Source of the DNA: Thermoplasmata archaeon | Lineage (GTDB): Archaea; Thermoplasmatota; Thermoplasmata; Thermoplasmatales; GCA-001856825 | Length of the DNA: 64,000 nucleotides | Assembly (NCBI GenBank): GCA_021817415.1 | Contig: JAKAUZ010000013.1 | Location: 4,376 to 68,375 of the forward strand | Reading direction: 5' to 3' | Shown: positions 1-64,000 of the stretch, in pieces | How positions within the stretch are numbered: position 1 is the first letter of the stretch | Layout: every line of letters begins with the position of its first letter | Notes under the pieces: generated by a model | What the model saw: only the letters and a program-made list of their open reading frames with translations | Database searches by the model: none | What the model was told of the DNA's origin: nothing | Made by a program: the position numbers and the translations under genes

Positions 1-1403
1 GTCAGGATCAGGAAGTAGGGGATGGGACTACAAGTGCTGTGGTTATTGCAGGAGAACTGCTTAAACAGGCAGAAGTTCTTCTGGAGCAGAGTGTGCATCC
101 AACTGTCATAGCAAACGGGTATAAACTTGCCTCAACAAAGGCTACTGAGGTCCTCGATAAAATAGCACTGAAGAATATAGATGATGTCTCACTGAAGAAC
201 GTTGCAAAGACGGCAATGACAGGTAAAAATGTAGGAGGTGTTACCGACTTCCTTGCGGACATTGCAGTTAAAGCTGTCAAATCTATTGTCGAAGAGAGGG
301 ACGGGAAGAAAGTAGTTGATGTTGATAATATACTTGTCCAGAAGAAGTTTGGTGGCGGCATCACGGATACTGAGCTTATTGAAGGGGTTGTAATTGACAA
401 GGAGAAAGTACACCCAAGGATGCCATCAGAAGTTACTGGCGCAAAGATTGCTTTAATTGACTCAGGACTGGAAATTAAGAAGACGGAAATAGACGCAAAA
501 ATACAGATAACAGATCCATCAAAGATCCAGGCATTCCTTGACCAGGAAGAAGAAACGCTTAAGACCATGGCAGACAAAATCAAGAAAGCTGGGGCAAATG
601 TCGTTCTGAGCCAGAAGGGAGTTGATGACCTTGCACAGCATTTTCTTGCGAAAGAGGGAATTTATGCCGTAAGAAGGGTCAAGAAGAGTGACATGGAAAA
701 GATAGCAAAGGCAACGGGTGCAAGAATCATCACCAATTTGGACGATCTCTCTCAGAAGGATCTAGGGTTCGCAAACAAGGTTGAGGAAAGGAAGATTGGA
801 GATGACAGGCTCACTTTCATAATGGGTTGCAAATTCCCGAAGTCAGTATCAATTATGATAAGGGGTGGAACGCAGCACACGATAGATGAGGTCGAAAGGG
901 CTCTTCACGATGCTCTGAAGGTGGTGGGAGTAGCAATAGAAGACGGAGCTATTGTTGTTGGAGGAGGAGCAATAGAGGCTGAAATAGCCCTGGAGTTAAG
1001 GAAGCTTGCCCCCACAGTTGGTGGACGGGAACAACTTGCGATTGAGTCATTTGCAAATGCTCTTGAAGTGATCCCCAGAACTCTAGCAGAGAACGCTGGA
1101 ATGGATTCAATAGACACCTTGCTAGCTCTTAGAGTTGCACACCAGAGTGGAAAAAAGAATTTTGGTGTCGACGCCCTGGACGGGGCAACAGGCGACATGT
1201 TGGCAAAAAATGTACTTGAACCGACAAGGGTCAAGAGCCACGCAATTGAGAGTGCGACTGAGGTGGCTACGATGATACTGAGGATTGATGACGTCATTTC
1301 TTCGAAGAAATCAAAGTCAGAAGGAGGACCACAAGGAGGAGGCCCCGAAGGAATGGGCGGAATGGGTGGCATGGGTGGAATGGGCGGAATGCCTCCAATG
1401 TGA
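1..1403 (+). CDS. ths: Thermosome (group II chaperonin) subunit, 5' end cut by the window edge
   Basis: The frame is open from nt 3 (QDQEVGDGTTSAVVIAGELL...) and contains the GDGTT nucleotide-binding motif. The layout is typical of a thermosome and ends in a GGM-repeat tail. The tracker start at 39 is an internal GTG. Confidence 0.95.
   Translation, partial: QDQEVGDGTTSAVVIAGELLKQAEVLLEQSVHPTVIANGYKLASTKATEVLDKIALKNIDDVSLKNVAKTAMTGKNVGGVTDFLADIAVKAVKSIVEERDGKKVVDVDNILVQKKFGGGITDTELIEGVVIDKEKVHPRMPSEVTGAKIALIDSGLEIKKTEIDAKIQITDPSKIQAFLDQEEETLKTMADKIKKAGANVVLSQKGVDDLAQHFLAKEGIYAVRRVKKSDMEKIAKATGARIITNLDDLSQKDLGFANKVEERKIGDDRLTFIMGCKFPKSVSIMIRGGTQHTIDEVERALHDALKVVGVAIEDGAIVVGGGAIEAEIALELRKLAPTVGGREQLAIESFANALEVIPRTLAENAGMDSIDTLLALRVAHQSGKKNFGVDALDGATGDMLAKNVLEPTRVKSHAIESATEVATMILRIDDVISSKKSKSEGGPQGGGPEGMGGMGGMGGMGGMPPM
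1350..1391 (+). repeat. In-frame 9-nt tandem repeat encoding the (GGM)n chaperonin tail
   Basis: Read directly from the sequence: ggaatgggc ggaatgggt ggcatgggt ggaatgggc ggaatg. Confidence 0.9.
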
Positions 1404-1412
1404 GGCAGTACC

Positions 1413-2363
1413 ATGGACCTGATACTTGGCCAAGAAGAGGAAAAAATAGAAAAAAGAGACTTTGACATTCTTATTATAGGCGCCGGGGCCGCCGGGCTCT
1501 CGGCCGCAATTTATTCTGTGAGGTCTGGTCTTTCGACAATAGTAATTGATGGGAGCACTCCGGGTGGATTAACGGCGGAAGCTCCACTTGTGGAGAATTA
1601 TCTCGGATTCACCGAGATTGTAGGTACACAATTGGCGAACCTGATGGTTGAGCACGCAAGAAACTATGTCAAAATCATCGACAACTGCAAGGTTCTCTCA
1701 ATCAAAAAGGAAGGGAATTTCAAGGTTGCAACAGAGAAGGGATTATTCTCCGCCAGAGGAATTATTTTCGCGACCGGGACAAAGCACAAACACTTAGGGG
1801 TTGAAGGGGAAGCAGAGTATTACGGCAAAGGAGTGTCCTACTGTTCAACGTGCGATGGTTATCTATTCAAGAATAAGAAGGTGCTTGTAATAGGAGGGGG
1901 GAACTCTGGAGCCATCGCAGGAATATCTCTCAAGAACATAGCGAAAGAAGTGAAGATTTTCGAATTCATGCCAAAATATATGTGCGAAGATGCTTATGTA
2001 AAGCAAATTCAATCAATGGGCATCGAATATAAGAGAAACGTTCAGGTAACCAAGATAAAAGGAGATGGAAAATCAGTCAGGTCTGTGGTCTTTAAGGACA
2101 GATCCACTGGAGAGGAAAAGGAAGAACTGTTCGATGGTATCTTCATTTATGTTGGGCTCACACCGCAATCGGACGTAGCAAGAGATATGGGAGTCAAACT
2201 GAACGAGAAGGGTTTTATTCAAATAGACAGGAATTGCAGGACTAATCTGGATCTTGTTTATGCCACTGGGGATGTGGCAGGATCGTTCGCGCAAATAATC
2301 GTGGCAGCATCTGATGGTGCAATAGCGGCAAATTCAGCGTGGCTTGACCTGAGCAAAAGGTAA
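1413..2363 (+). CDS. trxB: Thioredoxin reductase (low-Mr type)
   Basis: GxGxxG motif (IIGAGAAG), redox-active CxxC in YCSTCDG, and a second dinucleotide fold VIGGGNSG. The HRRxxxR NADPH motif is absent (see findings). Confidence 0.9.
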   Translation: MDLILGQEEEKIEKRDFDILIIGAGAAGLSAAIYSVRSGLSTIVIDGSTPGGLTAEAPLVENYLGFTEIVGTQLANLMVEHARNYVKIIDNCKVLSIKKEGNFKVATEKGLFSARGIIFATGTKHKHLGVEGEAEYYGKGVSYCSTCDGYLFKNKKVLVIGGGNSGAIAGISLKNIAKEVKIFEFMPKYMCEDAYVKQIQSMGIEYKRNVQVTKIKGDGKSVRSVVFKDRSTGEEKEELFDGIFIYVGLTPQSDVARDMGVKLNEKGFIQIDRNCRTNLDLVYATGDVAGSFAQIIVAASDGAIAANSAWLDLSKR

Positions 2364-2366
2364 AGG

Positions 2367-3548
2367 ATGCTATTAAGAAACGTAAACATCTTGACTCCTC
2401 CAAATATGGAGTATCTGGCAGGATATGAACTTGGTAGAGTTGAAATTTCGAGGGGGATGGATATTGAAATCGAAGGTTCCATCATAAAATCAATAAAGAG
2501 AAGCAGCGAAGAGAGCAATCCGGACAAATGGGTAATACCTGCATTCACAGATCCTCATACTCATTCAATCTTCTGTGGAAAAAGGGAGAATGAGATAGAC
2601 AGAAGGAAAGAGGTCGGCTATCAAAAGATTCTGGAAGAAGGCGGGGGAATATACAAGAGCATCGCTGACACATCATCGTGTTCAGAAGAACAGATGCTTG
2701 TTCAGAGCAAGAAGAGAATAGTATCGATGATGAAGAATGGAACTGCCATTTTCGAGATTAAGACAGGTTATGGAAAAGACCTTAGTGTAGATAAAAGAAT
2801 GCTAGCGGTGATGGAAAAGGTGGAAAAGGATCTTGGAATATCCGTGAAGAAAACACTTCTAGCTCACGTGATACCAGGAGGATACTCAGAAGCTGACTAT
2901 GTGAATGAGTTTACAGGCCTCATGGAAGAAGAGAGGGCAAGAATAGATTTCGTTGACGTATTTGTGGATACAGGTGCATTCTCTGTTGCTTCTGCGAAGA
3001 AAATATTCACGAAAGCAAATGAAATGGGAGTGGGGACCAGAGTGCACATGAATGAAATTGCCAATTTGAATGGAATCAGTGAGCTATCAAAACTTGGTAT
3101 CAGGTCCTGGGACCACATGATTGAAACCCGGGAGGAAGAGATCGCACTGATTAACGCAGTAATCACTTTCCTTCCACTGACCTCACTATTTCTTGGAAAG
3201 AATCCAAGAATTTTCAAACGATTTCTGGAATCAAACAAGATAATAGCTATTGGGTCTGACTTATCGCCGAATTCTTATGTCCTTTCGCTTTTATTTGTGT
3301 TATCTCTAGCAAGACAGACTTCTCCTTTCACGCTGTCACAACTGATAAACATGGCAACAATAAACTCGACTTATTCTCTAGGACTGAGTCAGAGTGCAGG
3401 TACCATCCATCCTGGGAAGAAGGCGAATCTTATAGTGCTCAGCGACTCCTACGAAAATATTGGATATATTTTTGGAGAGGACCCAATTGAGGAAGTCATT
3501 GTAAATGGAAAGGGCGTGAGAGATAAATCATATGGAACCGATCATTAA
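2367..3548 (+). CDS. hutI: Amidohydrolase, imidazolonepropionase-like
   Basis: FTDPHTHS metal-binding HxH motif, EEGGGI motif, and a length and layout typical of HutI. No other hut genes are in the window. Confidence 0.65.
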   Translation: MLLRNVNILTPPNMEYLAGYELGRVEISRGMDIEIEGSIIKSIKRSSEESNPDKWVIPAFTDPHTHSIFCGKRENEIDRRKEVGYQKILEEGGGIYKSIADTSSCSEEQMLVQSKKRIVSMMKNGTAIFEIKTGYGKDLSVDKRMLAVMEKVEKDLGISVKKTLLAHVIPGGYSEADYVNEFTGLMEEERARIDFVDVFVDTGAFSVASAKKIFTKANEMGVGTRVHMNEIANLNGISELSKLGIRSWDHMIETREEEIALINAVITFLPLTSLFLGKNPRIFKRFLESNKIIAIGSDLSPNSYVLSLLFVLSLARQTSPFTLSQLINMATINSTYSLGLSQSAGTIHPGKKANLIVLSDSYENIGYIFGEDPIEEVIVNGKGVRDKSYGTDH

Positions 3549-3617
3549 AATGGAAATTGCATCTTGCACTGGGCCCAAAACAGAAATGAATTTAATGATG
3601 TACAAAATCAGGAGGTG

Positions 3618-4862
3618 ATGAAAGTACTCCCTTTCTTCACGCTTGATGATTTTGACCTGAAGAACAAAACAGTTTTTCTAAGGGTGGACATCAATTCGCC
3701 TGTAGATCCAAAGATGAACACTATACTCGATGACTCGAGGTTCAAAGCTCACTTGGAGACTATAAACGAATTGAGGAACAGTAAATTGGTCATACTCGCA
3801 CATCAGAGCAGACCAGGCAAGAAAGACTTTACAAGTCTGAAGATACATTCAGAGCATCTTTCAGAACTGATTAAGAGAAAGGTGAAATTTGTTCCAGGCC
3901 TGTACGAAGATCACGTACTGGAAGAAATCGATAATGCCAAGACAGGGGACGTGCTAATGCTGGAAAATACCCGGGTGTATTCTGAGGAGGTAGTACTTGC
4001 AGATGAAAAAATGGATGTCTTGAAACAGACGCACATTATAAGAAATCTCTCAAGACACATGGATTTTTTTGTAAATGATGCATTTGCTGCTGCTCATCGA
4101 CCGAATGTGACCCTGATCGGATTCTCAGAGATTCTTCCAAACATAGCGGGAAGACTTATGGAGCGAGAAATTACTGGGGTAGAGAGATTCTACTCTCTAA
4201 ACAAGGAACCAAAGATTGGCGTTTTTGGAGGGTCAAAGGCGGACGATTCACTTAGGATCATAAAAAGAATGCTAAGTGAAGGGAAACTCAGCAAGATACT
4301 CATCGGAGGTCTGGTGGGCCATTTGTTCCTGATGGCAAAGGGGGTAAGTATAGGGAAGCCGAATGAAGATGTGCTCAACAGGGAACTGAAGAATCTTGAT
4401 CAGCTTGTTTCACAGGCTGCAGACATTATTTCAAAATACGATGATTCAGTTGAGGTACCGGTTGATTTTACAGGGTCAGATAATGGGAGACCAGTTTATT
4501 TCAAGTTGGAGAATTTCCGTCAGGATATCCCTGCAGTGGACATAGGGATAGACACAATAGTATCATTCGCCTCAACCATCCGAAAGGCAAGTGCGATCAT
4601 CCTAAATGGCCCAATGGGGGTATTTGAACTGAAAGATTTCTCAACGGGCACCAGGGAAGTATTTGGGGCAATTGCGGATTCGAGCGCTTACAAGATTGCA
4701 GGAGGAGGTCATACCAATGCAGCGTTGGATATGATGGGATTCAGCCACAGGATCGATCATCTCTCCACTGGAGGGGGGGCCCTCATAAGCTATCTTGCTG
4801 GAGAAGAAATGCCGGCAATAGAATCACTTATAAATTCTAAGAAGAAATTCAGTGAGAGTTGA
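3618..4862 (+). CDS. pgk: Phosphoglycerate kinase
   Basis: FTLDDFDLKNKTVFLRVDINSPVD N-terminus and archaeal PGK layout. The ATG at 3618 is preceded by aggaggtg. The tracker TTG at 3564 adds 18 non-conserved residues. Confidence 0.9.
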   Translation: MKVLPFFTLDDFDLKNKTVFLRVDINSPVDPKMNTILDDSRFKAHLETINELRNSKLVILAHQSRPGKKDFTSLKIHSEHLSELIKRKVKFVPGLYEDHVLEEIDNAKTGDVLMLENTRVYSEEVVLADEKMDVLKQTHIIRNLSRHMDFFVNDAFAAAHRPNVTLIGFSEILPNIAGRLMEREITGVERFYSLNKEPKIGVFGGSKADDSLRIIKRMLSEGKLSKILIGGLVGHLFLMAKGVSIGKPNEDVLNRELKNLDQLVSQAADIISKYDDSVEVPVDFTGSDNGRPVYFKLENFRQDIPAVDIGIDTIVSFASTIRKASAIILNGPMGVFELKDFSTGTREVFGAIADSSAYKIAGGGHTNAALDMMGFSHRIDHLSTGGGALISYLAGEEMPAIESLINSKKKFSES

Positions 4863-4863
4863 T

Positions 4864-5268
4864 ATGACAGATGATAGCAAACTTGACCAGATTGCATACT
4901 CAATGGAGATACTGAAACAGCAGATGGGAGAAGTTAGGGACCAGGAGCAATCACTGGCACTAGTTCTCCAGGACATCCTGAATAGCCTAAATTTCCTAAG
5001 GAACATATCAGGAGTCGAGGGGGATTCGCTTATCCCGATTGGTAGAGGTCTCTATGTGGTAGGGGATATAAAGGACAAGGATAGGGTGATGGTCGACATT
5101 GGCACAGGCGCATACAAGAAAACAAAAGTTGACGACGCACTTTCAATTCTTGAGGATAGAAGAGTAGAGATATCCAGAGCATTAGAAAATGCAAGGAAAT
5201 CTGAGGAGGAAATCCAGCGAAGATACCTTCAGCTCGAAGATTATCTGAACAGAGTCTACCAAAAGTGA
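4864..5268 (+). CDS. pfdA: Prefoldin alpha subunit
   Basis: About 135 aa with a coiled-coil/beta-hairpin/coiled-coil pattern. It sits directly upstream of ftsY, as in many archaea. The ATG at 4864 follows the pgk stop. Confidence 0.75.
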   Translation: MTDDSKLDQIAYSMEILKQQMGEVRDQEQSLALVLQDILNSLNFLRNISGVEGDSLIPIGRGLYVVGDIKDKDRVMVDIGTGAYKKTKVDDALSILEDRRVEISRALENARKSEEEIQRRYLQLEDYLNRVYQK

Positions 5269-5272
5269 AAAA

Positions 5273-6190
5273 ATGTTTGACAAGCTTAAAGAAAAGCTAG
5301 GAATAGGGAAGAGGCAGGATGGAGCAATTCCATCAGACAGTCTGACATCTGGAATTGGGAAATCACTCGGCGATTTCAAAGATTATACGGAGGACCTGAA
5401 GATATCGTTGCTGGAAGCCGACGTCTCCCTGCCAGTTTCGGAAAAAATCGGTAAAGAAATGTACGAAAGATTATCGGGAAAGAGAATCAGATTTGGAGAA
5501 GACAGGGACAGGGTGCTGAAAGAAGCGGTAAGGATGACGATCAAGGACTTGACCTCGATTGAAATACCTGATATCACAAGAGAGGCAGAGAGAAAGTCGC
5601 CATTCATAATAATGCTTGTAGGGATGAATGGGACGGGAAAGACAACTTCAGCAGCCAAATTAGCCGAATCGTTCAAGGATAAGGGGTTCTATGTCGTACT
5701 TGCTGCATCTGATACTTTCCGGGCGGGGGCAATTGAACAGCTCTCTCTACATAGTGAAAAGTTGGGTGTAAAGATCATTAAGCATCAAACGGGAGGAGAC
5801 CCTGCCGCTGTCGCATTTGATGCAATTAAGCATGCATCCAAATTCATGAGGGCAGTAGTGATAATTGATACCGCAGGCAGGATGCAAACCAACAAGAACC
5901 TCCTGGAAGAAATGAAAAAGATACAAAGGATTGCAAAACCAGACATGGTAATCCTTACGCTAGATGCTCTCTCTGGTAACGATGCCATCAATCAGGCTAG
6001 AATGTTTGATGAGGCAGTAAAAGTTGACGGCTATATTTTGACCAAGATAGATGCAGATGCAAAGGGTGGAAGTATTTTGACTCTTCTGGCGGAAACAAAG
6101 AAACCAATCTATTACGTTGGAACAGGCCAAAATTACGGAGATATGATAAATTTCAGTCTGGACTGGTATCTCGACAAGCTACTGACCTAG
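5273..6190 (+). CDS. ftsY: Signal recognition particle receptor FtsY
   Basis: SRP GTPase motifs GMNGTGKTT, DTAGR and TKIDA. Confidence 0.93.
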   Translation: MFDKLKEKLGIGKRQDGAIPSDSLTSGIGKSLGDFKDYTEDLKISLLEADVSLPVSEKIGKEMYERLSGKRIRFGEDRDRVLKEAVRMTIKDLTSIEIPDITREAERKSPFIIMLVGMNGTGKTTSAAKLAESFKDKGFYVVLAASDTFRAGAIEQLSLHSEKLGVKIIKHQTGGDPAAVAFDAIKHASKFMRAVVIIDTAGRMQTNKNLLEEMKKIQRIAKPDMVILTLDALSGNDAINQARMFDEAVKVDGYILTKIDADAKGGSILTLLAETKKPIYYVGTGQNYGDMINFSLDWYLDKLLT

Positions 6191-6882
6191 GCTGTTTTTA
6201 ATTTTTCCTTAATTTCCGCAGGAGATAAGTCTGTAGTCACAAGAGGAACTCGTTCCAGTTCCGAGATTCTGATAGCAAGCTCATCGACTCGTTTCGGTCT
6301 TATATAGACCACCATCGCAGGTTTTAAAGGGTGAACACGCACTGCAATCATAGGCGACCTGCCAAATTCCACGTTTGTGAAAAACAATGCCCTTTCTGAA
6401 GTCCACCCGTATACTTTGAAATAATCAAATGATGTCAGTTCTAGAATTGCGGTTAGCGAATCAAGAATAGTATAACCCCTTATATTTCTCTTGATGTCCA
6501 ATTTAGAGGCCAGTTTTCCATCTATCATTCTGATGAACTTATCAAATGGAACGTCGTAGAAGAATTCCTTAATGTCAATTATGACCTTATTTCCGGTGCC
6601 TAAAGAATGCCTAAGAATAACCGGGCTACCCCTTTCTCCATCGATTTCAATCATTGCTTCCACGATGTTTCGTATGAAATTTGCACCGGGGGAGCGTCTT
6701 CTCCCAGTTTCATAATCACTTATTACTGAAGTATTCATGTGCATCCTTTCAGCAATATCCTTCTGTGTGACATCGAATTCCTCCCTCCATTTCTTAATGG
6801 TCTTCCCGGGATTATCAGACATGACTATTTCTCCGGCTATGTTAAATGTCAGCTCCCGCATGGTTAGATCGGAATTTTCCAT
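6187..6882 (-). CDS. XRE-type HTH transcriptional regulator with a conserved archaeal C-terminal domain (COG1395-like)
   Basis: HTH segment TQKDIAERMHMNTSVISDYETGRR. The stop overlaps the ftsY stop region. Confidence 0.6.
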   Translation of the reverse strand: MENSDLTMRELTFNIAGEIVMSDNPGKTIKKWREEFDVTQKDIAERMHMNTSVISDYETGRRRSPGANFIRNIVEAMIEIDGERGSPVILRHSLGTGNKVIIDIKEFFYDVPFDKFIRMIDGKLASKLDIKRNIRGYTILDSLTAILELTSFDYFKVYGWTSERALFFTNVEFGRSPMIAVRVHPLKPAMVVYIRPKRVDELAIRISELERVPLVTTDLSPAEIKEKLKTA

Positions 6883-6903
6883 TGAAAGAGAATATGCTAA
6901 AGG

Positions 6904-6913
6904 TTTTTAAATT
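6904..6913 (+). promoter_or_regulatory. Candidate TATA box for tRNA-Pro
   Basis: The sequence tttttaaatt is centred about 26 nt upstream of the first tRNA nucleotide (6934). Confidence 0.4.
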
Positions 6914-6933
6914 CATGGACGATTCCGACATTG

Positions 6934-7008
6934 GGGCTTGTGGGGTAGATTGGTTCATCCTTTCGGCTTCGGGAGTCGAAGACTCCGGTTCAAATCCGGA
7001 CAAGCCCA
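6934..7008 (+). tRNA. tRNA-Pro (anticodon CGG), no intron, CCA not encoded
   Basis: Manual cloverleaf: acceptor GGGCTTG/CAAGCCC, D arm GGGT..ATCC, anticodon stem TCGGC/GTCGA with loop TTCGGGA, T arm TCCGG-TTCAAAT-CCGGA, discriminator A. Confidence 0.9.
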
Positions 7009-7095
7009 TACGTTCACAACGAACCTGAGGGGTTCCCCTAAAAAATTAATTAACTCCAAGGGATAATTGAGGTGGACAGATAGAAGGATAGGGAA

Positions 7096-9465
7096 ATGGA
7101 AATTGACAAGAATCAAATCAAGGGACTAACGAGTGAGGAAGCTAGCAGAAGGATTTCTGATTATGGTTATAATGAAATAGAAGAAAAGAAAAGAAATCCT
7201 GCGAGAGAATTCCTCAAGAGATTCTGGGGGCTGACTCCCTGGATGCTTGAAATAACGATTATATTTTCTTTTCTTATCCATAAATTAATTGATGTTTACG
7301 TCATAGCCGGTCTTTTGGTTGTAAATGCAATTATCGGATATACCCAAGAAGAGAAAGCTTCTAAGGCAGTCGAATTGCTGAAAAATAGTCTTCAAGTAAA
7401 TTCTAAAGTGTTGAGGGATGGGAAGTGGACAAAACTGAAAGCAAGATATATAGTCCCAGGGGACGTCATCAGAATAAGGGCAGGGGACTTCGTACCTGCA
7501 GATCTGGATTTAGTAGAGGGTGAGGAACTCGACGTAGATCAGTCTGCTCTAACGGGAGAATCTCTTCCAGTCGCTAAGAAAATTGGAGAGAGAGTGTATT
7601 CCGGCTCAATTCTGCGGAAAGGGGAGGGTACCGGGATAGTTGTTGCTACAGGCAAAAAGACATATTTCGGAAAGACAACCGAACTGGTCAGCATAGCAAA
7701 ACCAAAGCTGCATATGGAGGAAGTGACAGAAAAGATTGTCAATTATCTTCTACTGATAGTCATAATTCTTCTAGGAGTAATATTCATTTTCTCCTATGTC
7801 AGGGGAATATATCTGTTGGACGTAGTTCCACTGGCACTGATGCTTGTAGTTTTTGCGGTACCGGTCGCCCTCCCGGCGATGTTCACGGTTAGCATGGCCA
7901 TCGGGTCGTTGGAAACCGCTAAAAGGGGGGCTCTTGTAACAAGACTGAATGCAATTGAAGATGCTGCCACCATGGACACCCTCTGTGCAGACAAAACAGG
8001 AACACTAACCCAGAACAAATTATCAATTTCAGAAATAGTTCCTCTTGGTGATTTTAGCAGGAAAGACGCCGTCCTATACGGTTACCTTGCGTCTGAAGAA
8101 GCGGATAATGATCCTATAGATATTGCCTTCATTACTGAAGCGAAGAGCTCATTGATCTCTAAAGAGGGCATCAATATAGAAAATTTCAGGGGATTCGATC
8201 CATCCACCAGAAGGACAGAAGCCTCAGTTACTATTGCTGGAAAGAATCTCAGAGTGGTAAAGGGGGCCGTTGACACAATATTGAAATTATGCAACGATAC
8301 TGGCAACAAGGAAATTTTGAAAATAGAAAACGAAATTGCATCCCATGGACACAGGATAATTGCCATCGCCATATCAGAGAAAGACGGGTTCAGGATGGTT
8401 GCGTTGGCTGGTTTGTCAGATCTTCCTCGGCCAGATACAGCTCAAGCAATAGGAGAACTCAAGGAATTGGGTATCAGCATTAAAATGCTAACTGGGGATG
8501 CGGAACCAATCGCAAGGGAGATATCCAAGAATATAGGTCTGGGTGAGCGAGTAATCACCGGAAACAAAATTAAAGAACTCAAAGTGAGGGACCCTGTTAG
8601 AGCAGCTAACCTTGCAGAAAATAGCGATGTATTTGCAGAGATCTTTCCAGAGGACAAATACACAATAGTGAAAGGTCTCCAGGCAAAGGAACACATCGTA
8701 GGAATGACTGGAGACGGAATAAATGATGCACCAGCACTGAGAAGGGCAGAAGTGGGAATAGCAGTAAGCAATGCCACTGACGTAGCAAAGGGAGCTGCCA
8801 GTGTGGTCCTTACGTCTGAAGGTCTGGCAAATATAGTCGACCTTGTGAAAACCGGGCGGATAACTTACCAAAGGATTGTGACATGGGTTATAAACAAGAT
8901 AGTTAAAACATTCCAGGTTGCCGTATTCCTCGCAATAGGATTCATAGTCACCGGTTATTTCCTCCTTTCTCCGCTGGACATCATTCTTTTCCTCTTCCTG
9001 ATTGATTTTGTGACGATTTCGCTATCGACTGACAGCATGAAAGGCTCGAAAAATCCAGAAAAGTGGGATATTAAAAATCTGGTGAAGGTTGGGATATCAA
9101 TGGGAGCGATACAGGTAGCCGAGATGTTTCTTCTATTATTCATAGGCCTGAGCTATTTGCATCTCAACAACATAAATGTCCTGAATACATTTTTCTTCAC
9201 AGAAATAATGTTCTTTGGACTTTTGACCCCAGTGATTATCAGGGAGAACGACTTCTTCTGGAAATCTAAACCGGGGAAAACGCTGACACTTTCAATAACA
9301 ATAGATATGGTCGTGGTTTCAGTTCTCTCCCTCATTGGATTCAACATAATAACGCCAGTATCCATATTAGAGTACGTTATACTGTTGGCTTTTGGCCTTT
9401 CCATGAACCTCGGACTGAACGATTTGCTTAAGGTCATTCTGGCAAGTATTGGTGTATCAAGGTGA
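7096..9465 (+). CDS. P-type ATPase, plasma-membrane H+-ATPase-like (P3 type)
   Basis: CADKTGTLT phosphorylation site, TGES, MTGDGINDAPAL, and an N-terminus (LTSEEASRRISDYGYNEIEEKK) typical of proton-pump P-type ATPases. Confidence 0.85.
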   Translation: MEIDKNQIKGLTSEEASRRISDYGYNEIEEKKRNPAREFLKRFWGLTPWMLEITIIFSFLIHKLIDVYVIAGLLVVNAIIGYTQEEKASKAVELLKNSLQVNSKVLRDGKWTKLKARYIVPGDVIRIRAGDFVPADLDLVEGEELDVDQSALTGESLPVAKKIGERVYSGSILRKGEGTGIVVATGKKTYFGKTTELVSIAKPKLHMEEVTEKIVNYLLLIVIILLGVIFIFSYVRGIYLLDVVPLALMLVVFAVPVALPAMFTVSMAIGSLETAKRGALVTRLNAIEDAATMDTLCADKTGTLTQNKLSISEIVPLGDFSRKDAVLYGYLASEEADNDPIDIAFITEAKSSLISKEGINIENFRGFDPSTRRTEASVTIAGKNLRVVKGAVDTILKLCNDTGNKEILKIENEIASHGHRIIAIAISEKDGFRMVALAGLSDLPRPDTAQAIGELKELGISIKMLTGDAEPIAREISKNIGLGERVITGNKIKELKVRDPVRAANLAENSDVFAEIFPEDKYTIVKGLQAKEHIVGMTGDGINDAPALRRAEVGIAVSNATDVAKGAASVVLTSEGLANIVDLVKTGRITYQRIVTWVINKIVKTFQVAVFLAIGFIVTGYFLLSPLDIILFLFLIDFVTISLSTDSMKGSKNPEKWDIKNLVKVGISMGAIQVAEMFLLLFIGLSYLHLNNINVLNTFFFTEIMFFGLLTPVIIRENDFFWKSKPGKTLTLSITIDMVVVSVLSLIGFNIITPVSILEYVILLAFGLSMNLGLNDLLKVILASIGVSR

Positions 9466-9474
9466 GCAAATTTC

Positions 9475-10386
9475 CTAGCGTATCCCCATCTTTTTCATCA
9501 CAACATAAGCCACAGCCAAGTCTTCAAGACCTATACCCATGGACTTGAAAACACTCTTTCTTATTTCCTTAGTACTATCTGTGGTAACGAAATCTCTGAG
9601 TTCCAGCACATTCCCTTTACCATTTGAGGACAGATAATCCATGATTTCTGCGGATTCTTTCGCAGACTGCTCAAGGTGTTCCACTATTACCATTTCGCTC
9701 CCTTCGAGGACGCTATTATCAACTTCCCTCCTGAATGGTAGATTTGCCCCTGCTAAATTGATGTGGAATTCGTCTCCCAGGTCCTCGAAAGAGAATATAG
9801 GGGAATTCGAAGTTGTGATTGTGTTGATCACCCTTGATTTAGAGATGGCGTCCCTTGCCGTGTTGGCGACTGTGATATCAATCCCGAACTTACCGGACAT
9901 TCTTGTCGCAAATGAATTTGCATTTTTATTATTTCTGGAATAAACAAATACATATTCAGGTTCGAATACGTTCAATAATCCTTCTAGCTGCGTTTCTGCC
10001 TGATAACCAGAACCTATGATCGTAACTGGGGGATTCTTATCTTTCACAATTTTGCGAGAAACCATTGCAGTAAGCGCCCCAGTTCTAATCCTGCCCAATT
10101 CGTCAGCTTCCAAAATTGCCTCTAATTCGTTTGTCTCGGTGTTGAATACAACTACCACAAATTTGGCTCCGGTCTTGGTGGCAAAATATGCTTTCAGTCC
10201 GGCTATTTTGTATTTTGATATTATGGCCGGCATGGAATTCAGCACTTTACCATCCAGCATTGTCCGAATCCTTGCCTCTGCGGCAGCGTTTCCATTATGG
10301 TACTCAACAAATGCATCCTCAAGAATATCTATTGTATCCTTCATCTGTAGATATTTTGACACTTCTTTCTCGGTTATGTAACGCAT
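9475..10386 (-). CDS. Ornithine cyclodeaminase/mu-crystallin family protein (archaeal alanine dehydrogenase-like)
   Basis: Family-typical N-terminus and Rossmann motif IIGSGYQA. Confidence 0.75.
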   Translation of the reverse strand: MRYITEKEVSKYLQMKDTIDILEDAFVEYHNGNAAAEARIRTMLDGKVLNSMPAIISKYKIAGLKAYFATKTGAKFVVVVFNTETNELEAILEADELGRIRTGALTAMVSRKIVKDKNPPVTIIGSGYQAETQLEGLLNVFEPEYVFVYSRNNKNANSFATRMSGKFGIDITVANTARDAISKSRVINTITTSNSPIFSFEDLGDEFHINLAGANLPFRREVDNSVLEGSEMVIVEHLEQSAKESAEIMDYLSSNGKGNVLELRDFVTTDSTKEIRKSVFKSMGIGLEDLAVAYVVMKKMGIR

Positions 10387-10607
10387 ACGTTAGGACTGAA
10401 ACACTGCTCAAAAATATTGCTAAAGCAAATGAACGGTCAACATATCTTTTATGAAAATTTATTTTACCCCTTGATATTGATTGAAATATGCAGCACGTCT
10501 TTTCTGAGGTGGGAGAGTAAATATTTGAACCTCGATTTTTCTTATCTCCTGCCCCTGACAATATCTAATGTAAAACATCTATTTATCGGATCACGAGTTA
10601 ATCCATT

Positions 10608-11150
10608 ATGAAAATACTAGAGTTTGGTTTTTCTCTGAGAAGCGGATCGTTCTCAAGAATCGTAGCGGAACAGTGTAAGGAATCTGCGCCTAAAGGAGTG
10701 GTTATAGAGGACTATAATATAGCTGACATACCCCCTTTCAATCAGGATTTGGAACAAGATTTGCCTGCCAGTGTGGTTCGCTTCAAGAATGCAATTAGAA
10801 CCAGCGACGCTCTCCTTGTAATATTGCCAGAATACAATTATTCAGTGCCCGGATACCTAAAGAATGCAATTGACTTTGCTTCCAGGCCGTACCAGGACAA
10901 CGTATTCGCGGGAAAACCAGTAGGGGTAATATCTGAATCGACTGGACTGCTCGGAGGAGCAAGAGCTCAATATCACTTACGTCAATCTTTCCTGTACTTG
11001 GGAACCAAAGACATGAAAAAACCCGAAGTTTTCATAACTTTTGCAGGGGAAAAGATAAAGAACGGAAAAATAGTTGATGAAGCTACAAAGGAATACATAT
11101 CCATGTACATATCGGCCCTGGTAGAATTCACCATGAATGCAAATAAGTAG
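10608..11150 (+). CDS. NAD(P)H-dependent FMN reductase family protein
   Basis: GSLRSGSFS-type N-terminus and LVILPEYNYSVPGYLKNAIDFASRP motif. Confidence 0.75.
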   Translation: MKILEFGFSLRSGSFSRIVAEQCKESAPKGVVIEDYNIADIPPFNQDLEQDLPASVVRFKNAIRTSDALLVILPEYNYSVPGYLKNAIDFASRPYQDNVFAGKPVGVISESTGLLGGARAQYHLRQSFLYLGTKDMKKPEVFITFAGEKIKNGKIVDEATKEYISMYISALVEFTMNANK

Positions 11151-11294
11151 AAAGGAACATCTCTATAAATCTAACTTCTAGATTTTTCTTTAATAATTAT
11201 CAGAAAGTGTCTTTTAATTGTCTCATAGTCTTTTCCACCTGTTATTGACTTAATTATACATAATTACGACAATATAAAAATACTCACCTCTGTT

Positions 11295-11462
11295 ATGGAT
11301 TCAATGATAGAAAGTCATTCAAAGAAAGATCCAAGGAGCAACACGTCGCAGCATTCAATAAAGTACCACTCCAAGAAGGTGAAAAATGGCCTTTTTATTA
11401 GAATTACCAACACCCTGGTTGATACAATGAAATTTGAAGAGAATGAACTGTGGGGTCACTAA
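11295..11462 (+). CDS. Possible small ORF (55 aa) below the tracker cutoff
   Basis: ATG-to-TAA ORF read manually (MDSMIESHSKKDPRSNTS...NELWGH). An atataaaaat TATA-like element lies about 20 nt upstream. No recognisable domain. Confidence 0.2.
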   Translation: MDSMIESHSKKDPRSNTSQHSIKYHSKKVKNGLFIRITNTLVDTMKFEENELWGH

Positions 11463-11535
11463 CCAGGCTCGTCTCTTTTATCTTCGGTTCCTGAACTGCT
11501 GTTAATAAATAATTTTGGGTTCGGTCCAGAGAATC

Positions 11536-12699
11536 CTACTCCAGAGCATTCTTAAGATCTTCAATCAGGTCATCTGCATCTTCGATTCCGATAGACATTC
11601 TAACCAGTCCCTCCGCAATTCCAGCTTCCTGTCTTTCTTTCTTGGTAAGTGAGAGATGGCTGGTTTCAGCTGGAAGAGTCAGCAGGCTTTCCACTCCTCC
11701 CAAACTTGGTGCGTAAGCGAACAATTTCAATTTCTTCGCCATTCTTCTCGCCTCTTCCACTCCGCCATTTATTTCAAATGACACCATGCCTCCGAATCCT
11801 TTCAGGTTACGTTTTCCTATCTCATAGTACTTTGACGTTTCCAATCCGGCATAGTGCACTTTGTCAATTTTTTTGTGCTCGCTGAGAAATTTGGCAATTT
11901 GATGACCATTCTCATTGTGTGCCCTCATTCTCACTCCAAGTGTTTTCAGCCCCCTTATTGCAAGAAAAGCTTGAATTGGGTCTGGGACAGATCCAAACAT
12001 TTTTCTTTTTGACCAAATTTGGTCCATCAAATCTTTTTTGAACCCGGCCAGCCCTAGGAGGATATCGCTATGACCCCCAATGTACTTTGTTCCGCTGTGG
12101 ATGGTTATTGAAGCATTAAGACTGGAAGGATTTTGATTGTACGGAGACGCGAAGGTGGCATCAGTTATCATGGGAATGTTTTCCTCCTTGGCAACCCTTC
12201 CTATTGTTATGAGGTCACTTATTCCCAAAGTTGGATTAACAATAGATTCAGTGTATATACCTGAATACCCTTTCACCGGAATGGTCCCGGAATTAAGTTC
12301 ATCCAGGGAAACAAAATCTACCTTGATCCCGTACATTGGAAGAAATTTCGTAAAGAAGGTAAATGTCTCGCCGTACAGTTCCTTCAAAGATAACAGTCTG
12401 TCACCGCTCTTAACGAGAGATAATACTGTTGATGTTATTGCTGCCATTCCAGAGGAGAAAGAAAGAGCTTCTTGAACGTCATCCAGTTCTCTATATTTTA
12501 TTTCAAGGACCTCAAGAGTTGGATTCCCCCATCTTGTGTACATAAACGGTTTATTTCGAGTATGATCTAAGGCCGCATCCGGATAAGGATTTGGATTTAG
12601 AAAAGTTGAGGTCTCATAAATAGGTGTAGTGACATTTCCTATCGCCCTGTCAGTGTATTCCCCGCCATGAACTGCTCTCGTGTTAAATTTGCGTTCCAT
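11536..12699 (-). CDS. PLP-dependent Cys/Met metabolism enzyme (cystathionine gamma-synthase / O-acylhomoserine sulfhydrylase / methionine gamma-lyase family)
   Basis: HSGTKYIGGHSD PLP-lysine motif and family-typical length and N-terminus (TRAVHGG). Confidence 0.85.
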   Translation of the reverse strand: MERKFNTRAVHGGEYTDRAIGNVTTPIYETSTFLNPNPYPDAALDHTRNKPFMYTRWGNPTLEVLEIKYRELDDVQEALSFSSGMAAITSTVLSLVKSGDRLLSLKELYGETFTFFTKFLPMYGIKVDFVSLDELNSGTIPVKGYSGIYTESIVNPTLGISDLITIGRVAKEENIPMITDATFASPYNQNPSSLNASITIHSGTKYIGGHSDILLGLAGFKKDLMDQIWSKRKMFGSVPDPIQAFLAIRGLKTLGVRMRAHNENGHQIAKFLSEHKKIDKVHYAGLETSKYYEIGKRNLKGFGGMVSFEINGGVEEARRMAKKLKLFAYAPSLGGVESLLTLPAETSHLSLTKKERQEAGIAEGLVRMSIGIEDADDLIEDLKNALE

Positions 12700-12970
12700 A
12701 ATAATTCAATTGTGTGAGAATATATAACAGTTGGTACAACCAAAAATTATCATCAGCAATCAGATCTTCAGCATATAGTTCATTCAGGCATAGTACGACA
12801 AAGCAGCATTGTTCCCTGACTGATAAATCAGGTCCGATTGATTGCAATGTCCATCTGCTTCTATCCTCGTCAGGTGAAATTTCGTATTTTCAATATTTTA
12901 AACCTGATTAAAGAGGGCACAATAAAACTTTAAAACATCCCGCCATTTATGTAAATGGCAGGAGTCGGAA

Positions 12971-14335
12971 ATGAAAATATGTGTCAATAGTCAAACACCT
13001 TTTGTGAGATTCAAGTTAGGTTACAGCGATCTTCTAGAAAAATATGGATCCTTATCAGACCCACTTGACCTCAGTGAACTCGAGGAAAAGGTGGACTATG
13101 AATTTTCCCCCGGGGGAGTCACTTCAATGGTGTACCCATCAATGAAAAGGATGCTGGATGATGGATTTCTGACGGGAGTCAGGTGGATCGCGCTCGGGGT
13201 AAACTATCCGCCGAGAGTAACTGCGGAGCGAATCCAAATATCACACATAGAAATAGAAGAAAAATTAATGAAGAATTATACGTCCTTCAAGGAAGAACTC
13301 TGGGCAGAAATTCACGGCATTAGACCTGGAAAATTTACGCAGGAGGGGTACAGTGCATATGCATCATACAACTGGCAGAATGCTGAGTTAATGTATAAAT
13401 ATATGGATGAAACTGACATTTTCTATGTTCAAGATTTTCAATTGTTGATGACCGGCCCCATAATTGGCCCCCCTGCACCAGCACTTCTGAGATGGCACAT
13501 TCCATTCATACCGGAAAAGATGGGAAATTTTGCGAGAAGAATTGTACTCAGAAACATGGAGACTTTCGATGGCATAATCGTCAGCACAAGACGGGATCTT
13601 GAGGGTTTGATTAAATCACAATTCCGCGGGAAAGCCTACCAGCTATACCCTTATGTTGATCCGAGACATTGGACAAACCACTCTGATTCCAAGGAAATGC
13701 AGGAGTTAAGTGATAGGATAAACCTAAAAAAGGATGAGAAACTGGTTCTTTTAGTCGCAAGGATGGACAAGATTAAATCTCAGGATGTTGCTATTAAGGC
13801 ATTCTCTCTGGCAAGCAGAAATAGGAAGTTGAAATTGTTATTAATAGGGAATGGTAGCTTCTCTTCTTCCGGGAAAGGAGGCCTCGGACATGGCAAAGGT
13901 GCGCTTTGGCGTTCAGAACTGGAAAGACTCGCGAAGGATCTAAAGATTCATGAAAGAGTTATATTTCTGGGTCATGCGTCGCCTGGTGAGCTTCGTGCAG
14001 CTTACAAACTAGCCTCAGTCGTTATGTTAACATCCGAACTGGAGGGATTCGGGATCACGGTACTAGAAGGTTGGGTCAACAGAAAACCAGTAGTAGTAAG
14101 CACGGGAGCAGGAAGCAGCGAATTGGTCATAAATGATTCTAATGGGTACACCTTCCCTTCAGGTGACTACACTGCAGCAGCAGAAGCACTCCTGAAAGCT
14201 CTCGGTCCAAACTCTGAGAAGCTAGGCGATAACGGATATGAGACATCTCGGCAGTGCCACATCAAGCTATCCTTACAGCGTGAGAAATCAATCCTCACGG
14301 AAGTATCCAGCACATTCAAATTGAGGAAGGCATAG
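12971..14335 (+). CDS. GT-B glycosyltransferase (group 1, EX7E motif) with a trehalose-phosphate-synthase-like N-terminal half
   Basis: EGFGITVLE EX7E motif. The N-terminal pattern LWAEIHG...IFYVQDFQLL...RWHIPFIPE resembles retaining sugar-phosphate synthases. Confidence 0.6.
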   Translation: MKICVNSQTPFVRFKLGYSDLLEKYGSLSDPLDLSELEEKVDYEFSPGGVTSMVYPSMKRMLDDGFLTGVRWIALGVNYPPRVTAERIQISHIEIEEKLMKNYTSFKEELWAEIHGIRPGKFTQEGYSAYASYNWQNAELMYKYMDETDIFYVQDFQLLMTGPIIGPPAPALLRWHIPFIPEKMGNFARRIVLRNMETFDGIIVSTRRDLEGLIKSQFRGKAYQLYPYVDPRHWTNHSDSKEMQELSDRINLKKDEKLVLLVARMDKIKSQDVAIKAFSLASRNRKLKLLLIGNGSFSSSGKGGLGHGKGALWRSELERLAKDLKIHERVIFLGHASPGELRAAYKLASVVMLTSELEGFGITVLEGWVNRKPVVVSTGAGSSELVINDSNGYTFPSGDYTAAAEALLKALGPNSEKLGDNGYETSRQCHIKLSLQREKSILTEVSSTFKLRKA

Positions 14336-15133
14336 AATTTGTATATTGGGCTAAAGGCATAATGTCAGCGAAATATACTAATATTTTTTATAACTATTTT
14401 TAAAATTACTGGGCATGTTTAAGCGGCTATAAAGACGTTATATGAAAGAAAAATCAGGCGAGTTAAGGAAAATTTATATCAATACGTCATGGTCAATGAA
14501 TATTATTATTGAAATAGCGGATTAATAAAAATGCTACATGGGGCATGAATTATCTCAAGACCCAAAATGTTATCGCGCCGGAGTATTCTAAATCGGTTGA
14601 AGGGATCATTGACCAAATATTCTGGCATACAGTTGCTAGCGCAATCACATGCACCTCAGAAACGGGAACATTTCCCCTCTATAAACAGGATGACTAAACT
14701 GGCGGAAACGCTTAAGAAAAGAAATTTGTATTTCAACTACTGTCCCGTATTGGTGTCTTCCCCTCTTTCCTCATCCACAGATTGCTTCCAATCCTTTAAA
14801 ATCCTTTATCAACATATCCGCGAATTCGTCTTATTTAAAATAAATCTGGATTCATTGGTGCTAATTGTGGGGGAAGTATCGCTAAGCACAATAGCACAAT
14901 CGATTTAAATATCATTCTAATTTTTCTCGCTGCACGAATCGAGCAACAATGTAGGTTATGCACTTGTTTGATTTGGGCCAACTTCATTCATTCACACATT
15001 ATGTCTGTGCGTTGCTAAAAAGGGTAGAAAATTCTAAAATAGACTCCAAATCACGCACTCAATGGGGTCAAGGGTAAGAAAAAGTGAGACGTTCTATCCC
15101 ATCCTTTAAATCAATGCTGGAACGTCATGATTT

Positions 15134-15858
15134 TCAGGCGAGTTTGAGATAGCACACTTCTCTGAATGGGCACCTACCACATTTAGCAGGATTATTGTGG
15201 TTTCTAAAAGGATTATTATTTTTCCTTACGCTGTTTGCAGTTTCCAGTACCTTGAGTCTTAATGTTTCTGTGTTTTTGATTTTAAATGATATGTTCCTAT
15301 ACTCGAGCAGACCATAAGGTGCTCTCCCAAAATTTTCTTCAATTATAATGAAATACGCTCCCAACTGTAGCACGTGCCCTTCAAGAGGTTTATTGTGAAT
15401 GGAATCCTTGTATTCTATGGGAATATAACCATTCTTCACTTTCATTATCCTATCTGGCTTTCCAGTAATCATAAATTCTCTTGACATGAGAGGTTTCTCC
15501 GATCCACCTAGATCATCATAAATCAACTCTCCCTTCAATGCCCCACTCTTTCTTAGCCTTCTTCTGATTATAATTTTGGCTGTTAGTGCAAGCAGAAAAA
15601 TGGCTATTAAAATTGGAAGTAATATACTAATAGTAACGCCACCAATATTATAATTATTAAATAAGTAAAGAATCGATTTAACGATCTTCTTCTCGTAATT
15701 ACCTTGGCATGAATCCTATGATCTTCTTTCCCTTCTGCAAGTCTTGATTTTCCCTCTCCACTTATCCTAGCCCCTTCTTTGGAAAGATAATGAGACATGC
15801 TGCAGAACTCGTACTGACCCAGCTCGGATGCACTTACTGCACGAATTCTTTCTTTCAT
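15134..15858 (-). pseudogene. Solitary Cas4-like (DUF83, PD-(D/E)XK + 4Fe-4S) nuclease split by a 1-nt frameshift. Fragments are 15607..15858 and 15134..15538.
   Basis: The N fragment has the first cluster Cys (ELGQYEFCSMSHYL) and a G..H motif. The C fragment has GKPDRI...IPIEYK, QLGAYF and KCGRCPFREVC. The span is 725 nt, which is not divisible by 3. Adding one A to the A4 run at 15609-15612 gives a single 241-aa ORF. Confidence 0.7.
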
Positions 15859-16604
15859 CCAAAGTATCCCAGATCTTCCCGCTTCTCATCAGGGGGGTTC
15901 TCAACAATTCTGCTCGTTATGTCTTCAATTTCCTTAATCTTTTCATCAAGATCGCCCGTATCCAGATCAAGTTTAAGGTATTCCAGAAGCACTTTTGTGA
16001 CCTGCTTAGCGGATTTTGGGTCCGAGAAATAACCTGAGGTCTCGCCCATCAGGCATATCCCCGGGATGTCGAATAGCTCAGAGCCTATTCCAAGGAAAAG
16101 TCCAGCTCCTCCTACAATCCCGCCCCCTGGCTCATTCTTTGAGAATAAAACTCCAAGTTTCTCTGCTTCATTCCTCAATGTATCATCAGTAAATGCTCCG
16201 AGGACTCTCGGTATTTCAACAAGCTTTCCTATCTGGTATCCACCAAGAGTGATGATTTTTTTGACATCAAGTTCCTTAGCAATTTCCAGTACCCTGTATG
16301 AAATTTCATACTGCCCCTGAGATGTCAAACCCTGGAAATCTCCAGTGAAGATGAGGATGTCACCCTGTTTCCTTTTCTTGTAATAAAGCTGATTCTTTAC
16401 TAGTCTCGCTTGTGCCTCATTATTCATCAGAACCTGTGGCGGTAAATGATATGAGTAAATATCTGCGTACTTTTTTGCACTCATCTTGTCCACCAGATAA
16501 TCTGCTGTAATCTTCCCAACATTCCCTATACCTGGCAGTCCAACTATCATTACAGTATTCTTTAATTTAATCGTGGCATCTATTTTAACAATTACACTTT
16601 CCAT
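15855..16604 (-). CDS. PAC2 (proteasome assembly chaperone 2) family protein
   Basis: MIVGLPGIGNVGKITADYL N-terminal motif. Its position downstream of eif2a-nop10 is conserved in archaea. Confidence 0.75.
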   Translation of the reverse strand: MESVIVKIDATIKLKNTVMIVGLPGIGNVGKITADYLVDKMSAKKYADIYSYHLPPQVLMNNEAQARLVKNQLYYKKRKQGDILIFTGDFQGLTSQGQYEISYRVLEIAKELDVKKIITLGGYQIGKLVEIPRVLGAFTDDTLRNEAEKLGVLFSKNEPGGGIVGGAGLFLGIGSELFDIPGICLMGETSGYFSDPKSAKQVTKVLLEYLKLDLDTGDLDEKIKEIEDITSRIVENPPDEKREDLGYFG

Positions 16605-16610
16605 TCATTT

Positions 16611-16775
16611 TCACCTATCCTTTCCATACAATACCTTGATCCTGTACTTTGCGAATCTATCTTCCGGCGAGAACCTTGGCGGCAGGGTCGATACCGTCTG
16701 TGTCCCACATTTCTTGCACGTTGATTCGAGTGTATAAGACCTGCACTCTGGACATTTCTTGATGATGCTCTTCAT
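16611..16775 (-). CDS. nop10: H/ACA RNP protein Nop10 (54 aa, absent from the ORF track)
   Basis: Manual translation MKSIIKKCPECRSYTLESTCKKCGTQTVSTLPPRFSPEDRFAKYRIKVLYGKDR. It has a zinc ribbon plus the PPRFSPEDxxxxYR signature. Confidence 0.9.
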   Translation of the reverse strand: MKSIIKKCPECRSYTLESTCKKCGTQTVSTLPPRFSPEDRFAKYRIKVLYGKDR

Positions 16776-17534
16776 TTACTCCTTCACTGGCCCTTCTCCA
16801 TAACCACCAGCTTTCTTGATTGCAGCTATAATTGCTTCTGAGGTCTTTCTCATGTTTTCTTCTGCAGTCTTCATGTCCTCAGCATAAGATATAATCCTAT
16901 ATTTTGGAGCACCTGCATAAGTTATTTCTAGCCCCCCTTTCAACCCCGCTTCCAGTGCTTTACGGACTACATCTATTCCGTTTCCTGCAGTGCTTTGAAG
17001 CTGAATTATACCTGAAACCTTTGCAACAGGAGGTTTGAGATTTTCCTTAGCATAATCAACAATAACTCTTGCCCAGTGATGTTCTTTCAAACCGCTCATG
17101 AACTGTTCTGGGAAAGAAGTTGCATAGTCCAGGGCATATGAAAGTGAACCATATTTCTCTTCAAGAATGTCAGTAACTCTCTCGAGAGGAAATGAAGACT
17201 TATGTTGAGCTGAAAGGTTTTCAAGTATTTTTGTAGCTCTCTGTTCATTTTTCCATTCCTTTAGTTTCTCTCTTCTCTGGTGATCATTGACTTTCCTTAG
17301 TGAAAGATCGAACTTTCCCCTTGCCGGGTTTGCATCAATTATTTTGCAGACAATCCGTTGCCCTTCTCTTACGTAGTCTCTTATGTATTTAATCCATCCA
17401 GAAGATATCTCAGAAATGTGAATGAATCCTTCCTTGCTATGAAACTCATCCAGAATACAGACGACCCCAAAATCCTTAACGTCCTTGACCGTGCAGACGA
17501 CCAGATCACCTGCTTCCGGATCTTTCTTTTTCAT
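16776..17534 (-). CDS. eif2a: Translation initiation factor 2 alpha subunit
   Basis: N-terminal S1 domain (GDLVVCTVKDV...GFIHISEISSGWI) and aIF2-alpha length. Confidence 0.92.
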   Translation of the reverse strand: MKKKDPEAGDLVVCTVKDVKDFGVVCILDEFHSKEGFIHISEISSGWIKYIRDYVREGQRIVCKIIDANPARGKFDLSLRKVNDHQRREKLKEWKNEQRATKILENLSAQHKSSFPLERVTDILEEKYGSLSYALDYATSFPEQFMSGLKEHHWARVIVDYAKENLKPPVAKVSGIIQLQSTAGNGIDVVRKALEAGLKGGLEITYAGAPKYRIISYAEDMKTAEENMRKTSEAIIAAIKKAGGYGEGPVKE

Positions 17535-17719
17535 TTATACTCTCCAGTAATTTCCCCGCTTACTACAACTTTCCCACCAGTTGGTTTTGCAATTGTGGTA
17601 TTGCAGACTTGACATTTTACTTCGCTGCTAGCTCTTGCAAAAGTCACTGTCTCTGATCCGCAGTCAGGACACTTGATTTTAATGAAAGACTTCTCGAGCC
17701 CTTTGATCTCTTTGAACAT
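17531..17719 (-). CDS. rps27e: 30S ribosomal protein S27e
   Basis: C4 zinc ribbon KCPDCGSE...CQVCNTTIAKPTGGK. Confidence 0.92.
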   Translation of the reverse strand: MFKEIKGLEKSFIKIKCPDCGSETVTFARASSEVKCQVCNTTIAKPTGGKVVVSGEITGEYK

Positions 17720-18007
17720 TTACTCCTCTGCCTCCGCAAATTCAAATTTCTTTGCTCTCCAGGTGGGTGTATGATAAGCTTTCTTGCATTCAAGGCACCT
17801 GTACCTGATATTAATCCTCTTGGTCGGCTTTTCTCTCCCTTCATAAACTGGTCTTGGGAAACCTCCATATCCTGATGTTACCCTTCTGAATCTTCTTTGT
17901 CCCTTTCTCAGTTCGCTCGCCTTCTTCTTTTTGACTCTCTCTATCTCTTGTACCGTATGCCTCTTGCAATGAGGGCAATATCTCATAACCTTTCTTGGAA
18001 GTTTCAA
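17720..18007 (-). CDS. rpl44e: 50S ribosomal protein L44e
   Basis: YCPHCKRHT...GYGGFPRPV...CLECKK motif set. Confidence 0.92.
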   Translation of the reverse strand: MKLPRKVMRYCPHCKRHTVQEIERVKKKKASELRKGQRRFRRVTSGYGGFPRPVYEGREKPTKRINIRYRCLECKKAYHTPTWRAKKFEFAEAEE

Positions 18008-18199
18008 TTACATCACCGAAGATTTACAGGGCATTTTAAATGCGTATTTAAGCATTTATGAGGCAACTTTAGCGAAGAAATAGTCGAAGAAATTTTAATA
18101 TTTTTGTAATATCTATTAGAAAGTCCCATTCCTTCCATTCCATCCGCTCATAAATAGCCGCCGGCAAAAATTATCAACAAGTCCGAAATACAGTAAGCT

Positions 18200-21100
18200 G
18201 TGTTGTCTGAAGTACCTCAAAAATTTGATTTGGTCCAGATAGAGGCTGAAGTATCGAGTATATGGGTTAAGAAAAAGATTATGGAAAGATCCTTTGAAAT
18301 TAATAAGGGAAAGGAAAATTTCTCATTTCTGGAAGGTCCTCCTACAGCCAATGGTCCGCCACACATAGGTCACGCTGAAACAAGAGCAATGAAAGACCTC
18401 TTCTTAAGATATAAGACAATGAAAGGGTATAATATATACCCAAGAATTGCAGGTTGGGACTGCCACGGTTTGCCAGTCGAGATAGAAGTCGAAAAAACCC
18501 TGAAAATAAAGAACAAGAAAGAAATTGACGAAATGGGGATTGGAAATTTCAATAGATTGTGCAAAGAGAGTGTCTTCAAGTACGTTAAGGACTGGGAGAG
18601 AGTTTCAAAAAAGTTGGGTTATTGGGTAGATTACGATAACGCTTATGTAACAATGAAAGATGAATACATCGAGAGCGTTTGGTGGGCTCTAAAGGAACTT
18701 TACAAAAAAGGGCTCCTCTTTAAGGATTTCAGAATCTCACCTTTCTGTCCCAGGTGCGGAACTACTTTGAGTGCGCACGAAGTGGCACAAGGATACAGGG
18801 ACATTGAGGACTTTTCCATTTACGTAAAATTCAAGATAAAGGGAAGGGATGAGTATTTCCTGGTCTGGACTACCACTCCGTGGACACTTCCGGCCAATAC
18901 ATTCCTGGCAGTGAATCCAGATTTCAACTACGTCCTTGTAAATGTTGGTGGAGAAAAATATTGGTTGGTCGAAGATAGGGTCAAGGAGGTCTTGAGGGAT
19001 TTTGAGATAATCGAGAAAAAACAAGGAAAGGAGTTTAAGGGGATGGAATACGAACAGCTATTACCTTTCCTGCAACTCAAAAAGGGGTTATATGTGGTGG
19101 AAGCTGACTTTGTGACCAAAGAAGATGGTACAGGAATCGTACATATAGCCCCTGCATTCGGCGCAGATGATTATAAAATATTGAAAAGAGAAAATGGAGA
19201 ATTGTACGTTACAGTAGCCGAAGATGGAAAAATCAATCTTGAATCACCGTGGAAAGGTATGCAGATTTCAGATGCCAACGATGAGATACTGAAATATTTA
19301 AAGGTTAATGGAAGGATGCTGAAGAAAGAAAAGGCAGTACATTCATATCCATTCTGCTGGAGATGTGGCACTCGGTTGATATATTATCCCGTAGAATCGT
19401 GGTTTATTGGTGTTTCCAGAAGGACAGAGGATATTGTATCCTTCAACAAGAGAATAAATTGGAAACCTGAATACATAAGAGATGGAAGGTTTGGGAACTT
19501 CCTAGAAGAGGGGAAGGATTGGGCCATATCGAGGAATAGGTACTGGGGAACCCCACTACCCGTTTGGACCTGCAGCAATGGTCATACATTTGTTGCTGGA
19601 AGCAAGAGGGAACTACTAGAAAATGCAGCTGAAGTGCCTAAAAACTTTGAACTCCATAAACCTTATGTTGACGACATCAGGGTGAAATGCAATGAATGCG
19701 GCTCATTTATGAAAAGAGAACCATATCCAATCGACACTTGGTTTGATTCCGGTTCGGCCTTCTATGCTCAGTACCATTATCCATTTGAAAATAAGGAACT
19801 ATTTGAGAAAAATTTCCCTGTTGATTTCATTACGGAAGCGATGGATCAGACGAGAGGATGGTTCTATGTACTCCACGTTATCTCGTCAATGTTATTTGGA
19901 AGCAACTCTTACAGCAACGTAATTGTAATGGAATTTGTGCTCAACTCCAAAGGAGAAAAAATGAGCAAGTCCAAGGGGGACGTTGTTGATCCAATGAAGA
20001 TAATTGAAAAGATAGGTACAGATGCCCTCAGACTATTCTTTTATCAAGGCCCCCCCTGGAAAACTAAGAGATTCTCTGAGGAGATTGCAGATGAATATGC
20101 GAGGAAAGTGCTGGGAACACTCTACAATTCCTATATGCTATTCTCAACAAACGCAAGACTGGACAAGTGGAATCCCAGGAAGGAAAACATGATTGATAAT
20201 CTAGATAAATGGCTCTATTACAGGACTAATCTGACCATCACCAACGTCAACAAGTACATGGATTCTTATGAACCTCATAGGGCACTGGAGGAAATAGAGG
20301 CACTGGTCATGGATCTAAGTCAGTGGTATTTGAGACTCTCTAGAGACAAGTTCTGGAATGAGAATATAACTGATGAGAAGAGATCATCATATTTTGTCAC
20401 TCATTATGCCATACTGGAGACTGTCAAAATGCTCGCACCATTTACTCCTTATTTCTCCGATTTTCTTTATACAAAAATGACAGGTGAAGATTCGGTTCAT
20501 CTATCCTCTTTCCCTGTGGCTGGAGAAACTGAAGATTTGCTTTTGAGGGAAATGGACAAGGTAAAATTAATAGTTGAAACAGGAAGAAGGATAAGACAAA
20601 TTAATAGCCTAACTTTAAGGAGACCAGTAAAGCAAGTCGTGATAGGAGATATGACACTTGAGGGAGTAGCCGAAAAATATCGCTCTCTAATCTCAAAGGA
20701 GTTGAATACGAAGGATGTGGTCATAGCAGATATAGAAAATTACATGACCAGAAATTACAGGCTCAACAGAAAAATAGCAGGAAAGGAGTTCGGGAAGGAT
20801 TTAGCAAAGGCAGAAGAAGAATTTTCAAAAGAGGAGAATCAGAAATTATTTGAAACAAACAAGGGAGTCACTATAATGGGGAGGGGAATATCAGAATCGA
20901 TGGTATTAGTTGAGAAACACCTGAAGGAGGGGTATGTAACTGATCCAGAAGGAAGAGTTCCCATCTTAATAAATAAGGAGTCTGACAGAGGACTCTTACT
21001 AGAAGGACTTGCTAGGGAAATTGTCAGGAGAATACAGAGTATGAGAAAAGATGCCGGTTTCGACTATACGGACAAGATAAGATTGAAGATAGATGGGGAT

Positions 21101-21244
21101 CAGGATCTCATTGCAGCTTTCGACTCAAACAAAAAGTACATTCTGGACAGCACACAGGCGGTTCAGAGCACAGAGGACAGTGGATTCAACAAGGAATGGG
21201 AGATATCTGAAATGAAGCTGATAATTACGATATCAAAGATCTAG
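18200..21244 (+). CDS. ileS: Isoleucyl-tRNA synthetase
   Basis: HIGH-type motif (PHIGHAET), KMSKS, and the CP1 editing region. The start is GTG at 18200 or the adjacent TTG. Confidence 0.96.
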   Translation: MLSEVPQKFDLVQIEAEVSSIWVKKKIMERSFEINKGKENFSFLEGPPTANGPPHIGHAETRAMKDLFLRYKTMKGYNIYPRIAGWDCHGLPVEIEVEKTLKIKNKKEIDEMGIGNFNRLCKESVFKYVKDWERVSKKLGYWVDYDNAYVTMKDEYIESVWWALKELYKKGLLFKDFRISPFCPRCGTTLSAHEVAQGYRDIEDFSIYVKFKIKGRDEYFLVWTTTPWTLPANTFLAVNPDFNYVLVNVGGEKYWLVEDRVKEVLRDFEIIEKKQGKEFKGMEYEQLLPFLQLKKGLYVVEADFVTKEDGTGIVHIAPAFGADDYKILKRENGELYVTVAEDGKINLESPWKGMQISDANDEILKYLKVNGRMLKKEKAVHSYPFCWRCGTRLIYYPVESWFIGVSRRTEDIVSFNKRINWKPEYIRDGRFGNFLEEGKDWAISRNRYWGTPLPVWTCSNGHTFVAGSKRELLENAAEVPKNFELHKPYVDDIRVKCNECGSFMKREPYPIDTWFDSGSAFYAQYHYPFENKELFEKNFPVDFITEAMDQTRGWFYVLHVISSMLFGSNSYSNVIVMEFVLNSKGEKMSKSKGDVVDPMKIIEKIGTDALRLFFYQGPPWKTKRFSEEIADEYARKVLGTLYNSYMLFSTNARLDKWNPRKENMIDNLDKWLYYRTNLTITNVNKYMDSYEPHRALEEIEALVMDLSQWYLRLSRDKFWNENITDEKRSSYFVTHYAILETVKMLAPFTPYFSDFLYTKMTGEDSVHLSSFPVAGETEDLLLREMDKVKLIVETGRRIRQINSLTLRRPVKQVVIGDMTLEGVAEKYRSLISKELNTKDVVIADIENYMTRNYRLNRKIAGKEFGKDLAKAEEEFSKEENQKLFETNKGVTIMGRGISESMVLVEKHLKEGYVTDPEGRVPILINKESDRGLLLEGLAREIVRRIQSMRKDAGFDYTDKIRLKIDGDQDLIAAFDSNKKYILDSTQAVQSTEDSGFNKEWEISEMKLIITISKI

Positions 21245-22221
21245 TCTTTCGGAATTAAGACCAAATCATCGTCTATCTTTGCCACATAGACGCTATCTCT
21301 CCTCTTTGTATCGTGTATGGCCCTTTCCCTAAAGTCATATGGATCTAGGATGTACGCTGTATTCCCTTCCCTGTAGAGGACCTGTGCCTCAAGTATATCT
21401 TCCCCTTTCAGGATCACGGAATGTTCCTTAATGTCATTTAATTTCATTTTCGCGGTAATTTCTTTCTTCACGTCTATTAGAGTGACCTCGTTTTCTCTTA
21501 TTCGTTGGATTAGATAATCATCTCCTCTTACTCTGATAACATCACCAATGTGGAAATCTGGAATTCTAGTAGAAACGGTAATTCGGTATAGATCTTTTCC
21601 TTCCTTCTTTCCTACAAGATGCGAGGTCTCTATAAGAGTCCCTCCAAATTTGTAAATTATCTTCTTCCCAACGTTTCTAGTAAATTGCTTTTCCGAAATG
21701 AAAAGGTCAAATCCTTCCTTTCTCTTCACGGTTTTTGTGAGGAAAATCCCCGGTTTTGTAGTGGTCTTGAATTGAGAAATCGCATATTCCAGTACGTCAT
21801 CCAAGTTATGGTCCCTTCCTCCTCTGAGCTGGAGTATCGCCTCAAAATAATTCCCCCTCCTCAACGTGCATTGAGGACAGGAAGCCAGTGAGGTACTCAA
21901 GAAGAGCACACCAGACATGTGATTCGCACCCTGCTCAGTAATAAAATATCCATCATACGAAACCTTCCTGTTATATTCATCTCCAGAGAACGAAAGTTCA
22001 AGGTCCCGAATGTCCATATCCTTTCCAATGAAATACCTTACAATATCTTCCTCTGACAATGGATCATAAACCCACTGGTCAGTGAAAAGTGCTCCACAGT
22101 GGGGGCATCTCTTGATCTTTATGCTCTTGATCGGCTCTAAAGCGACTTTGTTCCTTGCAGCCGCGCATTCAGCGCAAATTATTCCTTTATTGATTTCTTT
22201 TCCACAAATTATGCATTTCGT
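21241..22221 (-). CDS. NMD3 family (60S subunit export adaptor homologue). True start uncertain.
   Basis: CPQC...GNYFEAILQLRG core. The conserved N-terminal zinc ribbons (KCIICGKEINKGIICAEC...RCPHCG) lie upstream of the tracker TTG at 22059. The frame is open only to 22224 and has no ATG/GTG/TTG there. The candidate start is ACG at 22219-22221. Confidence 0.7.
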   Translation of the reverse strand, partial: TKCIICGKEINKGIICAECAAARNKVALEPIKSIKIKRCPHCGALFTDQWVYDPLSEEDIVRYFIGKDMDIRDLELSFSGDEYNRKVSYDGYFITEQGANHMSGVLFLSTSLASCPQCTLRRGNYFEAILQLRGGRDHNLDDVLEYAISQFKTTTKPGIFLTKTVKRKEGFDLFISEKQFTRNVGKKIIYKFGGTLIETSHLVGKKEGKDLYRITVSTRIPDFHIGDVIRVRGDDYLIQRIRENEVTLIDVKKEITAKMKLNDIKEHSVILKGEDILEAQVLYREGNTAYILDPYDFRERAIHDTKRRDSVYVAKIDDDLVLIPKD

Positions 22222-22347
22222 ATTCTACCTAATGTATAATAAAATAAATCTTTATAGGGAAGAAATAGCACATTCCAGCCACAAATGTATCCAACTTGTT
22301 TTCGTCATCAATCAATTGTATTTCAGATAATATTGCATGAACCAAAG

Positions 22348-22686
22348 TTATTTTATTTCCTGAGCTGGTGCCTGGGCAATTCTTCTGCTCTTTAGAAATT
22401 CCTCAGGGCTTTCAAAATATTCCCTAAAGTACACACAATTATCTTTTCCCTTGCAAGTTAACAGGTTCAGCTTAATGCATCCCTGGGAATCAAGATACAC
22501 GCACTCTTTTTCCATTACAACGAAATTGTTCCATATTTCACACTCTTCCTCTATGCATTTGTACCCCGGATACTTGAAGTGGCATACCCCCGTAAGGTCA
22601 GAGAATGCGCATCTCATAAGTATGGAATGTCTACTGAAATAAATACTGTTCTTTTCTCCAGGACTAAAATGCGAATCCTGGCCCAA
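22348..22686 (-). CDS. Small cysteine-rich hypothetical protein
   Basis: 8 Cys in about 60 residues (MRCAFSDLTGVCHF...CKGKDNCVYF). The tracker start is TTG. ATG at 22617 (MRCAFSD) is a more likely start. Confidence 0.45.
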   Translation of the reverse strand: MGQDSHFSPGEKNSIYFSRHSILMRCAFSDLTGVCHFKYPGYKCIEEECEIWNNFVVMEKECVYLDSQGCIKLNLLTCKGKDNCVYFREYFESPEEFLKSRRIAQAPAQEIK

Positions 22687-22797
22687 TATTAATGACTTAC
22701 CTCCGAATGAAGACTGCGATTAGAAACCTCAAAGATCAGGAGTAAGCGAAATTATACCAAAAACAAAAAATAGCTGCCGACATTTATACATGGCACG

Positions 22798-24873
22798 ATG
22801 AAAGAAAGAAACGTTGAGATAGCGCTAGCTTTATCTATTATAGCAGTAGGTGTAGTTATAAGGCTAATTCCGAATATAATCTATTTTGCATGGGGGAACG
22901 ACTATGGCATTTATTATTATCTGAGTCAGGCTTTCTTGACGGGTAAGTCTATAGTTTATCCTCCAAATTCTCCATGGGGGAATGATGGTTATCAATTTTT
23001 TCCAGTCACATACTTCATCGTCCTGGGAGTCCATTACCTGTTCAGAGTTCCTTTGAATGTGGCTCTTAATTATTCAATACCTTTTCTCGGTGGCCTCACC
23101 CCTTTCCTGCTGTACCTGATCTCCAAACAACTGGGGTTCAACAGGTATGTGTCAGTTCTTGCTGGATTCCTGCTGGCTGTGAATCCTGTCCAGGTCTACC
23201 AAACTTCCCAACCGAATTATCTTACAACAGGACACTTCTTCCTGCTCCTCACCATATTGTTTTTCTTTAAATTCCACAAGGACAGAAAGTATCTCGTACC
23301 TCTTGTAATCTCTCTAGCCCTTCTAATAATGAGCCATCAATTATCAACATACATTTTCTTGATTTCTATCGAGGGAATCGTAATCTTTGTAAACCTTCTT
23401 AGTGATAAGTGGAAGAGTTATCTTCTCTGGGACACGTTATTTATTGAATCAACGGGTACGTTCATGATGCTCTACCTACTCCTAAGGATCCCATCAATGG
23501 TGCATTTCTTTTCTGGCGCGATGCTGGGGATCGGTTATGGTGGAGTGATGGTTCTTTTCTACGTTTCAACCATGTTGATCTACATTGTTCTCAGCAGATG
23601 GAAAACAGAGAGGTTCTCCAAGCACCTCAATTCATTCCTAATTAGATTCAAATTGAATATTGATCCTGGCAGGGATTTCTATCTGACAATAATATCCACA
23701 CTGGCGATCATGCTGGTGTTTGTGGTCGGAATGATAACAGGTTTGCTGCCCAGTTACATATCATTCAATTCAATATTCATATCAATACCTTTCTTCCTGT
23801 TCTTATCAATTTCCATCGTTGGCCTGAAGTATTTTCTGACCGAAATGAATATTGCCGAAGTCTTTGGGTGGTCTTTTACCATAGCAGTTTCACTTCTTTA
23901 CAGTGTTATTTCAAGGAATACGGTACTCCTACCTGCAAGATACTTTGAGTATCTTGCGGCTCCATTCTCAATCATAGCTGCTTACGTTATTTATAAATGG
24001 GACATTCACTACAAGGAAACTCACAAACTTAAGAACCTGCAGGGGGCAACCCAGCAATTAATGATAAGGATACCCATGAAAGATTCCAATAAATCTCATT
24101 CTCACAAAAGTGTAACGAAGCCGAGTTTTGAAGGAGTAAAGAGATATGTTGTCGCAAAGCGTCTTGCGGCAGAGAATATTGTCATAATTGTCGCACTATC
24201 ATTGATATTATTAATGGGCGTGGTGAGCTATCCCATGACTTCCGACTACATTCCTTCTCACACAGAGGCAATCACGTATCAGGATGAAGCGGCAATACAA
24301 TATCTCAATCAGACTGGAAACAGGAATCTCTCGGTAGCTACGGACCACCAGATAGGAATCTACATAGAATCGTTTGGTTTTTCTTCCCCCTTCAACAATT
24401 TATCCATATTCTGGAATTCTACAAACTGGACTCAGGCTATCTGGCAGATTATAGGGGAAAATGGGACCTATCTTCCAGTTGGGTATGTACTGATATCGTC
24501 ATATATGATCGAATACGGGGTATGGGGGTACAACGGAAGCAATAATCCCAATCAGCCACCAGTATACATGAATGCATCTTCCTTCAGCAAATTCTTCACT
24601 GAACCTATGGAACTAATGTATGAGAATACGTCAGCAACCCAGAATGTTTCAAGTTACCTGTTTGGGATCAACTGGACTTACGTCAATGCCTATCTCAATC
24701 AAAGGGGCTTGGGGAATCTGAGTTACTATATCTCCCTGTATCACGAAAGGAATAGAAACGATACCTCTTCTCCCCCTGAGGCATTCCAAGCCAGTAACGC
24801 TGGCTCACTTCAATATCACCATGCCGGGCAGTTCGAATACCTTAATTCTCCGCCTAGTAAATTTAAATCTTGA
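22798..24873 (+). CDS. Polytopic GT-C-like membrane glycosyltransferase candidate with a sequon-rich extracytoplasmic C-terminal domain
   Basis: At least 12 predicted TM helices, an acidic first loop (AWGNDYGIYYY), and a roughly 200-aa C-terminal domain with 13 N-x-S/T sequons. No WWDYG motif was seen, so it is not called AglB. Confidence 0.5.
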   Translation: MKERNVEIALALSIIAVGVVIRLIPNIIYFAWGNDYGIYYYLSQAFLTGKSIVYPPNSPWGNDGYQFFPVTYFIVLGVHYLFRVPLNVALNYSIPFLGGLTPFLLYLISKQLGFNRYVSVLAGFLLAVNPVQVYQTSQPNYLTTGHFFLLLTILFFFKFHKDRKYLVPLVISLALLIMSHQLSTYIFLISIEGIVIFVNLLSDKWKSYLLWDTLFIESTGTFMMLYLLLRIPSMVHFFSGAMLGIGYGGVMVLFYVSTMLIYIVLSRWKTERFSKHLNSFLIRFKLNIDPGRDFYLTIISTLAIMLVFVVGMITGLLPSYISFNSIFISIPFFLFLSISIVGLKYFLTEMNIAEVFGWSFTIAVSLLYSVISRNTVLLPARYFEYLAAPFSIIAAYVIYKWDIHYKETHKLKNLQGATQQLMIRIPMKDSNKSHSHKSVTKPSFEGVKRYVVAKRLAAENIVIIVALSLILLMGVVSYPMTSDYIPSHTEAITYQDEAAIQYLNQTGNRNLSVATDHQIGIYIESFGFSSPFNNLSIFWNSTNWTQAIWQIIGENGTYLPVGYVLISSYMIEYGVWGYNGSNNPNQPPVYMNASSFSKFFTEPMELMYENTSATQNVSSYLFGINWTYVNAYLNQRGLGNLSYYISLYHERNRNDTSSPPEAFQASNAGSLQYHHAGQFEYLNSPPSKFKS

Positions 24874-24931
24874 GATTGACTACTGAAGCAATCAAGTAAC
24901 CAAGCGATCTAATAGATGATAAAGGGTGGAA

Positions 24932-26218
24932 TCATGGTCTCAGCCTCCTTATAGTTCTTGGGAAAGGAACTGCATTCTTGATGTGTTCCAGCCCTGCAAT
25001 CCATGTGAGGACCCTGTCCATACCCAATCCAAAACCAGAGTGTGGAACGCTCCCAAATCTTCTGAGATCAATATACCATCCGTAGTCATCCGTATTCAGG
25101 CCATTTTCAGAAATTCTCCTTAACAGTTCATCTTTATTCCAGATTCTTTCTCCTCCTCCTATGATCTCTCCATACCCTTCAGGCGCCAGCATGTCGTGGC
25201 ATAAGACATGGGCAGGATCATCCGGGTCAGGCCGATGGTAGAAAGGCTTAAGAGATGTTGGAAAGTTGTACACGAATAAGGGCTTATCAAAACCTTCTGT
25301 AATTTCTCGTTCCTCCTTTTCTCCAAGATCCACTATATCTGGTAGGTCCATTCCCTTGGAACGTCCAAGATCTATGATCTTTTCGTATGTGTATCTGTAG
25401 AATGGTGTCTCGATGTTCTTGAGTTTTTCAGGGTCTCTCTTCAAGATTGAAAGCTCATCCTTTCTTTTGTCCAAGAGATCAGAGGCAATCCTAACTATCA
25501 TCTCCTCCTCAAAGGTCATCATTTCCTGATTGCTCATCCATGCTGACTCTGCCTCAAGGTGGGAGAATTCTGTGAGATGCCTTCTAGTCCTAGACTTTTC
25601 CGCCCTGAATGATGGTGAAATCGTGTAAACTTTTTCCAACGAATAAATGAAAGCTTCCAGATAGAATTGTGATGATTGAGTAAGATATGCTTTTTCCCCG
25701 AAATATGGAACTTCGAAAAGGGTCGATCCTCCCTCAACTGCCGCACCGACAAACATGGGAGTATGAACTTCGTGGTACCCTTTCTCCTTGAAATATTCCC
25801 TAGAAGTCTCAAAAATAGTCTCCCTTATCTTCAGCGTAGCGGTCATCTCCCTGCTTCTTAACCAAAGGTGTCTTATGTCCAGAAGGAATTCATCACTCTT
25901 ATCCTTCGTAATTGGAAATTTCTCAGCTATGTTAAAAGCTGTTAGCTTGCTCACGTGAATTTCATATCCAGTAGGTGCTTTTTTCTCCTTTACAAGATTT
26001 CCCTCCAGCTCGATTGAACTCTCTATGGTCAGCTTCTTGGCTGTCTCAAAGTCATCATCTGAAAGTTTTCCTCTTTCTACTATAGCCTGTATTATGTTGG
26101 TTGAATCCCGGACAATGATGAAAACAAGAGGGCCGGATTCTCTCCATCTGTAGACCCACCCTCTAGTTTTGACTAAAGATCCAACATGTTCGTCACTCAG
26201 TAAGCTGGAAATGTGCAT
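24932..26218 (-). CDS. asnS: Asparaginyl-tRNA synthetase
   Basis: Class IIb motifs FRAEKSRTRRHLTEF and YIDLRRFGSVPHSGFGLGMDR...PFPR, which fit the AsnRS rather than the AspRS pattern. Confidence 0.85.
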   Translation of the reverse strand: MHISSLLSDEHVGSLVKTRGWVYRWRESGPLVFIIVRDSTNIIQAIVERGKLSDDDFETAKKLTIESSIELEGNLVKEKKAPTGYEIHVSKLTAFNIAEKFPITKDKSDEFLLDIRHLWLRSREMTATLKIRETIFETSREYFKEKGYHEVHTPMFVGAAVEGGSTLFEVPYFGEKAYLTQSSQFYLEAFIYSLEKVYTISPSFRAEKSRTRRHLTEFSHLEAESAWMSNQEMMTFEEEMIVRIASDLLDKRKDELSILKRDPEKLKNIETPFYRYTYEKIIDLGRSKGMDLPDIVDLGEKEEREITEGFDKPLFVYNFPTSLKPFYHRPDPDDPAHVLCHDMLAPEGYGEIIGGGERIWNKDELLRRISENGLNTDDYGWYIDLRRFGSVPHSGFGLGMDRVLTWIAGLEHIKNAVPFPRTIRRLRP

Positions 26219-26381
26219 GACTTCGTAATTTGACTATGTACATATCTCTTTCTGATAAAATTCAGTCATGAATGGGGAGGAAACCCATTTTGCACTGTAA
26301 AATCGGGCAAATGTAAATTAAAATGGGATTCAGAATAATCAGTCGCTTTGAAGACAAAACCTAAATTTTGGTCATAATTAC

Positions 26382-28460
26382 ATGAATGTGGAAAAATACC
26401 TAGTTTACTTTCCAGCAAATTATAAACTGACCAACTATGATCAGAATTTTATCAGTGCACTAAGGTCGCTTTCGATTGAAACTGACCAGTTAAGTGAGTA
26501 TGACAGGAAGCAGAGGACGATAATACGCAACGATGAAACATTACGTCTCCAGCAGATTCTGAAAGATTTTTTTGAAACGCGAGAAAGGACGGACGAGATG
26601 CCTGAAGCTACAAAATATTACTGTGACCGCTGCGACATTGTTATCGAGGGGAAAAATAGAGTGCGGAAGAAAATAGAAGACAATAGGATAATAGGGTTCA
26701 TAAACCAAGATAACAAGTACCTCCTCCTGCCGTTAATGGCCAGAGTTAATCAGCCAACGAAGTGGGCAAGAGTGGAGGGAAGGGAATTTATTTACTACAT
26801 TGACAGAGAGTCATACAGGTTGATCAAGGATTTCACGAAAAAAGGCAAGGAAGTTCATCAAGACATAATCGACATTACTTTCCCCGCACTGAAGAATCCA
26901 TATAGTGAATCGCCCTATTATTTCAAATCCATTAGAGTGAAGTATTTTTCATACAGGAATTACTGCCCAATTTGTGGCTCAGAATTAAAGAAAAGGATGC
27001 TCAGACCCATCAAATCTGGAAAGACTGTACTCGGCTTCCATGACCAGAATGGAAACTATTATTTCAACGACAAAGGTATTATACACGCACTTTCCAAGGG
27101 AAATGGAGTCACAAAGATTTTGGTACCAAATTCAACTTCTCACCTGAGAAATGGGGACGGAAACGATGTAAAAATCAATCAATTTTTTTACAAGGGAATA
27201 TCGAGGTACGGTAGCATACTTGAGAAGTTATCCCAAAAAATTCGAAACATGACTGAACTCACAGGTAAGGAAAATGAGGACCTTGACATAATTGCCTTAA
27301 AATACGCAGAATCATTGAAACTAGAGATCAGTGATTTGATTAAGAAAGGAGAGTATATCGAAGCACTGAAAAGATTCTCTTCTGGTGTATCAGTTTTCGA
27401 CCAGTTTTTCATTCAGGGGGGTAGAAGAAGGATCGGCATTCCCAGAAAGGCAGTGAAGGAACTTGAATACACATTTGAGGCACTTTTCAATGGTTCTGGA
27501 GAACGCTTGTTCTTCTCAGGGATACATCTAGAAGAAGAGTGGTATAATCTTATAGATTTGTTCCTCAACGTAGAGAAACTAAAATCAAAGAGTGGAGGTC
27601 GGAGACATGCGTATGAACAGATTGTTGTAAGCACGGTTGCCCCCCTCCCTCCAGAGTCTTATATACGGAATTTACTTAATACAGATGAAGTTCAGATAAT
27701 CACAGGAATATGGCATGGTGTGAAATTCGTAGTGACTCCAAACAGGGAAAAAATAGGGCAATATTATAAGAACTATGCCTCTAAACTTTCGTACATTCTC
27801 AGTAAGAAAGAGGCCAAGGATATCATAAAGAAGATAGAATCAGGGGAATATTATGTGGGTGTTGAAGGGCAGAATCTCAGGATAACTAGGGAAATGGTGA
27901 ACATTATCCCGCAGGTTTCTGAAGGATATCTAAAAGGAAAGTTCAAACTTGGCGAATTTTATTTAAAAGTCTCCCAGGAAAAGTGTAAATCTAGGGTGGA
28001 CGACCTGATGGGGGAAATAAATTTTGAAAGAAAGAAGATGAAAATGCGCAGGGACGATCCAGTTGATGTAATTGTACCCGATGATGATTGCAGAGAATAC
28101 ATTGACTCAAAATACAATATAATAGCAACCAGAACCAACTTAAGGAAACTTTCATTTGGAGATAAGTTCTCGGTCACTCCTTTCTACAGGAATAGCCTTA
28201 TGAACGCACTTCAGAGGTACCTAGATCTCACTCCTGTCCAAGTACAGAAGGTACTGGATGATGGAATAGAGAATATGTATGTCCTGCAAATTGGTGACAT
28301 TGTATCACTTCCTATAAAGGATAGCGAGATAAGGGGAAAGATACTTGAAGCAAGAAAAAAGGTAGTTGAGCCTAGAGACGAAATAGATGTAGTTAGGTGC
28401 ACCCTCTGTAATGGCAGGGTTATGAACAATGCTTGTGAAGAATGCGGGTTTCACTACTAG
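26382..28460 (+). CDS. Orphan 692-aa zinc-ribbon protein with an IleRS C-terminal-like module
   Basis: CxxC at aa 81 and 195 within a duplicated module, and a C-terminal C4 ribbon CTLCNGRVMNNACEEC. Residues about 450-590 resemble the C-terminal domain of the IleRS encoded at 18200. Confidence 0.6.
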   Translation: MNVEKYLVYFPANYKLTNYDQNFISALRSLSIETDQLSEYDRKQRTIIRNDETLRLQQILKDFFETRERTDEMPEATKYYCDRCDIVIEGKNRVRKKIEDNRIIGFINQDNKYLLLPLMARVNQPTKWARVEGREFIYYIDRESYRLIKDFTKKGKEVHQDIIDITFPALKNPYSESPYYFKSIRVKYFSYRNYCPICGSELKKRMLRPIKSGKTVLGFHDQNGNYYFNDKGIIHALSKGNGVTKILVPNSTSHLRNGDGNDVKINQFFYKGISRYGSILEKLSQKIRNMTELTGKENEDLDIIALKYAESLKLEISDLIKKGEYIEALKRFSSGVSVFDQFFIQGGRRRIGIPRKAVKELEYTFEALFNGSGERLFFSGIHLEEEWYNLIDLFLNVEKLKSKSGGRRHAYEQIVVSTVAPLPPESYIRNLLNTDEVQIITGIWHGVKFVVTPNREKIGQYYKNYASKLSYILSKKEAKDIIKKIESGEYYVGVEGQNLRITREMVNIIPQVSEGYLKGKFKLGEFYLKVSQEKCKSRVDDLMGEINFERKKMKMRRDDPVDVIVPDDDCREYIDSKYNIIATRTNLRKLSFGDKFSVTPFYRNSLMNALQRYLDLTPVQVQKVLDDGIENMYVLQIGDIVSLPIKDSEIRGKILEARKKVVEPRDEIDVVRCTLCNGRVMNNACEECGFHY

Positions 28461-29242
28461 GGCCTAGTCAGTTCTTTGAACGCTTCCTTGAATTTTGGCA
28501 CAGTCTCAAATCTGGAAAGTTCGTCAAAACTTACCCAAAAATATTGGGAATTTTCCCAGTTAAGTTTTATCGAATCATCCTTGGGTTCCATTAACAAAGG
28601 GGTAATTCTAAAAAGTGTATTCTCGTGCCTCACGTATACTAATTCGCCTTTCCGTAACAATCTTGCATCAGAGACATCACACTCTTCCCTTAACTCCCTG
28701 GCCCCAGTCTCCTCTGGTCTCTCACCCTCCTCAACGTAACCTGAAACACCGCCGTACATATCTGGATATGAAGAAACCTTTGATGATCGTTTTAATACAA
28801 GGAGTTTTCCTTTAAATATTAGGAACACTGTTGCAATATCTTTTAAAACAGCATTCTTTATTTCCACAGTCCCTTTTTTCCCATCCATTTCGATGGTATC
28901 ACCATCAACAAAAATATCAATCGGGATCTGGTCTATCATTGGTATTTCTGAAATTATTGCACCAGTCAAAACTACTTGTTCCGCAGTTTCATTGATGATC
29001 CCGGAAGGAGCCAGATTTTTATTCTTCAGTTCCAATATCACATATGATCCAACTGTAGAGCCCCTACCTCCCTTGAAAATCAGTATCTTGTCAGAGAATG
29101 ACCTTCCTTCACATAATCCTGATGAAATGACGCCGCTCTTGCTCATTTCACCAAGTGGTGATATATACTGATTGCAGACCATCGCAGTCGAGGTTGTTTT
29201 TCCAGGGGCCATTCCTCTTCCTTTGATCAAGCTATCACCCAT
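28457..29242 (-). CDS. Aconitase X swivel-domain small subunit (DUF126) fused to a Nudix hydrolase domain
   Basis: The N-terminal half has GMAPGK...ILIFKGGRGSTVGSYVI...GAIISEIPMID. The C-terminal half has the Nudix box GYVEEGERPEETGARELREECDV. It is one uninterrupted frame. ATG at 29242 overlaps the large-subunit stop by 16 nt. Confidence 0.75.
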   Translation of the reverse strand: MGDSLIKGRGMAPGKTTSTAMVCNQYISPLGEMSKSGVISSGLCEGRSFSDKILIFKGGRGSTVGSYVILELKNKNLAPSGIINETAEQVVLTGAIISEIPMIDQIPIDIFVDGDTIEMDGKKGTVEIKNAVLKDIATVFLIFKGKLLVLKRSSKVSSYPDMYGGVSGYVEEGERPEETGARELREECDVSDARLLRKGELVYVRHENTLFRITPLLMEPKDDSIKLNWENSQYFWVSFDELSRFETVPKFKEAFKELTRP

Positions 29243-30399
29243 TTCAACATTTCCAATATACCTTTGAACGCAATTTTTTGGTTTCCATACTCCTTCAGAG
29301 GAAGATAGAATGAGGCCTTCCCACTGTTCGTGGCACTCTTTTGATATCTGTTGCTTAGGGGAGAAACAACCATGCACGTATCTACGAATACCTTCCCGCC
29401 AAAGTCCTCTATCACCTTTACGGCGCCAGCAGCTCTCTCCTTAACCTTTCTGTTCGTAAAAAGGAATAGATCCGGGCCGATCTTCTTCTTTCCGTGTACA
29501 AGAGATGCTATATAGTTGAGCTCTTCCACGGATAAGTGGGGACAACCGATTGAAATGAGCTCAGGAGTTTCGTCCCCAGCATATTTATTCATTGTCTCCT
29601 TGATTTGATCCTCTTCAACGTCAAGTACTGAGGCATCATCAGCAACCAGATGAGCCTCGGGGGTAACGCCTTCCACGTGAAACATTGGAGATGACGATGC
29701 TGCACCCATAGCGGCGGCCAAAGCTTTAATTTCAAAATCTTTCGCACCTTTCTGTCCTTTAATGAGTGGTATCTGACCTTTTCCGTTGTAACCTATGTAA
29801 AGACCCAACGCTCCGAGCTCTGAATATTCGAGTTTTCTATTAGTTTTGATTATGAGTTTTGCCTTTCTATTATTTTCCATGTGCATCCCATGATCAGGAG
29901 TTTTCCCGATGATTGCTGCAGCAAGTGCAGATGGTCCACTCTCTCTGTTTGTCCGAGCGCCAATGATAGAATTCACGTAAGTAATTGCAGAACTCTCTGC
30001 CCACGAAAGATGATCTCCAAAAGATGGTTCGTTATAGAAATAGTAGGGTGTGCAGGTAAAACTCTCCATTACTCCCATGTCCATATAAGCCCTGATAATC
30101 TCAAGCTGTTTTTCCCTGAAATGTTCATCAATATTTACAGGGCCGTCCCCTGTCAGATCAAACCCGAGTGGATTTAGAGTGGTTGGAACCGAAACAGGAG
30201 TTGATATTTTCTTAAGGAATTTAAGTCCTCCATCTCCTATGTTTTTGTATGAAACTCCTGATACGTGTGCTGACTTAATTGGGATAAGTTTCTCAGCATT
30301 TCCAAGCTCTCCGAGTGAGTACAATAAACGTATTGCTATTTTTTTTGCTTCTCCAGATTCCCCATCGAAAATCTTCTCTTCATCTGGTGTGAGAAACAT
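29227..30399 (-). CDS. Aconitase X catalytic large subunit (DUF521; phosphomevalonate dehydratase / hydroxyproline dehydratase family)
   Basis: Family-typical N-terminus (LTPDEEKIFDGESGEAKKIAIRLL...SAHVSG) and pairing with the DUF126 gene. Confidence 0.75.
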   Translation of the reverse strand: MFLTPDEEKIFDGESGEAKKIAIRLLYSLGELGNAEKLIPIKSAHVSGVSYKNIGDGGLKFLKKISTPVSVPTTLNPLGFDLTGDGPVNIDEHFREKQLEIIRAYMDMGVMESFTCTPYYFYNEPSFGDHLSWAESSAITYVNSIIGARTNRESGPSALAAAIIGKTPDHGMHMENNRKAKLIIKTNRKLEYSELGALGLYIGYNGKGQIPLIKGQKGAKDFEIKALAAAMGAASSSPMFHVEGVTPEAHLVADDASVLDVEEDQIKETMNKYAGDETPELISIGCPHLSVEELNYIASLVHGKKKIGPDLFLFTNRKVKERAAGAVKVIEDFGGKVFVDTCMVVSPLSNRYQKSATNSGKASFYLPLKEYGNQKIAFKGILEMLKWVIA

Positions 30400-31046
30400 T
30401 ATTTGGATCTTCCTGAGTAAAACTCATTAATTTTTTGTAAAGGATCCTGTGACAACATTATGCTTCGCCCGATTATGACGTAATCAGCTCCATTCTTTAT
30501 TGCCTCGTCGTAACTTCCTCCCTGTGTTCCCACCCCTGGGGACAATATACTCAAGCCTGAAATGTTCTTTAGAACTTTAATCCTCTCAGGTCTGGTTGCA
30601 GGTGCGACTAATCCATCAGCCCTCAGCTCACTTGCCATAATTGCTATCTTTTCGGATTGTGGGGAAATGTAGTCCAGACTTCCAGGATGGCTCATCTCTG
30701 CTACTACGAACAATTCCTTTACAACACCTCGGACTGCCTTGATGCTGTCTCTTCCGATGAATCCCTGAACTATTACCCCTGTTGCACCGTGGGAGGTAAT
30801 CATTTTCGCTATTTCTCTGGAAACATCAGGTATATCTGCAATTTTTATGTCTACGATGATTTTTCCCATCTCAGAAAATGAATCAAGAACAGAAAGGCCA
30901 TGATTCAGCAACATCGGATATCCGATCTTAAATGCATATACCTGTTCCCCGACTAATCGGGCAATACTCATACATTTGTCTTTATCATCAGTATCAAGCG
31001 CCAGAATTATATTTCTGTCCACGGTGAGGTAATTCCGTACAAACAT
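30399..31046 (-). CDS. pyrF: Orotidine 5'-phosphate decarboxylase
   Basis: ILALD, DIKIADIP and SPGVGTQGG motifs. The likely start is ATG at 31046. The stop overlaps the AcnX large-subunit start by 1 nt. Confidence 0.85.
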   Translation of the reverse strand: MFVRNYLTVDRNIILALDTDDKDKCMSIARLVGEQVYAFKIGYPMLLNHGLSVLDSFSEMGKIIVDIKIADIPDVSREIAKMITSHGATGVIVQGFIGRDSIKAVRGVVKELFVVAEMSHPGSLDYISPQSEKIAIMASELRADGLVAPATRPERIKVLKNISGLSILSPGVGTQGGSYDEAIKNGADYVIIGRSIMLSQDPLQKINEFYSGRSK

Positions 31047-31101
31047 AAAATCTTGTTCACGGCCCAGCAAGGATCATAGCAGCTTATACCATTGGTATCC
31101 T

Positions 31102-31902
31102 TCATTCTTTCCGATAGAATCTTCTTGCAACGAGGGCACCAGCGAAATACAGGATGATTATTATGGTTGCAATTGTGGTTTCCATAATACCACCAGTAGC
31201 TCCTGGGGAAATCAGAAGTGCTGCAAAAAAAGCACCAATGATCGCATATCTCCATTGCCTGAACCAGAAATCAGGTTTCACTATCCTGAGATAGGATAAG
31301 GTGACAATAATGACCGGTGTTTCAAATATTACACCCATGCCCACAGAGATCAGGAGGATGATAGATACGAAGTCCTTTATCCCCATAGTCGGTTCCACCT
31401 TGAGATTAAGGGCGAATTCATATATTACGTGCAAGAGAAGGGGAATAATCAAAATGTACGCAAATAAAACACCTGCTATGAATAGGACTGCTATAGGTAA
31501 CAAAGAGAACCTTACGGCTCGTCTCTCCTTGAGATACATTCCCGGAGTTGCGAATTTGAATACCTGATAAACCATTACTGGCATGGTCAAAGAAATAGAC
31601 AGTGATAGGGCGACATAGACATCACTTACCACAATGTCAAACGGTGCTACGTTAATCAGTATCATTCCCTTTGGCACCAGGGTACTTTCAATAAATCTCA
31701 ACAAGAGCACTGAAAAACTGTTGAAAAAATTTGGAAGAGGTAGGTACCCATCATAACCTAGCCAGTTTACTCTGGTGGGTCCAATCAGGAACGTCCCGAA
31801 GAAGATTATTAAGAAAAATATTATTGTAATCTTTAACCTTCCAAGTAACTCGTCAAGGTTTTTGAAGAAGTTTCCGATCGGTTCCGATTCCAGTACTGAC
31901 AA
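31102..31902 (-). CDS. tatC: Twin-arginine translocase subunit TatC
   Basis: 6-TM profile with a TatC-like N-terminus (NLDELLGRLKI). TTG start. Confidence 0.85.
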   Translation of the reverse strand: MSVLESEPIGNFFKNLDELLGRLKITIIFFLIIFFGTFLIGPTRVNWLGYDGYLPLPNFFNSFSVLLLRFIESTLVPKGMILINVAPFDIVVSDVYVALSLSISLTMPVMVYQVFKFATPGMYLKERRAVRFSLLPIAVLFIAGVLFAYILIIPLLLHVIYEFALNLKVEPTMGIKDFVSIILLISVGMGVIFETPVIIVTLSYLRIVKPDFWFRQWRYAIIGAFFAALLISPGATGGIMETTIATIIIILYFAGALVARRFYRKE

Positions 31903-32044
31903 TTTAGTTCACCCTTTGACATTATTCTCTGTATCTCGTCCTGACAGTCTCTCTGGGAATTACAATTCCCTAAAATGGAACCATAAAATAACTTCTTCCC
32001 TTGCTGTTAAAATTTCCTTCTCTGTAAATTTGAAAACGATAGGG

Positions 32045-32242
32045 TTAGTTCGTTTTCTTTTCTTCTTTAGTTTCCTTTTCTCCTATTCCCTTAAGTTCTT
32101 TCTCAATCTCAAGTTGACCGCGCTTGAATTCTCCCATTGCCCTTCCCATTGATCTTGCTATTTCCGGTATCTTCTTTGACCCTCCAAGTACCAGAAGCAC
32201 GACTAAAATCAGGATCAACCAATCAGTTGGACTCCCTAGCAT
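32045..32242 (-). CDS. tatA: Twin-arginine translocase subunit TatA/E
   Basis: MLGSPTDWLILILVVLLVLGGSKKIPEIARSMG: a TM helix followed by an amphipathic helix. ATG at 32242. Confidence 0.85.
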   Translation of the reverse strand: MLGSPTDWLILILVVLLVLGGSKKIPEIARSMGRAMGEFKRGQLEIEKELKGIGEKETKEEKKTN

Positions 32243-32516
32243 AGCCTTGCTATTCAAACTCAATATATTAATTTGCTGGTAACTTAATATATATGCGCCG
32301 AATAAAATAAGATTCACAATAATTAAATAATTTTAAATGATTTTCCAGCCCGTTTCAAGGATATAGATACATTTTAACAGTTAGACTGAACATGCAATAA
32401 AATTAATCAGTATCGATAACGCTCATAAGAGTTAAGCTAGTACTGTAGGCCAGCTGAAAATTAGCTGAGAAAGTACAAATTACATCTGTGCCAAAGAGCG
32501 GTACAACGGAACCCTC

Positions 32517-33395
32517 GTGTGGAATTACTTTATAGTTGATAATCATAAAAGACGAATGATTCAGTACATTATTGCTTTAGCCGTTGCAACAACAATGACT
32601 CTTACGCTTTCAGTAATATTCTACGTGTACCATAAAAAATATGAAAAAATCACATTCAGGTTATTTGCGATTGTTGTCTTAATATTGACAATGATGGGCT
32701 CCATGCTCAATGCCTTCACCTATTACATCGATTCGATCAAGACTTTCCTCAGCACAGTGGTTGCCTTCAACATTTCAATGGAAATAATGATTATTGCGGT
32801 AGTCGCCCTTGGCTATCTGGGTGCTCAAGGAAAGTTCAAACATAGTAAGACTTCGGATCTGGCCATAGACTTTTTGATGGTTTGGAATGAAGGCTCCATG
32901 GGGATATTCCTTTTTTCGCTCCTCTTACCAGGGAGGCAACATCATATTTCTTACATCATTTCAATGGTTTCTGGAGGACTTAGTCTCTATTTTTTCATTT
33001 TTCCAATGCTGGTCGAGATGTTATATTTAATTCTATTAACTACTGAAAGTGTAGTCAGGACAAAAATGGTGGTGTTGTTAATAGCATCCCTTTCGCCACC
33101 CACACTACTTGGGGATTCAACTTTCTTACCATTTTTGTTGCTAGCCTTTCTGATTCTAATGTCTGTTTCAACCGCATTTTTACTATGGCAGGGTTTCATC
33201 AAGATGACAGGGGGGAAGGTATTTTTCAAGACATTTTTCTGGGTAATTCTCATTTTGGTACTAATGATTGCAGGAGCCATCTTTGGGCTGGTGTCTCCAC
33301 TCACTTTTTATGCTTCCTGGCTTCCATTTGCATTCATTACTTTAGGCTCTATGACCTATTATTTTTATCTTGCTCTCAACGGTCCTCAGTCTTGA
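32517..33395 (+). CDS. Uncharacterised polytopic membrane protein sharing E/M-rich TM motifs with the 641-aa protein
   Basis: About 8 TM helices. VWNEGSMGIFLFSLL resembles VIAEGAMGALIYSLL in ORF 33397..35322. The start is GTG at 32517 or ATG at 32556. Confidence 0.5.
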   Translation: MWNYFIVDNHKRRMIQYIIALAVATTMTLTLSVIFYVYHKKYEKITFRLFAIVVLILTMMGSMLNAFTYYIDSIKTFLSTVVAFNISMEIMIIAVVALGYLGAQGKFKHSKTSDLAIDFLMVWNEGSMGIFLFSLLLPGRQHHISYIISMVSGGLSLYFFIFPMLVEMLYLILLTTESVVRTKMVVLLIASLSPPTLLGDSTFLPFLLLAFLILMSVSTAFLLWQGFIKMTGGKVFFKTFFWVILILVLMIAGAIFGLVSPLTFYASWLPFAFITLGSMTYYFYLALNGPQS

Positions 33396-33396
33396 T

Positions 33397-35322
33397 TTAT
33401 TTTCCCAGAATTCTCTCTTTTATCACATTCCTCACATCATAGAAGAAAATATTATCATAAGGACAAGCCTCCACACAATCGCCAACTCCGACGCATTTGA
33501 ATGATTTGAATTCCCCTTTATCAATAAAGGATCCCCTCATGTCTGTAATTCCAACAGGGCAGGCAAGCGCACAGTCCACTGTTTTGCAATTCACACAGGC
33601 ATTTGCATCCCTGACCTTAAGCTTGAAAAATCCGAATCTGCCAACCAATTGATTGAACGTCCCCCAATAGCACCATCCCTGATTGACACAAGCATAGGTA
33701 CCCATCAGCGGCGACATTACAAACCCGACATACCATACCAGATTGAACATCAGGGTATAAGCTAGATATGACGGGTCATTCCCATAAACGTACCAAGCAA
33801 AAATGCTTCTAGAGTCAAAATAAGAAATGATTGCAGCTAACAATATGACGAGGTTAACAGTCAGTATTATTCCCTTTACCCAGTTGCTTATCCTCGAAGT
33901 CAGAGTCTTCCTCCCCGTCTTAGTACTCCTATTATATACTTTGAGCGAGTCATAGAATGTCCCTTGATACATCATTGGAGCAGTACAAGTCACGGAGCAC
34001 AGTTGCCTTGCGCCAAAAAGAAATGACAATGCAGCTGAAACAACATAGGTACCAGCTATCGCTACTATGACGCCATTCGTAACCGCTCCGTTTGTCCCTA
34101 TACCCATAGACCACAAGTAGGGTATATATCTGACACTACCAGAAAGAGAGGAAAAGGAGGGAATATAAATAGAATACACTGCGTAGGCTGAAATCATCAA
34201 TCCTAATCTCACTTTATTTTCTCTGATCCTCGAAACCATAATTTTCCTGAAGGCCAAGAAACCCATTTCAAGTCCCATCATTATCAGGAACCATACGCTA
34301 GCAGTCACTGTCACGATGATAGAAATCACGTCGAATATAAATGGCAAAATACCTGAAGGAGTCACCCAACCCAGCGATAGGTTTGTTATCAATCCACCGA
34401 AGGAATGAGGGAACTGACCTTGGTTGAATTCAAGAACTGCTCCCATGAACCATTCCATAACAAAAGTCAATAATACAAGGAGGAATGCAATGTTCCTGCT
34501 TGAGAGGTAACTGATCCTTTTGGGGGGATCAACGAATACTCGGAAGAGAAACCAGATCATTGCCAAGACCATTACCACATCAAAAAATAGCCAGGAACCA
34601 GAAACGAAGAAATAAAATTGACTGGCCATCATAATGGCAAATAGACATATCATTTCCATTGAAATATAGACTTCCGGACCCTTTCTCATCCTGAACCTGT
34701 AAAGGGTATCAAAAATTAGTACAGTACCGACGATCATAACTATTGAAGAAAGCCAAATTATTGGGTAGTCTGATACATAAAGAGATGGAAAAAGGGGCAT
34801 TAACAAAAGGAAAACAAGTAGGTACAGCCGCTTGTAAGAAGCCATTTTTTTGTAGGAGATGACGATGGAAAAGATCATCTCTGCTTCCATAACAAAGACA
34901 AACCAGGGGGAATCTATTGCATTATTGAATGAACTTGGTAAACCATGCAAGAGAGAATAAATCAGTGCCCCCATTGCCCCTTCAGCTATCACCAGCGACA
35001 GGGAAAATGCTCCAGCTGAAATTACAGAAGTACCAATCTTCTTGACGAAAAGTGAAAAACCCCCGATCATGAATAACGCAGAAACGATTAGTAGAAGCAC
35101 CTTGTTTCCAGTTACAATATATGAATATATTGACAGGTTCATTCCAATCATTTCCACCGCCAAGAATAGTGAAAAGTTCTTCCCATAAGGAAGAGAGTCC
35201 CTCTTGAAGAGCATAATAGAAAATACCATCACAATGAGCATTATCGAAGCTATAAGTACGGAAATAATTATTGGGGGGAAGAATGATTGCAAAATCATTT
35301 CAGGAGGGCAATTGAACATCAA
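33397..35322 (-). CDS. Polytopic membrane protein with a C-terminal NapH/CcoG-like 2x[4Fe-4S] ferredoxin domain
   Basis: About 12 N-terminal TM helices. Then CSVTCTAP and CVNQGWCYWG membrane Cys motifs. Then CVNCKTVDCALACP and CVGVGDCVEACP cluster motifs. Confidence 0.65.
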   Translation of the reverse strand: MMFNCPPEMILQSFFPPIIISVLIASIMLIVMVFSIMLFKRDSLPYGKNFSLFLAVEMIGMNLSIYSYIVTGNKVLLLIVSALFMIGGFSLFVKKIGTSVISAGAFSLSLVIAEGAMGALIYSLLHGLPSSFNNAIDSPWFVFVMEAEMIFSIVISYKKMASYKRLYLLVFLLLMPLFPSLYVSDYPIIWLSSIVMIVGTVLIFDTLYRFRMRKGPEVYISMEMICLFAIMMASQFYFFVSGSWLFFDVVMVLAMIWFLFRVFVDPPKRISYLSSRNIAFLLVLLTFVMEWFMGAVLEFNQGQFPHSFGGLITNLSLGWVTPSGILPFIFDVISIIVTVTASVWFLIMMGLEMGFLAFRKIMVSRIRENKVRLGLMISAYAVYSIYIPSFSSLSGSVRYIPYLWSMGIGTNGAVTNGVIVAIAGTYVVSAALSFLFGARQLCSVTCTAPMMYQGTFYDSLKVYNRSTKTGRKTLTSRISNWVKGIILTVNLVILLAAIISYFDSRSIFAWYVYGNDPSYLAYTLMFNLVWYVGFVMSPLMGTYACVNQGWCYWGTFNQLVGRFGFFKLKVRDANACVNCKTVDCALACPVGITDMRGSFIDKGEFKSFKCVGVGDCVEACPYDNIFFYDVRNVIKERILGK

Positions 35323-35350
35323 TAGTTATTCTTTGTGTTTAAATTTGAAA

Positions 35351-36829
35351 CTACATCTGTAAGGTAATTGAACTAGGAATCGACGGATAGGGGGAGAGAC
35401 TTTTTTGGGTGGAGAGCCACATTACCGGAAGCATGATTATCCACAGAAAAACCGCTAATTCTGTTTGCTGTCCTAGGGACCAGAATGGCCATATCTTAGA
35501 CTGAAGTGAAAATGTATAGTAATATATGAAAATCGGGACAATTCCAAGTAAAACAGCGTAAACTTCGATGATCCCTAATCCCACTCTTTTACCAGACATA
35601 AAAAATGAAGCCCCTATTAAGAATCCAGACAATGTCATCGTGTATGACATTATTGAAAATACAACTGCGTTCTCAATCGCTAACCGAGTTATAGGTGGGT
35701 CGAACCAAATGATGGCAAGAAAAGAAGAAATAAAGAGCAAAAATATGCCAAAATACGGTTTCATAAAGCGTCTCTTTAAGGTTGAAGAAATAAGGTAAAA
35801 TAAGATGAATCCGTCTAGAATCATAAACATCCCTGTTCCAAAGAGAAAGAAAGGTGAAGTTTCCAAATCATACAGAATGCCTAGTAAAACCAGCAACTGG
35901 GAAAATGTTATGGTGAGGGCCATTACTAAAGTCATACCAATTTTTGCTGGGCCTAAAGTCGCTAAAAACCTGGGGGTTCTTTTCCTCTCGTAATATCTTG
36001 ACACAAAAAAGTAAGTCATGATAAGCAAAAAAACGCTCAAGAAAATAAAGGGGATGAGCAGGATATTAAGTAAGAGAATTGTAACAGCAGGAAGAAGAGC
36101 AATTGAACTTTCGCATTGGCAGCTCAGAGCAGCCACAATTCCGTACCCAGCTGCCATAACACCGCTTTCTTTTCCATTCACTGCAGAATCTTCATTTCTT
36201 CTCTTTGCAATCAGACTGAATATCCTGTGGTAGTTTTCAACTAACAATGATGAAAGGCTCATAGTTAGAAAGAATTGAAGAGGACTAATTATGACGTCAG
36301 CATATGGGGTACTCACAAAAATGCCATATATCTCAGTAATTGGCAATGAAAAGCCTATAGTTGAAATCCTGTCCGAAAGGTTTTGAATGATTATCGAGGA
36401 AGCAGTCTGTTGATTTACAAATACGAAAACCTTAGAAATGATAAGAACGAGGAAAATTACAGTATACAAAGAGACTCCCTTTGAAAGCTTGTCGTTATTC
36501 CCAAGCTGGGAAGCATAGATGACCATCCCCGCAAGGGCAGGAATCAGAAGAAGGAAAGAAAGTAAACTCCTGGATATGACAATTAACCCAGCAAGATAAA
36601 ATGAAATCGTAACTAGAATGTAAAATGAGAGATTTTCCCACTTAGAAAGAAGTGATGACAACACCAACAAGTTAAGGACTATTGAATATGAAATTAGCTG
36701 CAAAACTGAATCTGAAGTTACCAAAAGGTATTTCGAATAGTAGCCAGTGATGATAAAAGTATTGATAAAGAATAAAGAAATAAGCAATAAAATTGAATAA
36801 GGCGTCCCTTTCTCATTCTTTGAATGCAT
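35351..36829 (-). CDS. Uncharacterised polytopic membrane protein (492 aa) in the Rieske/cytochrome b operon
   Basis: At least 12 TM helices and an intramembrane CQCE motif. Its start overlaps the cytochrome b stop by 17 nt. Confidence 0.55.
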   Translation of the reverse strand: MHSKNEKGTPYSILLLISLFFINTFIITGYYSKYLLVTSDSVLQLISYSIVLNLLVLSSLLSKWENLSFYILVTISFYLAGLIVISRSLLSFLLLIPALAGMVIYASQLGNNDKLSKGVSLYTVIFLVLIISKVFVFVNQQTASSIIIQNLSDRISTIGFSLPITEIYGIFVSTPYADVIISPLQFFLTMSLSSLLVENYHRIFSLIAKRRNEDSAVNGKESGVMAAGYGIVAALSCQCESSIALLPAVTILLLNILLIPFIFLSVFLLIMTYFFVSRYYERKRTPRFLATLGPAKIGMTLVMALTITFSQLLVLLGILYDLETSPFFLFGTGMFMILDGFILFYLISSTLKRRFMKPYFGIFLLFISSFLAIIWFDPPITRLAIENAVVFSIMSYTMTLSGFLIGASFFMSGKRVGLGIIEVYAVLLGIVPIFIYYYTFSLQSKIWPFWSLGQQTELAVFLWIIMLPVMWLSTQKSLSPYPSIPSSITLQM

Positions 36830-38414
36830 GTGATCTGTACAACTTTACAAAGGCACCGGCCAGGGTGAACAGGAGTGCCATCCCGACCCCATAAAGTCCC
36901 TGGGAGGTAATCTGAGTTGGAGACATGACTGATATAATTGCAATTATCGCAATAGCTAGAAAAGCATATATGCTGCCAAATACAAGGTGCCCCTTGTCTG
37001 TCAGTTTCTTTGTGGGAGTTTTGAAGTTGACTCCATAAACTAATGCAAAGGTTGCAAGGCTAGTCAGACCCAATATCACAAGTAGAATTATCATGGCGGT
37101 GTAATTATAGAATGTAGGGTAAACGATTACAGAGTATACTGATATGCCGGTCAAGATAGAAATGAATCCAAGAATCGGAAGGATTGCGTAAACTTTCCAT
37201 GCATTTTCTCCCAAACTGGATTTACCGAGTTCGATCCTATTCGCAAGATAATAAATCAAAGGTATGACGACCGCCAATGGTATTATGAAAAACAACAGCC
37301 CAGTTATGTTGCTCACAGGTATCCCCGGATCAAGAGCCCCCCACGCAGACAGGCCAAACAGATATATGAGACCTACAACTCCAGTCGATACCACAATATT
37401 TCTTTTGGTAATTTTCAAGGTATCCTTTTTTTCGAAGTAGGGTACTGCAAATAGGTATGCAAGCGGAAGTCCAGTAAAGAGTACAACAGCCCAGAATGGA
37501 CCCAAACTAGTCGAGACCTGGAAATCAAGTTCTTTGTACACGAACAGTAAAAACCACGGTGGATACGGTGGCACAGATGATGCAAGGGGACTTGATGCAG
37601 CCACCTGGGGGAGTGGAGAGAATAGCGCCGGAACGTTTGGAAGTATAGTGAGAAGAGAGGGAATTATGAAAATTAGAGCAATAGTGAAGAAGGCAATCTG
37701 GACCATGTACAAAAGATTGTAGGGATACCACGCCTTATAGGATGGTTCTTCTTTGTCTATTGCCGGAACTTTGAATCCAGTTTCCTTAGCGGAGGGCATT
37801 ATTGTATTGTACTCAGCGAGGAAGAAATGAACAGCGAAAAGTATGAGAATTGATCCTGCAAGTATTATGTGCCAGCCTTCAAGTCTGCTGAAAAGGGAGA
37901 TATCACTCCCATTTCCAAGGAATATCGTTGAAAGATATGAACCTATAACAGGGAAACCGTTTGCAATCCCCCTTCCCACATCAGTTGCATCTGCAGAAAG
38001 CACATCCCCTGTCATGGAATATCCAAAATAGGAGATAGCCACTGTCAGTATCATGAGTACGATTCCTGTAAGCCATTGCACCTGTCTTGGTTTTTTGTAG
38101 GATCCAACGAACAAGTTGCGGAGTAGATGGATGTAAACAAGAGCTATCATGATGTAAGCGCCATACAGGTGAGTTGTCATGATTACTGTTCCGTAAGGAA
38201 TATGGAGCGTATTCTCAGTACTTATGTACGCATTAGAAGGCTGATAATAGAAAAACAATATGACCCCAGTCATTACCTCGTAAAAGAAAGCAATCATTAT
38301 CATTGCCCCTGTCCAGTACCAGATGCCTCCCTTCTGTCTCATGTAGTCTGGTACTTTTCTAGGAAGAGGCTGAGGCTCATTCATCAATTTTTCAATTAGA
38401 TTCTCTTTAGTCAT
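36813..38414 (-). CDS. Cytochrome b (quinol oxidising, SoxC/SoxN-like)
   Basis: Two H-x13-H heme-ligand pairs (HLYGAYIMIALVYIH and HIILAGSILILFAVH) and an extended C-terminal TM region. The start is ATG at 38414 or GTG at 38423. Confidence 0.85.
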   Translation of the reverse strand: MTKENLIEKLMNEPQPLPRKVPDYMRQKGGIWYWTGAMIMIAFFYEVMTGVILFFYYQPSNAYISTENTLHIPYGTVIMTTHLYGAYIMIALVYIHLLRNLFVGSYKKPRQVQWLTGIVLMILTVAISYFGYSMTGDVLSADATDVGRGIANGFPVIGSYLSTIFLGNGSDISLFSRLEGWHIILAGSILILFAVHFFLAEYNTIMPSAKETGFKVPAIDKEEPSYKAWYPYNLLYMVQIAFFTIALIFIIPSLLTILPNVPALFSPLPQVAASSPLASSVPPYPPWFLLFVYKELDFQVSTSLGPFWAVVLFTGLPLAYLFAVPYFEKKDTLKITKRNIVVSTGVVGLIYLFGLSAWGALDPGIPVSNITGLLFFIIPLAVVIPLIYYLANRIELGKSSLGENAWKVYAILPILGFISILTGISVYSVIVYPTFYNYTAMIILLVILGLTSLATFALVYGVNFKTPTKKLTDKGHLVFGSIYAFLAIAIIAIISVMSPTQITSQGLYGVGMALLFTLAGAFVKLYRSHAFKE

Positions 38415-38423
38415 TTTAAACAC

Positions 38424-39134
38424 CTACTGGGTCGTAGTGACCGTGGTTTTCCCCGATGGGGTAATGTTGCTTCCACCTGTCAGATCTGAAGAGTGCCCAT
38501 ATATGGTGGGTCCAACTAGCAATGTTGCACTGTAGGAATCAGATTTCTCGTCATAACTGAGGACAACACTGGGCAAGGGTGCTTGTGTAGGCCCTGTTAC
38601 GACGCCGAATCCGGAATAGGGATCATAAGTGCTCCCGTGGCAGTCACAGTGTATCTTTCCAGGGAAAGAAGAAGATGATGGAGGGTTAAAATGTATTTCC
38701 GGAGGAATACAACCCAAGTGCTGACATATTGCGGAAGCTGCAACGACTGATTTATATGGTCCGACCCCCCCAGGAACTTTGTATTTCGTGTTATTTGCAG
38801 GGATTCTCACTTCGGTTGGATTGATTTCGACGTCCTTGTTATTTGAATCACCAAGTCTGAGGAGAAAATTAGGTTCGTTTTCTAGTGGGAAATTGAACGT
38901 CACCGTTTGCGGGTTGTTGACAATAAGATCATCTGTGCTTACCGGGTTCCCGTTTGGCAAGTAAAGGGTAAGGATAGGAAATGAAGAAGCTCCACCTTCT
39001 ATTGGAGGGATGATGTTCTGGACAACGCTCCTGAGCGTCCCAGCAACTCCTGCGCCTATTATCATCACTCCTAAGAGCTTCATGAAATTTCGTCTATCTT
39101 TATCCTTAATCTCATCTCTTGTTGGCACAGACAT
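38424..39134 (-). CDS. Rieske [2Fe-2S] protein with a Tat signal
   Basis: CQHLGC and CDCHGS boxes. The twin-arginine leader is DRRNFMKLLGVMIIGAG. Confidence 0.9.
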   Translation of the reverse strand: MSVPTRDEIKDKDRRNFMKLLGVMIIGAGVAGTLRSVVQNIIPPIEGGASSFPILTLYLPNGNPVSTDDLIVNNPQTVTFNFPLENEPNFLLRLGDSNNKDVEINPTEVRIPANNTKYKVPGGVGPYKSVVAASAICQHLGCIPPEIHFNPPSSSSFPGKIHCDCHGSTYDPYSGFGVVTGPTQAPLPSVVLSYDEKSDSYSATLLVGPTIYGHSSDLTGGSNITPSGKTTVTTTQ

Positions 39135-39138
39135 CCCC

Positions 39139-39885
39139 TTAAGCCGTTACCTGGACTACTCCTTCCATCCACCCTGCAGTTGCCATCGCTCCTCCCCAAC
39201 CGTCAAGCTCGTGACCGCAGGGCACATAGCACTGCCAGGGATAGCTACCGGTATTGTTAAGATAAAACTCTGTAAATGTCACTGCGCCTCCCGATGGATT
39301 CGTTCCAGCAAATGTTGGAACATTTAGCACAATTTGTCCGTTTGAAAGCAAAGTGAAAGTGTGAGTGACTTCCCACCCTCCAAATGTAGAATTCCACGGA
39401 AGCGACGAAACTGCCCATCCGCTTCCATGTACTATTGAAATATCGTTAGAAGCATTGCCACTTAATGTAGAATTTATATACTGAGCTGTTCCATTATAAA
39501 CATATTCGACTCCACCCACTGTTCCTATTACTTTGGCATATGAAGAATTATTTGAAGTTCCGTTAGGGCCGATTATGCTTGTCACTCCACTATCATAATC
39601 GATTATAGTTAGCTTTATCAATCTGTGTGAAGGAAGTGTAATCACAGCAGAAGATTCAAGTTGACCATTTGGTCCAACTACGAAGAAGGCAGGCTGAGTA
39701 TGATGTATTGTAGCATTGTCAAACCAGTTATTAGGCGAAATCAACAGGGTCAAAGATACAGGTCCTTGAGGTAACTGCTGCTGCGGGGTTGAAGACAGAG
39801 TTTTGTCATAAGCTACGCCCACTCCTATTCCACCAACAAGAATAATGGCTGCTATGATGGCATAAAACGTCTTTTCGCTTATCAT
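39139..39885 (-). CDS. Membrane-anchored, sequon-rich cupredoxin-like (sulfocyanin-like) protein with an atypical ligand loop
   Basis: N-terminal anchor and a beta-rich domain. Candidate ligands are VTHTF ... YPWQCYVPCGHELDGWGGAMATAGWMEGVVQV. It contains 8 N-x-S/T sequons. Confidence 0.5.
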   Translation of the reverse strand: MISEKTFYAIIAAIILVGGIGVGVAYDKTLSSTPQQQLPQGPVSLTLLISPNNWFDNATIHHTQPAFFVVGPNGQLESSAVITLPSHRLIKLTIIDYDSGVTSIIGPNGTSNNSSYAKVIGTVGGVEYVYNGTAQYINSTLSGNASNDISIVHGSGWAVSSLPWNSTFGGWEVTHTFTLLSNGQIVLNVPTFAGTNPSGGAVTFTEFYLNNTGSYPWQCYVPCGHELDGWGGAMATAGWMEGVVQVTA

Positions 39886-40337
39886 CCGACATTTAAGTAA
39901 CTGATGTTAATAAATGTAACGTGGGATTAAAGAGTTTTAATAAAATTTAGCGACATTAAATAGATTTAGTTTTTTATATATGTTATGGTGAACAATTTTT
40001 ATTTACCTACAAATCCCGGCATCACATCTCTGCGAAATAAGGCTAATGGGAAAGCCAAAAGAGATACATTTAAGGGCGAATTTTCAGTATCTTAAGAATC
40101 ATATTAAAGTTACTTATTTCATTCGGAAATTATATTTCATCGATTTTCAATTGCGCTTTCAGTGTTTGTTTTGGATACAACTCCTGTCATCATAACAGAA
40201 ATTCAGCTTTAATTAAGTAACACAAATAAGATTTAATTAACCTAAATATTTTAGTATACATTAGATAATTGGCATATTTTCTACGAAAAGAATTTATAGC
40301 GTTTTAAGAATAGACTGTTAATTCGTCAGGAGTTTTT
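39886..40337. promoter_or_regulatory. 452-bp AT-rich divergent control region between the two redox operons
   Basis: No credible ORF. Repeated acatttaag (39890, 40066) and tttaattaa (40208, 40232) motifs. A TATA-like aatttatagc sits at 40293 and an aggag SD lies 5 nt (spacer ttttt) before the korD ATG. Confidence 0.5.
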
Positions 40338-40634
40338 ATGATTAAGGAAAATAAACCTAATCTATCCCAGGACGAGATTTGGAGAGAACCAGTCAACCTT
40401 GCACTTTTCAGAAAACCCCAGGGCAAGGTTCATGTTATTGCCGAAAGGTGCAAGGAATGCAACTACTGTACAAATTACTGCCCAAATGAGGTGCTTGAAA
40501 GATCCACTAACACAAACAGCCACGGATACCACTACGTGCAGGTCAAGGCAGGAAAAGAAAGTTCCTGCGTAAATTGCGGAATGTGTCAAACCATATGCCC
40601 AGACTTTGCAATATTTGTCACGGAGGTGCAGTGA
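40338..40634 (+). CDS. korD: 2-oxoacid:ferredoxin oxidoreductase delta subunit (2x[4Fe-4S])
   Basis: CKECNYCTNYCP and CVNCGMCQTICP motifs. Confidence 0.85.
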   Translation: MIKENKPNLSQDEIWREPVNLALFRKPQGKVHVIAERCKECNYCTNYCPNEVLERSTNTNSHGYHYVQVKAGKESSCVNCGMCQTICPDFAIFVTEVQ

Positions 40635-40642
40635 ACTTGAAT

Positions 40643-41773
40643 ATGTTACCTCCTGGGAAATATTTTACAGACGGAAATTTTGCTGCCACAGAAGGAGCAT
40701 TATATGGTGGATGTAGATTCTTCGCAGGGTATCCTATCACACCCTCAAGCGAAATATTAGAAAGAATGAGCAGACGTTTACCAGAGGTCGGAGGGCACTT
40801 CATCGAGATGGAGGACGAAATAGCCAGCATAGCCGCAATTATTGGTGCTTCCAACGGCGGGCTAAAAAGCATGACTGCCACTTCAGGACCTGGTTTTTCC
40901 TTGATGCAAGAGAATATAGGTCTGGGAATGATAACCGAGACTCCGACGGTCATCATTGATGAAATGAGGGCTGGACCTTCCACTGGAATCCCAACCAGAG
41001 TGGGCCAGGGAGACGTAATGCAAACTCGGTGGGGTTCTCACGGAGATTTGGCACCTATTACTTACTCTCCTAACAGTGTACAGGAATCATTTGATTTAAC
41101 GATATTAGCTTTCAATTCGGCTGAGATCTATAGGCAGCCGGTAATAATCGCTTCTGACCAGGTAATTGGCCACCTAAGCGAGATTCTTACGGTTGGTAAT
41201 CCTGAAGAGTACGAAGTGATCCAGAGACTTACCAGGAAGAAAGCGAACGGGAACCACAATACATTCAGTTATTCTGATGACTTTATTCCAATGTTTGTTC
41301 CCGGAACAGGATTCAGAGGTAACGTCGATAGTCTCACGCACGATGAAATGGGTTATCCTTCTAATGATGCATCAGTGGAAAGGGAGATGCTTGAACATCT
41401 ACTGGGAAAAATCAAGAGGAACGAAACGAAAATAATACGTTTTGAGGAGTATATGACCGACGATGCGAAAGTAATAGTTGTTGCGTATGGGATCACCTCA
41501 AGGTCTGCCAAAAAGGCAGTTAAGAATGCGAGGGATGAAGGTTTGAAGGTCGGCCTATTCAGGCCCATTACGCTCTGGCCCTTCCCCGAAGGAAGAATAG
41601 TTGAACTCGCAGAGAAAACAAGGAAATTCATAGTGCCAGAAATAAACTATGGCCAGTATTCCCATCCAGTCAGGGAATTCAGCAGAAGGGAGACAGAAGA
41701 GATTCACTTTCCACCTGGTGCAATACCTGATTTTAAGATCATTTTAAGGGAAATTGAGAGGTCATTTACATGA
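40643..41773 (+). CDS. korA: 2-oxoacid:ferredoxin oxidoreductase alpha subunit
   Basis: GNFAATEGALYGGCRFFAGYPITPSSEI motif. ATG at 40643 follows the korD stop. The tracker start at 40574 lies inside korD in another frame. Confidence 0.9.
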   Translation: MLPPGKYFTDGNFAATEGALYGGCRFFAGYPITPSSEILERMSRRLPEVGGHFIEMEDEIASIAAIIGASNGGLKSMTATSGPGFSLMQENIGLGMITETPTVIIDEMRAGPSTGIPTRVGQGDVMQTRWGSHGDLAPITYSPNSVQESFDLTILAFNSAEIYRQPVIIASDQVIGHLSEILTVGNPEEYEVIQRLTRKKANGNHNTFSYSDDFIPMFVPGTGFRGNVDSLTHDEMGYPSNDASVEREMLEHLLGKIKRNETKIIRFEEYMTDDAKVIVVAYGITSRSAKKAVKNARDEGLKVGLFRPITLWPFPEGRIVELAEKTRKFIVPEINYGQYSHPVREFSRRETEEIHFPPGAIPDFKIILREIERSFT

Positions 41774-42612
41774 GCATTGAGGAAGTGCATCCAAAGAGTC
41801 AATTTCTGAGGGACGAGAGACTCCCGCATATCTGGTGCCCAGGTTGTGGATTGGGGATCGTACTTCAAAGTTACATCAATGCAGCTGAAAAATCTGGAAT
41901 CAGGCTGGAAAATCACGTATTGATTTCAGGAATAGGGTGTACGGCCAGGCTTCCAGGGTATGCAAATCTTGATACTTATCACACAACCCACGGAAGGGGG
42001 ATTCCTTTCGCAACTGGAATGAAAATCGCTAATCCGGATCTAAAAGTGACTGTGATCAGCGGAGATGGCGATCTGTTCAACATTGGTGGGAATCATTTCA
42101 TACATGCCGCAAGAAGGAACATGGACCTTTTGGTGGTTTGTGTCAATAATTTCAACTATGGCATGACAGGAGGACAGCACGGATCAACTACCCCGCCCTC
42201 CTCCCTGTCTTCCTCTACACCCTACGGGAATATAGAGCAATCATTCAATCTGCCATATCTTGCAGCAGCAATAGGTGCATCGTATGTTGCCAGATGGACA
42301 GTCATGCATCCAAGACAGTTTACAAAGTCACTGTCTAAAGCGATGGATATAAGGGGATTTGCATTTGTGGAAGTGTTATCTCCATGTCCTCCAAACTTTG
42401 GCAAGTTCAATGGCTTTTCAGACGGGTTTGCAGAAATGGAGTTCTACAGAAAGAATTCTGTAGTCGATAATGAGGCAAAACTAGAGGATGTCTCAATTGA
42501 CCCACATCACGGCAAACAAATAATTCTGGGAGAATTTGTCAACAAAAGAAGACCTTCTTTCATAGAGCTGGAAAGAGAGGTCAATCGAAGGGCGATGGTG
42601 GTGGAAAAATGA
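41770..42612 (+). CDS. korB: 2-oxoacid:ferredoxin oxidoreductase beta subunit (TPP binding)
   Basis: WCPGCG, GIGC and SGDGDLFNIGGNH TPP/cluster motifs. ATGA overlap with korA. Confidence 0.9.
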   Translation: MSIEEVHPKSQFLRDERLPHIWCPGCGLGIVLQSYINAAEKSGIRLENHVLISGIGCTARLPGYANLDTYHTTHGRGIPFATGMKIANPDLKVTVISGDGDLFNIGGNHFIHAARRNMDLLVVCVNNFNYGMTGGQHGSTTPPSSLSSSTPYGNIEQSFNLPYLAAAIGASYVARWTVMHPRQFTKSLSKAMDIRGFAFVEVLSPCPPNFGKFNGFSDGFAEMEFYRKNSVVDNEAKLEDVSIDPHHGKQIILGEFVNKRRPSFIELEREVNRRAMVVEK

Positions 42613-43139
42613 CTGTAAACATAAGGATTTATGGAATGGGAGGGCAAGGGATTATCACACTGGCCAAGCTGATAGGAGAAGCTGCAGTTGAAGACGGGAA
42701 ATCGGCGATCATGACCGAGGAGTATAGCCCTTATGTTACTGGTGGCTGGTCAACAGCCGATCTTATTATCAGCGATCATGAGATAGACTATCCGCTCATT
42801 GAGAATCTCGATTATCTCGTCACTCTCTCTCAAGAAGGGCTGGAGAAAAATCTCGAATCAATAAAAATGAGCTCCAAACTAATTACTGAAAAGTCTCTTG
42901 TTAAGGTGCCCGACTTATATAAGAAACAGGCCTTTGAAATACCGGGAATAGAGCTGGCCAAATCCCTGAATAATCCAAAGGGGACTAACATGGTTATAAT
43001 GGGGGCGATAGGTGGGGTTACGAAATCCTTTTCGAAGGAATCAGGCAGGGCTGCCATCTCGAAAAGATTTCCCAGTTTCTCGGAAATTAACATAAATTGC
43101 TTTGACAGAGGTTTTGAGGAGGTGACTCGACCTGGCTGA
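42609..43139 (+). CDS. korC: 2-oxoacid:ferredoxin oxidoreductase gamma subunit
   Basis: IYGMGGQGIITLAKLIGEAA motif. ATGA overlap with korB. Confidence 0.88.
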   Translation: MTVNIRIYGMGGQGIITLAKLIGEAAVEDGKSAIMTEEYSPYVTGGWSTADLIISDHEIDYPLIENLDYLVTLSQEGLEKNLESIKMSSKLITEKSLVKVPDLYKKQAFEIPGIELAKSLNNPKGTNMVIMGAIGGVTKSFSKESGRAAISKRFPSFSEININCFDRGFEEVTRPG

Positions 43140-46100
43140 CAAAGTCCTTGTCATCGGAGGAGGAATTGCTGGAATCCAGGCTTCTTTGGACCTCGCGGAA
43201 TCTGGAGTAGAAGTGGTACTTGTGGAAAAAAGTCCCTCAATAGGGGGCAAGATGGCAGCGCTGGACAAGAATTTTCCAACGATGGATTGCTCAATCTGCA
43301 TCGAAGCACCAAAAATGAGCGACGTCATTCACAATCCGAATATCAAAGTTCATTCACTATCGGAGGTCACAAAAATTGAGGGGAAGGAGGGGGATTTCGA
43401 GGTCACTATTTACCAAAAGCCAAGGTTTGTCGATGACTCCTGCACAAGATGCGATTTATGCGTGCAAGCTTGTCCCCAAATACTGAAGAATGAATTCGAC
43501 GCTGGAATTGGAGCCAGAAAGGCAATATATACCCCATTTCCACAGGCGGAACCAGGTCCATACGTCATCGATATTGATAGCTGTTTGAACGAACCACCCA
43601 ACTATCTACCTTGCGGAAGATGCACAGACGCATGCGGTCCTGGAGCGATAGATTTCAACATGAAGCCAAAACTGATAAAAGAAAAGGTGGTTTCAGTCAT
43701 TGTTGCAACCGGGTTCGATCTATTCAACGCATCGCTGCTGAACGAGTTCGGTTATAGCAAGGATCCTGACATTCTGACATCCTACGAATTGGAAAGGATG
43801 ATCAATGCGGCGGGCCCTACGGATGGAGAAATAATCAAACCTTCAAACGGACAGCACCCTGAAAAAGTATTGTTTGTTCTGTGCGCAGGTTCCAGAGATG
43901 CGAGATTTGTTCCATATTGCTCAAGAACTTGCTGTATGTATTCCATCAAAGAAGCTTCCCAGCTGGTAGACCACGGAATAAAGAATGTTTCAGTCCTGTA
44001 CATGGATATCCGAGCTTATGGGAAAGGTTTCGACGAATTCTACTCAAGGTCACAAAGGGACGTCAGATATATAAGGTCAAGGCCAGCATCCGTTAGAAGG
44101 AAGGGGGATTCCATAGAGGTAAGATACGCGAAGGAGGACGGCTCCGTCACGAAGGAGGACTATGACCTCGTTGTTCTTGCTACTGCCTCGATCCCATCAA
44201 AGGGAACGGATAAGTTAGCTGGAATTCTCGGACTGGAGTTATCTGAAGACGGATTCTTCAAGAACAAACAAGATGACCCAGTTTCTACATCAAGAGAAGG
44301 GATATTTGTGGCTGGATGCGCTTCGGGGCCAAAGGATATCCCAGATAGCGTTACAGAAGCTTCTGCAGCTTCTGCCAGAGCGCAGAAATATGTCAAGAAC
44401 AGAGAATGGATAGCGGAACCAAAAGCACCTCCTCTTGATATGTCAGGAGACCCAAAAGTTGGAGTTTTCCTCTGCGACTGTGGTTCGAACATAGCAGGAG
44501 TGGTTGATGTAAAAAGGGTTGCAGAGGAAATGAAAAAAGTGCCGAACGTAGTCTACGTCGAGGAGAATAAATTCACCTGTTCTGGCAGCTCTCAGGATGC
44601 AATAGCTGCAAAAATCAAGGAAAAAGGGTTGAACAGGGTAGTGGTAGGGGCATGCTCTCCCAAGACTCACGGAGTAACCTTCCAGAGGGTGTGTTCAAGG
44701 GCAGGCCTGAATCCCTATCTTTTTGAAATGGCAAATGTGCGAAACATGGACTCATGGGTCCACAAGAAGGAAAAGGATAAAGCGACGGAGAAGGCAACAG
44801 ATTTGGTGAAGATGGCAGTCGCAAAAGTGAAATTACTGTCTCCGATGGATGATATCGAGTTTCCAGTTATTAAAACTGGCGTCATCATTGGGGGAGGACC
44901 TGCGGGAATGGCTTCAGCTGCGGCCTTATCCAACATTGGACTCGAGGTTCACCTGATAGAGGAGAAAGGAGAACTTGGAGGGCTTCTCAACTCGCTAGAC
45001 AGGGTAGCTCCTTCTAATATTGAGGCTGCTGAGATTTTTAAAAAATTGAAGAAGGGAGTGGAAGAATCTAATGTACGTATTCATACATCAACAAAAGTGA
45101 AAGAGATCACCGGTTTTGTAGGAAATTTCTCCCTTAAGCTTTCAAATAATGAGAATATTGAAGCGGGAGCTATAGTTATAGCCACCGGTGCTGACCCTTA
45201 CTCCCCTACCGAGTTCAATTATGGAAAAGATGAAAAGATCCTCACTTCGAATGACATAGAAAAGAAATACTCACGACTGGAGGGAGAACGCTTTGCCCTA
45301 ATATCGTGCGTTGGATCAAGAACTAGGGAGAAAGGATGTTCAAGATTCTGCTGCTCAACGATGCTCCAGCAGGCAATAGATTTGAGAGAGAAGGGAAAAA
45401 TCGTAAGGGTTTTCTACAAGGATGTCAGAGCATATGAGAGAAACGCAGAAGAATTGTACAAGAAGGCAGGGGAAAAAGGGGTCCAATTCTACAGGTATGA
45501 TTCAGAAAAACTCCCACAAGAGGCAATTTTCTTCGACGGAAATTCAGTGACATTCGTGGATGAACTTACGTCCGCAAAATTGAAAGCGCCAGTCGATAGA
45601 GTCGTATTGAACGTCGGTCTTATGCCGAAGGATCAGGAAATATTCACCCAATTGAAGCTTTCGAGGGACAACGAAGGCTTCCTGCTTGAATCTCACCCAA
45701 AACTCGGTCCCGTGGAAGCCGCAGTTCAGGGTATCTTCTTGGCAGGAACAGTTCAGGGACCGAAGGATGTGAAAGAGTCAATTTCTCAGGGTTATGCCAC
45801 AGCTTCCAAGGCAGCAAAGCTGCTGATGGGAGGGAAGATATCAAAGGAACCCATAATTCCGCAGATCAATACAAACAAGTGCGTCAAGTGCCTGAAGTGC
45901 GCAGAGGTTTGTCCGTACGGGGCGATAAAAGGTGAAAGGGGAAAATGGATAAACCTAGTCCCAGCAGCGTGCATGGGATGCGGGAACTGTGTCGCTGAAT
46001 GTAATATTGAAGGGGCAATAACCATGCCCAATTTCACCGACGAACAAATAATGACGCAGATCGATCAGGCCACGGCCGAAAAAGCAGAAGAGAAGTTACT

Positions 46101-46524
46101 GGTGTTCGCCTGTAACTGGTGTTCATATGCGGGCGCTGATCAGGCCGGAATATCAAAGATACAGTACCCTCCCAGTGCGAGAGTTATAAGGACCATGTGC
46201 TCCAGCAGAATATCCCAAAAACTAGTCATGTATGCATTTAGCAAGAATCCGGGGGCAGTCCTGGTCACTGGATGTCATATAAATGATTGCCACTACATAG
46301 ACGCTAACGTTCATACTGAGAAAAGAATGGAGAGATGGAAGAGGTTCATATCAGCGAAGAACGTGAATCCGGATAGATTACAATTGTGGTGGGTCAGCGC
46401 CGCAGAAGGTAACAGGTTTGCATCAAAGATTAAGGAAATGGATGCGCTGATCAAATCTCTCTCTAAGGAAGAGATTCTGAGCACTTCAGAAAAGATTGGA
46501 GGGGTGGTAAAACGATCGAAATAG
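43132..46524 (+). CDS. Tandem HdrA-type flavoprotein with a C-terminal MvhD domain (QmoA::QmoB-like fusion, about 1130 aa)
   Basis: Two GxGxxG motifs, each followed by CxGSR..CSxxCC. Four ferredoxin-type cluster motifs. MvhD-like FACNWCSYAGAD...GCHINDCHY. The first FAD motif (KVLVIGGGIAGIQ) lies upstream of the tracker TTG at 43186. The proposed start is CTG at 43132, 6 nt after ggaggtga. Confidence 0.8.
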   Translation: MADKVLVIGGGIAGIQASLDLAESGVEVVLVEKSPSIGGKMAALDKNFPTMDCSICIEAPKMSDVIHNPNIKVHSLSEVTKIEGKEGDFEVTIYQKPRFVDDSCTRCDLCVQACPQILKNEFDAGIGARKAIYTPFPQAEPGPYVIDIDSCLNEPPNYLPCGRCTDACGPGAIDFNMKPKLIKEKVVSVIVATGFDLFNASLLNEFGYSKDPDILTSYELERMINAAGPTDGEIIKPSNGQHPEKVLFVLCAGSRDARFVPYCSRTCCMYSIKEASQLVDHGIKNVSVLYMDIRAYGKGFDEFYSRSQRDVRYIRSRPASVRRKGDSIEVRYAKEDGSVTKEDYDLVVLATASIPSKGTDKLAGILGLELSEDGFFKNKQDDPVSTSREGIFVAGCASGPKDIPDSVTEASAASARAQKYVKNREWIAEPKAPPLDMSGDPKVGVFLCDCGSNIAGVVDVKRVAEEMKKVPNVVYVEENKFTCSGSSQDAIAAKIKEKGLNRVVVGACSPKTHGVTFQRVCSRAGLNPYLFEMANVRNMDSWVHKKEKDKATEKATDLVKMAVAKVKLLSPMDDIEFPVIKTGVIIGGGPAGMASAAALSNIGLEVHLIEEKGELGGLLNSLDRVAPSNIEAAEIFKKLKKGVEESNVRIHTSTKVKEITGFVGNFSLKLSNNENIEAGAIVIATGADPYSPTEFNYGKDEKILTSNDIEKKYSRLEGERFALISCVGSRTREKGCSRFCCSTMLQQAIDLREKGKIVRVFYKDVRAYERNAEELYKKAGEKGVQFYRYDSEKLPQEAIFFDGNSVTFVDELTSAKLKAPVDRVVLNVGLMPKDQEIFTQLKLSRDNEGFLLESHPKLGPVEAAVQGIFLAGTVQGPKDVKESISQGYATASKAAKLLMGGKISKEPIIPQINTNKCVKCLKCAEVCPYGAIKGERGKWINLVPAACMGCGNCVAECNIEGAITMPNFTDEQIMTQIDQATAEKAEEKLLVFACNWCSYAGADQAGISKIQYPPSARVIRTMCSSRISQKLVMYAFSKNPGAVLVTGCHINDCHYIDANVHTEKRMERWKRFISAKNVNPDRLQLWWVSAAEGNRFASKIKEMDALIKSLSKEEILSTSEKIGGVVKRSK

Positions 46525-47642
46525 ACGACTCAAGATGGGAAAGGATCACCAATCTGGTCGGGTTCAGCGGAAGCGAATGTTTTCAATGCGGAGTGTGTAC
46601 GGCGACCTGTCCTCTGGGATTCATGGGAGAAGAGACCATAGATACCCGTAACATTCTGAGAAGGGCGCAGATTGGCGCGGAACTCCCGGATAGCGTTTGG
46701 AAATGCTCTACCTGCAGACTATGTGAGGAATCTTGTCCCAGGGATGTTGATATTGTAAATGTAGTACTGGGGCTGAGAGAGCTGGAATTTCAAGATAGGA
46801 AGGCACCTGAAAGAATAGAGAAACTTGTGTGGGATATATATGAGGATGGGAATCCATGGGGAGGGAAGAAGGGAGACAGAAATAAGTGGGCAGAAGGTTT
46901 GGAAATAAAGGATGCTAGTAAAGGGGTGGAAACGCTACTATTCGTGGGATGCGACGGTGCATACAATAAGGAACTCCACAAGTCGCTTCGCTCTCTTGCA
47001 GAAATCCTGAAGAAATCAGGAACAGATTTTGGTTTCCTAGGAAATGAAGAATCCTGCTGCGGCGAACCTGTCAGGGACGCAGGGGAAACGGGGTACCTAG
47101 ACGAGCTGGTAGAGAAAAACATATCACAGTTTGAGAGTACTAAGGCCAGGACTCTTGTGACATTCTCGCCACACTGCAGCAACATGTTCTCGACGATCTA
47201 CAAGAAAAAAGGGTTGAAGATGAAGGTAATGCATTATTCAGAATACTTAAATGAACTTGTCAGGGATGGGAAAATTACCATCAATTCTGAAATCAAGAAA
47301 AAAATAACAATTCACGACCCATGCTACCTCAGTAGATATGGAGGAGACTCGAAAGAGTTGAGGGAACTGGTCGTTAAGGTACCAGGAACTGAAATAGTGG
47401 AAATGGAAAATTCCGGTAAAAACAGCTTATGCTGCGGAGGTGGCGGGGACAGGATTTTCATGGATTTCGAAGGAAAGAGGCTTTCAGATTTCAGGATGGA
47501 ACAAGCAAAGAACACCGGTGCCGAGGTAGTCATAACCGCGTGCCCGATCTGCAACATGAATCTCTCAGACAGCAGGAAGGTAAATGGAATAAAAATGGAA
47601 ATTATGGAACTTTCCGAATTCCTGAAGGGGGGAACGGAATGA
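46515..47642 (+). CDS. HdrD-like Fe-S protein (HdrC-type 2x[4Fe-4S] plus two HdrB-type CCG domains). Start uncertain.
   Basis: CFQCGVCTATCP and CSTCRLCEESCP, then CCGEP and LCCGGGG CCG motifs. The first canonical start (GTG at 46593) lies inside the first cluster motif. In-frame candidates are ATC at 46515 and ATA at 46521. Confidence 0.75.
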   Translation: MEIDDSRWERITNLVGFSGSECFQCGVCTATCPLGFMGEETIDTRNILRRAQIGAELPDSVWKCSTCRLCEESCPRDVDIVNVVLGLRELEFQDRKAPERIEKLVWDIYEDGNPWGGKKGDRNKWAEGLEIKDASKGVETLLFVGCDGAYNKELHKSLRSLAEILKKSGTDFGFLGNEESCCGEPVRDAGETGYLDELVEKNISQFESTKARTLVTFSPHCSNMFSTIYKKKGLKMKVMHYSEYLNELVRDGKITINSEIKKKITIHDPCYLSRYGGDSKELRELVVKVPGTEIVEMENSGKNSLCCGGGGDRIFMDFEGKRLSDFRMEQAKNTGAEVVITACPICNMNLSDSRKVNGIKMEIMELSEFLKGGTE

Positions 47643-48613
47643 CAAGGAAGGAGATATGGGTCTATATTGAGAGGAACAACTCAGGTGTTGAAGACGTGTC
47701 ATTGGAAATATTAGGCAAAGGAACTGAATTGTCAAATATTTCTGGGTACATACTGGTCGGACTGATTGCCGGTACTCCAGAAAAGAAGTTGATAGACCTC
47801 GTGATAGAACACGGGGCAGACAGAGTTGCACTACTTAAGAATGAAATGTTGAATGAATATTCTACTGACTATTTTGTAAATGCAATTTCTGAATATATAA
47901 AGAACGATCCTCCGGAAGTTATGCTGATAGGAGCAACGCAAAATGGAAGGGACCTAGCAGGGAGACTGGCAGGTAGATTGAAGACTGGCCTAACTGCAAA
48001 TGCCATTACTCTATCAATTGACCGTGAAGGGATGCTCCTGGCAGGAGTTCCTGCATATGGTGGAAAAATTCTCGCTGAAATTGGCTGTGAATACGGGAGA
48101 CCGCAAATGTCAACCGTACGTCCAGGAACATTTAAGATGAAAGAAGTGAAGAATAAAAAAGGGGAGGTTGATGAATTCATTCCAAATTTATCTGCTATCA
48201 GACAGAGAGTGAGAATTGTAGAAAGAAATGTGAGCGAAGTGAACGATCTAACAAGATCTGAAAGGACAATCATCGGAGGTAACGGAACCAGAGGTGACCT
48301 GACACTGCTAAAGGAATTGGCTCAATTGATGAATGCTGAGATAGGGGTCACAAGACCTCTAGCAGACAGAGGGGTAGCCCCGAGGGAGTTGCAGGTGGGT
48401 TCGACGGGCTACTCTCTGAAAAGCAAAATCGCGTTGGTGCTTGGAGTCAGCGGGTCGGAACATTTCACTTCTGGGATAAGAGACTGTGAGGAGGTCATTG
48501 CAATTGACGTGGACGAGAAATCAGAAATTTTCAACCACTGTGACTATTGTATGGTAGGGGATATTTTCGAGGTGCTTCCGCTGACAATAAAGAAAATGGA
48601 GGAAACTAGATGA
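47639..48613 (+). CDS. etfA: Electron transfer flavoprotein alpha (large) subunit
   Basis: C-terminal FAD-binding pattern LGVSGSEHFTSGI...VIAIDVDEKSEIF..CDYCMVGD. ATGA overlap with the upstream gene. The tracker extension to 47429 is out of context. Confidence 0.88.
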   Translation: MTRKEIWVYIERNNSGVEDVSLEILGKGTELSNISGYILVGLIAGTPEKKLIDLVIEHGADRVALLKNEMLNEYSTDYFVNAISEYIKNDPPEVMLIGATQNGRDLAGRLAGRLKTGLTANAITLSIDREGMLLAGVPAYGGKILAEIGCEYGRPQMSTVRPGTFKMKEVKNKKGEVDEFIPNLSAIRQRVRIVERNVSEVNDLTRSERTIIGGNGTRGDLTLLKELAQLMNAEIGVTRPLADRGVAPRELQVGSTGYSLKSKIALVLGVSGSEHFTSGIRDCEEVIAIDVDEKSEIFNHCDYCMVGDIFEVLPLTIKKMEETR

Positions 48614-49395
48614 AAAACATCATTGTTTGCGTCAAGGTGGTACCTAAATCCGACAATATAATTTTTGACCCGGTAAACAAGAGACTTGACCGTACTAAGG
48701 CAGAAAACCAGATCAACGCAGCAGACAAGAGTGCAATTGAAACTGCTCTAAGAATAAGAGAGAGAGTCGGTGGAAAAATAACATTACTTTCAATGGGACC
48801 CCCTTTCTTTGAACCGTTCCTGAAATTAGGAATAGCTATGGGGGTTGACGAGGCAATCCTTCTTTCGGATAGAAATTTTGGTGGTGCAGATACTTTCCCC
48901 ACAGCGTTAGTACTCGCAACAGCTATCAAGAAAATTGGGAACGTAGATCTAGTGCTGACAGGTGAAGAATCATCAGATGCCGGACTTGGGCAAGTACCGT
49001 CACAGATAGCAGAATTTCTGGATTTCCCCCAGGTCCTTTTTGCTTCCACCACTGACATATCTGGAGGTACGTTGATCGCCAGAAGGTCAATAAAAGGAGG
49101 TTATGAGATCTTAGAATCAGATTTGCCGGCTGTTGTAAGTGTAGTTCTGGGAGCATATCAACCCAGATTTCCAGACTTTAAGAAGAAGAAATGGGCTGAC
49201 AATAATTACAAGGTCAAAGTTTGGAACGGGGAAGATCTGCAACTGAGCGAATCAGTCACAGGCATCAAAGGATCTTTCACCACGGTGAAGAGACTGGTAG
49301 AGATTCCCCAGTCATCAAGGAAGAAAATTATCATAGATGGAACGCCAGAAGAGAAATCATCAAAACTGGTTGAGATTTTAAGAAAGGCAAAATAG
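48610..49395 (+). CDS. etfB: Electron transfer flavoprotein beta (small) subunit
   Basis: MKNIIVCVKVVP...INAADKSAIETALRI...LLSMGP pattern. ATGA overlap with etfA. Confidence 0.88.
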   Translation: MKNIIVCVKVVPKSDNIIFDPVNKRLDRTKAENQINAADKSAIETALRIRERVGGKITLLSMGPPFFEPFLKLGIAMGVDEAILLSDRNFGGADTFPTALVLATAIKKIGNVDLVLTGEESSDAGLGQVPSQIAEFLDFPQVLFASTTDISGGTLIARRSIKGGYEILESDLPAVVSVVLGAYQPRFPDFKKKKWADNNYKVKVWNGEDLQLSESVTGIKGSFTTVKRLVEIPQSSRKKIIIDGTPEEKSSKLVEILRKAK

Positions 49396-49414
49396 AAGAA
49401 AATATGAATTAATT

Positions 49415-49843
49415 TCACTTTCTCTTTGCTACTGAAATGGCTCCAGCGGGACATGCGGCCACGCAGGCATTACACAAAATACAATCTTTCTCTCCCACAG
49501 GGTCTGCCTTATCGGTTCTGTAAGTATCCCAGAGTAGAGTTCCGCGTTCAATCGGTCTGTCATTTCCCTTTCCCCGTTTACCCGGATTCAGAGCCCATTC
49601 GAATCCGTTCATCGGGCAGGCTTCCATGCAGGATCCATCGGCAATGCAGCTATCCCAATCAACGGCAACATTCACACCATGAATCCCTAATCGTGTAGGA
49701 TACGGTTTGTTTTCTTCATCAAACCTCACTTTACCTTCCGCCCTTACCTCGTGCCCATTGTGCATTCCCGTTATTGGATATTGGTCCGGAAGATCGAAAA
49801 AATTTTCATCAATTGCCCTTGGTGGGTAATCAACTTTTTCCAT
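49415..49843 (-). CDS. Zinc-containing 7Fe (dicluster) ferredoxin, Sulfolobus/Thermoplasma type, copy 1
   Basis: N-terminal extension with His ligand candidates (TGMHNGHEV, IHGV) plus the CIADGSCMEACP and CILCNACVAACP motifs. Confidence 0.85.
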   Translation of the reverse strand: MEKVDYPPRAIDENFFDLPDQYPITGMHNGHEVRAEGKVRFDEENKPYPTRLGIHGVNVAVDWDSCIADGSCMEACPMNGFEWALNPGKRGKGNDRPIERGTLLWDTYRTDKADPVGEKDCILCNACVAACPAGAISVAKRK

Positions 49844-50040
49844 GAATTATACTATGTCTTTGGTCGTACTAATAAATTTCTCACATTTAATCTTACTAAG
49901 ATTTCAAAATTGGGTCGATTCCATCATTTCTCTGAAAATTTCAGTGCAAGGAAGTTTACGCCTTCAGGGGCGAGTCTATCTATAATCAACTCCCACGTCT
50001 TAAATATTCATTTTGCTGGAATAACCCCCGTTCATTTCTA

Positions 50041-50751
50041 TTACTTGTTTTCCTGACCACATCCCTGGCACCAAAGATAGAAATCCAGAAAATCTATTTC
50101 TTCCTGGAGAATCATATTCTCAAATCCTGTAAGATCGAATCTTCTTTTCCTATGATAAGGGACGACCGTTAGCTCCTTTGCGTTAGCCAGAACCAATTTC
50201 ATCATATCGTCTGCATCTACCTTAATTCCTTTTAGCACAATTCCCTCTCCATTTGAACTGATTTTAAGAGGAAGGGTAATTGAGGATAATAGTAGATGCG
50301 GCTCCTTGTCATCAATCACAATTTTTGAATTTTCAGAATGGAAAACTTCGTCGCACAGGAGCGCAAGGAAGAGGCCATTATTAATTGCGGTTCCATTAAT
50401 CGCTGCAAAAATGGGCTTCTCCAGAGAGATGAAGAAAAGGATCAAATTTTTAAGGCTTTCATAATAGTCTCTCAAGTCAGCATATGTCCTGGATTGAGGA
50501 AGTGAAAGACCTTTTGAAAATATAAAGTTCGAACCAGTCAGCACCAAGGATTTGACGCTGTCGTCAACAGCCGCTATTGACAGAACGCTTATCAGTTCGT
50601 GAACTAAACTCTTATCAATTGTACCTGGGGAGAGTATTGTTACTATGCCCACAGGGCCCTCTCTCCAAAAAGAAATTTTGGAGTACCCATCTACTTTTGG
50701 TGCCTTCGCAGTATTACCAACTATATCGCCGCTCACAAAAATTGAATTCAT
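50041..50751 (-). CDS. Enoyl-CoA hydratase/isomerase (crotonase) superfamily protein
   Basis: LVLTGSNFIFSKG...EKPIFAAINGTAINNGLFLALLCD oxyanion-hole pattern. Confidence 0.55.
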   Translation of the reverse strand: MNSIFVSGDIVGNTAKAPKVDGYSKISFWREGPVGIVTILSPGTIDKSLVHELISVLSIAAVDDSVKSLVLTGSNFIFSKGLSLPQSRTYADLRDYYESLKNLILFFISLEKPIFAAINGTAINNGLFLALLCDEVFHSENSKIVIDDKEPHLLLSSITLPLKISSNGEGIVLKGIKVDADDMMKLVLANAKELTVVPYHRKRRFDLTGFENMILQEEIDFLDFYLWCQGCGQENK

Positions 50752-50980
50752 CTGAACTATAATACCTTTGTATACCGCACAAGAAGGATCAATAATATCA
50801 AAATAATTATGTATTTATCGGGATTTATCGGCAAACCAGAAACCTAATATAGGGGCTTGCCTTTACTTTTCTTTGCCGTTAAATGCGACAGATCAGATAG
50901 TCCTTAGGGATGACATGATGACCTGATTCCTGAACGGCGAAATGAATGAGGGTTCGAGGAATAATAAAGCTCGAATCTGA

Positions 50981-50993
50981 GATGGGAAGAGAT
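50981..50993 (+). other. 5' strand of the 16S rRNA processing stem
   Basis: gatgggaagagat is the exact reverse complement of 52522-52534. Flanking bases pair imperfectly, so this is a possible bulge-helix-bulge site. Confidence 0.7.
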
Positions 50994-51037
50994 AGTCCAT
51001 TCCGCAATCCAAAAATATATTTACGGTAGAATCAACA

Positions 51038-52510
<1,473 letters not shown>

Positions 52511-52521
52511 AAGTAGGAATG

Positions 52522-52534
52522 ATCTCTTCCCATC
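52522..52534 (+). other. 3' strand of the 16S rRNA processing stem
   Basis: atctcttcccatc pairs with 50981-50993. Confidence 0.7.
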
Positions 52535-52535
52535 A

Positions 52536-52555
52536 GAATTCTTTTTTTTGAATTC
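52536..52555 (+). terminator. Candidate rRNA terminator: gaattc-T8-gaattc palindrome
   Basis: A run of eight T (52542-52549) flanked by self-complementary gaattc. Oligo-T is the archaeal termination signal. Confidence 0.55.
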
Positions 52556-52713
52556 ATGCCATTTAACATGTCTCTTTAGATACGCATATTCTGCGTTTGA
52601 ATTCCTCAATAGAGGTTAACTGAAAGGACTTGAGGGTTATTTTCATTAAAGACTTTACATATTAGATCGTGGAAAAACTTTTAGTCCCATGTCAATTCTC
52701 AATTGGTGCATTT

Positions 52714-53733
52714 ATGGTAAATGTTGGAATCAATGGGTATGGCACAATCGGTAAGAGAGTCGCGGATGCAGTCAGCCTGCAACCGGACATGAAAGTTATG
52801 GGAATAGTAAAGGCACATCCTGACTACATGGCTTTCGTCGCGAGCAAGAAGTTCAAGATATTTATCTCAGATTCAAAGTCAAAGAAATTGTTTGAAGATG
52901 CAGGAATAAAAGTTGAGGGAACAATGGAGAATCTAGTAGATGATTCTGAGATAATTGTAGATGCCACGCCTGACGACGTAGGGAAGCTCAATAAGCCTTT
53001 TTATGAAACTCATAAAAAGAAAGCAATTTTTCAAGGAGGGGAAGATCACGACCTCACAAATCTTTCATTTAACTCATATGCTAATTTCAAGGATGCCTGG
53101 GGGGCAAGTTATGTTAGAGTGGTTTCATGTAACACAACTGGGCTAATTCGAACAATATTTCCTTTGACGGAACTGGGGAAAGTCAGAGTTAGAGCAAATC
53201 TTGTAAGAAGAGCGACAGATCCGAATGATCATAAAAAGGGTCCTATCAACTCAATTGAACCTGATCTAAAAATTCCCTCACATCACGGACCTGATGTTAG
53301 ATCTGTGATCAAAGACCTGGACATTCAAACTATGGCAGTGAAAGTTCCATCAACTCTCATGCACGTACATTTTGTGAACGTCACATTTGATAAAGAAGTA
53401 TCCAGAGATGATATCATAGAGAACTGGAGGAGGTATAGGAGATTGATGTTTGTTTCAGGGAAAGACGAGGTGAAAAGTACCTCCCAATTAATGGAGATTG
53501 CAAGGGAAACGGGTAGAATGAGATCTGACCTCTACGAAATAGTTCTGTGGAAAGAAGCAATAAGTTTGAAGGGAAGTGAACTCTTTTACTATCAGGGAAT
53601 TCACCAAGAATCAGACGTTGTCCCAGAGAATATTGATGCAATAAGATCTATGATGCAATTGAAGGAGAAAGAGGATAGTATAAATGAGACAGATAAATCA
53701 CTCAGGATAGGGGAGTTAGCTTATGGCAGATAA
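52714..53733 (+). CDS. gap: Glyceraldehyde-3-phosphate dehydrogenase (archaeal type)
   Basis: [21 protein letters not shown]-terminus and the VVSCNTTGL catalytic Cys motif. ATG at 52714. Confidence 0.92.
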
Positions 53734-54682
53734 GGCAAAGAAGGCAAAGGAAATAGAAGATTTACCCGGGGTAGGGGAATCAATAGCCGAAAAATTGAAG
53801 GAAGCAGGCTACCAGGACATTATGAGTCTAGCAGTTGCATCTCCGAAAGACGTATCTGATGCTGCAGAAATTGGTGAAAACGTGGCAGCAAAGATTATAA
53901 TCGCTGCGCGTAAGGCTGCAGACATTGGGAATTTTGAATCTGGGGACGTACTTCTAGAGAAAAGGAAGGAGATCAAGAAACTGACCACCTTATCAAAAAC
54001 ACTTGATGAACTTCTTGGGGGCGGAATTGAGACTAGTGCCATCACAGAGTTTTTTGGTGAATTTGCCTCTGGCAAGACACAGATAATGCATCAGCTTGCT
54101 GTCAACGCGACCCTTCCGCTTGAAAAGGGAGGTCTGGATGGTCACGTTCTGTTTATCGACACGGAAAATACTTTCAGGCCGGAAAGAATCGTTCAGATGT
54201 CAAAGCATCTGGAGCTCGATCCGACAGAAGTACTCAAGAAGATTCACGTTGCACGAGCTTATAACTCAAGTCACCAAATCCTTCTTGTCGAGAAAGCCTA
54301 TGAGCTGACGGATAAATTCCCCGTAAAATTGCTTATTGTGGATTCACTGACTGCACATTTCAGGGCGGAGTACGCTGGGAGAGGGACTCTTGCTGAAAGA
54401 CAGCAACTCCTGAACAAGCATATGCACGATCTCCTCAGGTTTGGAGATATTTATAACGCAGCCATAGCCGTAACAAACCAGGTAGCAGCAAGACCTGACG
54501 TTTTTTTCGGGGATCCAACCACGTCGGTTGGCGGTAACATAGTTGGTCATGCATCTACCTACAGGGTATATCTAAGGAAATCCAAGGGAGGAAAAAGAAT
54601 AGCAAGACTTATCGACTCACCACATTTGCCAGAGGGGGAAGCTGTAATTATCGTATCCCAGGATGGAGTCGCTGATGGTTAG
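53723..54682 (+). CDS. radA: DNA repair and recombination protein RadA
   Basis: N-terminal HhH ([17 protein letters not shown]), Walker [10 protein letters not shown], Walker B LLIVDS. Confidence 0.95.
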
Positions 54683-54684
54683 TC

Positions 54685-55275
54685 TCAATATATGATTGGG
54701 ACAAATGCAACATCAGCTATTATTTCCTCCTTCCTATTTCTGTAATAGATCATCCTTTGAGGTGGGTAACTGCCGATAGGATATATCAATCTGGCATCTT
54801 GTTTCATCAACGCATACAGGAATGTAGGTTTTTTGGAAAAGCTTGCAGTTGATATGATCAGGTCAAATTTCTTGCGAATGCAAAAATCGTTAATGTTGCA
54901 ACCCACAAGTTCGATATTGTCCCTTTTATACTTGGATATATTCTTCTTTGCCCACCTGATCATCTCCTCAAAGTATTCAACGGAAAGGACCTTGGAAGCC
55001 ATGAATGATAGAATCGTGGTGAAATAACCACTCCCTGTCCCAATCTCAAGAACATCATCATTGACATTTGTCTTTGCCCATTCGGCCATTATTGCGTCCA
55101 TATGCGGTGCTGATTGAGTCTGTCCCATCGCAAGCTCAATGGGTTCGTCCATTTCAGAAAAATTCTTCCATTGATCCGGAAGAAAATCTTTCCTGTCTAT
55201 GTGATTGAATACTTCTATAATTTTAGGGTCCTTGAGATAACCATCATTCTTTAGCTTATTTCCCCATAAAGTCAA
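54685..55275 (-). CDS. pcm: Protein-L-isoaspartate O-methyltransferase
   Basis: QSAPHMDAIM and VLEIGTGSGYFTTIL SAM-binding motifs. Confidence 0.78.
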   Translation of the reverse strand: MTLWGNKLKNDGYLKDPKIIEVFNHIDRKDFLPDQWKNFSEMDEPIELAMGQTQSAPHMDAIMAEWAKTNVNDDVLEIGTGSGYFTTILSFMASKVLSVEYFEEMIRWAKKNISKYKRDNIELVGCNINDFCIRKKFDLIISTASFSKKPTFLYALMKQDARLIYPIGSYPPQRMIYYRNRKEEIIADVAFVPIIY

Positions 55276-56684
55276 AATTTCACCAAATCGAAAGACAAAT
55301 CGGAAGTATTTATCATTGTCCCTATGCTCGGCTTTGGATTAAAATTCATCATTTTCTGGTAATCCGTCTGCGCCTGAAATGTAGATGCATTCACTGTTAT
55401 TATCCCCTTGTGCGTCGAGGCCGAATGGTCATGTATGTGTCCAGTTATGAATACATCTGGAACAGGGTCCATAACATAGAAATCCCTCTTCAATGGTATG
55501 AATGAGAGGTTCTTCCCATAAATTGGGGCAATATGGCTTCTTTTAAGCATTTCTTTCATTACTTTATCCGAATCATTAAGCGAGGTTCCTGGCATGGATT
55601 CTAAAAAGTCCATAATTGAAGTACCGTGATACAGGAGGAACGTTCTTTTCCCTATATCAACCCAGACTGGATTTGAAAGTGATACCACATTCGGGGGGAA
55701 GAGATTGTTTATTTCTGGAGGGAGGGGATTCTGAGGTTCCGTCGGGTAAACTATGTCGTGGTTACCGGGAATGATAATTACCCTCACATTTCTGTTAATC
55801 AATGAAATCAATTCAGCAAGTCGCTTGTACTGCTTGATTATATCAGGGATTTCCAGCTCCTTTTCCTGATCGGGATAAATACCGATCCCATCTACCAAAT
55901 CCCCATTCATGATCAGGTAAGATATTGGCTCAGAATTGACGAAATCCACCATGTTCATGAAACTGTCGTGAAGGAAATTCTTTGATCCGACGTGGATATC
56001 CGAGACGACCAATACTTTAGGTCCAGTTGGAAATGTTTCAATGTGCTTTTCGGCTTCCGGTCTGATAATTGAATCGGCAAAAATTGCTTTTCTGTCATTC
56101 GCTAGAGACCCTGTTACGCCTATCACCTCATCCTGAAGTATGAGCTCCTGCATTCTAGGGTTCAGAATGATCTTTATTCTATCTTCTTTATCATCTAATT
56201 CTACAATTCTGTACCCCTTTTTGCTTGTAGATATATCTGAAACTGTACCGATGACGTCCACTCTTCCTTCAAGATTCTTGGCTCTGGCTATAGAAATAAA
56301 ATGATGGGAGACTGTCCTGCTCCTTATTTTTGAAGAGAGACTATCGTATCTGTCTCTGAATAGGTCGACGAAGCTATTGGAAACGCCTGGATAACCATCT
56401 AAATGGAACTCCTTCACAATCGAAAATTCATTGTCCACCGGTAAATTTTTTAAAGTAAATATTGGACTTGTGAAGTTCAGTTTAGGTTCAATTTTCTCCA
56501 GATAATCAATCCCTCCTCTTTTCTCAATTTCCCTGATAACCCTGTCCTCCACGAGGAAACCTTTCGTGAGGAAATATTTTTCTATGAGCTCACTCATTGA
56601 AGCAAAGATAATTTTGCTGAATAAATTCTTTCCTTTATTTCTGCAAATGAAAGAAAGTCTTTGAATAATGTTTGAGACTGACAT
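55272..56684 (-). CDS. DNA polymerase II (PolD) small subunit DP1
   Basis: Calcineurin-like phosphoesterase motifs VSDIHVGS, NGDLVDG, PGNHD and GHIHD behind an OB-like region. An alternative start is ATG at 56597 (MSELIEKYF). Confidence 0.85.
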   Translation of the reverse strand: MSVSNIIQRLSFICRNKGKNLFSKIIFASMSELIEKYFLTKGFLVEDRVIREIEKRGGIDYLEKIEPKLNFTSPIFTLKNLPVDNEFSIVKEFHLDGYPGVSNSFVDLFRDRYDSLSSKIRSRTVSHHFISIARAKNLEGRVDVIGTVSDISTSKKGYRIVELDDKEDRIKIILNPRMQELILQDEVIGVTGSLANDRKAIFADSIIRPEAEKHIETFPTGPKVLVVSDIHVGSKNFLHDSFMNMVDFVNSEPISYLIMNGDLVDGIGIYPDQEKELEIPDIIKQYKRLAELISLINRNVRVIIIPGNHDIVYPTEPQNPLPPEINNLFPPNVVSLSNPVWVDIGKRTFLLYHGTSIMDFLESMPGTSLNDSDKVMKEMLKRSHIAPIYGKNLSFIPLKRDFYVMDPVPDVFITGHIHDHSASTHKGIITVNASTFQAQTDYQKMMNFNPKPSIGTMINTSDLSFDLVKF

Positions 56685-56742
56685 CTATTCTGAGAAACGT
56701 TGAAATAAGGTCAGGTGATTAATTAGTTACTTAAAGATTCAA

Positions 56743-57912
56743 ATGAATCTGATCACAGCCATTTTGGCCATATTATTCGCATCTACGATATTAGGAGAGA
56801 TCACTCACAGGCTTGGAATTGAAAGAGTAGTTGGGAATCTTATCTCTGGCATTATAATTGGCCCTGCCGTCTTGAACATTATCCAGGTTACAAATCAGGT
56901 CAGTGCAATCGAAGATATTTCAATATTCTTCATCGTACTCCTCATCGGCATAGAAGTCACAACTGACCTTTTTGCCAAGAATATCAGGAACGCTGTACTG
57001 ATTTCAATAGGGACATTTCTTGTTCCTTTCCTTGTACTGATCACATCCACTGTTTTTGTATTCCATTATCCCGTCATCACCTCAGTCGCTCTGTCACTTT
57101 CAATCTCTGTCCCTTCAATCTCCATTGTTTCCGTGTTAGTGATGCAAAATAACCTCTTGAGCGATCAAGACGGGCACCTGATACTGCTAACTACTGTTCT
57201 AATAGACTTATTCTCGTTCGTATTTATTGCCTCTATAGGGAGAAGCCTTGCGTTAACTTTGAAGGTTCTCTTTGTGATTGCGGCCATACTTGCTTTTATA
57301 TTCATTCTCGATAAAACTCTCCTTCATTTTAAAGTTTCATTTGAGTCCCTCATATTCAGGAAAGTAAAAAGAATTGACGAGTTATCCATGACTATAATCA
57401 TCCTCTTTGCTTTGGTAATATCTTCGATATTTGTGTCTCTAAATCTGAGTTTCATACTCGGTGCATTTTTTGCAGGAATGCTTATCAGGGAGGAATTCCT
57501 TGGAAAGGATATCTACAAGAATATCACATCATCAATGAGAATTCTCAATAACACATTTTTCATCCCAATATTCTTCAGTATCGCAGGTTCTATAGAAGCA
57601 TTCCCCAGTCGAACGGGACTGATAGTCGTTGTGGTGGTGGTATCTATCGATGTCGTAGTATCCCTTTTACTGGATATCATAATCGCAAAAAGAATTGTCA
57701 AACCAGACAATATATTGAAGACAACAGGGATCCTGGGTGGAAGGGGGGCCGTAGGAATTGTAATCGCCACATATTCACTTTCAAGAGGTTTAATCAATTC
57801 ATCTGTTTACTCCATCGTTATACTTGCAACAATTGCAATTTCAATTGCATCTTCTTCACTGGTGAAAATGCACCTTCATAAAGAGAAATTGGGCAACGAA
57901 GATGTCAATTGA
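56743..57912 (+). CDS. Cation:proton antiporter (CPA2/Kef-NapA type)
   Basis: About 12 TM helices. The N-terminus ILGEITHRLGIERVVGNLISGIIIGPAVL is typical of Na+(K+)/H+ exchangers. Confidence 0.8.
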   Translation: MNLITAILAILFASTILGEITHRLGIERVVGNLISGIIIGPAVLNIIQVTNQVSAIEDISIFFIVLLIGIEVTTDLFAKNIRNAVLISIGTFLVPFLVLITSTVFVFHYPVITSVALSLSISVPSISIVSVLVMQNNLLSDQDGHLILLTTVLIDLFSFVFIASIGRSLALTLKVLFVIAAILAFIFILDKTLLHFKVSFESLIFRKVKRIDELSMTIIILFALVISSIFVSLNLSFILGAFFAGMLIREEFLGKDIYKNITSSMRILNNTFFIPIFFSIAGSIEAFPSRTGLIVVVVVVSIDVVVSLLLDIIIAKRIVKPDNILKTTGILGGRGAVGIVIATYSLSRGLINSSVYSIVILATIAISIASSSLVKMHLHKEKLGNEDVN

Positions 57913-57949
57913 CACTAAGTTAAGAAATTTAGCTCTAACTGGCCATGTA

Positions 57950-57981
57950 ATTGTGAAATGTTTCAGGCATGTTTTCACAAT
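57950..57981. repeat. Inverted repeat attgtgaaa-N14-tttcacaat downstream of the antiporter gene
   Basis: A 9-bp perfect inverted repeat read directly from the sequence. A second inverted repeat, gaattcat-N10-atgaattc, lies at 58000-58025. Confidence 0.5.
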
Positions 57982-58167
57982 CGATTTAATTTGGAATGTG
58001 AATTCATCCTCAAGGATATGAATTCTTAGCAGCCGTTTGTACTCTTAAGAATTATTTTAAAGAAAATCATGTTTCATCGTTTCAAAAGCCTTTTCTTGGT
58101 CTACTAGAAGTGACTCACCTGTATGGATAAGGAAAACTGATTTTAGCAAGTATTGATTAGAAAACTG

Positions 58168-58716
58168 ATGGATCAAAATACCTTTTTCAATAAGGACACA
58201 AGGATATTGGCAGTGGACGATGCTCCTTTTAAAAAGAAGGATTCCACAACAAAGATCGTTGGCATAATTATGAGGAGGGACCTATACATTGAGAGCTTAA
58301 CTGTGAAGAACATCCAGGTTGATGGAATGGATGTCACCGATAAGGTTTTGGAAATAATAAATGAAAGAGGAAAAGGAATCAGCGTGCTTCTGACCAAGGG
58401 ACTGACATTCGGCGGTTTCAACGTGCTTGATGTCAAAAGAGTGTTCCAGGAAACTATGATTTCATCGATCAATTTCATGGACCATAAACCTGATATGGAA
58501 GGAATTAGAAATGCATTGTTGAATCATTTCGGCGACTGGGAAAAGAGATACAATTTACTTTCAGGAGATTTTGTTGAAATGAACGGAATGTATGTTCAAT
58601 CCCTGGGAATTACCACCCAGACTGCAATCAAATTCCTTAACTCTATCACACTAAACGGGAAAACACCTGAGCCACTGAGGCTTGCAGACATGATAGCGGC
58701 AGTAGTTCAGGCTTAA
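58168..58716 (+). CDS. DUF99 (UPF0215) family protein
   Basis: ILAVDDAPF...IVGIIMRRDLYIESL...VDGMDVTD pattern. ATG at 58168. Confidence 0.65.
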   Translation: MDQNTFFNKDTRILAVDDAPFKKKDSTTKIVGIIMRRDLYIESLTVKNIQVDGMDVTDKVLEIINERGKGISVLLTKGLTFGGFNVLDVKRVFQETMISSINFMDHKPDMEGIRNALLNHFGDWEKRYNLLSGDFVEMNGMYVQSLGITTQTAIKFLNSITLNGKTPEPLRLADMIAAVVQA

Positions 58717-59273
58717 ACGGAATCAAGCATTGCAAGTCTGATATCCTTTCTTTTCCTTTCCAGATATTTATAAACGGTACCGTGCTGGTTTCCTCTCAGG
58801 ATCATCATAACGCTTTCCCTTGCAATCTCCATCTGGACGTAGTCGCCAATTATTGAAACAGTATTCCCATATATGGAAATATATGCTTCAGATAACTCCT
58901 CAATCAATTTTCTAGTCTTACCCTTTGTGCCTATTAATCTTGCTCGCACTGTTTTGACTCGCTTTGAATTCTTAGCAGTATAATCCTTCAGGTCAAGTAT
59001 TTCCAAGTAAACACCAGTATCAAATATTCGAAAAGCCTTCTCGGCAGAAAACCCCCTTCCTATTGCCCTAACGACATCCCTCGCCCTTAGTGGAATCTCA
59101 TAGTCTCTTGAACTGGATTCATCAATAGTGACATCTCCAGTTACAGAGTCAATTTCGACCTTCACTCCCGAAATTTTTTCAATTTGGGATTTAATTTCGC
59201 CGTTCTTTCCAATCAAAACGCCGATCCTGTCCTGAGGTATTCTAACGGTAATCATCTGATTCTCCCACCGCAT
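58713..59273 (-). CDS. KH-domain RNA-binding protein (archaeal Dim2/Pno1-like)
   Basis: Two KH motifs (IGVLIGKNGEIKSQIE and LIGTKGKTRKLIE). Its position after rio1 is conserved. Confidence 0.75.
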   Translation of the reverse strand: MRWENQMITVRIPQDRIGVLIGKNGEIKSQIEKISGVKVEIDSVTGDVTIDESSSRDYEIPLRARDVVRAIGRGFSAEKAFRIFDTGVYLEILDLKDYTAKNSKRVKTVRARLIGTKGKTRKLIEELSEAYISIYGNTVSIIGDYVQMEIARESVMMILRGNQHGTVYKYLERKRKDIRLAMLDSV

Positions 59274-59991
59274 ACTTTAATGCTTTCTGTTCTGCAATAG
59301 CGAACCCAAATTTATTAAAGAATTTTACCATATTCCCGACATCCCTCTTGAGAAGGACAATTGCCGCTGAGTCCTTGATATCAACAGCTTGGGCAATATC
59401 TATCATATATGGTTTTTTCCTGAAAATGAGATAATTGTATTCGCTCAGGTCCCCATGAACTATTTCTCCTATTGTGTAGAGTTTCCTGATGCCCGCGAGA
59501 GATGCATTCACAATGTCTTCATCGACCCCATAATCTTTCATTGTAGGAGCAGGTTTCGACCTGGTCCCAATATATGTCATCAAAAGCACATTCCCGATAA
59601 CTTTAATTGGTCTTGGGGCTCCCGCGCCGGCCCTGTGAGCCAACCCCAAATTTCTGTACTCTCTGTATGCCCATTGAGAAATGAATTTTTTTTTGTTTCT
59701 CGAATTCTCGATTCCCCATCTATCTCCTGCGTATCTCTCTATATTCTTGAATGTTGTCGCCACAGTCTTGTACACCTTGACTGCATAGAATTTCCTGGAA
59801 TCAGATGCTGCAAACACGATGCTTTCCTTACCAGAAGAAATAGGGAATTCAAATCTTTCAATGTACTTGCCAGAAAACAGCCTATATATATTCAGAAGGG
59901 TAAACTTATCAAAAACATAACCAAAAACCTTTTCAGTTTCTTTGAGTCTCTCCTCATTTTTTATTCTTGTATCATCATTTGAATACATCAA
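59242..59991 (-). CDS. rio1: RIO-type serine/threonine protein kinase
   Basis: ISSGKESIVFAA, VKVYK, HGDLSEYN and IDIAQAV motifs. Confidence 0.88.
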   Translation of the reverse strand: MMYSNDDTRIKNEERLKETEKVFGYVFDKFTLLNIYRLFSGKYIERFEFPISSGKESIVFAASDSRKFYAVKVYKTVATTFKNIERYAGDRWGIENSRNKKKFISQWAYREYRNLGLAHRAGAGAPRPIKVIGNVLLMTYIGTRSKPAPTMKDYGVDEDIVNASLAGIRKLYTIGEIVHGDLSEYNYLIFRKKPYMIDIAQAVDIKDSAAIVLLKRDVGNMVKFFNKFGFAIAEQKALKYAVGESDDYR

Positions 59992-60301
59992 GAATCTCCG
60001 GAAGTATCTTGTTTCTTGAAAGATAAGCAGCCTGTGTTTTAGTATACCTGAAAGTCACGTCCGCCCTCTCATCCTGGAAACTCCATGGTTTTGCAATGAC
60101 TAGATCACCTTCTCTCATCCACATTCTTTTCCTGATTTTCCCGGGAATCCTTCCCGTCCTAGTCTTGCCATCCGCACACATTACAACTAGCCTTGAACTA
60201 CCGAGTAATTTCTCTACAATTCCGAACATCTCGCCCTTATTGGAATTTGGTAAAATAACTCTTGAAATTTCTTCTAGGTTCTCATTCTTATCATTTGTCA
60301 T
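59975..60301 (-). CDS. eif1A: Translation initiation factor 1A
   Basis: S1-like OB core GEMFGIVEKLLGSSRLVVMCADGKTRTGRIPGKIRKRMWMREGDLV. Confidence 0.92.
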   Translation of the reverse strand: MTNDKNENLEEISRVILPNSNKGEMFGIVEKLLGSSRLVVMCADGKTRTGRIPGKIRKRMWMREGDLVIAKPWSFQDERADVTFRYTKTQAAYLSRNKILPEILDVFK

Positions 60302-60345
60302 TCTTATCTATATAAAAGGAATTTATAAAAATTTAACTTAAAATT

Positions 60346-60777
60346 CTATTTGCGCATTGCTACTGAAATCGCTCCAACTGGGCAAGCAGTAACACACGCA
60401 TTGCAGAATATGCAATCAGCTTCCCTTATCGGATCTGCCTTGTCTGTTCTGTACTTCTTCCACTCGTCTGAACCTTCGGCCAAGACTTTATCATTTCCAG
60501 AACCTTTATTACCCGGGTTGAGAAACCATTCATAAACATTTACAGGACAAACATCCATGCAAGCTCCATCAGCCGTGCACGTTTCCCAATCCACAGCAAC
60601 ATTAACTCCATGGATACCGAGCGTGGTTGGATATGGTTTTCCGTCCTTATCCATCCTCTGCTTGCCTTCAGCCCTTACCTCGTGTCCGACGTGTGAACCT
60701 GTAACTGGATATTCATCTGGCTTATCAAAGAAGTTATCATCTATTGGTTTCGAATTATAATCAACCTTTCGGGTCAT
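60346..60777 (-). CDS. Zinc-containing 7Fe ferredoxin, copy 2 (paralogue of 49415..49843)
   Basis: Same architecture as copy 1 (TGSHVGHEV, IHGV, CTADGACMDVCP, CIFCNACVTACP). About 65% identical to copy 1 by eye. Confidence 0.85.
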   Translation of the reverse strand: MTRKVDYNSKPIDDNFFDKPDEYPVTGSHVGHEVRAEGKQRMDKDGKPYPTTLGIHGVNVAVDWETCTADGACMDVCPVNVYEWFLNPGNKGSGNDKVLAEGSDEWKKYRTDKADPIREADCIFCNACVTACPVGAISVAMRK

Positions 60778-60901
60778 AATAGGGAACTACTACTTTATTA
60801 ATAAATCTAACGTTTATTGTAAGTCGCAGCCTATAGACCCGACGGGGTCGCTAGAATAAACTTGGAGGTGAACATTTTTATTAAATACTATTTTGCGATT
60901 G

Positions 60902-62464
60902 ATGTGGAGAATGAATCAAACTCTGTCCATCTTCCTTAATGAAGCACTCAAGAACGCAGGAGGAAAAGAGGATATTGAGAGAATAAGGATGGATGTTACA
61001 AGGAAATTCAAGCTTCCAAAGGTTATCAGTAATACAGACATGGTTCATTTACTGGATTCTGAGAACAAGGAAAGGTATGAAAAATTATTGATTAGGAAAC
61101 CAACCAGAACTATTTCAGGGGTCTCGGTTGTTGCCATAATGACCTCTCCTTTTTCGTGCCCCCACGGGAGATGCACATACTGTCCTGGAGGGGTAGAGTT
61201 CTCCTCCCCCCAATCTTACACAGGACTTGAACCTGCCGCAATGAGGGGGAGACAGAATAATTATGATCCTTTCTTGCAGACTAGAAACAGGATAGATCAA
61301 CTCAACAGAATAGGTCATCCTACTGATAAGATAGACCTGATAGTAATGGGGGGAACATTCACTTCAAGACCAGACTCATACCAGATGGATTTCGTTAAGG
61401 GGTCACTGGATGCAATGAACGGATTTGTTGCTAAAAGCCTGGAAGAAGCAATCATGACGAACGAAACATCTAACAATAGGTGCATTGGTCTCACGGTAGA
61501 AACTAGGCCCGACTGGTTTTACGAGAAGGAGATAGACCTTTCCTTAAGGTATGGCACAACCAAGGTCGAACTGGGGGTTCAGACTGCATTCAACGATATA
61601 CACAGAGATACAAAGAGAGCCCACAGAATAAGCGACGTAATACGTTCCACAACCATGGCCAGGGATTCAGGCCTTAAAATACTATACCACCTGATGCCAG
61701 GAATTGGTGGGGTCGATCCCGAAGGTGACATATCCACCGTCAAGAGGATCTTCAGGGATGAGAACCTGAGACCAGATATGTTAAAAATATATCCTGCGCT
61801 GGTCGTTGGGGGGACTAAATATTACGACGATTACATAACAGGAAAGTATAGGTCATATGAGAGCGACGAGGCAGTTGAGCTTATAGCCAGTATTTTCAGG
61901 TACATTCCTAACTATGTGAGGATACATAGGATACAAAGGGACATTCCGGTGTACAAGATTACACAGGGAGTAAAGAGGAGCGACATTCACAATCTTGCAA
62001 TCAAAAGGGCAGAAGAATTAGGATTCAGGATTGATGAAATCAGATACAGGGAAATTGGACGGACTCACGGACCCACGGGTAGAATTGACCTTAGAACAAC
62101 TACCTATTTTGCATCCGGCGGGATTGAACGCTTCTTGGAATATGTGGATGAGGAAAATAGAATCATCGCATTTCTCAGACTCAGATTCCCTGGGCAAAAT
62201 CAGTTCAGGCACGAATCGTTCAACAAAAGTATGATAAGAGAAATAAAAACATTTGGAAAGGAAGCCAAGATAAGCCAGGGGGGAGAGTACCAGCATCAGG
62301 GGTATGGAAGGAAACTTCTGAAAGAGGCTGAGAGACTTTCCAGGGAAGAGGGGTACGAAGAAATCCAGGTAATATCGGGAATTGGAGTCAGGGAGTATTT
62401 CAGAAAGAATGGATACGAAAGGAATGGACCTTATATGAAAAAGAGTTTGAAAATGGACGTTTAA
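60902..62464 (+). CDS. elp3: Elp3-type radical SAM / GNAT tRNA wobble-uridine modification enzyme
   Basis: Radical SAM CPHGRCTYCPGG motif and a C-terminal GNAT region (HQGYGRKLLKEAE). The start is ATG at 60902 or 60911; the tracker TTG is at 60893. Confidence 0.9.
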   Translation: MWRMNQTLSIFLNEALKNAGGKEDIERIRMDVTRKFKLPKVISNTDMVHLLDSENKERYEKLLIRKPTRTISGVSVVAIMTSPFSCPHGRCTYCPGGVEFSSPQSYTGLEPAAMRGRQNNYDPFLQTRNRIDQLNRIGHPTDKIDLIVMGGTFTSRPDSYQMDFVKGSLDAMNGFVAKSLEEAIMTNETSNNRCIGLTVETRPDWFYEKEIDLSLRYGTTKVELGVQTAFNDIHRDTKRAHRISDVIRSTTMARDSGLKILYHLMPGIGGVDPEGDISTVKRIFRDENLRPDMLKIYPALVVGGTKYYDDYITGKYRSYESDEAVELIASIFRYIPNYVRIHRIQRDIPVYKITQGVKRSDIHNLAIKRAEELGFRIDEIRYREIGRTHGPTGRIDLRTTTYFASGGIERFLEYVDEENRIIAFLRLRFPGQNQFRHESFNKSMIREIKTFGKEAKISQGGEYQHQGYGRKLLKEAERLSREEGYEEIQVISGIGVREYFRKNGYERNGPYMKKSLKMDV

Positions 62465-62539
62465 TTTAGTGGAGGTCAGATGCAGAGGAATGGGTCACAG
62501 CAGAATTGAATAATTGTTTCTTTCTTGACAAAGATAAAA

Positions 62540-62599
62540 GGGGAGTTGGCTTTTGCGAAGCAGTAAACGTGAGTTATACTACGAGCAGGATAACTCCCC
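62540..62599. other. 60-nt GC-clamped structured element in the elp3 3' intergenic region
   Basis: An 8-bp perfect stem ggggagtt/aactcccc encloses a small hairpin gctt-ttgcg-aagc. Confidence 0.25.
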
Positions 62600-62747
62600 A
62601 GATATCCAATTTTCTTCTCAGCCTGCAATCGCACTCATAAGAATGACACAATTGACTCCATGTAAATATAAATTTCCTCTTTTAATTCCTCCAGTATCTC
62701 GCTAAGAGTACATCAGCAATTTAAATAGTCTAAATCAATAGATACTT

Positions 62748-63002
62748 ATGAGTTTCCCCCTTGTTTTGGGAGTATTGATATTGGCCATAGCACTATTGTT
62801 TCTGGTAGTATCAATTCTGATGATTTTTAGAAAGTATACAATTAAAGGTGCAATTCTTGCCGTTTTTTTCCTGATAATGTCGATAAAGTATCTCTTCTTC
62901 ATCTACTATGAAATTGAGGGGATCCCGATAAACATCTACGTGATTATTCTACCAGATTTCGTCATAATACTATCTTTGCTGGTGCTGACAATCACAAGGT
63001 GA
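62748..63002 (+). CDS. Small hydrophobic membrane protein (84 aa)
   Basis: Three hydrophobic segments. It lies 7 nt upstream of the wHTH regulator gene. Confidence 0.4.
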   Translation: MSFPLVLGVLILAIALLFLVVSILMIFRKYTIKGAILAVFFLIMSIKYLFFIYYEIEGIPINIYVIILPDFVIILSLLVLTITR

Positions 63003-63009
63003 CCCTTTC

Positions 63010-63513
63010 TTGCAAACTATCCGGCGAGATGATATATCTAATTTTATCAAAGCCAATCCCGGTTACTATTTCAGGGAATTGCAGAGGTCTTTAAAGCTTC
63101 CTACAGGCGTCTTGCAATATCATCTCAACAATTTGATAAAGGATGGTGATGTAGTTGCAAAGGAACTGAATGGCAAGACCTGTTACTTTCCCAGTCGCTC
63201 ATTCACTTCCACCCAATTCATCATTTTCAGTCATCTGAGAGACAGAGTAAGAAATAAAATCCTCAGATCACTCTTGTCGGGGGAATCAAGAGCTCCTTCT
63301 GAAATCATCAAGGACCTAAGGATAAGTCCGCCTACACTGAGTTATCATCTTTCGTTGCTAGTTCGTGACGGCCTGCTGGAAAGAATTCAAATCGAGAAAG
63401 GGATAGGTTATCGTATAAAGGACCTTGAATTATTCAAGGGTATTATCATTGAATATAAGGAATCGTTTCTCGACAAGCTTATCCAGGACTTCATTACCGT
63501 CTGGACCAGATAG
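63010..63513 (+). CDS. Double winged-helix (ArsR/TrmB-like) transcriptional regulator
   Basis: Two wHTH-like segments (FRELQRSLKLPTGVLQYHLNNLIKDG and PSEIIKDLRISPPTLSYHLSLLVRDG). TTG start. Confidence 0.55.
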   Translation: MQTIRRDDISNFIKANPGYYFRELQRSLKLPTGVLQYHLNNLIKDGDVVAKELNGKTCYFPSRSFTSTQFIIFSHLRDRVRNKILRSLLSGESRAPSEIIKDLRISPPTLSYHLSLLVRDGLLERIQIEKGIGYRIKDLELFKGIIIEYKESFLDKLIQDFITVWTR

Positions 63514-63515
63514 AT

Positions 63516-64000
63516 TCACTTTCTCCTGTATACAAAATATATTACCAGGAAAAGGCTGAGGAAGACCGCACCACCTAGTACTACAGAGACAATATTTCCC
63601 ATTATTGCATTGTAAAGACCCGCGAAGGGGCCAGAAATATTCGAAGTCGCAGACAGGTATTGAGAAATGCCTGAAGATGCTGAAAGCACCGATGGCACGT
63701 TCAGCATAAACTTTCCGTCGTTGATTGGTATAGACATTTTTACCGCTATAAACGTTCCTGCTCTTGAGAGCCATAAATGGACTTCCTTGAGCTCATTATT
63801 CACTTTCACAAACCCTGGAAGGTAAATATTGTAATGTGAACTCGTAGAATTAATTGAAATATTGTATAGGCCTGCGCCACTCAGCTCCATAAATTGATTT
63901 AGTGCAAATCCATTTGTGCTGATATTTCCGGTCCAGAGGATTGCAAAGTTAATAGTTAAATATTTAAAGGGAGTATTTCCTACTACCAGTAAGTTTGAAC
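63516..64000 (-). CDS. C-terminally membrane-anchored surface (glyco)protein, 5' end beyond the window
   Basis: The frame stays open to nt 64000. The C-terminal TM helix plus basic tail is GGAVFLSLFLVIYFVYRRK. Several N-x-S/T sequons are present. Confidence 0.5.
   Translation of the reverse strand, partial: SNLLVVGNTPFKYLTINFAILWTGNISTNGFALNQFMELSGAGLYNISINSTSSHYNIYLPGFVKVNNELKEVHLWLSRAGTFIAVKMSIPINDGKFMLNVPSVLSASSGISQYLSATSNISGPFAGLYNAIMGNIVSVVLGGAVFLSLFLVIYFVYRRK

Follow-up and report, generated by a model that had tools for sequence, protein, structure and literature searches.

An eight-gene block joining a 2-oxoacid:ferredoxin oxidoreductase to fused HdrA, HdrD-like and Etf subunits in a Thermoplasmatota archaeon, and its likeness to class II benzoyl-CoA reductase

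The window, i.e., the whole 64,000-nt stretch of DNA analyzed here, carries at positions 40338-49395 eight plus-strand genes arranged head to tail in the order korD, korA, korB, korC, hdrA2, hdrD-like, etf large, and etf small; the gene content, identities and coordinates proposed in an earlier note on this DNA were upheld by Pfam and NCBIfam matches. The sole sizeable non-coding gap around the block (39886..40337, no strand assigned) separates korD from a divergent ORF of 248 aa that ends at 39885, and this 452-nt, A+T-rich stretch, read directly, is the putative promoter region. Reading the letters also confirmed that the junctions are as tight as had been claimed, with ATGA overlaps at 41770 (korA-korB), 42609 (korB-korC), 47639 (hdrD-like-etf large), and 48610 (etf large-etf small), and a gap of 8 nt between korD and korA. 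At 43132 the CTG start of hdrA2 and the end of korC share 8 nt, and the probable hdrD-like start (ACG 46512) overlaps the hdrA2 stop. No frameshifts or stops were found across the 9 kb of the block, and none of the eight products has a predicted membrane segment (no hydrophobic 19-residue stretch scoring > 1.6), which agrees with the earlier prediction of a soluble complex.

The first four genes encode a 2-oxoacid:ferredoxin oxidoreductase (OFOR). Its delta subunit KorD (40338..40634, 98 aa) has two [4Fe-4S] motifs (Pfam Fer4_7/Fer4) and, as best NCBIfam matches, OorD and OGOR_delta, both under cut-off; its gene is conserved as the first of the block in 14 loci. The alpha subunit KorA (40643..41773, 376 aa; POR_N, E 1.5e-59, and PFOR_II) reaches 483 bits, above the cut-off of 411, with NF006412 (NCBIfam 2-oxoacid:acceptor oxidoreductase alpha), and its closest solved chains are 1YD7, 8YS5, and 6N2N, while POR reaches only 1e-11. 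The beta subunit KorB (41770..42612, 280 aa; TPP and [4Fe-4S]; TPP_enzyme_C, E 9e-33) has 8YS5_C as its closest solved chain (E 1e-59), and KorC (42609..43139, 176 aa; Pfam POR, E 1.3e-29) is the gamma subunit. The enzyme belongs to the 2-oxoglutarate/broad-specificity (Kor) clade.

HdrA2 (43132..46524, 1130 aa from the CTG; Pfam, NCBIfam, and PDB matches) scores 1165 bits against the NCBIfam HdrA2 cut-off of 1100 and matches PDB HdrA chains with E 1e-178 in three permuted stretches. It begins with a TrxR1 domain (43132..44430) that holds an inserted ferredoxin domain and a bifurcating-type FAD site, and that shows, in an alignment to 5ODC_A, GxGxxG, C53xxC56, E221 (corresponding to E356 of HdrA), and K273 (corresponding to K409). 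It is followed by a domain homologous to the HdrA N-terminal [4Fe-4S] domain, internal here (44449..44865; residues 440-578 vs. HdrA 3-141, E 5e-41), by TrxR2 (44869..45831; internal BLASTP of the two halves and ortholog columns), a second Rossmann/FAD-type domain without an inserted ferredoxin domain, by the HdrA C-terminal 2x[4Fe-4S] ferredoxin domain (45844..46086; Pfam Fer4 family at aa 904-982, aligning to HdrA 511-647), and by a fused MvhD/FlpD [2Fe-2S] adaptor domain (46087..46467, aa 986-1112; PF02662, E 7.6e-44; PDB MvhD chains, E 7e-32). The label "double HdrA" thus fits the fused pseudo-dimer but omits the C-terminal adaptor. E221 and K273 are invariant in 22 homologs as well as in the 16 cluster orthologs, and these two residues, C53xxC56, and the entire MvhD domain are invariant across phyla. 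In TrxR2 the Lys is replaced by Q746, with a near-invariant Q747 next to it. Judged from these residues, only the first of the two HdrA flavin sites, that of TrxR1 (Lys/Glu kept), is of the bifurcating type.

The HdrD-like protein (46512..47642, 376 aa from ACG 46512; Pfam CCG, E 2e-34) combines two cubane motifs with two CCG domains, of which the N-terminal one is degenerate and the C-terminal one intact. Residues C268, C304, C305, C341, C344, and H218 are invariant among its 16 orthologs, Ser216 stands for one Cys of the N-terminal CCG motif in all 16, and four have lost the distal Cys set altogether. As the distal cluster is degenerate, a membrane part is lacking, and the best solved relative is EtfD (9OJN, E 1e-49), the protein is unlikely to reduce disulfides or quinones and would rather be a BamD/EtfD-like, ETF-docking adaptor; the disulfide- or quinone-directed site formerly assigned to it is not supported. 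A cluster variant devoid of Etf has an HdrD-like protein and an extra HdrB, both with complete CCG motifs.

The two last genes encode a large (alpha/FixB-type) Etf subunit of 324 aa (47639..48613; ETF and ETF_alpha) and a small (beta/FixA-type) one of 261 aa (48610..49395; ETF, E 1e-35). For both, the top five solved chains (E 1e-34 to 1e-52, vs. approximately 1e-15 to 1e-22 for others) include the NADH/ferredoxin-coupled CarDE, LctBC, and Thermotoga maritima EtfAB: the large subunit matches CarE, 5OL2_A, and 7KOE_B with E 1e-50 to 1e-52 (other solved Etf chains approximately 1e-19 to 1e-22), and the small one matches CarD and LctB with E 1e-41 and retains in the alignment the SDRxFxGxDT motif common to these two. 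Where bifurcating Etfs have RPxFGG, the large subunit reads VPAYGG, the Arg being Val in 16/16 Etf orthologs, and the P of GxxSPTxV is not conserved among archaeal members. T. maritima EtfABCX cannot bifurcate without the Arg of RPxFGG, whose replacement also abolished dye-linked NADH oxidation (PMC10734219). Because of this substitution, bifurcation by EtfAB itself is doubtful, although the Etf does resemble bifurcating Etfs in overall similarity.

The starts of hdrA2 and hdrD-like are unusual. CTG 43132, as previously proposed, is the homologous hdrA start (TTG in a sister strain with 98.7% nucleotide identity to the window, ATG in L005, TTG in L094, L008, and L088, GTG in L090); it is preceded by the SD-like GAGGAGGTGA, with the perfect SD-like GGAGGTGA 7 nt upstream. 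A protein begun at TTG 43186, the first canonical start, would lack the GxGxxG FAD motif. The hdrD-like start had been placed at ATA 46521, but it is most likely ACG 46512, as this codon aligns with the ATG of L096, L008, and P0153; the first canonical start, GTG 46593, falls within the first CxxCxxCxxxCP motif. Given the CTG and ACG starts, expression of the Hdr part in the window strain may be low.

The block neighbors a cytochrome b gene, and its host belongs to the Thermoplasmatota, in agreement with the respiring Thermoplasmata-type host suggested before. At the 3' end a Zn-type ferredoxin gene (49415..49843, minus strand; NF041165, E 2e-62, below cut-off) does converge on the block, also in the sister strain, but each of the nine further annotated loci that carry the block has no ferredoxin call there, and the gene is not a conserved member of it. 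The eight-gene order itself, for which a synteny check had been proposed, proved strongly conserved across Archaea and Bacteria: with unrelated flanks, it recurs in at least 15 other independent genomes spanning Thermoplasmatota, Nitrososphaerales, Calditenuaceae, Asgard Kariarchaeaceae, Chloroflexota, and Elusimicrobiota (identical order at loci L005, L094, L095, L096, L008, L015, L088, L089, L090, L009, L011, L012, and L032; partial at L010, L013, L014, L017, and L041), and the arrangement is therefore far beyond chance. As the per-gene identities to the window co-vary (r 0.77 for korD, 0.91-0.98 for the other six), the block is inherited as one unit. The kor genes always lie directly upstream of hdrA2, with overlapping stop and start in archaeal members, while bacterial members have junctions of 5-150 nt and, in two loci, inserts of 1.5-2 kb. 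Neither the top 120 HdrD homologs nor the top 120 HdrA2 homologs include a case in which two subunits are fused into one gene. We also found no characterized enzyme or paper with this subunit composition, as the earlier note had stated.

With moderate confidence we favor a single soluble complex with several flavins and Fe-S clusters, organized like class II benzoyl-CoA reductase (BCRII), in which the tungsten module would be replaced by the four-subunit OFOR; that the products assemble at all is inferred solely from the gene order and this analogy. Three paths would leave the bifurcating FAD. The low-potential arm (about -500 mV) would run through the inserted ferredoxin domain and KorD to the TPP site of the OFOR, and the high-potential arm (around 0 mV) would use the HdrD-like adaptor to reach the Etf alpha-FAD. 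The third would lead, via the C-terminal ferredoxin domain and then MvhD, to a mid-potential partner for which the operon has no gene; ferredoxin, NAD(P)H, and F420 are candidates. In the bifurcating direction, electron pairs of the mid-potential carrier would be split, and the reduction of Etf, then of the quinone pool, would pay for the reductive carboxylation of an acyl-CoA; in the confurcating one, OFOR and Etf electrons would be merged into the mid-potential carrier. As most hosts are respirers, bifurcation with respiration as the sink is slightly favored, which would follow the same logic as BCRII and FixABCX. Against this explanation counts that the operon encodes no input module equivalent to BamGHI, MvhAG, or FdhAB. 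Further observations on the same side are the overall similarity of the Etf to the NADH-reactive group-2 type, which the BCRII analogy leaves unexplained, the lack of subunit fusions and of an inserted ferredoxin domain in TrxR2, the looser bacterial junctions, and the CTG and ACG starts of the window strain.

Alternatively, the block could be a linear, non-bifurcating wire, i.e., a ferredoxin-independent 2-oxoacid:ETF oxidoreductase in which both OFOR electrons pass through the HdrA2/HdrD Fe-S chain to Etf and the quinone pool and the energy difference is dissipated. The neighboring cytochrome b gene, the respiring hosts, the missing third-substrate module, the Etf devoid of the bifurcation Arg, and the in vitro short-circuit from reduced ferredoxin to ETF in BCRII (bioRxiv 10.64898/2026.04.10.717634) would all suit it, but a plain wire does not need the K273, E221, C53xxC56, and MvhD domain that are invariant across phyla, and we consider it unlikely. 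Rather unlikely, too, are co-regulated but physically separate enzymes, an OFOR reducing free ferredoxin (the neighboring Zn-ferredoxin) and a separate HdrA2-HdrD-Etf enzyme re-oxidizing it, e.g., as a bifurcating oxidoreductase linked to Fd/ETF or Fd/NAD: KorD is a delta subunit of the usual kind, as in free-standing four-subunit OFORs, the inserted ferredoxin domain of HdrA normally serves free ferredoxin, the Zn-ferredoxin gene abuts the operon, and fusions are missing, yet this ferredoxin neighbor is not conserved, and kor invariably precedes hdrA2 directly, overlaps it in archaeal members, and co-varies with it. The original proposal of an Hdr/Etf module with bifurcating EtfAB and a disulfide- or quinone-directed HdrD-like protein draws on the bifurcating-type Etf matches, the retained SDRxFxGxDT, and the complete CCG motifs of the Etf-less variant; against the Val in all 16 orthologs, the degenerate or absent distal cluster, and the lack of a membrane or heme partner, it appears quite improbable. 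Decay of the Hdr part in the window strain, with a TTG-to-CTG change having killed the hdrA2 start so that only KorDABC and perhaps Etf are made, could be read from the TTG of the sister strain and from gene callers, whose HdrA2 of 1112 or 1116 aa is cut short and lacks the FAD motif, but is highly improbable given the intact 9 kb, the SD-like sequence and korC overlap of the CTG, the identical 1112-aa protein resulting from the CTG allele in four independent assemblies (recorded on at least 24 contigs), and the 11 synonymous vs. one non-synonymous change relative to relatives in the 17 codons before the first canonical start, which mainly reflect pre-mutation history.

Compared with MvhAGD-HdrABC of methanogens and HdrA2B2C2 of Methanosarcina, the block shares an HdrA-type flavin site with the K409/E356 equivalents, the inserted ferredoxin domain, the MvhD adaptor (fused in HdrA2), and HdrC-like plus HdrB-like partners, but it has two TrxR domains per chain in a permuted domain order, an HdrB-like part unable to form two complete non-cubane clusters, and no hydrogenase, formate dehydrogenase, or F420 module. 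Group-2 Etf enzymes (Bcd-EtfAB, CarCDE, LctBCD, FixABCX/EtfABCX) provide the best solved matches for both Etf subunits and share the idea of Etf as a link between a low-potential carrier and a sink in respiration or acyl-CoA; the block differs in the Val and the unconserved P described above, in its order of large then small subunit, and in having no acyl-CoA, lactate, or FixCX partner. Together, QmoA (the HdrA flavin domain alone) and QmoB (HdrA plus MvhD-like) add up to the domains of the window fusion, while, unlike QmoABC of sulfate reducers, the block lacks a membrane heme-b QmoC and an AprAB neighbor, and its CCG protein is soluble. Type II (double thioredoxin-reductase) HdrA of methane-metabolizing and Asgard/TACK archaea is a recognized class with no biochemistry yet and sometimes a C-terminal MvhD, but in the clusters described for it the partners are FdhB and a molybdopterin protein, and no OFOR- or Etf-linked cluster is among them (PMC12054007, PMC11237513), and the window protein keeps the Lys at the first flavin site only. 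EtfD (ETF:menaquinone oxidoreductase of Mycobacterium, 9OJN), which exchanges electrons with ETF and takes them from it (PMC13083937), has the same soluble core of two [4Fe-4S] and two CCG domains; it differs in its five transmembrane helices, quinone-directed side, and long disordered tail (PMC13083937), and in having a single Cys where the 376-aa window protein, devoid of hydrophobic segments, retains the CC pair of the first CCG motif.

The closest analogue is BCRII, Bam[(BC)2DEFGHI]2 of Geobacter metallireducens, which uses ETF as acceptor and in which a chain of HdrA dimer, HdrD-like protein, and ETF is already known: BamE consists of two fused HdrA units with Lys280 at the bifurcating and Gln768 at the non-bifurcating FAD and a Cys59-Cys62 pair, BamD holds a single non-cubane cluster, whose ligands are five Cys and a His, together with a Cys-to-Ser distal cluster, disrupted in most homologues, and ETF binds and is reduced by BamD (bioRxiv 10.64898/2026.04.10.717634). 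Compared by this published description, the Hdr part of the block appears to match the BamE/BamF/BamD module in its fused HdrA dimer (Lys at the first, Gln at the second FAD), the CxxC beside the bifurcating FAD, the MvhD-type [2Fe-2S] adaptor, the HdrD/HdrBC-like subunit (two cubanes, proximal non-cubane cluster, Cys-to-Ser distal one) with ETF as its partner, and a low-potential catalytic module linked through a small poly-ferredoxin subunit. The differences are a TPP/Fe-S OFOR (KorDABC) in place of the tungsten enzyme BamBC, an MvhD that is fused rather than a separate selenoprotein (BamF), the absence of the confurcating input module BamGHI, an operon-encoded Etf of group-2 resemblance, and a TrxR2 without the inserted ferredoxin domain described for each BamE half (bioRxiv 10.64898/2026.04.10.717634). 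The block, which recurs in many uncultured archaea and bacteria, thus looks like an uncharacterized relative of the machinery that splits electrons to power the reduction of benzoyl-CoA.

The eight genes of the block (40338-49395) were found at the positions reported in the earlier note, all on the plus strand, and their identities were taken from Pfam and NCBIfam: korD (40338-40634; two 4Fe-4S motifs, Fer4_7 E 1.3e-9), korA (40643-41773; POR_N E 1.5e-59, PFOR_II E 6.5e-20, NF006412 483 bits vs. a cut-off of 411), korB (41770-42612; TPP_enzyme_C E 9e-33), korC (42609-43139; POR gamma domain, PF01558 E 1.3e-29), hdrA2 (43132-46524; a 1130-aa HdrA-like protein), an hdrD-like gene (46512-47642; a CCG-domain Fe-S protein of 376 aa), and the genes of the large (47639-48613) and small (48610-49395) Etf subunits. 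Reading the sequence directly, four ATGA overlaps and an 8-nt korD-korA spacer were present in the operon. The overlapping junctions described previously hold when hdrA2 starts at CTG 43132 and hdrD-like at ACG 46512; the ATA at 46521 is not the homologous codon for hdrD. Scans for sigma-70 promoters and intrinsic terminators (39800-50100), a method ill-suited to archaea, gave the same counts as shuffled sequences. None of the eight products is a predicted membrane protein; the maximum 19-residue hydropathy stayed below 1.6 in each. Proteins identical to those of the window carry the NCBI label 'Candidatus Thermoplasmatota archaeon'.

We consider moderately probable a model in which the 2-oxoacid:ferredoxin oxidoreductase (OFOR), HdrA2, HdrD-like and Etf would form a single soluble complex resembling the class II benzoyl-CoA reductase (BCRII), with the remaining probability shared by direct OFOR-to-Etf electron transfer (a plain wire), separate enzymes between which free ferredoxin would pass electrons, the version of the earlier note, and local decay of hdrA2 in this strain. 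KorDABC has the make-up of a four-subunit OFOR, namely alpha, beta, and separate gamma and delta (2x[4Fe-4S]) subunits, and the KorB translation contains GDGDLF...NNFNYGMTGGQ (TPP) together with CPGC, GIGC, and SPCP ([4Fe-4S] cysteine ligands). The nearest solved chains to KorA and KorB were Pyrococcus 1YD7, 8YS5, and the Magnetococcus OGOR 6N2N (Kor/OGOR-type), pyruvate:ferredoxin oxidoreductase was far from both (POR 1e-11), and all substrate-specific NCBIfam models fell below cut-off for the OFOR subunits. By these matches the enzyme is placed in the Kor/2-oxoglutarate-type clade, which assigns clade membership alone and not substrate.

Compared with solved HdrA chains, HdrA2 gave three matching pieces in permuted order: residues 3-377 correspond to the thioredoxin-reductase-like FAD domain, which carries the inserted ferredoxin domain (TrxR1), residues 440-578 to the N-terminal cluster ([4Fe-4S]) domain, and residues 844-978 to the last part of the FAD domain together with the C-terminal ferredoxin domain. 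A second Rossmann/FAD-type domain (TrxR2) spans residues 580-840; it is 29% identical to the first and has no inserted ferredoxin. An MvhD domain makes up residues 986-1112. All three Fe-S domains of HdrA (inserted ferredoxin, N-terminal [4Fe-4S], C-terminal ferredoxin) are therefore present, permuted along the chain, and all cysteine ligands are invariant. Double HdrA proteins are a recognised class that is biochemically unstudied (PMC12054007, PMC11237513), and the residues regarded as marking a bifurcating HdrA flavin are K409 and E356 in Methanothermococcus thermolithotrophicus HdrA (PMC12054007). In TrxR1 their aligned counterparts are K273 for K409 and E221 for E356 (5ODC_A, flavin N5), both invariant in 22 homologs and in 16 cluster orthologs, while TrxR2 retains the Glu and has, at the Lys position, Gln746 in the window and variable residues elsewhere, followed by a near-invariant Gln747. 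The sequence thus contains one bifurcation-type HdrA flavin, from which three Fe-S exits lead through the inserted ferredoxin domain, the cluster towards HdrD-like, and the C-terminal ferredoxin domain with MvhD. The invariance of K273 and E221 speaks against the plain wire, in which electrons would simply pass from OFOR to Etf.

The conservation of the block speaks against separate enzymes that would communicate through free ferredoxin. Scanning one genome per GTDB species with a profile, over at most 600 stretches, gave at least 80 loci, a distribution that is a lower bound, and more loci were added through exact-protein look-ups. The order korD-A-B-C, hdrA2, hdrD, etf-large, etf-small was the same in every locus with HdrA2 identity ≥ 50% and enough flank, so that the lack of synteny in relatives, which the earlier note had named as refuting its proposal, is decisively ruled out. 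In particular, the kor genes lie upstream of hdrA2 in 16/16 loci with upstream sequence, and hdrD and both etf genes lie downstream in all 15 loci with enough downstream sequence, the etf pair directly after hdrD. HdrA2 identity to the window was 78-80%, 66%, and 62-63% in three further Thermoplasmatota lineages and 52% in another one; other archaeal carriers were Nitrososphaerales, Calditenuaceae HR02, and Kariarchaeaceae (Asgard), and bacterial ones Dehalococcoidia, Anaerolineae, other Chloroflexota, and two Elusimicrobiota. The flanks of the block differ in every lineage. Gene identities to the window co-vary (r 0.77 for korD, 0.91-0.98 for the other six), and therefore the block travels and evolves as one unit. 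Subunit fusions (Kor-HdrA2, HdrA2-HdrD, HdrD-Etf) were absent among the top 120 homologs each of HdrA2 and HdrD, whose lengths were about 1090-1190 aa and about 330-406 aa, respectively, except for one HdrD fragment of 232 aa. A metagenome scan for close relatives with the HdrD-like query gave just three loci, all distant.

A second cluster type, korDABC-hdrA2-(mvhD)-hdrD, occurs in Planctomycetota, Gemmatimonadota, and unclassified bacteria (locus L046, 6800-19000, and also L016, L033-L035, L038, L039, L042, and L049). Here the double HdrA is without MvhD, mvhD is a separate gene, HdrD-like has complete CCG motifs, and further HdrA-MvhD, HdrC, and HdrB proteins stand in place of Etf; thus OFOR-HdrA2-HdrD forms a core that stays constant, and only the last module is exchanged. 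The extra HdrA of L046 carries an in-frame TGA at the second Cys of its DCSIC motif (15395-15425; DCSI-TGA-ILGPKAMDVG), and ORF callers split the gene at this TGA. As in Methanococcus HdrA, it very probably encodes selenocysteine.

The earlier note had assigned a disulfide- or quinone-directed site to HdrD-like and a shuttling or bifurcating role to Etf within an Hdr/Etf bifurcating or confurcating complex, and the protein itself does not support the first of these assignments. The N-terminal motif of HdrD-like reads C144...C179C180...S216xxC219, with Ser216 at the first Cys position of the N-terminal CxxC in 16/16 orthologs and the whole N-terminal CCG (distal cluster) ligand set gone in four of these 16, whereas C268, C304, C305, C341, C344, and H218 are invariant. 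In its N-terminal CCG motif it does not match a heterodisulfide reductase (HdrB/HdrD) catalytic subunit, and no HdrE-type membrane heme-b partner is encoded in the block. Its closest solved relative is the mycobacterial EtfD (9OJN, E 1e-49), a protein that accepts electrons from ETF (PMC13083937). The alignment spans only the soluble core of EtfD (9OJN residues 400-719), and the membrane helices on the quinone side are missing from the 376-aa HdrD-like protein (maximum hydropathy 0.97). Because of a cluster pattern like that of BamD, the corresponding BCRII subunit, and of an EtfD relative without membrane helices, we read HdrD-like as a probable ETF-docking electron adaptor and not as a heterodisulfide or quinone reductase.

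For both Etf subunits the five best solved matches were CarDE, LctBC, Clostridioides difficile Etf, A. fermentans Etf, and T. maritima EtfAB (E 1e-34 to 1e-52), with other solved Etf chains at about 1e-15 to 1e-22; we take these five to be bifurcating and the rest non-bifurcating. The small subunit also retains the SDRxFxGxDT stretch common to CarD and LctB. Both operon subunits have overall similarity to group-2 bifurcating Etfs, but the RPxFGG Arg of that group is missing: the large subunit of the window reads V-P-A-Y-G-G, with Val for Arg in 16/16 orthologs (window + 15). This Arg lies 3.1 Å from N5 of the bifurcating FAD, and its replacement ends ferredoxin reduction in T. maritima EtfABCX (PMC10734219). 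In the small subunit, the Arg of the RxGV motif is conserved although the window has RTKA there, and the GxxSPTxV motif reads GSFTTV in the window and GSPTxV in bacterial members. By alignment, the Val for Arg exchange is a family-wide signature that parts the operon's Etf large subunits from characterised group-2 Etfs; therefore, the family is treated as a distinct subgroup and is not filed as bifurcating Etf. The most economical reading would make the Etf alpha-FAD the one-electron partner of HdrD-like. In the Thermoplasmatota MAG locus L008, the block is closely followed by another etf pair (16710-18404), more distant and with small before large, which points to the Etf inside the operon as a dedicated paralog.

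Both hdrA2 and hdrD-like lack ATG, GTG, or TTG at the required protein start in the window. The first canonical hdrA2 codon, TTG 43186, falls after the GxGxxG FAD motif; upstream of it and in frame, CTG 43132 (43132-43134) is preceded by GAGGAGGTGA, overlaps the korC stop, and matches ortholog starts codon for codon, the aligned codons being TTG in the sister strain (98.7% nt identity to the window over the operon), ATG in L005, TTG in L094, L008, and L088, and GTG in L090. With this CTG start, gene callers shorten HdrA2 of the window strain to 1112 or 1116 aa, without the FAD GxGxxG. The same allele is present in four independent assemblies, which rules out a sequencing error as its origin. 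The 17 codons ahead of TTG 43186 differ from those of relatives by 11 synonymous changes and one non-synonymous change, a pattern that speaks against the weakest of the rivals, a local decay of hdrA2 in which the missing canonical start would reflect a deteriorating gene, although it mostly records the time before the start codon changed.

For hdrD-like, translation from the first canonical codon, GTG 46593, would begin within the first CxxCxxCxxxCP motif, and protein-level conservation extends into the frame upstream of it. ACG 46512 (46512-46514), located 4 nt past the SD-like GGAGGGGTGGT and overlapping the hdrA2 stop, is common to the window, the sister strain, L005, L094, and L097/L098, a subclade with HdrA2 identities of about 78-80%, and it aligns with the ATG of L096, L008, and P0153, which rules out ATA 46521. 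The gene of this subclade thus appears to begin at ACG, which makes it a candidate for archaeal initiation or reinitiation at a near-cognate codon; consequently, gene callers give a 339-aa protein there, and this public gene call is without three of the four first-cubane-cluster cysteines. A -1 programmed frameshift producing an HdrA2-HdrD fusion at the conserved GGTAAAACG was ruled out by L094, which has GGTAAGACG, without the slippery A_AAA, yet keeps the same ACG codon and reading-frame relation. A full-text literature search on CUG and ACG start codons in archaea gave nothing useful.

Around the operon, a Zn-type ferredoxin gene (49415-49843, minus strand) converges on it 19 nt downstream, followed by an enoyl-CoA hydratase-family gene (50041-50751, minus strand). 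Both adjoin the operon in the window strain and the sister strain. In the nine other annotated loci neither gene is called at the same position, and they therefore do not belong to the conserved block. Shortly upstream lies a cytochrome b gene, which belongs to five co-directional minus-strand genes (33397-39885) divergent from the operon that encode a 633-aa protein (C-terminal 2x4Fe-4S), a 492-aa protein with no family match, the cytochrome b of 533 aa, a protein of 236 aa for which a weak Rieske match was the only one, and a 248-aa protein without a match; they may form an unusual respiratory complex. A complete archaeal 16S rRNA gene (51038-52510) stands alone; neither a 23S nor a 5S gene was found in the following 11.5 kb or elsewhere in the window, which makes the rRNA genes unlinked.

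In the BCRII-like model of a single complex, and by analogy with that enzyme, OFOR would occupy the low-potential arm, Etf the high-potential arm, and the MvhD port would be served by a carrier encoded outside the operon. In the bifurcating direction, Etf/quinone reduction would drive reductive carboxylation, and in the confurcating direction, OFOR and Etf electrons would merge into a mid-potential carrier. We slightly favour bifurcation because most hosts are respirers and the logic fits BCRII and FixABCX. Neighbouring genes provide weak hints, i.e., the enoyl-CoA hydratase in the window and acyl-CoA dehydrogenase, thiolase, and acyl-CoA synthetase in Calditenuaceae. A more far-reaching and rather unlikely possibility is a new class of bifurcating enzyme, a ferredoxin-independent OFOR supercomplex in which Etf and the respiratory chain would pay for electrons of ≤ -500 mV at the TPP/Fe-S site. 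If true, respiring archaea and bacteria, Asgard Kariarchaeaceae included, could carboxylate acyl-CoA to 2-oxoacids, a reverse run would bank the surplus energy of 2-oxoacid oxidation, and this would be the first enzyme of central carbon metabolism with an HdrA module built in.

The characterised partners of HdrA-type bifurcation are hydrogenase, formate dehydrogenase, F420, methylene-THF reductase and, as a recent addition, benzoyl-CoA reductase; coupling OFOR and Etf to an HdrA module would bring electron bifurcation into central carbon metabolism at the 2-oxoacid node. Such coupling offers a candidate answer to what becomes of -500 mV electrons in organisms with OFORs instead of 2-oxoacid dehydrogenase complexes, and to how respirers might gain them for reductive carboxylation. 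The hosts (Thermoplasmatota, non-ammonia-oxidising Nitrososphaerota, Calditenuaceae, Kariarchaeaceae, Chloroflexota, Elusimicrobiota) have little or no biochemistry, and the compact block (9 kb, eight soluble proteins) suits heterologous expression and cryo-EM.

Regarding known systems, a full-text literature search returned no description of an OFOR-Hdr-Etf cluster, an absence that is not proof, as many subscription papers lay outside its coverage. The partner genes of the sulfur-oxidising sHdr, Qmo, and Flx-Hdr systems were absent from every locus, and QmoABC differs in that neither the membrane QmoC nor an aprAB linkage was present in any locus. The closest known system is BCRII, whose BamE and BamD were compared by published description. 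BamE, solved by cryo-EM, is a fused HdrA dimer that begins straight with TrxR1 and has Lys280 at the bifurcating FAD, Gln768 at the non-bifurcating FAD, and a Cys59-Cys62 pair adjoining the bifurcating flavin, while BamF is an MvhD-type adaptor (bioRxiv 10.64898/2026.04.10.717634). The low-potential branch of BCRII reaches the catalytic module by way of the inserted ferredoxin domain, and the high-potential branch, shown by cryo-ET and in vitro, leads through BamD to ETF; BamD is HdrBC/HdrD-like, with a proximal non-cubane cluster on five Cys and one His and a distal cluster that carries a Cys-to-Ser exchange and, in most homologues, is disrupted (bioRxiv 10.64898/2026.04.10.717634). BCRII and the block differ in that genes for BamB (tungsten AOR-type) and BamGHI (NuoEFG-like input) are absent from the block and from the 10 kb around it in every annotated locus, and the block is therefore not a benzoyl-CoA reductase. 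By description, K273, Q746/Q747, and C53xxC56 of the window HdrA2 match Lys280, Gln768, and Cys59-Cys62 of BamE, and the five Cys plus His218, Ser216, and the distal loss in some orthologs of HdrD-like match BamD. The etf genes follow hdrD in the block, with ETF the predicted partner of HdrD-like, and the chain of HdrA dimer, HdrD-like protein, and ETF is already known from BCRII.

Follow-up and report, generated by a model that had tools for sequence, protein, structure and literature searches.

A probable single-chain, BamE-type HdrA pseudo-dimer with a fused MvhD domain, encoded together with OFOR, HdrD-like and ETF genes

The window analysed here, a 64,000-nucleotide stretch of a Thermoplasmata archaeon contig, carries a block of eight forward-strand genes that overlap by a few bases. 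The first four encode a four-subunit 2-oxoacid:ferredoxin oxidoreductase (OFOR; 40338..43139), recognised by Pfam matches to POR_N, PFOR_II, TPP_enzyme_C, POR and Fer4 and scoring above the cut-off of NCBIfam NF006412, in the order delta (40338-40634), alpha (40643-41773), beta (41770-42612) and gamma (42609-43139). The stop of this last gene overlaps the start of an hdrA-like gene (43132..46524) with a predicted product of 1130 residues, which is followed by an HdrD-like (BamD-like) HdrC::HdrB fusion (46515..47642; two Pfam CCG domains plus Fer4) and by EtfA (47639-48613) and EtfB (48610-49395), recognised by Pfam matches to ETF and ETF_alpha. The same eight genes surround every orthologue (at least 50% identity to the 1130-residue protein) that has enough flank, at loci spanning Thermoplasmata, Nitrososphaerales, Kariarchaeaceae, Chloroflexota and Elusimicrobiota, and no ninth conserved gene was found in these loci. 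In a second clade the OFOR, the fused HdrA and the HdrD are kept, MvhD is encoded separately, and HdrA(Sec)-MvhD-HdrC-HdrB stands where Etf would be. A cytochrome b/Rieske-like cluster adjoins the block in the host.

The hdrA-like reading frame runs through 1130 codons with no internal stop, and its putative start codon at 43132, the position chosen in the initial annotation, is a non-canonical CTG. An in-frame TGA lies upstream at 43123-25, and the first in-frame ATG, GTG or TTG is a TTG at 43186, use of which would remove the FAD motif. Since the N-termini of homologues (M-A-D-K-V-L) align exactly with 43132 and the same CTG occupies the start position in two independent assemblies, this placement holds, and translation probably begins at the CTG. 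Apart from the unusual length and the lack of a canonical start codon, nothing speaks for an assembly or frameshift error having merged two adjacent hdrA genes, which we regard as close to impossible. Such an artefact is refuted by the identical protein on at least 24 contigs from independent samples, by a search for homologues of similar length that returned more than 120 clusters of 1125-1145 residues with the same fusion (53-80% identity), by relatives encoded at at least 595 genome loci, and by a compact, confident AlphaFold2 model of the single chain (pLDDT 86, pTM 0.88).

HdrA structures match the protein well beyond chance expectation, with an E value of 1e-178, all motifs quoted in the initial annotation were found at their positions, and profile and structure-chain matches bear out the proposed parsing into two HdrA-type flavin units and an MvhD domain. 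The pieces of HdrA are, in order of the HdrA chain, recovered at residues 439-578 (N-terminal domain), 3-377 (TrxR core with inserted ferredoxin domain) and 841-985 (C-terminal part). Unit 1 (residues 1-433; 43132..44430) is a TrxR-like FAD domain that aligns with HdrA 144-520 at 47% identity (TM-score 0.90) and contains a ferredoxin domain (residues 96-185; 43417..43686) equivalent to that inserted in HdrA, with cysteines for two [4Fe-4S] clusters (C104/107/110/114 and C151/161/164/168). The stretch with CDCGSN at residue 448 and GACSPK at 506, which had been described as lying between the two halves, is indeed present; it is the HdrA N-terminal-type cluster domain of unit 2 (residues 439-578; 44446..44865), aligning with HdrA 3-145 (E about 5e-41) and having four invariant cysteines (C448, C450, C483, C508). 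It precedes the TrxR-like FAD domain of unit 2 (residues 580-905; 44869..45846), delimited by its motifs and by alignments to unit 1 and HdrA, and a C-terminal ferredoxin domain with two [4Fe-4S] clusters (residues 906-985; 45847..46086; Pfam Fer4 at 908-965) that aligns with HdrA 568-655. Ferredoxin motifs therefore do occur in both halves, as had been noted (residues 104-115, 161-170, 917-928 and 947-957), but the two pairs are not equivalent, the first belonging to the inserted and the second to the C-terminal ferredoxin domain of HdrA. The expected MvhD-like tail (residues 986-1113; 46087..46470; predicted [2Fe-2S]) matches Pfam FlpD/MvhD (E 7.5e-44) and, over residues 986-1110, the MvhD chains 5odc_D and 9sw2_D (E about 1e-31; 7e-32), with CNWCS at 994 (about nt 46111), GCHINDCHY at 1047 and cysteines C994, C997, C1023, C1048 and C1053. 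Foldseek places the AlphaFold2 model close to HdrA structures, with TM-scores, normalised to the HdrA chain, of 0.76 for 5odc_A (over 653 columns) and 0.90 for 8rwn_A. The cysteine count predicts a complement of two FAD, seven [4Fe-4S] and one [2Fe-2S].

An important question is whether both flavins can bifurcate. Both units retain the FAD-binding GxGxxG motif and the CX..CX3CC cluster motif, with GGGIAG at residue 9 and LCAGSRDARFVPYCSRTCC at 250-268 (C251/C263/C267/C268) in unit 1, and IIGGGPAG from residue 585 (nt 44884; GGGPAG at 587) and SCVGSRTREKGCSRFCC at 725-741 (C726/736/740/741) in unit 2. The units share 29% identity (E 2e-22), and unit 2 by itself matches full-length HdrA colinearly apart from the inserted ferredoxin domain (E 9e-116), so that the HdrA hallmark does occur twice in one chain, the second half is HdrA-like, and, as had been claimed, the protein covalently joins two flavin units and an MvhD tail. 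The further suggestion that it holds two potential bifurcating FAD sites fared less well. Unit 1 has a DCSIC pair, Cys53/Cys56 (nt 43288-43299), and Lys273 (nt 43948-43950), all three invariant in 44/44 sequences of the homologue alignment; Lys273 corresponds to HdrA Lys409 and, judged by position, to BamE Lys280, the lysines in contact with flavin N5 in those proteins. Its own counterpart in unit 2 is Gln746/Gln747 (nt 45367-45372), where position 746 is variable and a lysine in 0/44 sequences, while Q747 is kept in 42/44. Alignments to unit 1 and HdrA show neither a DCSIC pair nor an inserted ferredoxin domain (residues equivalent to 94-187) in unit 2, which therefore offers no low-potential exit of its own. 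BamE, from the class II benzoyl-CoA reductase of Geobacter metallireducens, joins an HdrA dimer in one chain, with its domains permuted and complementary, and has a Cys59-Cys62 pair; both of its TrxR domains bind FAD, but only the Lys280 FAD bifurcates; the Gln768 FAD lies off the branching point and was judged non-bifurcating (bioRxiv 10.64898/2026.04.10.717634). The present protein is colinear with BamE (cysteine pair at 53/56 vs. 59/62, N5 lysine at 273 vs. 280, glutamine at 746/747 vs. 768), as judged from the preprint's description and residue numbers rather than by direct alignment or superposition. Two bifurcation centres per polypeptide therefore seem very unlikely, notwithstanding the glycine and four-cysteine motifs of both units and the FAD bound by both BamE domains, and only the site in unit 1 looks capable of splitting an electron pair. 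The loss of the lysine does not by itself prove that the unit-2 FAD is redox inert.

The neighbouring genes bear on what the fusion might do. The HdrD-like protein, whose gene probably also has a non-canonical start, is soluble by hydropathy and has two cubane motifs; according to its cysteine map the second CCG motif is intact and the first degenerate (S218-P-H220-C221), the SPH of the S-P-H-[C/S] pattern being kept in 17-18 of 18 sequences. This degeneracy suggests that the protein is a relay, not a disulfide reductase. A genuine heterodisulfide reductase subunit of the Methanosarcina HdrA2 type, with the HdrD-like partner as the site where CoM-S-S-CoB or some other disulfide is reduced, would agree with the JGI annotation of homologues (heterodisulfide reductase subunit A or A2) and with an NCBIfam HdrA2 (NF040770) score of 1165 bits (cut-off 1100). 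However, that score is summed over three stretches of two units on a 777-position model, the HdrA equivalog models stay below their cut-offs (695 vs. 1300 and 676 vs. 1400), the degenerate motif has a conserved histidine, as do BamD and EMO, which are non-catalytic relays, and the hosts (Thermoplasmata, Nitrososphaerales, Chloroflexota) are non-methanogens, making this role highly improbable. The closest solved relatives of EtfAB are CarDE, Bcd-Etf, EtfABCX and LctBC (E 1e-34 to 1e-52), whereas matches to non-bifurcating ETFs are weaker (E 1e-15 to 1e-21), a ranking by similarity that points to an ETF of bifurcating type.

QmoA and QmoB of sulfate reducers are two HdrA-like flavoproteins, of which QmoB also carries ferredoxin and MvhD domains; they are separate polypeptides, work with the membrane subunit QmoC and occur in an apr/sat context. 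The domain order found here resembles a QmoA flavin unit followed by a QmoB flavin unit with ferredoxin and MvhD domains, and the comparison seems fair as an architectural analogy. A QmoA::QmoB fusion that serves APS reductase by quinone-linked electron transfer is nonetheless extremely improbable: no qmoC, apr or sat was found among the window ORFs scanned against Pfam (those outside positions 1-7000), nor qmoC, aprAB or sat in the orthologous loci, and the conserved partners are instead OFOR, HdrD and Etf.

Canonical HdrA is a homodimer in which electron paths cross between protomers. We consider it likely that the 1130-residue protein is an asymmetric, single-chain, BamE-type HdrA pseudo-dimer with a fused MvhD domain, forming the core of an eight-subunit bifurcating or confurcating complex; we infer from synteny alone that OFOR, HdrD and ETF belong to it. 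The two fused protomers would share the labour. Unit 1 would hold the N5-lysine flavin (Lys273), the redox-active Cys53/Cys56 and, in its inserted ferredoxin domain, the low-potential exit, while the N-terminal cluster domain and C-terminal ferredoxin domain of unit 2, together with the fused MvhD, would form the entry arm. By analogy with the BamE structure, the unit-1 flavin alone would bifurcate and the flavin domain of unit 2 would serve mainly as a scaffold. Gene context suggests that the high-potential electron would pass from the cluster beside the unit-1 flavin via the BamD-like HdrD to ETF. The inserted ferredoxin arm would connect to the co-encoded OFOR (about -500 mV), a docking that we infer from energetics and from a clade-correlated, phylogenetically non-independent loop; this loop, CLNEPPNYLPC, is clade-specific, varies with OFOR presence and has low pLDDT at residues 154-160. 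The likely product of the block is a flavin-based complex, bifurcating or confurcating, that joins 2-oxoacid/acyl-CoA chemistry with ETF. In one direction, 2-oxoacid-derived and ETF-derived electrons could be confurcated onto a mid-potential acceptor; in the reverse direction, acyl-CoA could be reductively carboxylated while the other electron runs downhill to ETF. Neither the block nor its surroundings encode a dedicated mid-potential input module, so the scheme is short of one partner, for which NAD(H) via the bifurcating-type ETF or free ferredoxin are candidates.

The absence of a third module from this self-contained block could also indicate a simple wire, in which an OFOR with dedicated Hdr/Etf-derived acceptor subunits hands the electrons of 2-oxoacid oxidation to NAD+, or else to ETF plus the respiratory chain, without energetic coupling, cf. 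the NADH-dependent phenylglyoxylate dehydrogenase. The host probably respires, given the cytochrome b/Rieske-like cluster next door, and NCBIfam families of OFORs with NAD-linked extra subunits exist, PadG and PadI being among the weak matches. Across phyla, however, the three-arm wiring and every bifurcation hallmark of unit 1 are strictly conserved, for which a wire would have no use, and the ETF is of bifurcating type; we consider this reading unlikely. A BamE-type bifurcating or confurcating core is our preferred reading.

As a molecule, the protein is a known type of asymmetric "one-and-a-half" HdrA fusion. Fusions of two HdrA units with a C-terminal MvhD have been listed for Thorarchaeota, Lokiarchaeota and TACK lineages (PMC11237513, cluster 77); this survey ("Fusion/fission protein family identification in Archaea") reports the same three-part architecture, without residue-level analysis, operon context or a proposed function. 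We found no paper in the literature describing the eight-gene OFOR/fused HdrA/HdrD/EtfAB block, and any novelty lies perhaps in this strictly conserved operon, which combines an OFOR, an HdrD-like relay and an ETF, and not in the fusion type. The Bam system is similar in several respects: both BamE and the present protein are fused HdrA dimers with permuted, complementary domains, both systems have seven [4Fe-4S] clusters and an adaptor of MvhD type, and in both the neighbouring HdrBC fusion, whose non-cubane sites are altered, has ETF as partner, the first CCG motif of the HdrD-like protein recalling BamD and EMO with their His and Cys-to-Ser substitutions. In the Bam system the MvhD-like BamF is the adaptor, the HdrBC fusion BamD passes the electron on to ETF, and the low-potential module is fed through the inserted ferredoxin domain of BamE (bioRxiv 10.64898/2026.04.10.717634). 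The systems differ in that BamF is separate, longer and Sec-containing, whereas MvhD is fused here, in that the tungsten module BamBC and BamGHI are absent here and a four-subunit OFOR is present instead, and in the bifurcating type of the ETF in the eight-gene block. All four HdrA domains and the MvhD of MvhAGD-HdrABC (5ODC, 8RVU, 7BKB) can be recognised here, with identities of 33-47%, and the unit concerned conserves the cluster ligands, Cys194/197 and Lys409. That complex, however, is a homodimer of 650-residue chains with a separate MvhD, whereas the single 1130-residue chain has each specialised element once plus an extra flavin domain, and HdrB/HdrC are replaced here by the degenerate HdrD-like fusion. 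Two HdrA units per chain are also present in HdrA3/HdrA4 of ANME archaea and in the HdrA of the Moorella MetFV-HdrABC-MvhD complex, where complementary loss of the N-terminal domain and of Cys197 led to the description "its own heterodimeric partner" (Chadwick et al. 2022, PMC9012536). These two elements are complementary in the present protein as well, but the order is reversed: the first unit of the ANME and Moorella fusions has the N-terminal domain and lacks Cys197, whereas here the Cys197 equivalent is in the first unit and the N-terminal domain in the second, and the partners are FdhAB-like proteins or MetFV there and OFOR plus Etf here.

Translation of 43132-46524 (+) gives 1130 codons with zero stops, in keeping with the 1130-aa protein of the initial annotation, and the motifs quoted there all lie at the positions it assigned, with IIGGGPAG starting at residue 585 (nt 44884) and the MvhD motifs from residue 992. 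The codon at 43132 is CTG; it is preceded by an in-frame TGA at 43123-43125, and the first ATG, GTG or TTG is the TTG at 43186, where gene callers begin this hdrA-like gene, producing a deposited 1112-aa protein without the GGGIAG FAD motif. The upstream start is nevertheless right, because the start region (43117-43190) contains a Shine-Dalgarno-like GGAGGTGA 7 nt upstream of the CTG, because the N-termini of homologues (M-A-D-K-V-L, beginning with ATG) align with L-A-D-K-V-L from 43132, and because the CTG is present in two independent assemblies. Judged from the sequence, this CTG is probably a genuine near-cognate start codon. A selenocysteine or frameshift joining the frame to the ORF upstream was also considered, including at the in-frame TGA, and rejected since the 176-aa upstream ORF is the gamma subunit of a 2-oxoacid:ferredoxin oxidoreductase (OFOR; Pfam POR) and not an HdrA N-terminal domain. 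The neighbouring hdrD-like gene has no ATG, GTG or TTG before its first CxxCxxCxxxCP motif (46498-46625) and likely starts at ATC 46515 or ATA 46521, following GGAGGGGTGGT; gene callers begin it at ATG 46623 (339 aa), losing the first [4Fe-4S] motif. Non-canonical starts in two adjacent genes are the reason that both have been shortened, and together with the wrong names given to the fused HdrA gene ("hydrogenase iron-sulfur subunit", "cinnamate reductase", "HdrA2") they expose a systematic mis-annotation.

The fusion is not an artefact, given that an identical protein occurs on at least 24 contigs, that homologues of similar length (1125-1145 aa, 97-100% query coverage, 53-80% identity) form more than 120 clusters at the 90% identity level, and that a genome scan with one genome per species yields at least 595 confirmed relatives. 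It is real and ancient, with same-length clusters in Thermoplasmata, Nitrososphaerota/Aigarchaeota, Chloroflexota and Kariarchaeaceae. Searching the 50%-identity representatives exhaustively gave 2521 proteins at E <1e-30; the best 150 of these are mostly about 1000 aa long and colinear with residues 4-980, resembling BamE of class II benzoyl-CoA reductase in having no MvhD, and include a few proteins of 1100-1176 aa with MvhD. A group of longer relatives, of 1300-1530 aa (P0148, P0137 and some 25 further representatives), has an NfnB/GltD-like NAD(P)H module (Fer4_20 + Pyr_redox_2) inserted in the first flavin unit, an arrangement reminiscent of HdrL and of HdrA9-11 from ANME archaea. Full-length fused HdrA+MvhD genes of about 40% identity are also found in Methanosarcina sp. 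DH2 (L085) and in two gut bins labelled Bacteroides salyersiae and Dialister hominis (L062/L063); those labels look implausible for such a gene, and contigs of Methanomassiliicoccales type may have contaminated the bins.

Domain searches show beyond doubt that the domains are real, and agree with the proposed covalent fusion of two HdrA-type flavin units and an MvhD. Pfam identifies two pyridine-nucleotide-disulfide-oxidoreductase regions, two ferredoxin regions and FlpD (MvhD) at residues 990-1110 (E 7.5e-44), hits to solved chains include HdrA (E ~1e-178) and MvhD (E ~1e-31), and the flavin cores share 29% identity (E 2e-22). Canonical HdrA aligns to the protein in an interleaved order: its thioredoxin-reductase core with the inserted ferredoxin domain (HdrA 144-520) matches residues 3-377, its N-terminal cluster domain (HdrA 3-145) residues 439-578, and its C-terminal part (HdrA 511-657) residues 841-985. 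The alignments therefore delimit a unit 1 consisting of core and inserted ferredoxin domain (residues 1-433), a unit 2 consisting of N-terminal domain, core and C-terminal ferredoxin domain (residues 436-985), and then MvhD (residues 986-1113). The accessory domains are divided between the units, and the two HdrA hallmarks do not stand for equal copies. The initial annotation's view that the second half is HdrA-like stands, as residues 436-985 searched alone are colinear with full-length HdrA (11-244 and 326-655, E 9e-116), with only the inserted ferredoxin domain skipped; unit 2 has no counterpart of residues 94-187 and no DCSIC motif. An AlphaFold2 model based on an alignment of 44 homologues is compact and confidently predicted (pLDDT 86, pTM 0.88), and its Foldseek comparison with HdrA gives a TM-score of 0.76 over 653 columns for the full-length chain and of 0.90 over 427 columns, at 47% identity, for the core. 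The cysteine inventory fits a predicted cofactor complement of seven [4Fe-4S] clusters, one [2Fe-2S] cluster and two FAD.

The presence of two FAD units raises the question of whether both could bifurcate electrons. In the HdrA reference, C386-C399-C403-C404 is followed by Lys409 (numbers counted from the alignment). Unit 1 has the FAD motif G9-G14, the corresponding cysteines C251-C263-C267-C268 followed by Lys273, and a DCSIC pair, Cys53/Cys56, equivalent to HdrA Cys194/Cys197. The FAD motif is invariant, as are C53/C56, K273 and the cluster cysteines in all 44 family members compared. The cluster cysteines of unit 2 (C726-C736-C740-C741) are followed by Gln746-Gln747, and both the Cys pair and the lysine are missing. 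Residue 746 varies among N, G, Q, S and T and is never K; 42 of the 44 sequences have Gln747. The same pattern is described in the cryo-EM preprint on class II benzoyl-CoA reductase, where BamE is "a fused HdrA dimer" with "extensive domain permutation", the bifurcating FAD of TrxR1 has Lys280 at its N5 and the Cys59-Cys62 pair belongs to unit 1 (bioRxiv 10.64898/2026.04.10.717634). The earlier suggestion of two potential bifurcating FAD sites finds no support in unit 2, which has no lysine (none of 44 at position 746), no DCSIC motif and no counterpart of residues 94-187; on these residues two bifurcating sites are unlikely, and most likely only one of the two flavins bifurcates. Two HdrA hallmarks need not mean two bifurcating flavins, and the fused protein corrects that tempting reading. 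It also illustrates cleanly, at the level of sequence, the change from an HdrA homodimer to a single asymmetric chain in which one bifurcation path works.

The genomic setting is more useful than the fusion itself, and is the part worth following up. The fused gene is preceded by OFOR delta, alpha, beta and gamma (40338-43139) and followed by an HdrD-like HdrC::HdrB fusion (~46515-47642), EtfA (47639-48613) and EtfB (48610-49395), with neighbouring genes overlapping by a few bases or standing a few bases apart. The same eight genes occur in identical order at every orthologous locus with enough flanking DNA, in Nitrososphaerales, an Aigarchaeota-like genome, Kariarchaeaceae, Chloroflexota, Elusimicrobiota and other Thermoplasmata, i.e. 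they travel together across at least five phyla and two domains. Clustering all flanking ORFs of 27 loci revealed no ninth conserved gene in this Etf clade, nor any conserved gene for a mid-potential partner. OFOR, fused HdrA and HdrD are retained in a more distant, OFOR-only clade of 41-44% identity (Planctomycetota, Gemmatimonadota and others). One locus of that clade (L053, from an uncultured bacterium) supplies the split version that the initial annotation had proposed to look for, with MvhD as a separate 155-aa gene, and has a canonical HdrA-MvhD, HdrC and HdrB in place of EtfAB. This second HdrA-MvhD gene, downstream of the fused one, is split by ORF callers into 203-aa and 608-aa pieces; in the stretch L053 12242-12481 it has an in-frame TGA exactly at the Cys197 position (TMDCSI*ILGPK), which presumably encodes selenocysteine. 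OFOR and Etf are both missing from the remaining clades at ~40% identity (Asgard, Methanomassiliicoccales, Desulfobacterota). A limited literature search found no published description of an OFOR-HdrA(x2)-MvhD-HdrD-EtfAB operon, which may be described elsewhere; a deep-sea Chloroflexi paper and the MK-D1 paper report other Hdr clusters.

The HdrD-like neighbour is a soluble protein with two cubane motifs. Of its two CCG motifs the second is intact, whereas the first closes with S218-P-H220-C221 instead of C-P-x-C, leaving the subunit without an intact heterodisulfide site; among 18 orthologues, Ser218 is kept in 17 and His220 in all 18. In BamD (bioRxiv 10.64898/2026.04.10.717634) and in EMO (ETF:menaquinone oxidoreductase) a His likewise fills the substrate pocket and the distal cluster loses a Cys ligand; both are electron relays to or from ETF and not disulfide reductases. 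By analogy, the HdrD-like subunit would be an ETF-docking relay. EtfA scores 157-181 bits against bifurcating ETFs vs. 71-79 against full-length non-bifurcating chains, and EtfB 121-146 vs. 60-72 bits; matches to five structurally proven bifurcating ETFs have E 1e-34 to 1e-52, compared to E 1e-15 to 1e-21 for AMP-binding ETFs. This suggests that EtfAB has an NADH site and a second, predicted FAD. The alpha subunit of OFOR satisfies the curated "2-oxoacid:acceptor oxidoreductase alpha" model; among NCBIfam matches, the model for the 2-oxoglutarate synthase alpha-subunit comes next. Across the loci compared (L003-L087), the second-cluster loop of the inserted ferredoxin domain (43582-43614, residues 151-161) tracks gene context: it reads CLNxPPNY[LIMW]PC in nearly all OFOR+Etf loci (two read CVNxYPILL[TP]C), CLN[DE] with a 4-5-residue spacer and then C in about half of the OFOR-only loci, and CxYLTKGxC or CxxC elsewhere. 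Disordered in the AlphaFold2 model of the isolated protein, it could be a docking loop, with a correlation that is clade-bound and does not count as independent evidence.

In benzoyl-CoA reductase, the HdrA/HdrD/ETF core was recently shown to send the high-potential electron to ETF (bioRxiv 10.64898/2026.04.10.717634), and the present block pairs such a core with OFOR. By comparison with the BamE and HdrA structures, electrons would enter or leave via the C-terminal ferredoxin domain and MvhD, and the branching point would be the unit-1 FAD. A high-potential arm might then run from the C251-C268 cluster to HdrD and on to ETF, and a low-potential arm through the inserted ferredoxin domain and the 439-578 domain, whose cluster Cys56 would complete. 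Energetics would place OFOR, with a couple near -500 mV, on the low-potential arm, and the loop correlation hints in the same direction. Placing it at the MvhD entry arm was rejected because bifurcation would then be pointless: a -500 mV donor reduces ferredoxin without it. The system could run in either of two directions, either collecting the electrons of ETF and of 2-oxoacid oxidation on a mid-potential carrier or, in reverse, sending one electron up to OFOR for reductive carboxylation and the other down to ETF. NADH as the sole reductant for 2-oxoacid synthesis, with no high-potential sink, was rejected on thermodynamic grounds. Candidates for the mid-potential carrier, which has no gene in the eight-gene block, would be NAD(H), via the bifurcating-type ETF, or a free ferredoxin such as the 142-aa protein with a long N-terminal extension encoded in this window directly past etfB on the opposite strand (49415-49843, within 49415-50751 (-)). 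The same stretch contains an enoyl-CoA hydratase gene, and neither it nor the ferredoxin is conserved in other loci.

Several complete schemes were worked through on paper, and no electron flow built from the encoded parts alone is fully satisfactory. A plain, uncoupled wire between 2-oxoacid and NAD+ or ETF is a serious rival to any bifurcating scheme. As a tentative proposal, which we regard as possible but on balance doubtful, the eight genes could encode an uncharacterised soluble supercomplex in which HdrA-type and Etf-type bifurcation modules work in series, with OFOR as the low-potential catalytic module, freeing its hosts from free low-potential ferredoxin. If such a supercomplex exists, electrons from 2-oxoacid and acyl-CoA oxidation could be merged onto NAD+, or pyruvate/2-oxoglutarate synthesis driven from NADH, with no need for that carrier, in widespread uncultured Thermoplasmata, non-ammonia-oxidising Nitrososphaerota, Heimdall-group Asgard archaea, and Chloroflexota or Elusimicrobiota. 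A single complex would add a new substrate class to HdrA-type bifurcation, and would be a candidate explanation for the way in which uncultured archaea that degrade peptides and fatty acids balance electrons of low potential (2-oxoacid) against those of high potential (acyl-CoA).

Several other features of the window deserve mention. Divergent from the eight-gene operon lies a cluster on the reverse strand (33397-39885 (-)) encoding a cytochrome b (36813-38423 (-)), a weakly matching Rieske-like protein (38424-39134 (-)) and a 640-aa protein that ends in a 2x[4Fe-4S] domain (33397-35322 (-)); three of its ORFs have no Pfam match at E 1e-5, and the cluster may represent an unusual quinol-oxidising respiratory complex. 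In an aconitase X gene pair (28457-30399 (-)), the small swivel-domain subunit carries a fused NUDIX hydrolase domain. An aspartyl/asparaginyl-type tRNA synthetase gene sits between two ORFs of 691 and 692 aa (22798-24873 (+) and 26382-28460 (+)) that likewise lack a Pfam match at E 1e-5. The 16S rRNA gene at 51038-52510 (+) is archaeal and complete (Rfam 1476 bits) and has no 23S rRNA gene next to it. A tRNA-Pro(CGG) at 6934-7008 is the window's single tRNA, and Thermoplasmata genome bins supply the closest protein homologues.

How does the fused protein compare with known HdrA-type systems? Canonical HdrA arranges four domains around a single flavin core in about 650 aa, whereas here they are spread over two cores in 1130 aa; the FAD motif, CX..CX3CC cluster, Cys pair and N5 lysine are all kept in unit 1. 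The canonical HdrB partner has two intact CCG motifs, in contrast to the HdrD-like neighbour, and the HdrA equivalog models fail on the fused protein (NF041891, 695 bits vs. a cut-off of 1300; NF041778, 676 vs. 1400). The HdrA2 model NF040770, built on Methanosarcina HdrA::MvhD, does reach 1165 bits vs. 1100, a score summed over three stretches from the two flavin units; HdrA2 itself is one HdrA unit plus MvhD of ~780-800 aa with no second flavin unit, and relatives of 790-797 aa rank far lower in the similarity search. There is no Qmo context, with no QmoC membrane subunit and no apr/sat neighbourhood among the scanned window ORFs and the orthologous loci. Neither the architecture nor the fusion is new: the combination of two HdrA domains with a fused MvhD is listed explicitly in a 2024 survey of fusion proteins in archaea (PMC11237513), and Chadwick et al. 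describe fused or tandem HdrAs with complementary loss of the N-terminal domain and Cys197, each probably its own heterodimeric partner (PMC9012536), in examples with a unit order opposite to that seen here. Class II benzoyl-CoA reductase differs in its tungsten AOR-type BamBC and HydBC-like BamGHI; the upstream position here is taken by OFOR, and since neither BamBC nor BamGHI occurs among the scanned window ORFs or in the orthologous loci, the fused HdrA is not part of a benzoyl-CoA reductase. Sequence and fold searches of the PDB hit no BamE chain, no Geobacter is present among the best 80 of the at least 595 genome relatives, and a cluster look-up of ten ~1000-aa relatives gave only generic names. 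The likeness to BamE, compared through the preprint description and its residue numbers, lies in several features: each chain has two TrxR-like FAD units with complementary accessory domains, residues 53/56, 273 and 746/747 are colinear with the BamE numbers, the N5 lysine and Cys pair are confined to the first unit with Gln in the second (K273, C53/C56; Q747 in 42/44), and a BamD-like HdrBC fusion and ETF genes follow directly downstream in a conserved gene order. In every feature that sequence can address, the protein matches a BamE-type fused dimer with an additional fused MvhD, and the series wiring that the putative supercomplex would have can be likened to that of the HdrA and HydBC modules of class II benzoyl-CoA reductase.
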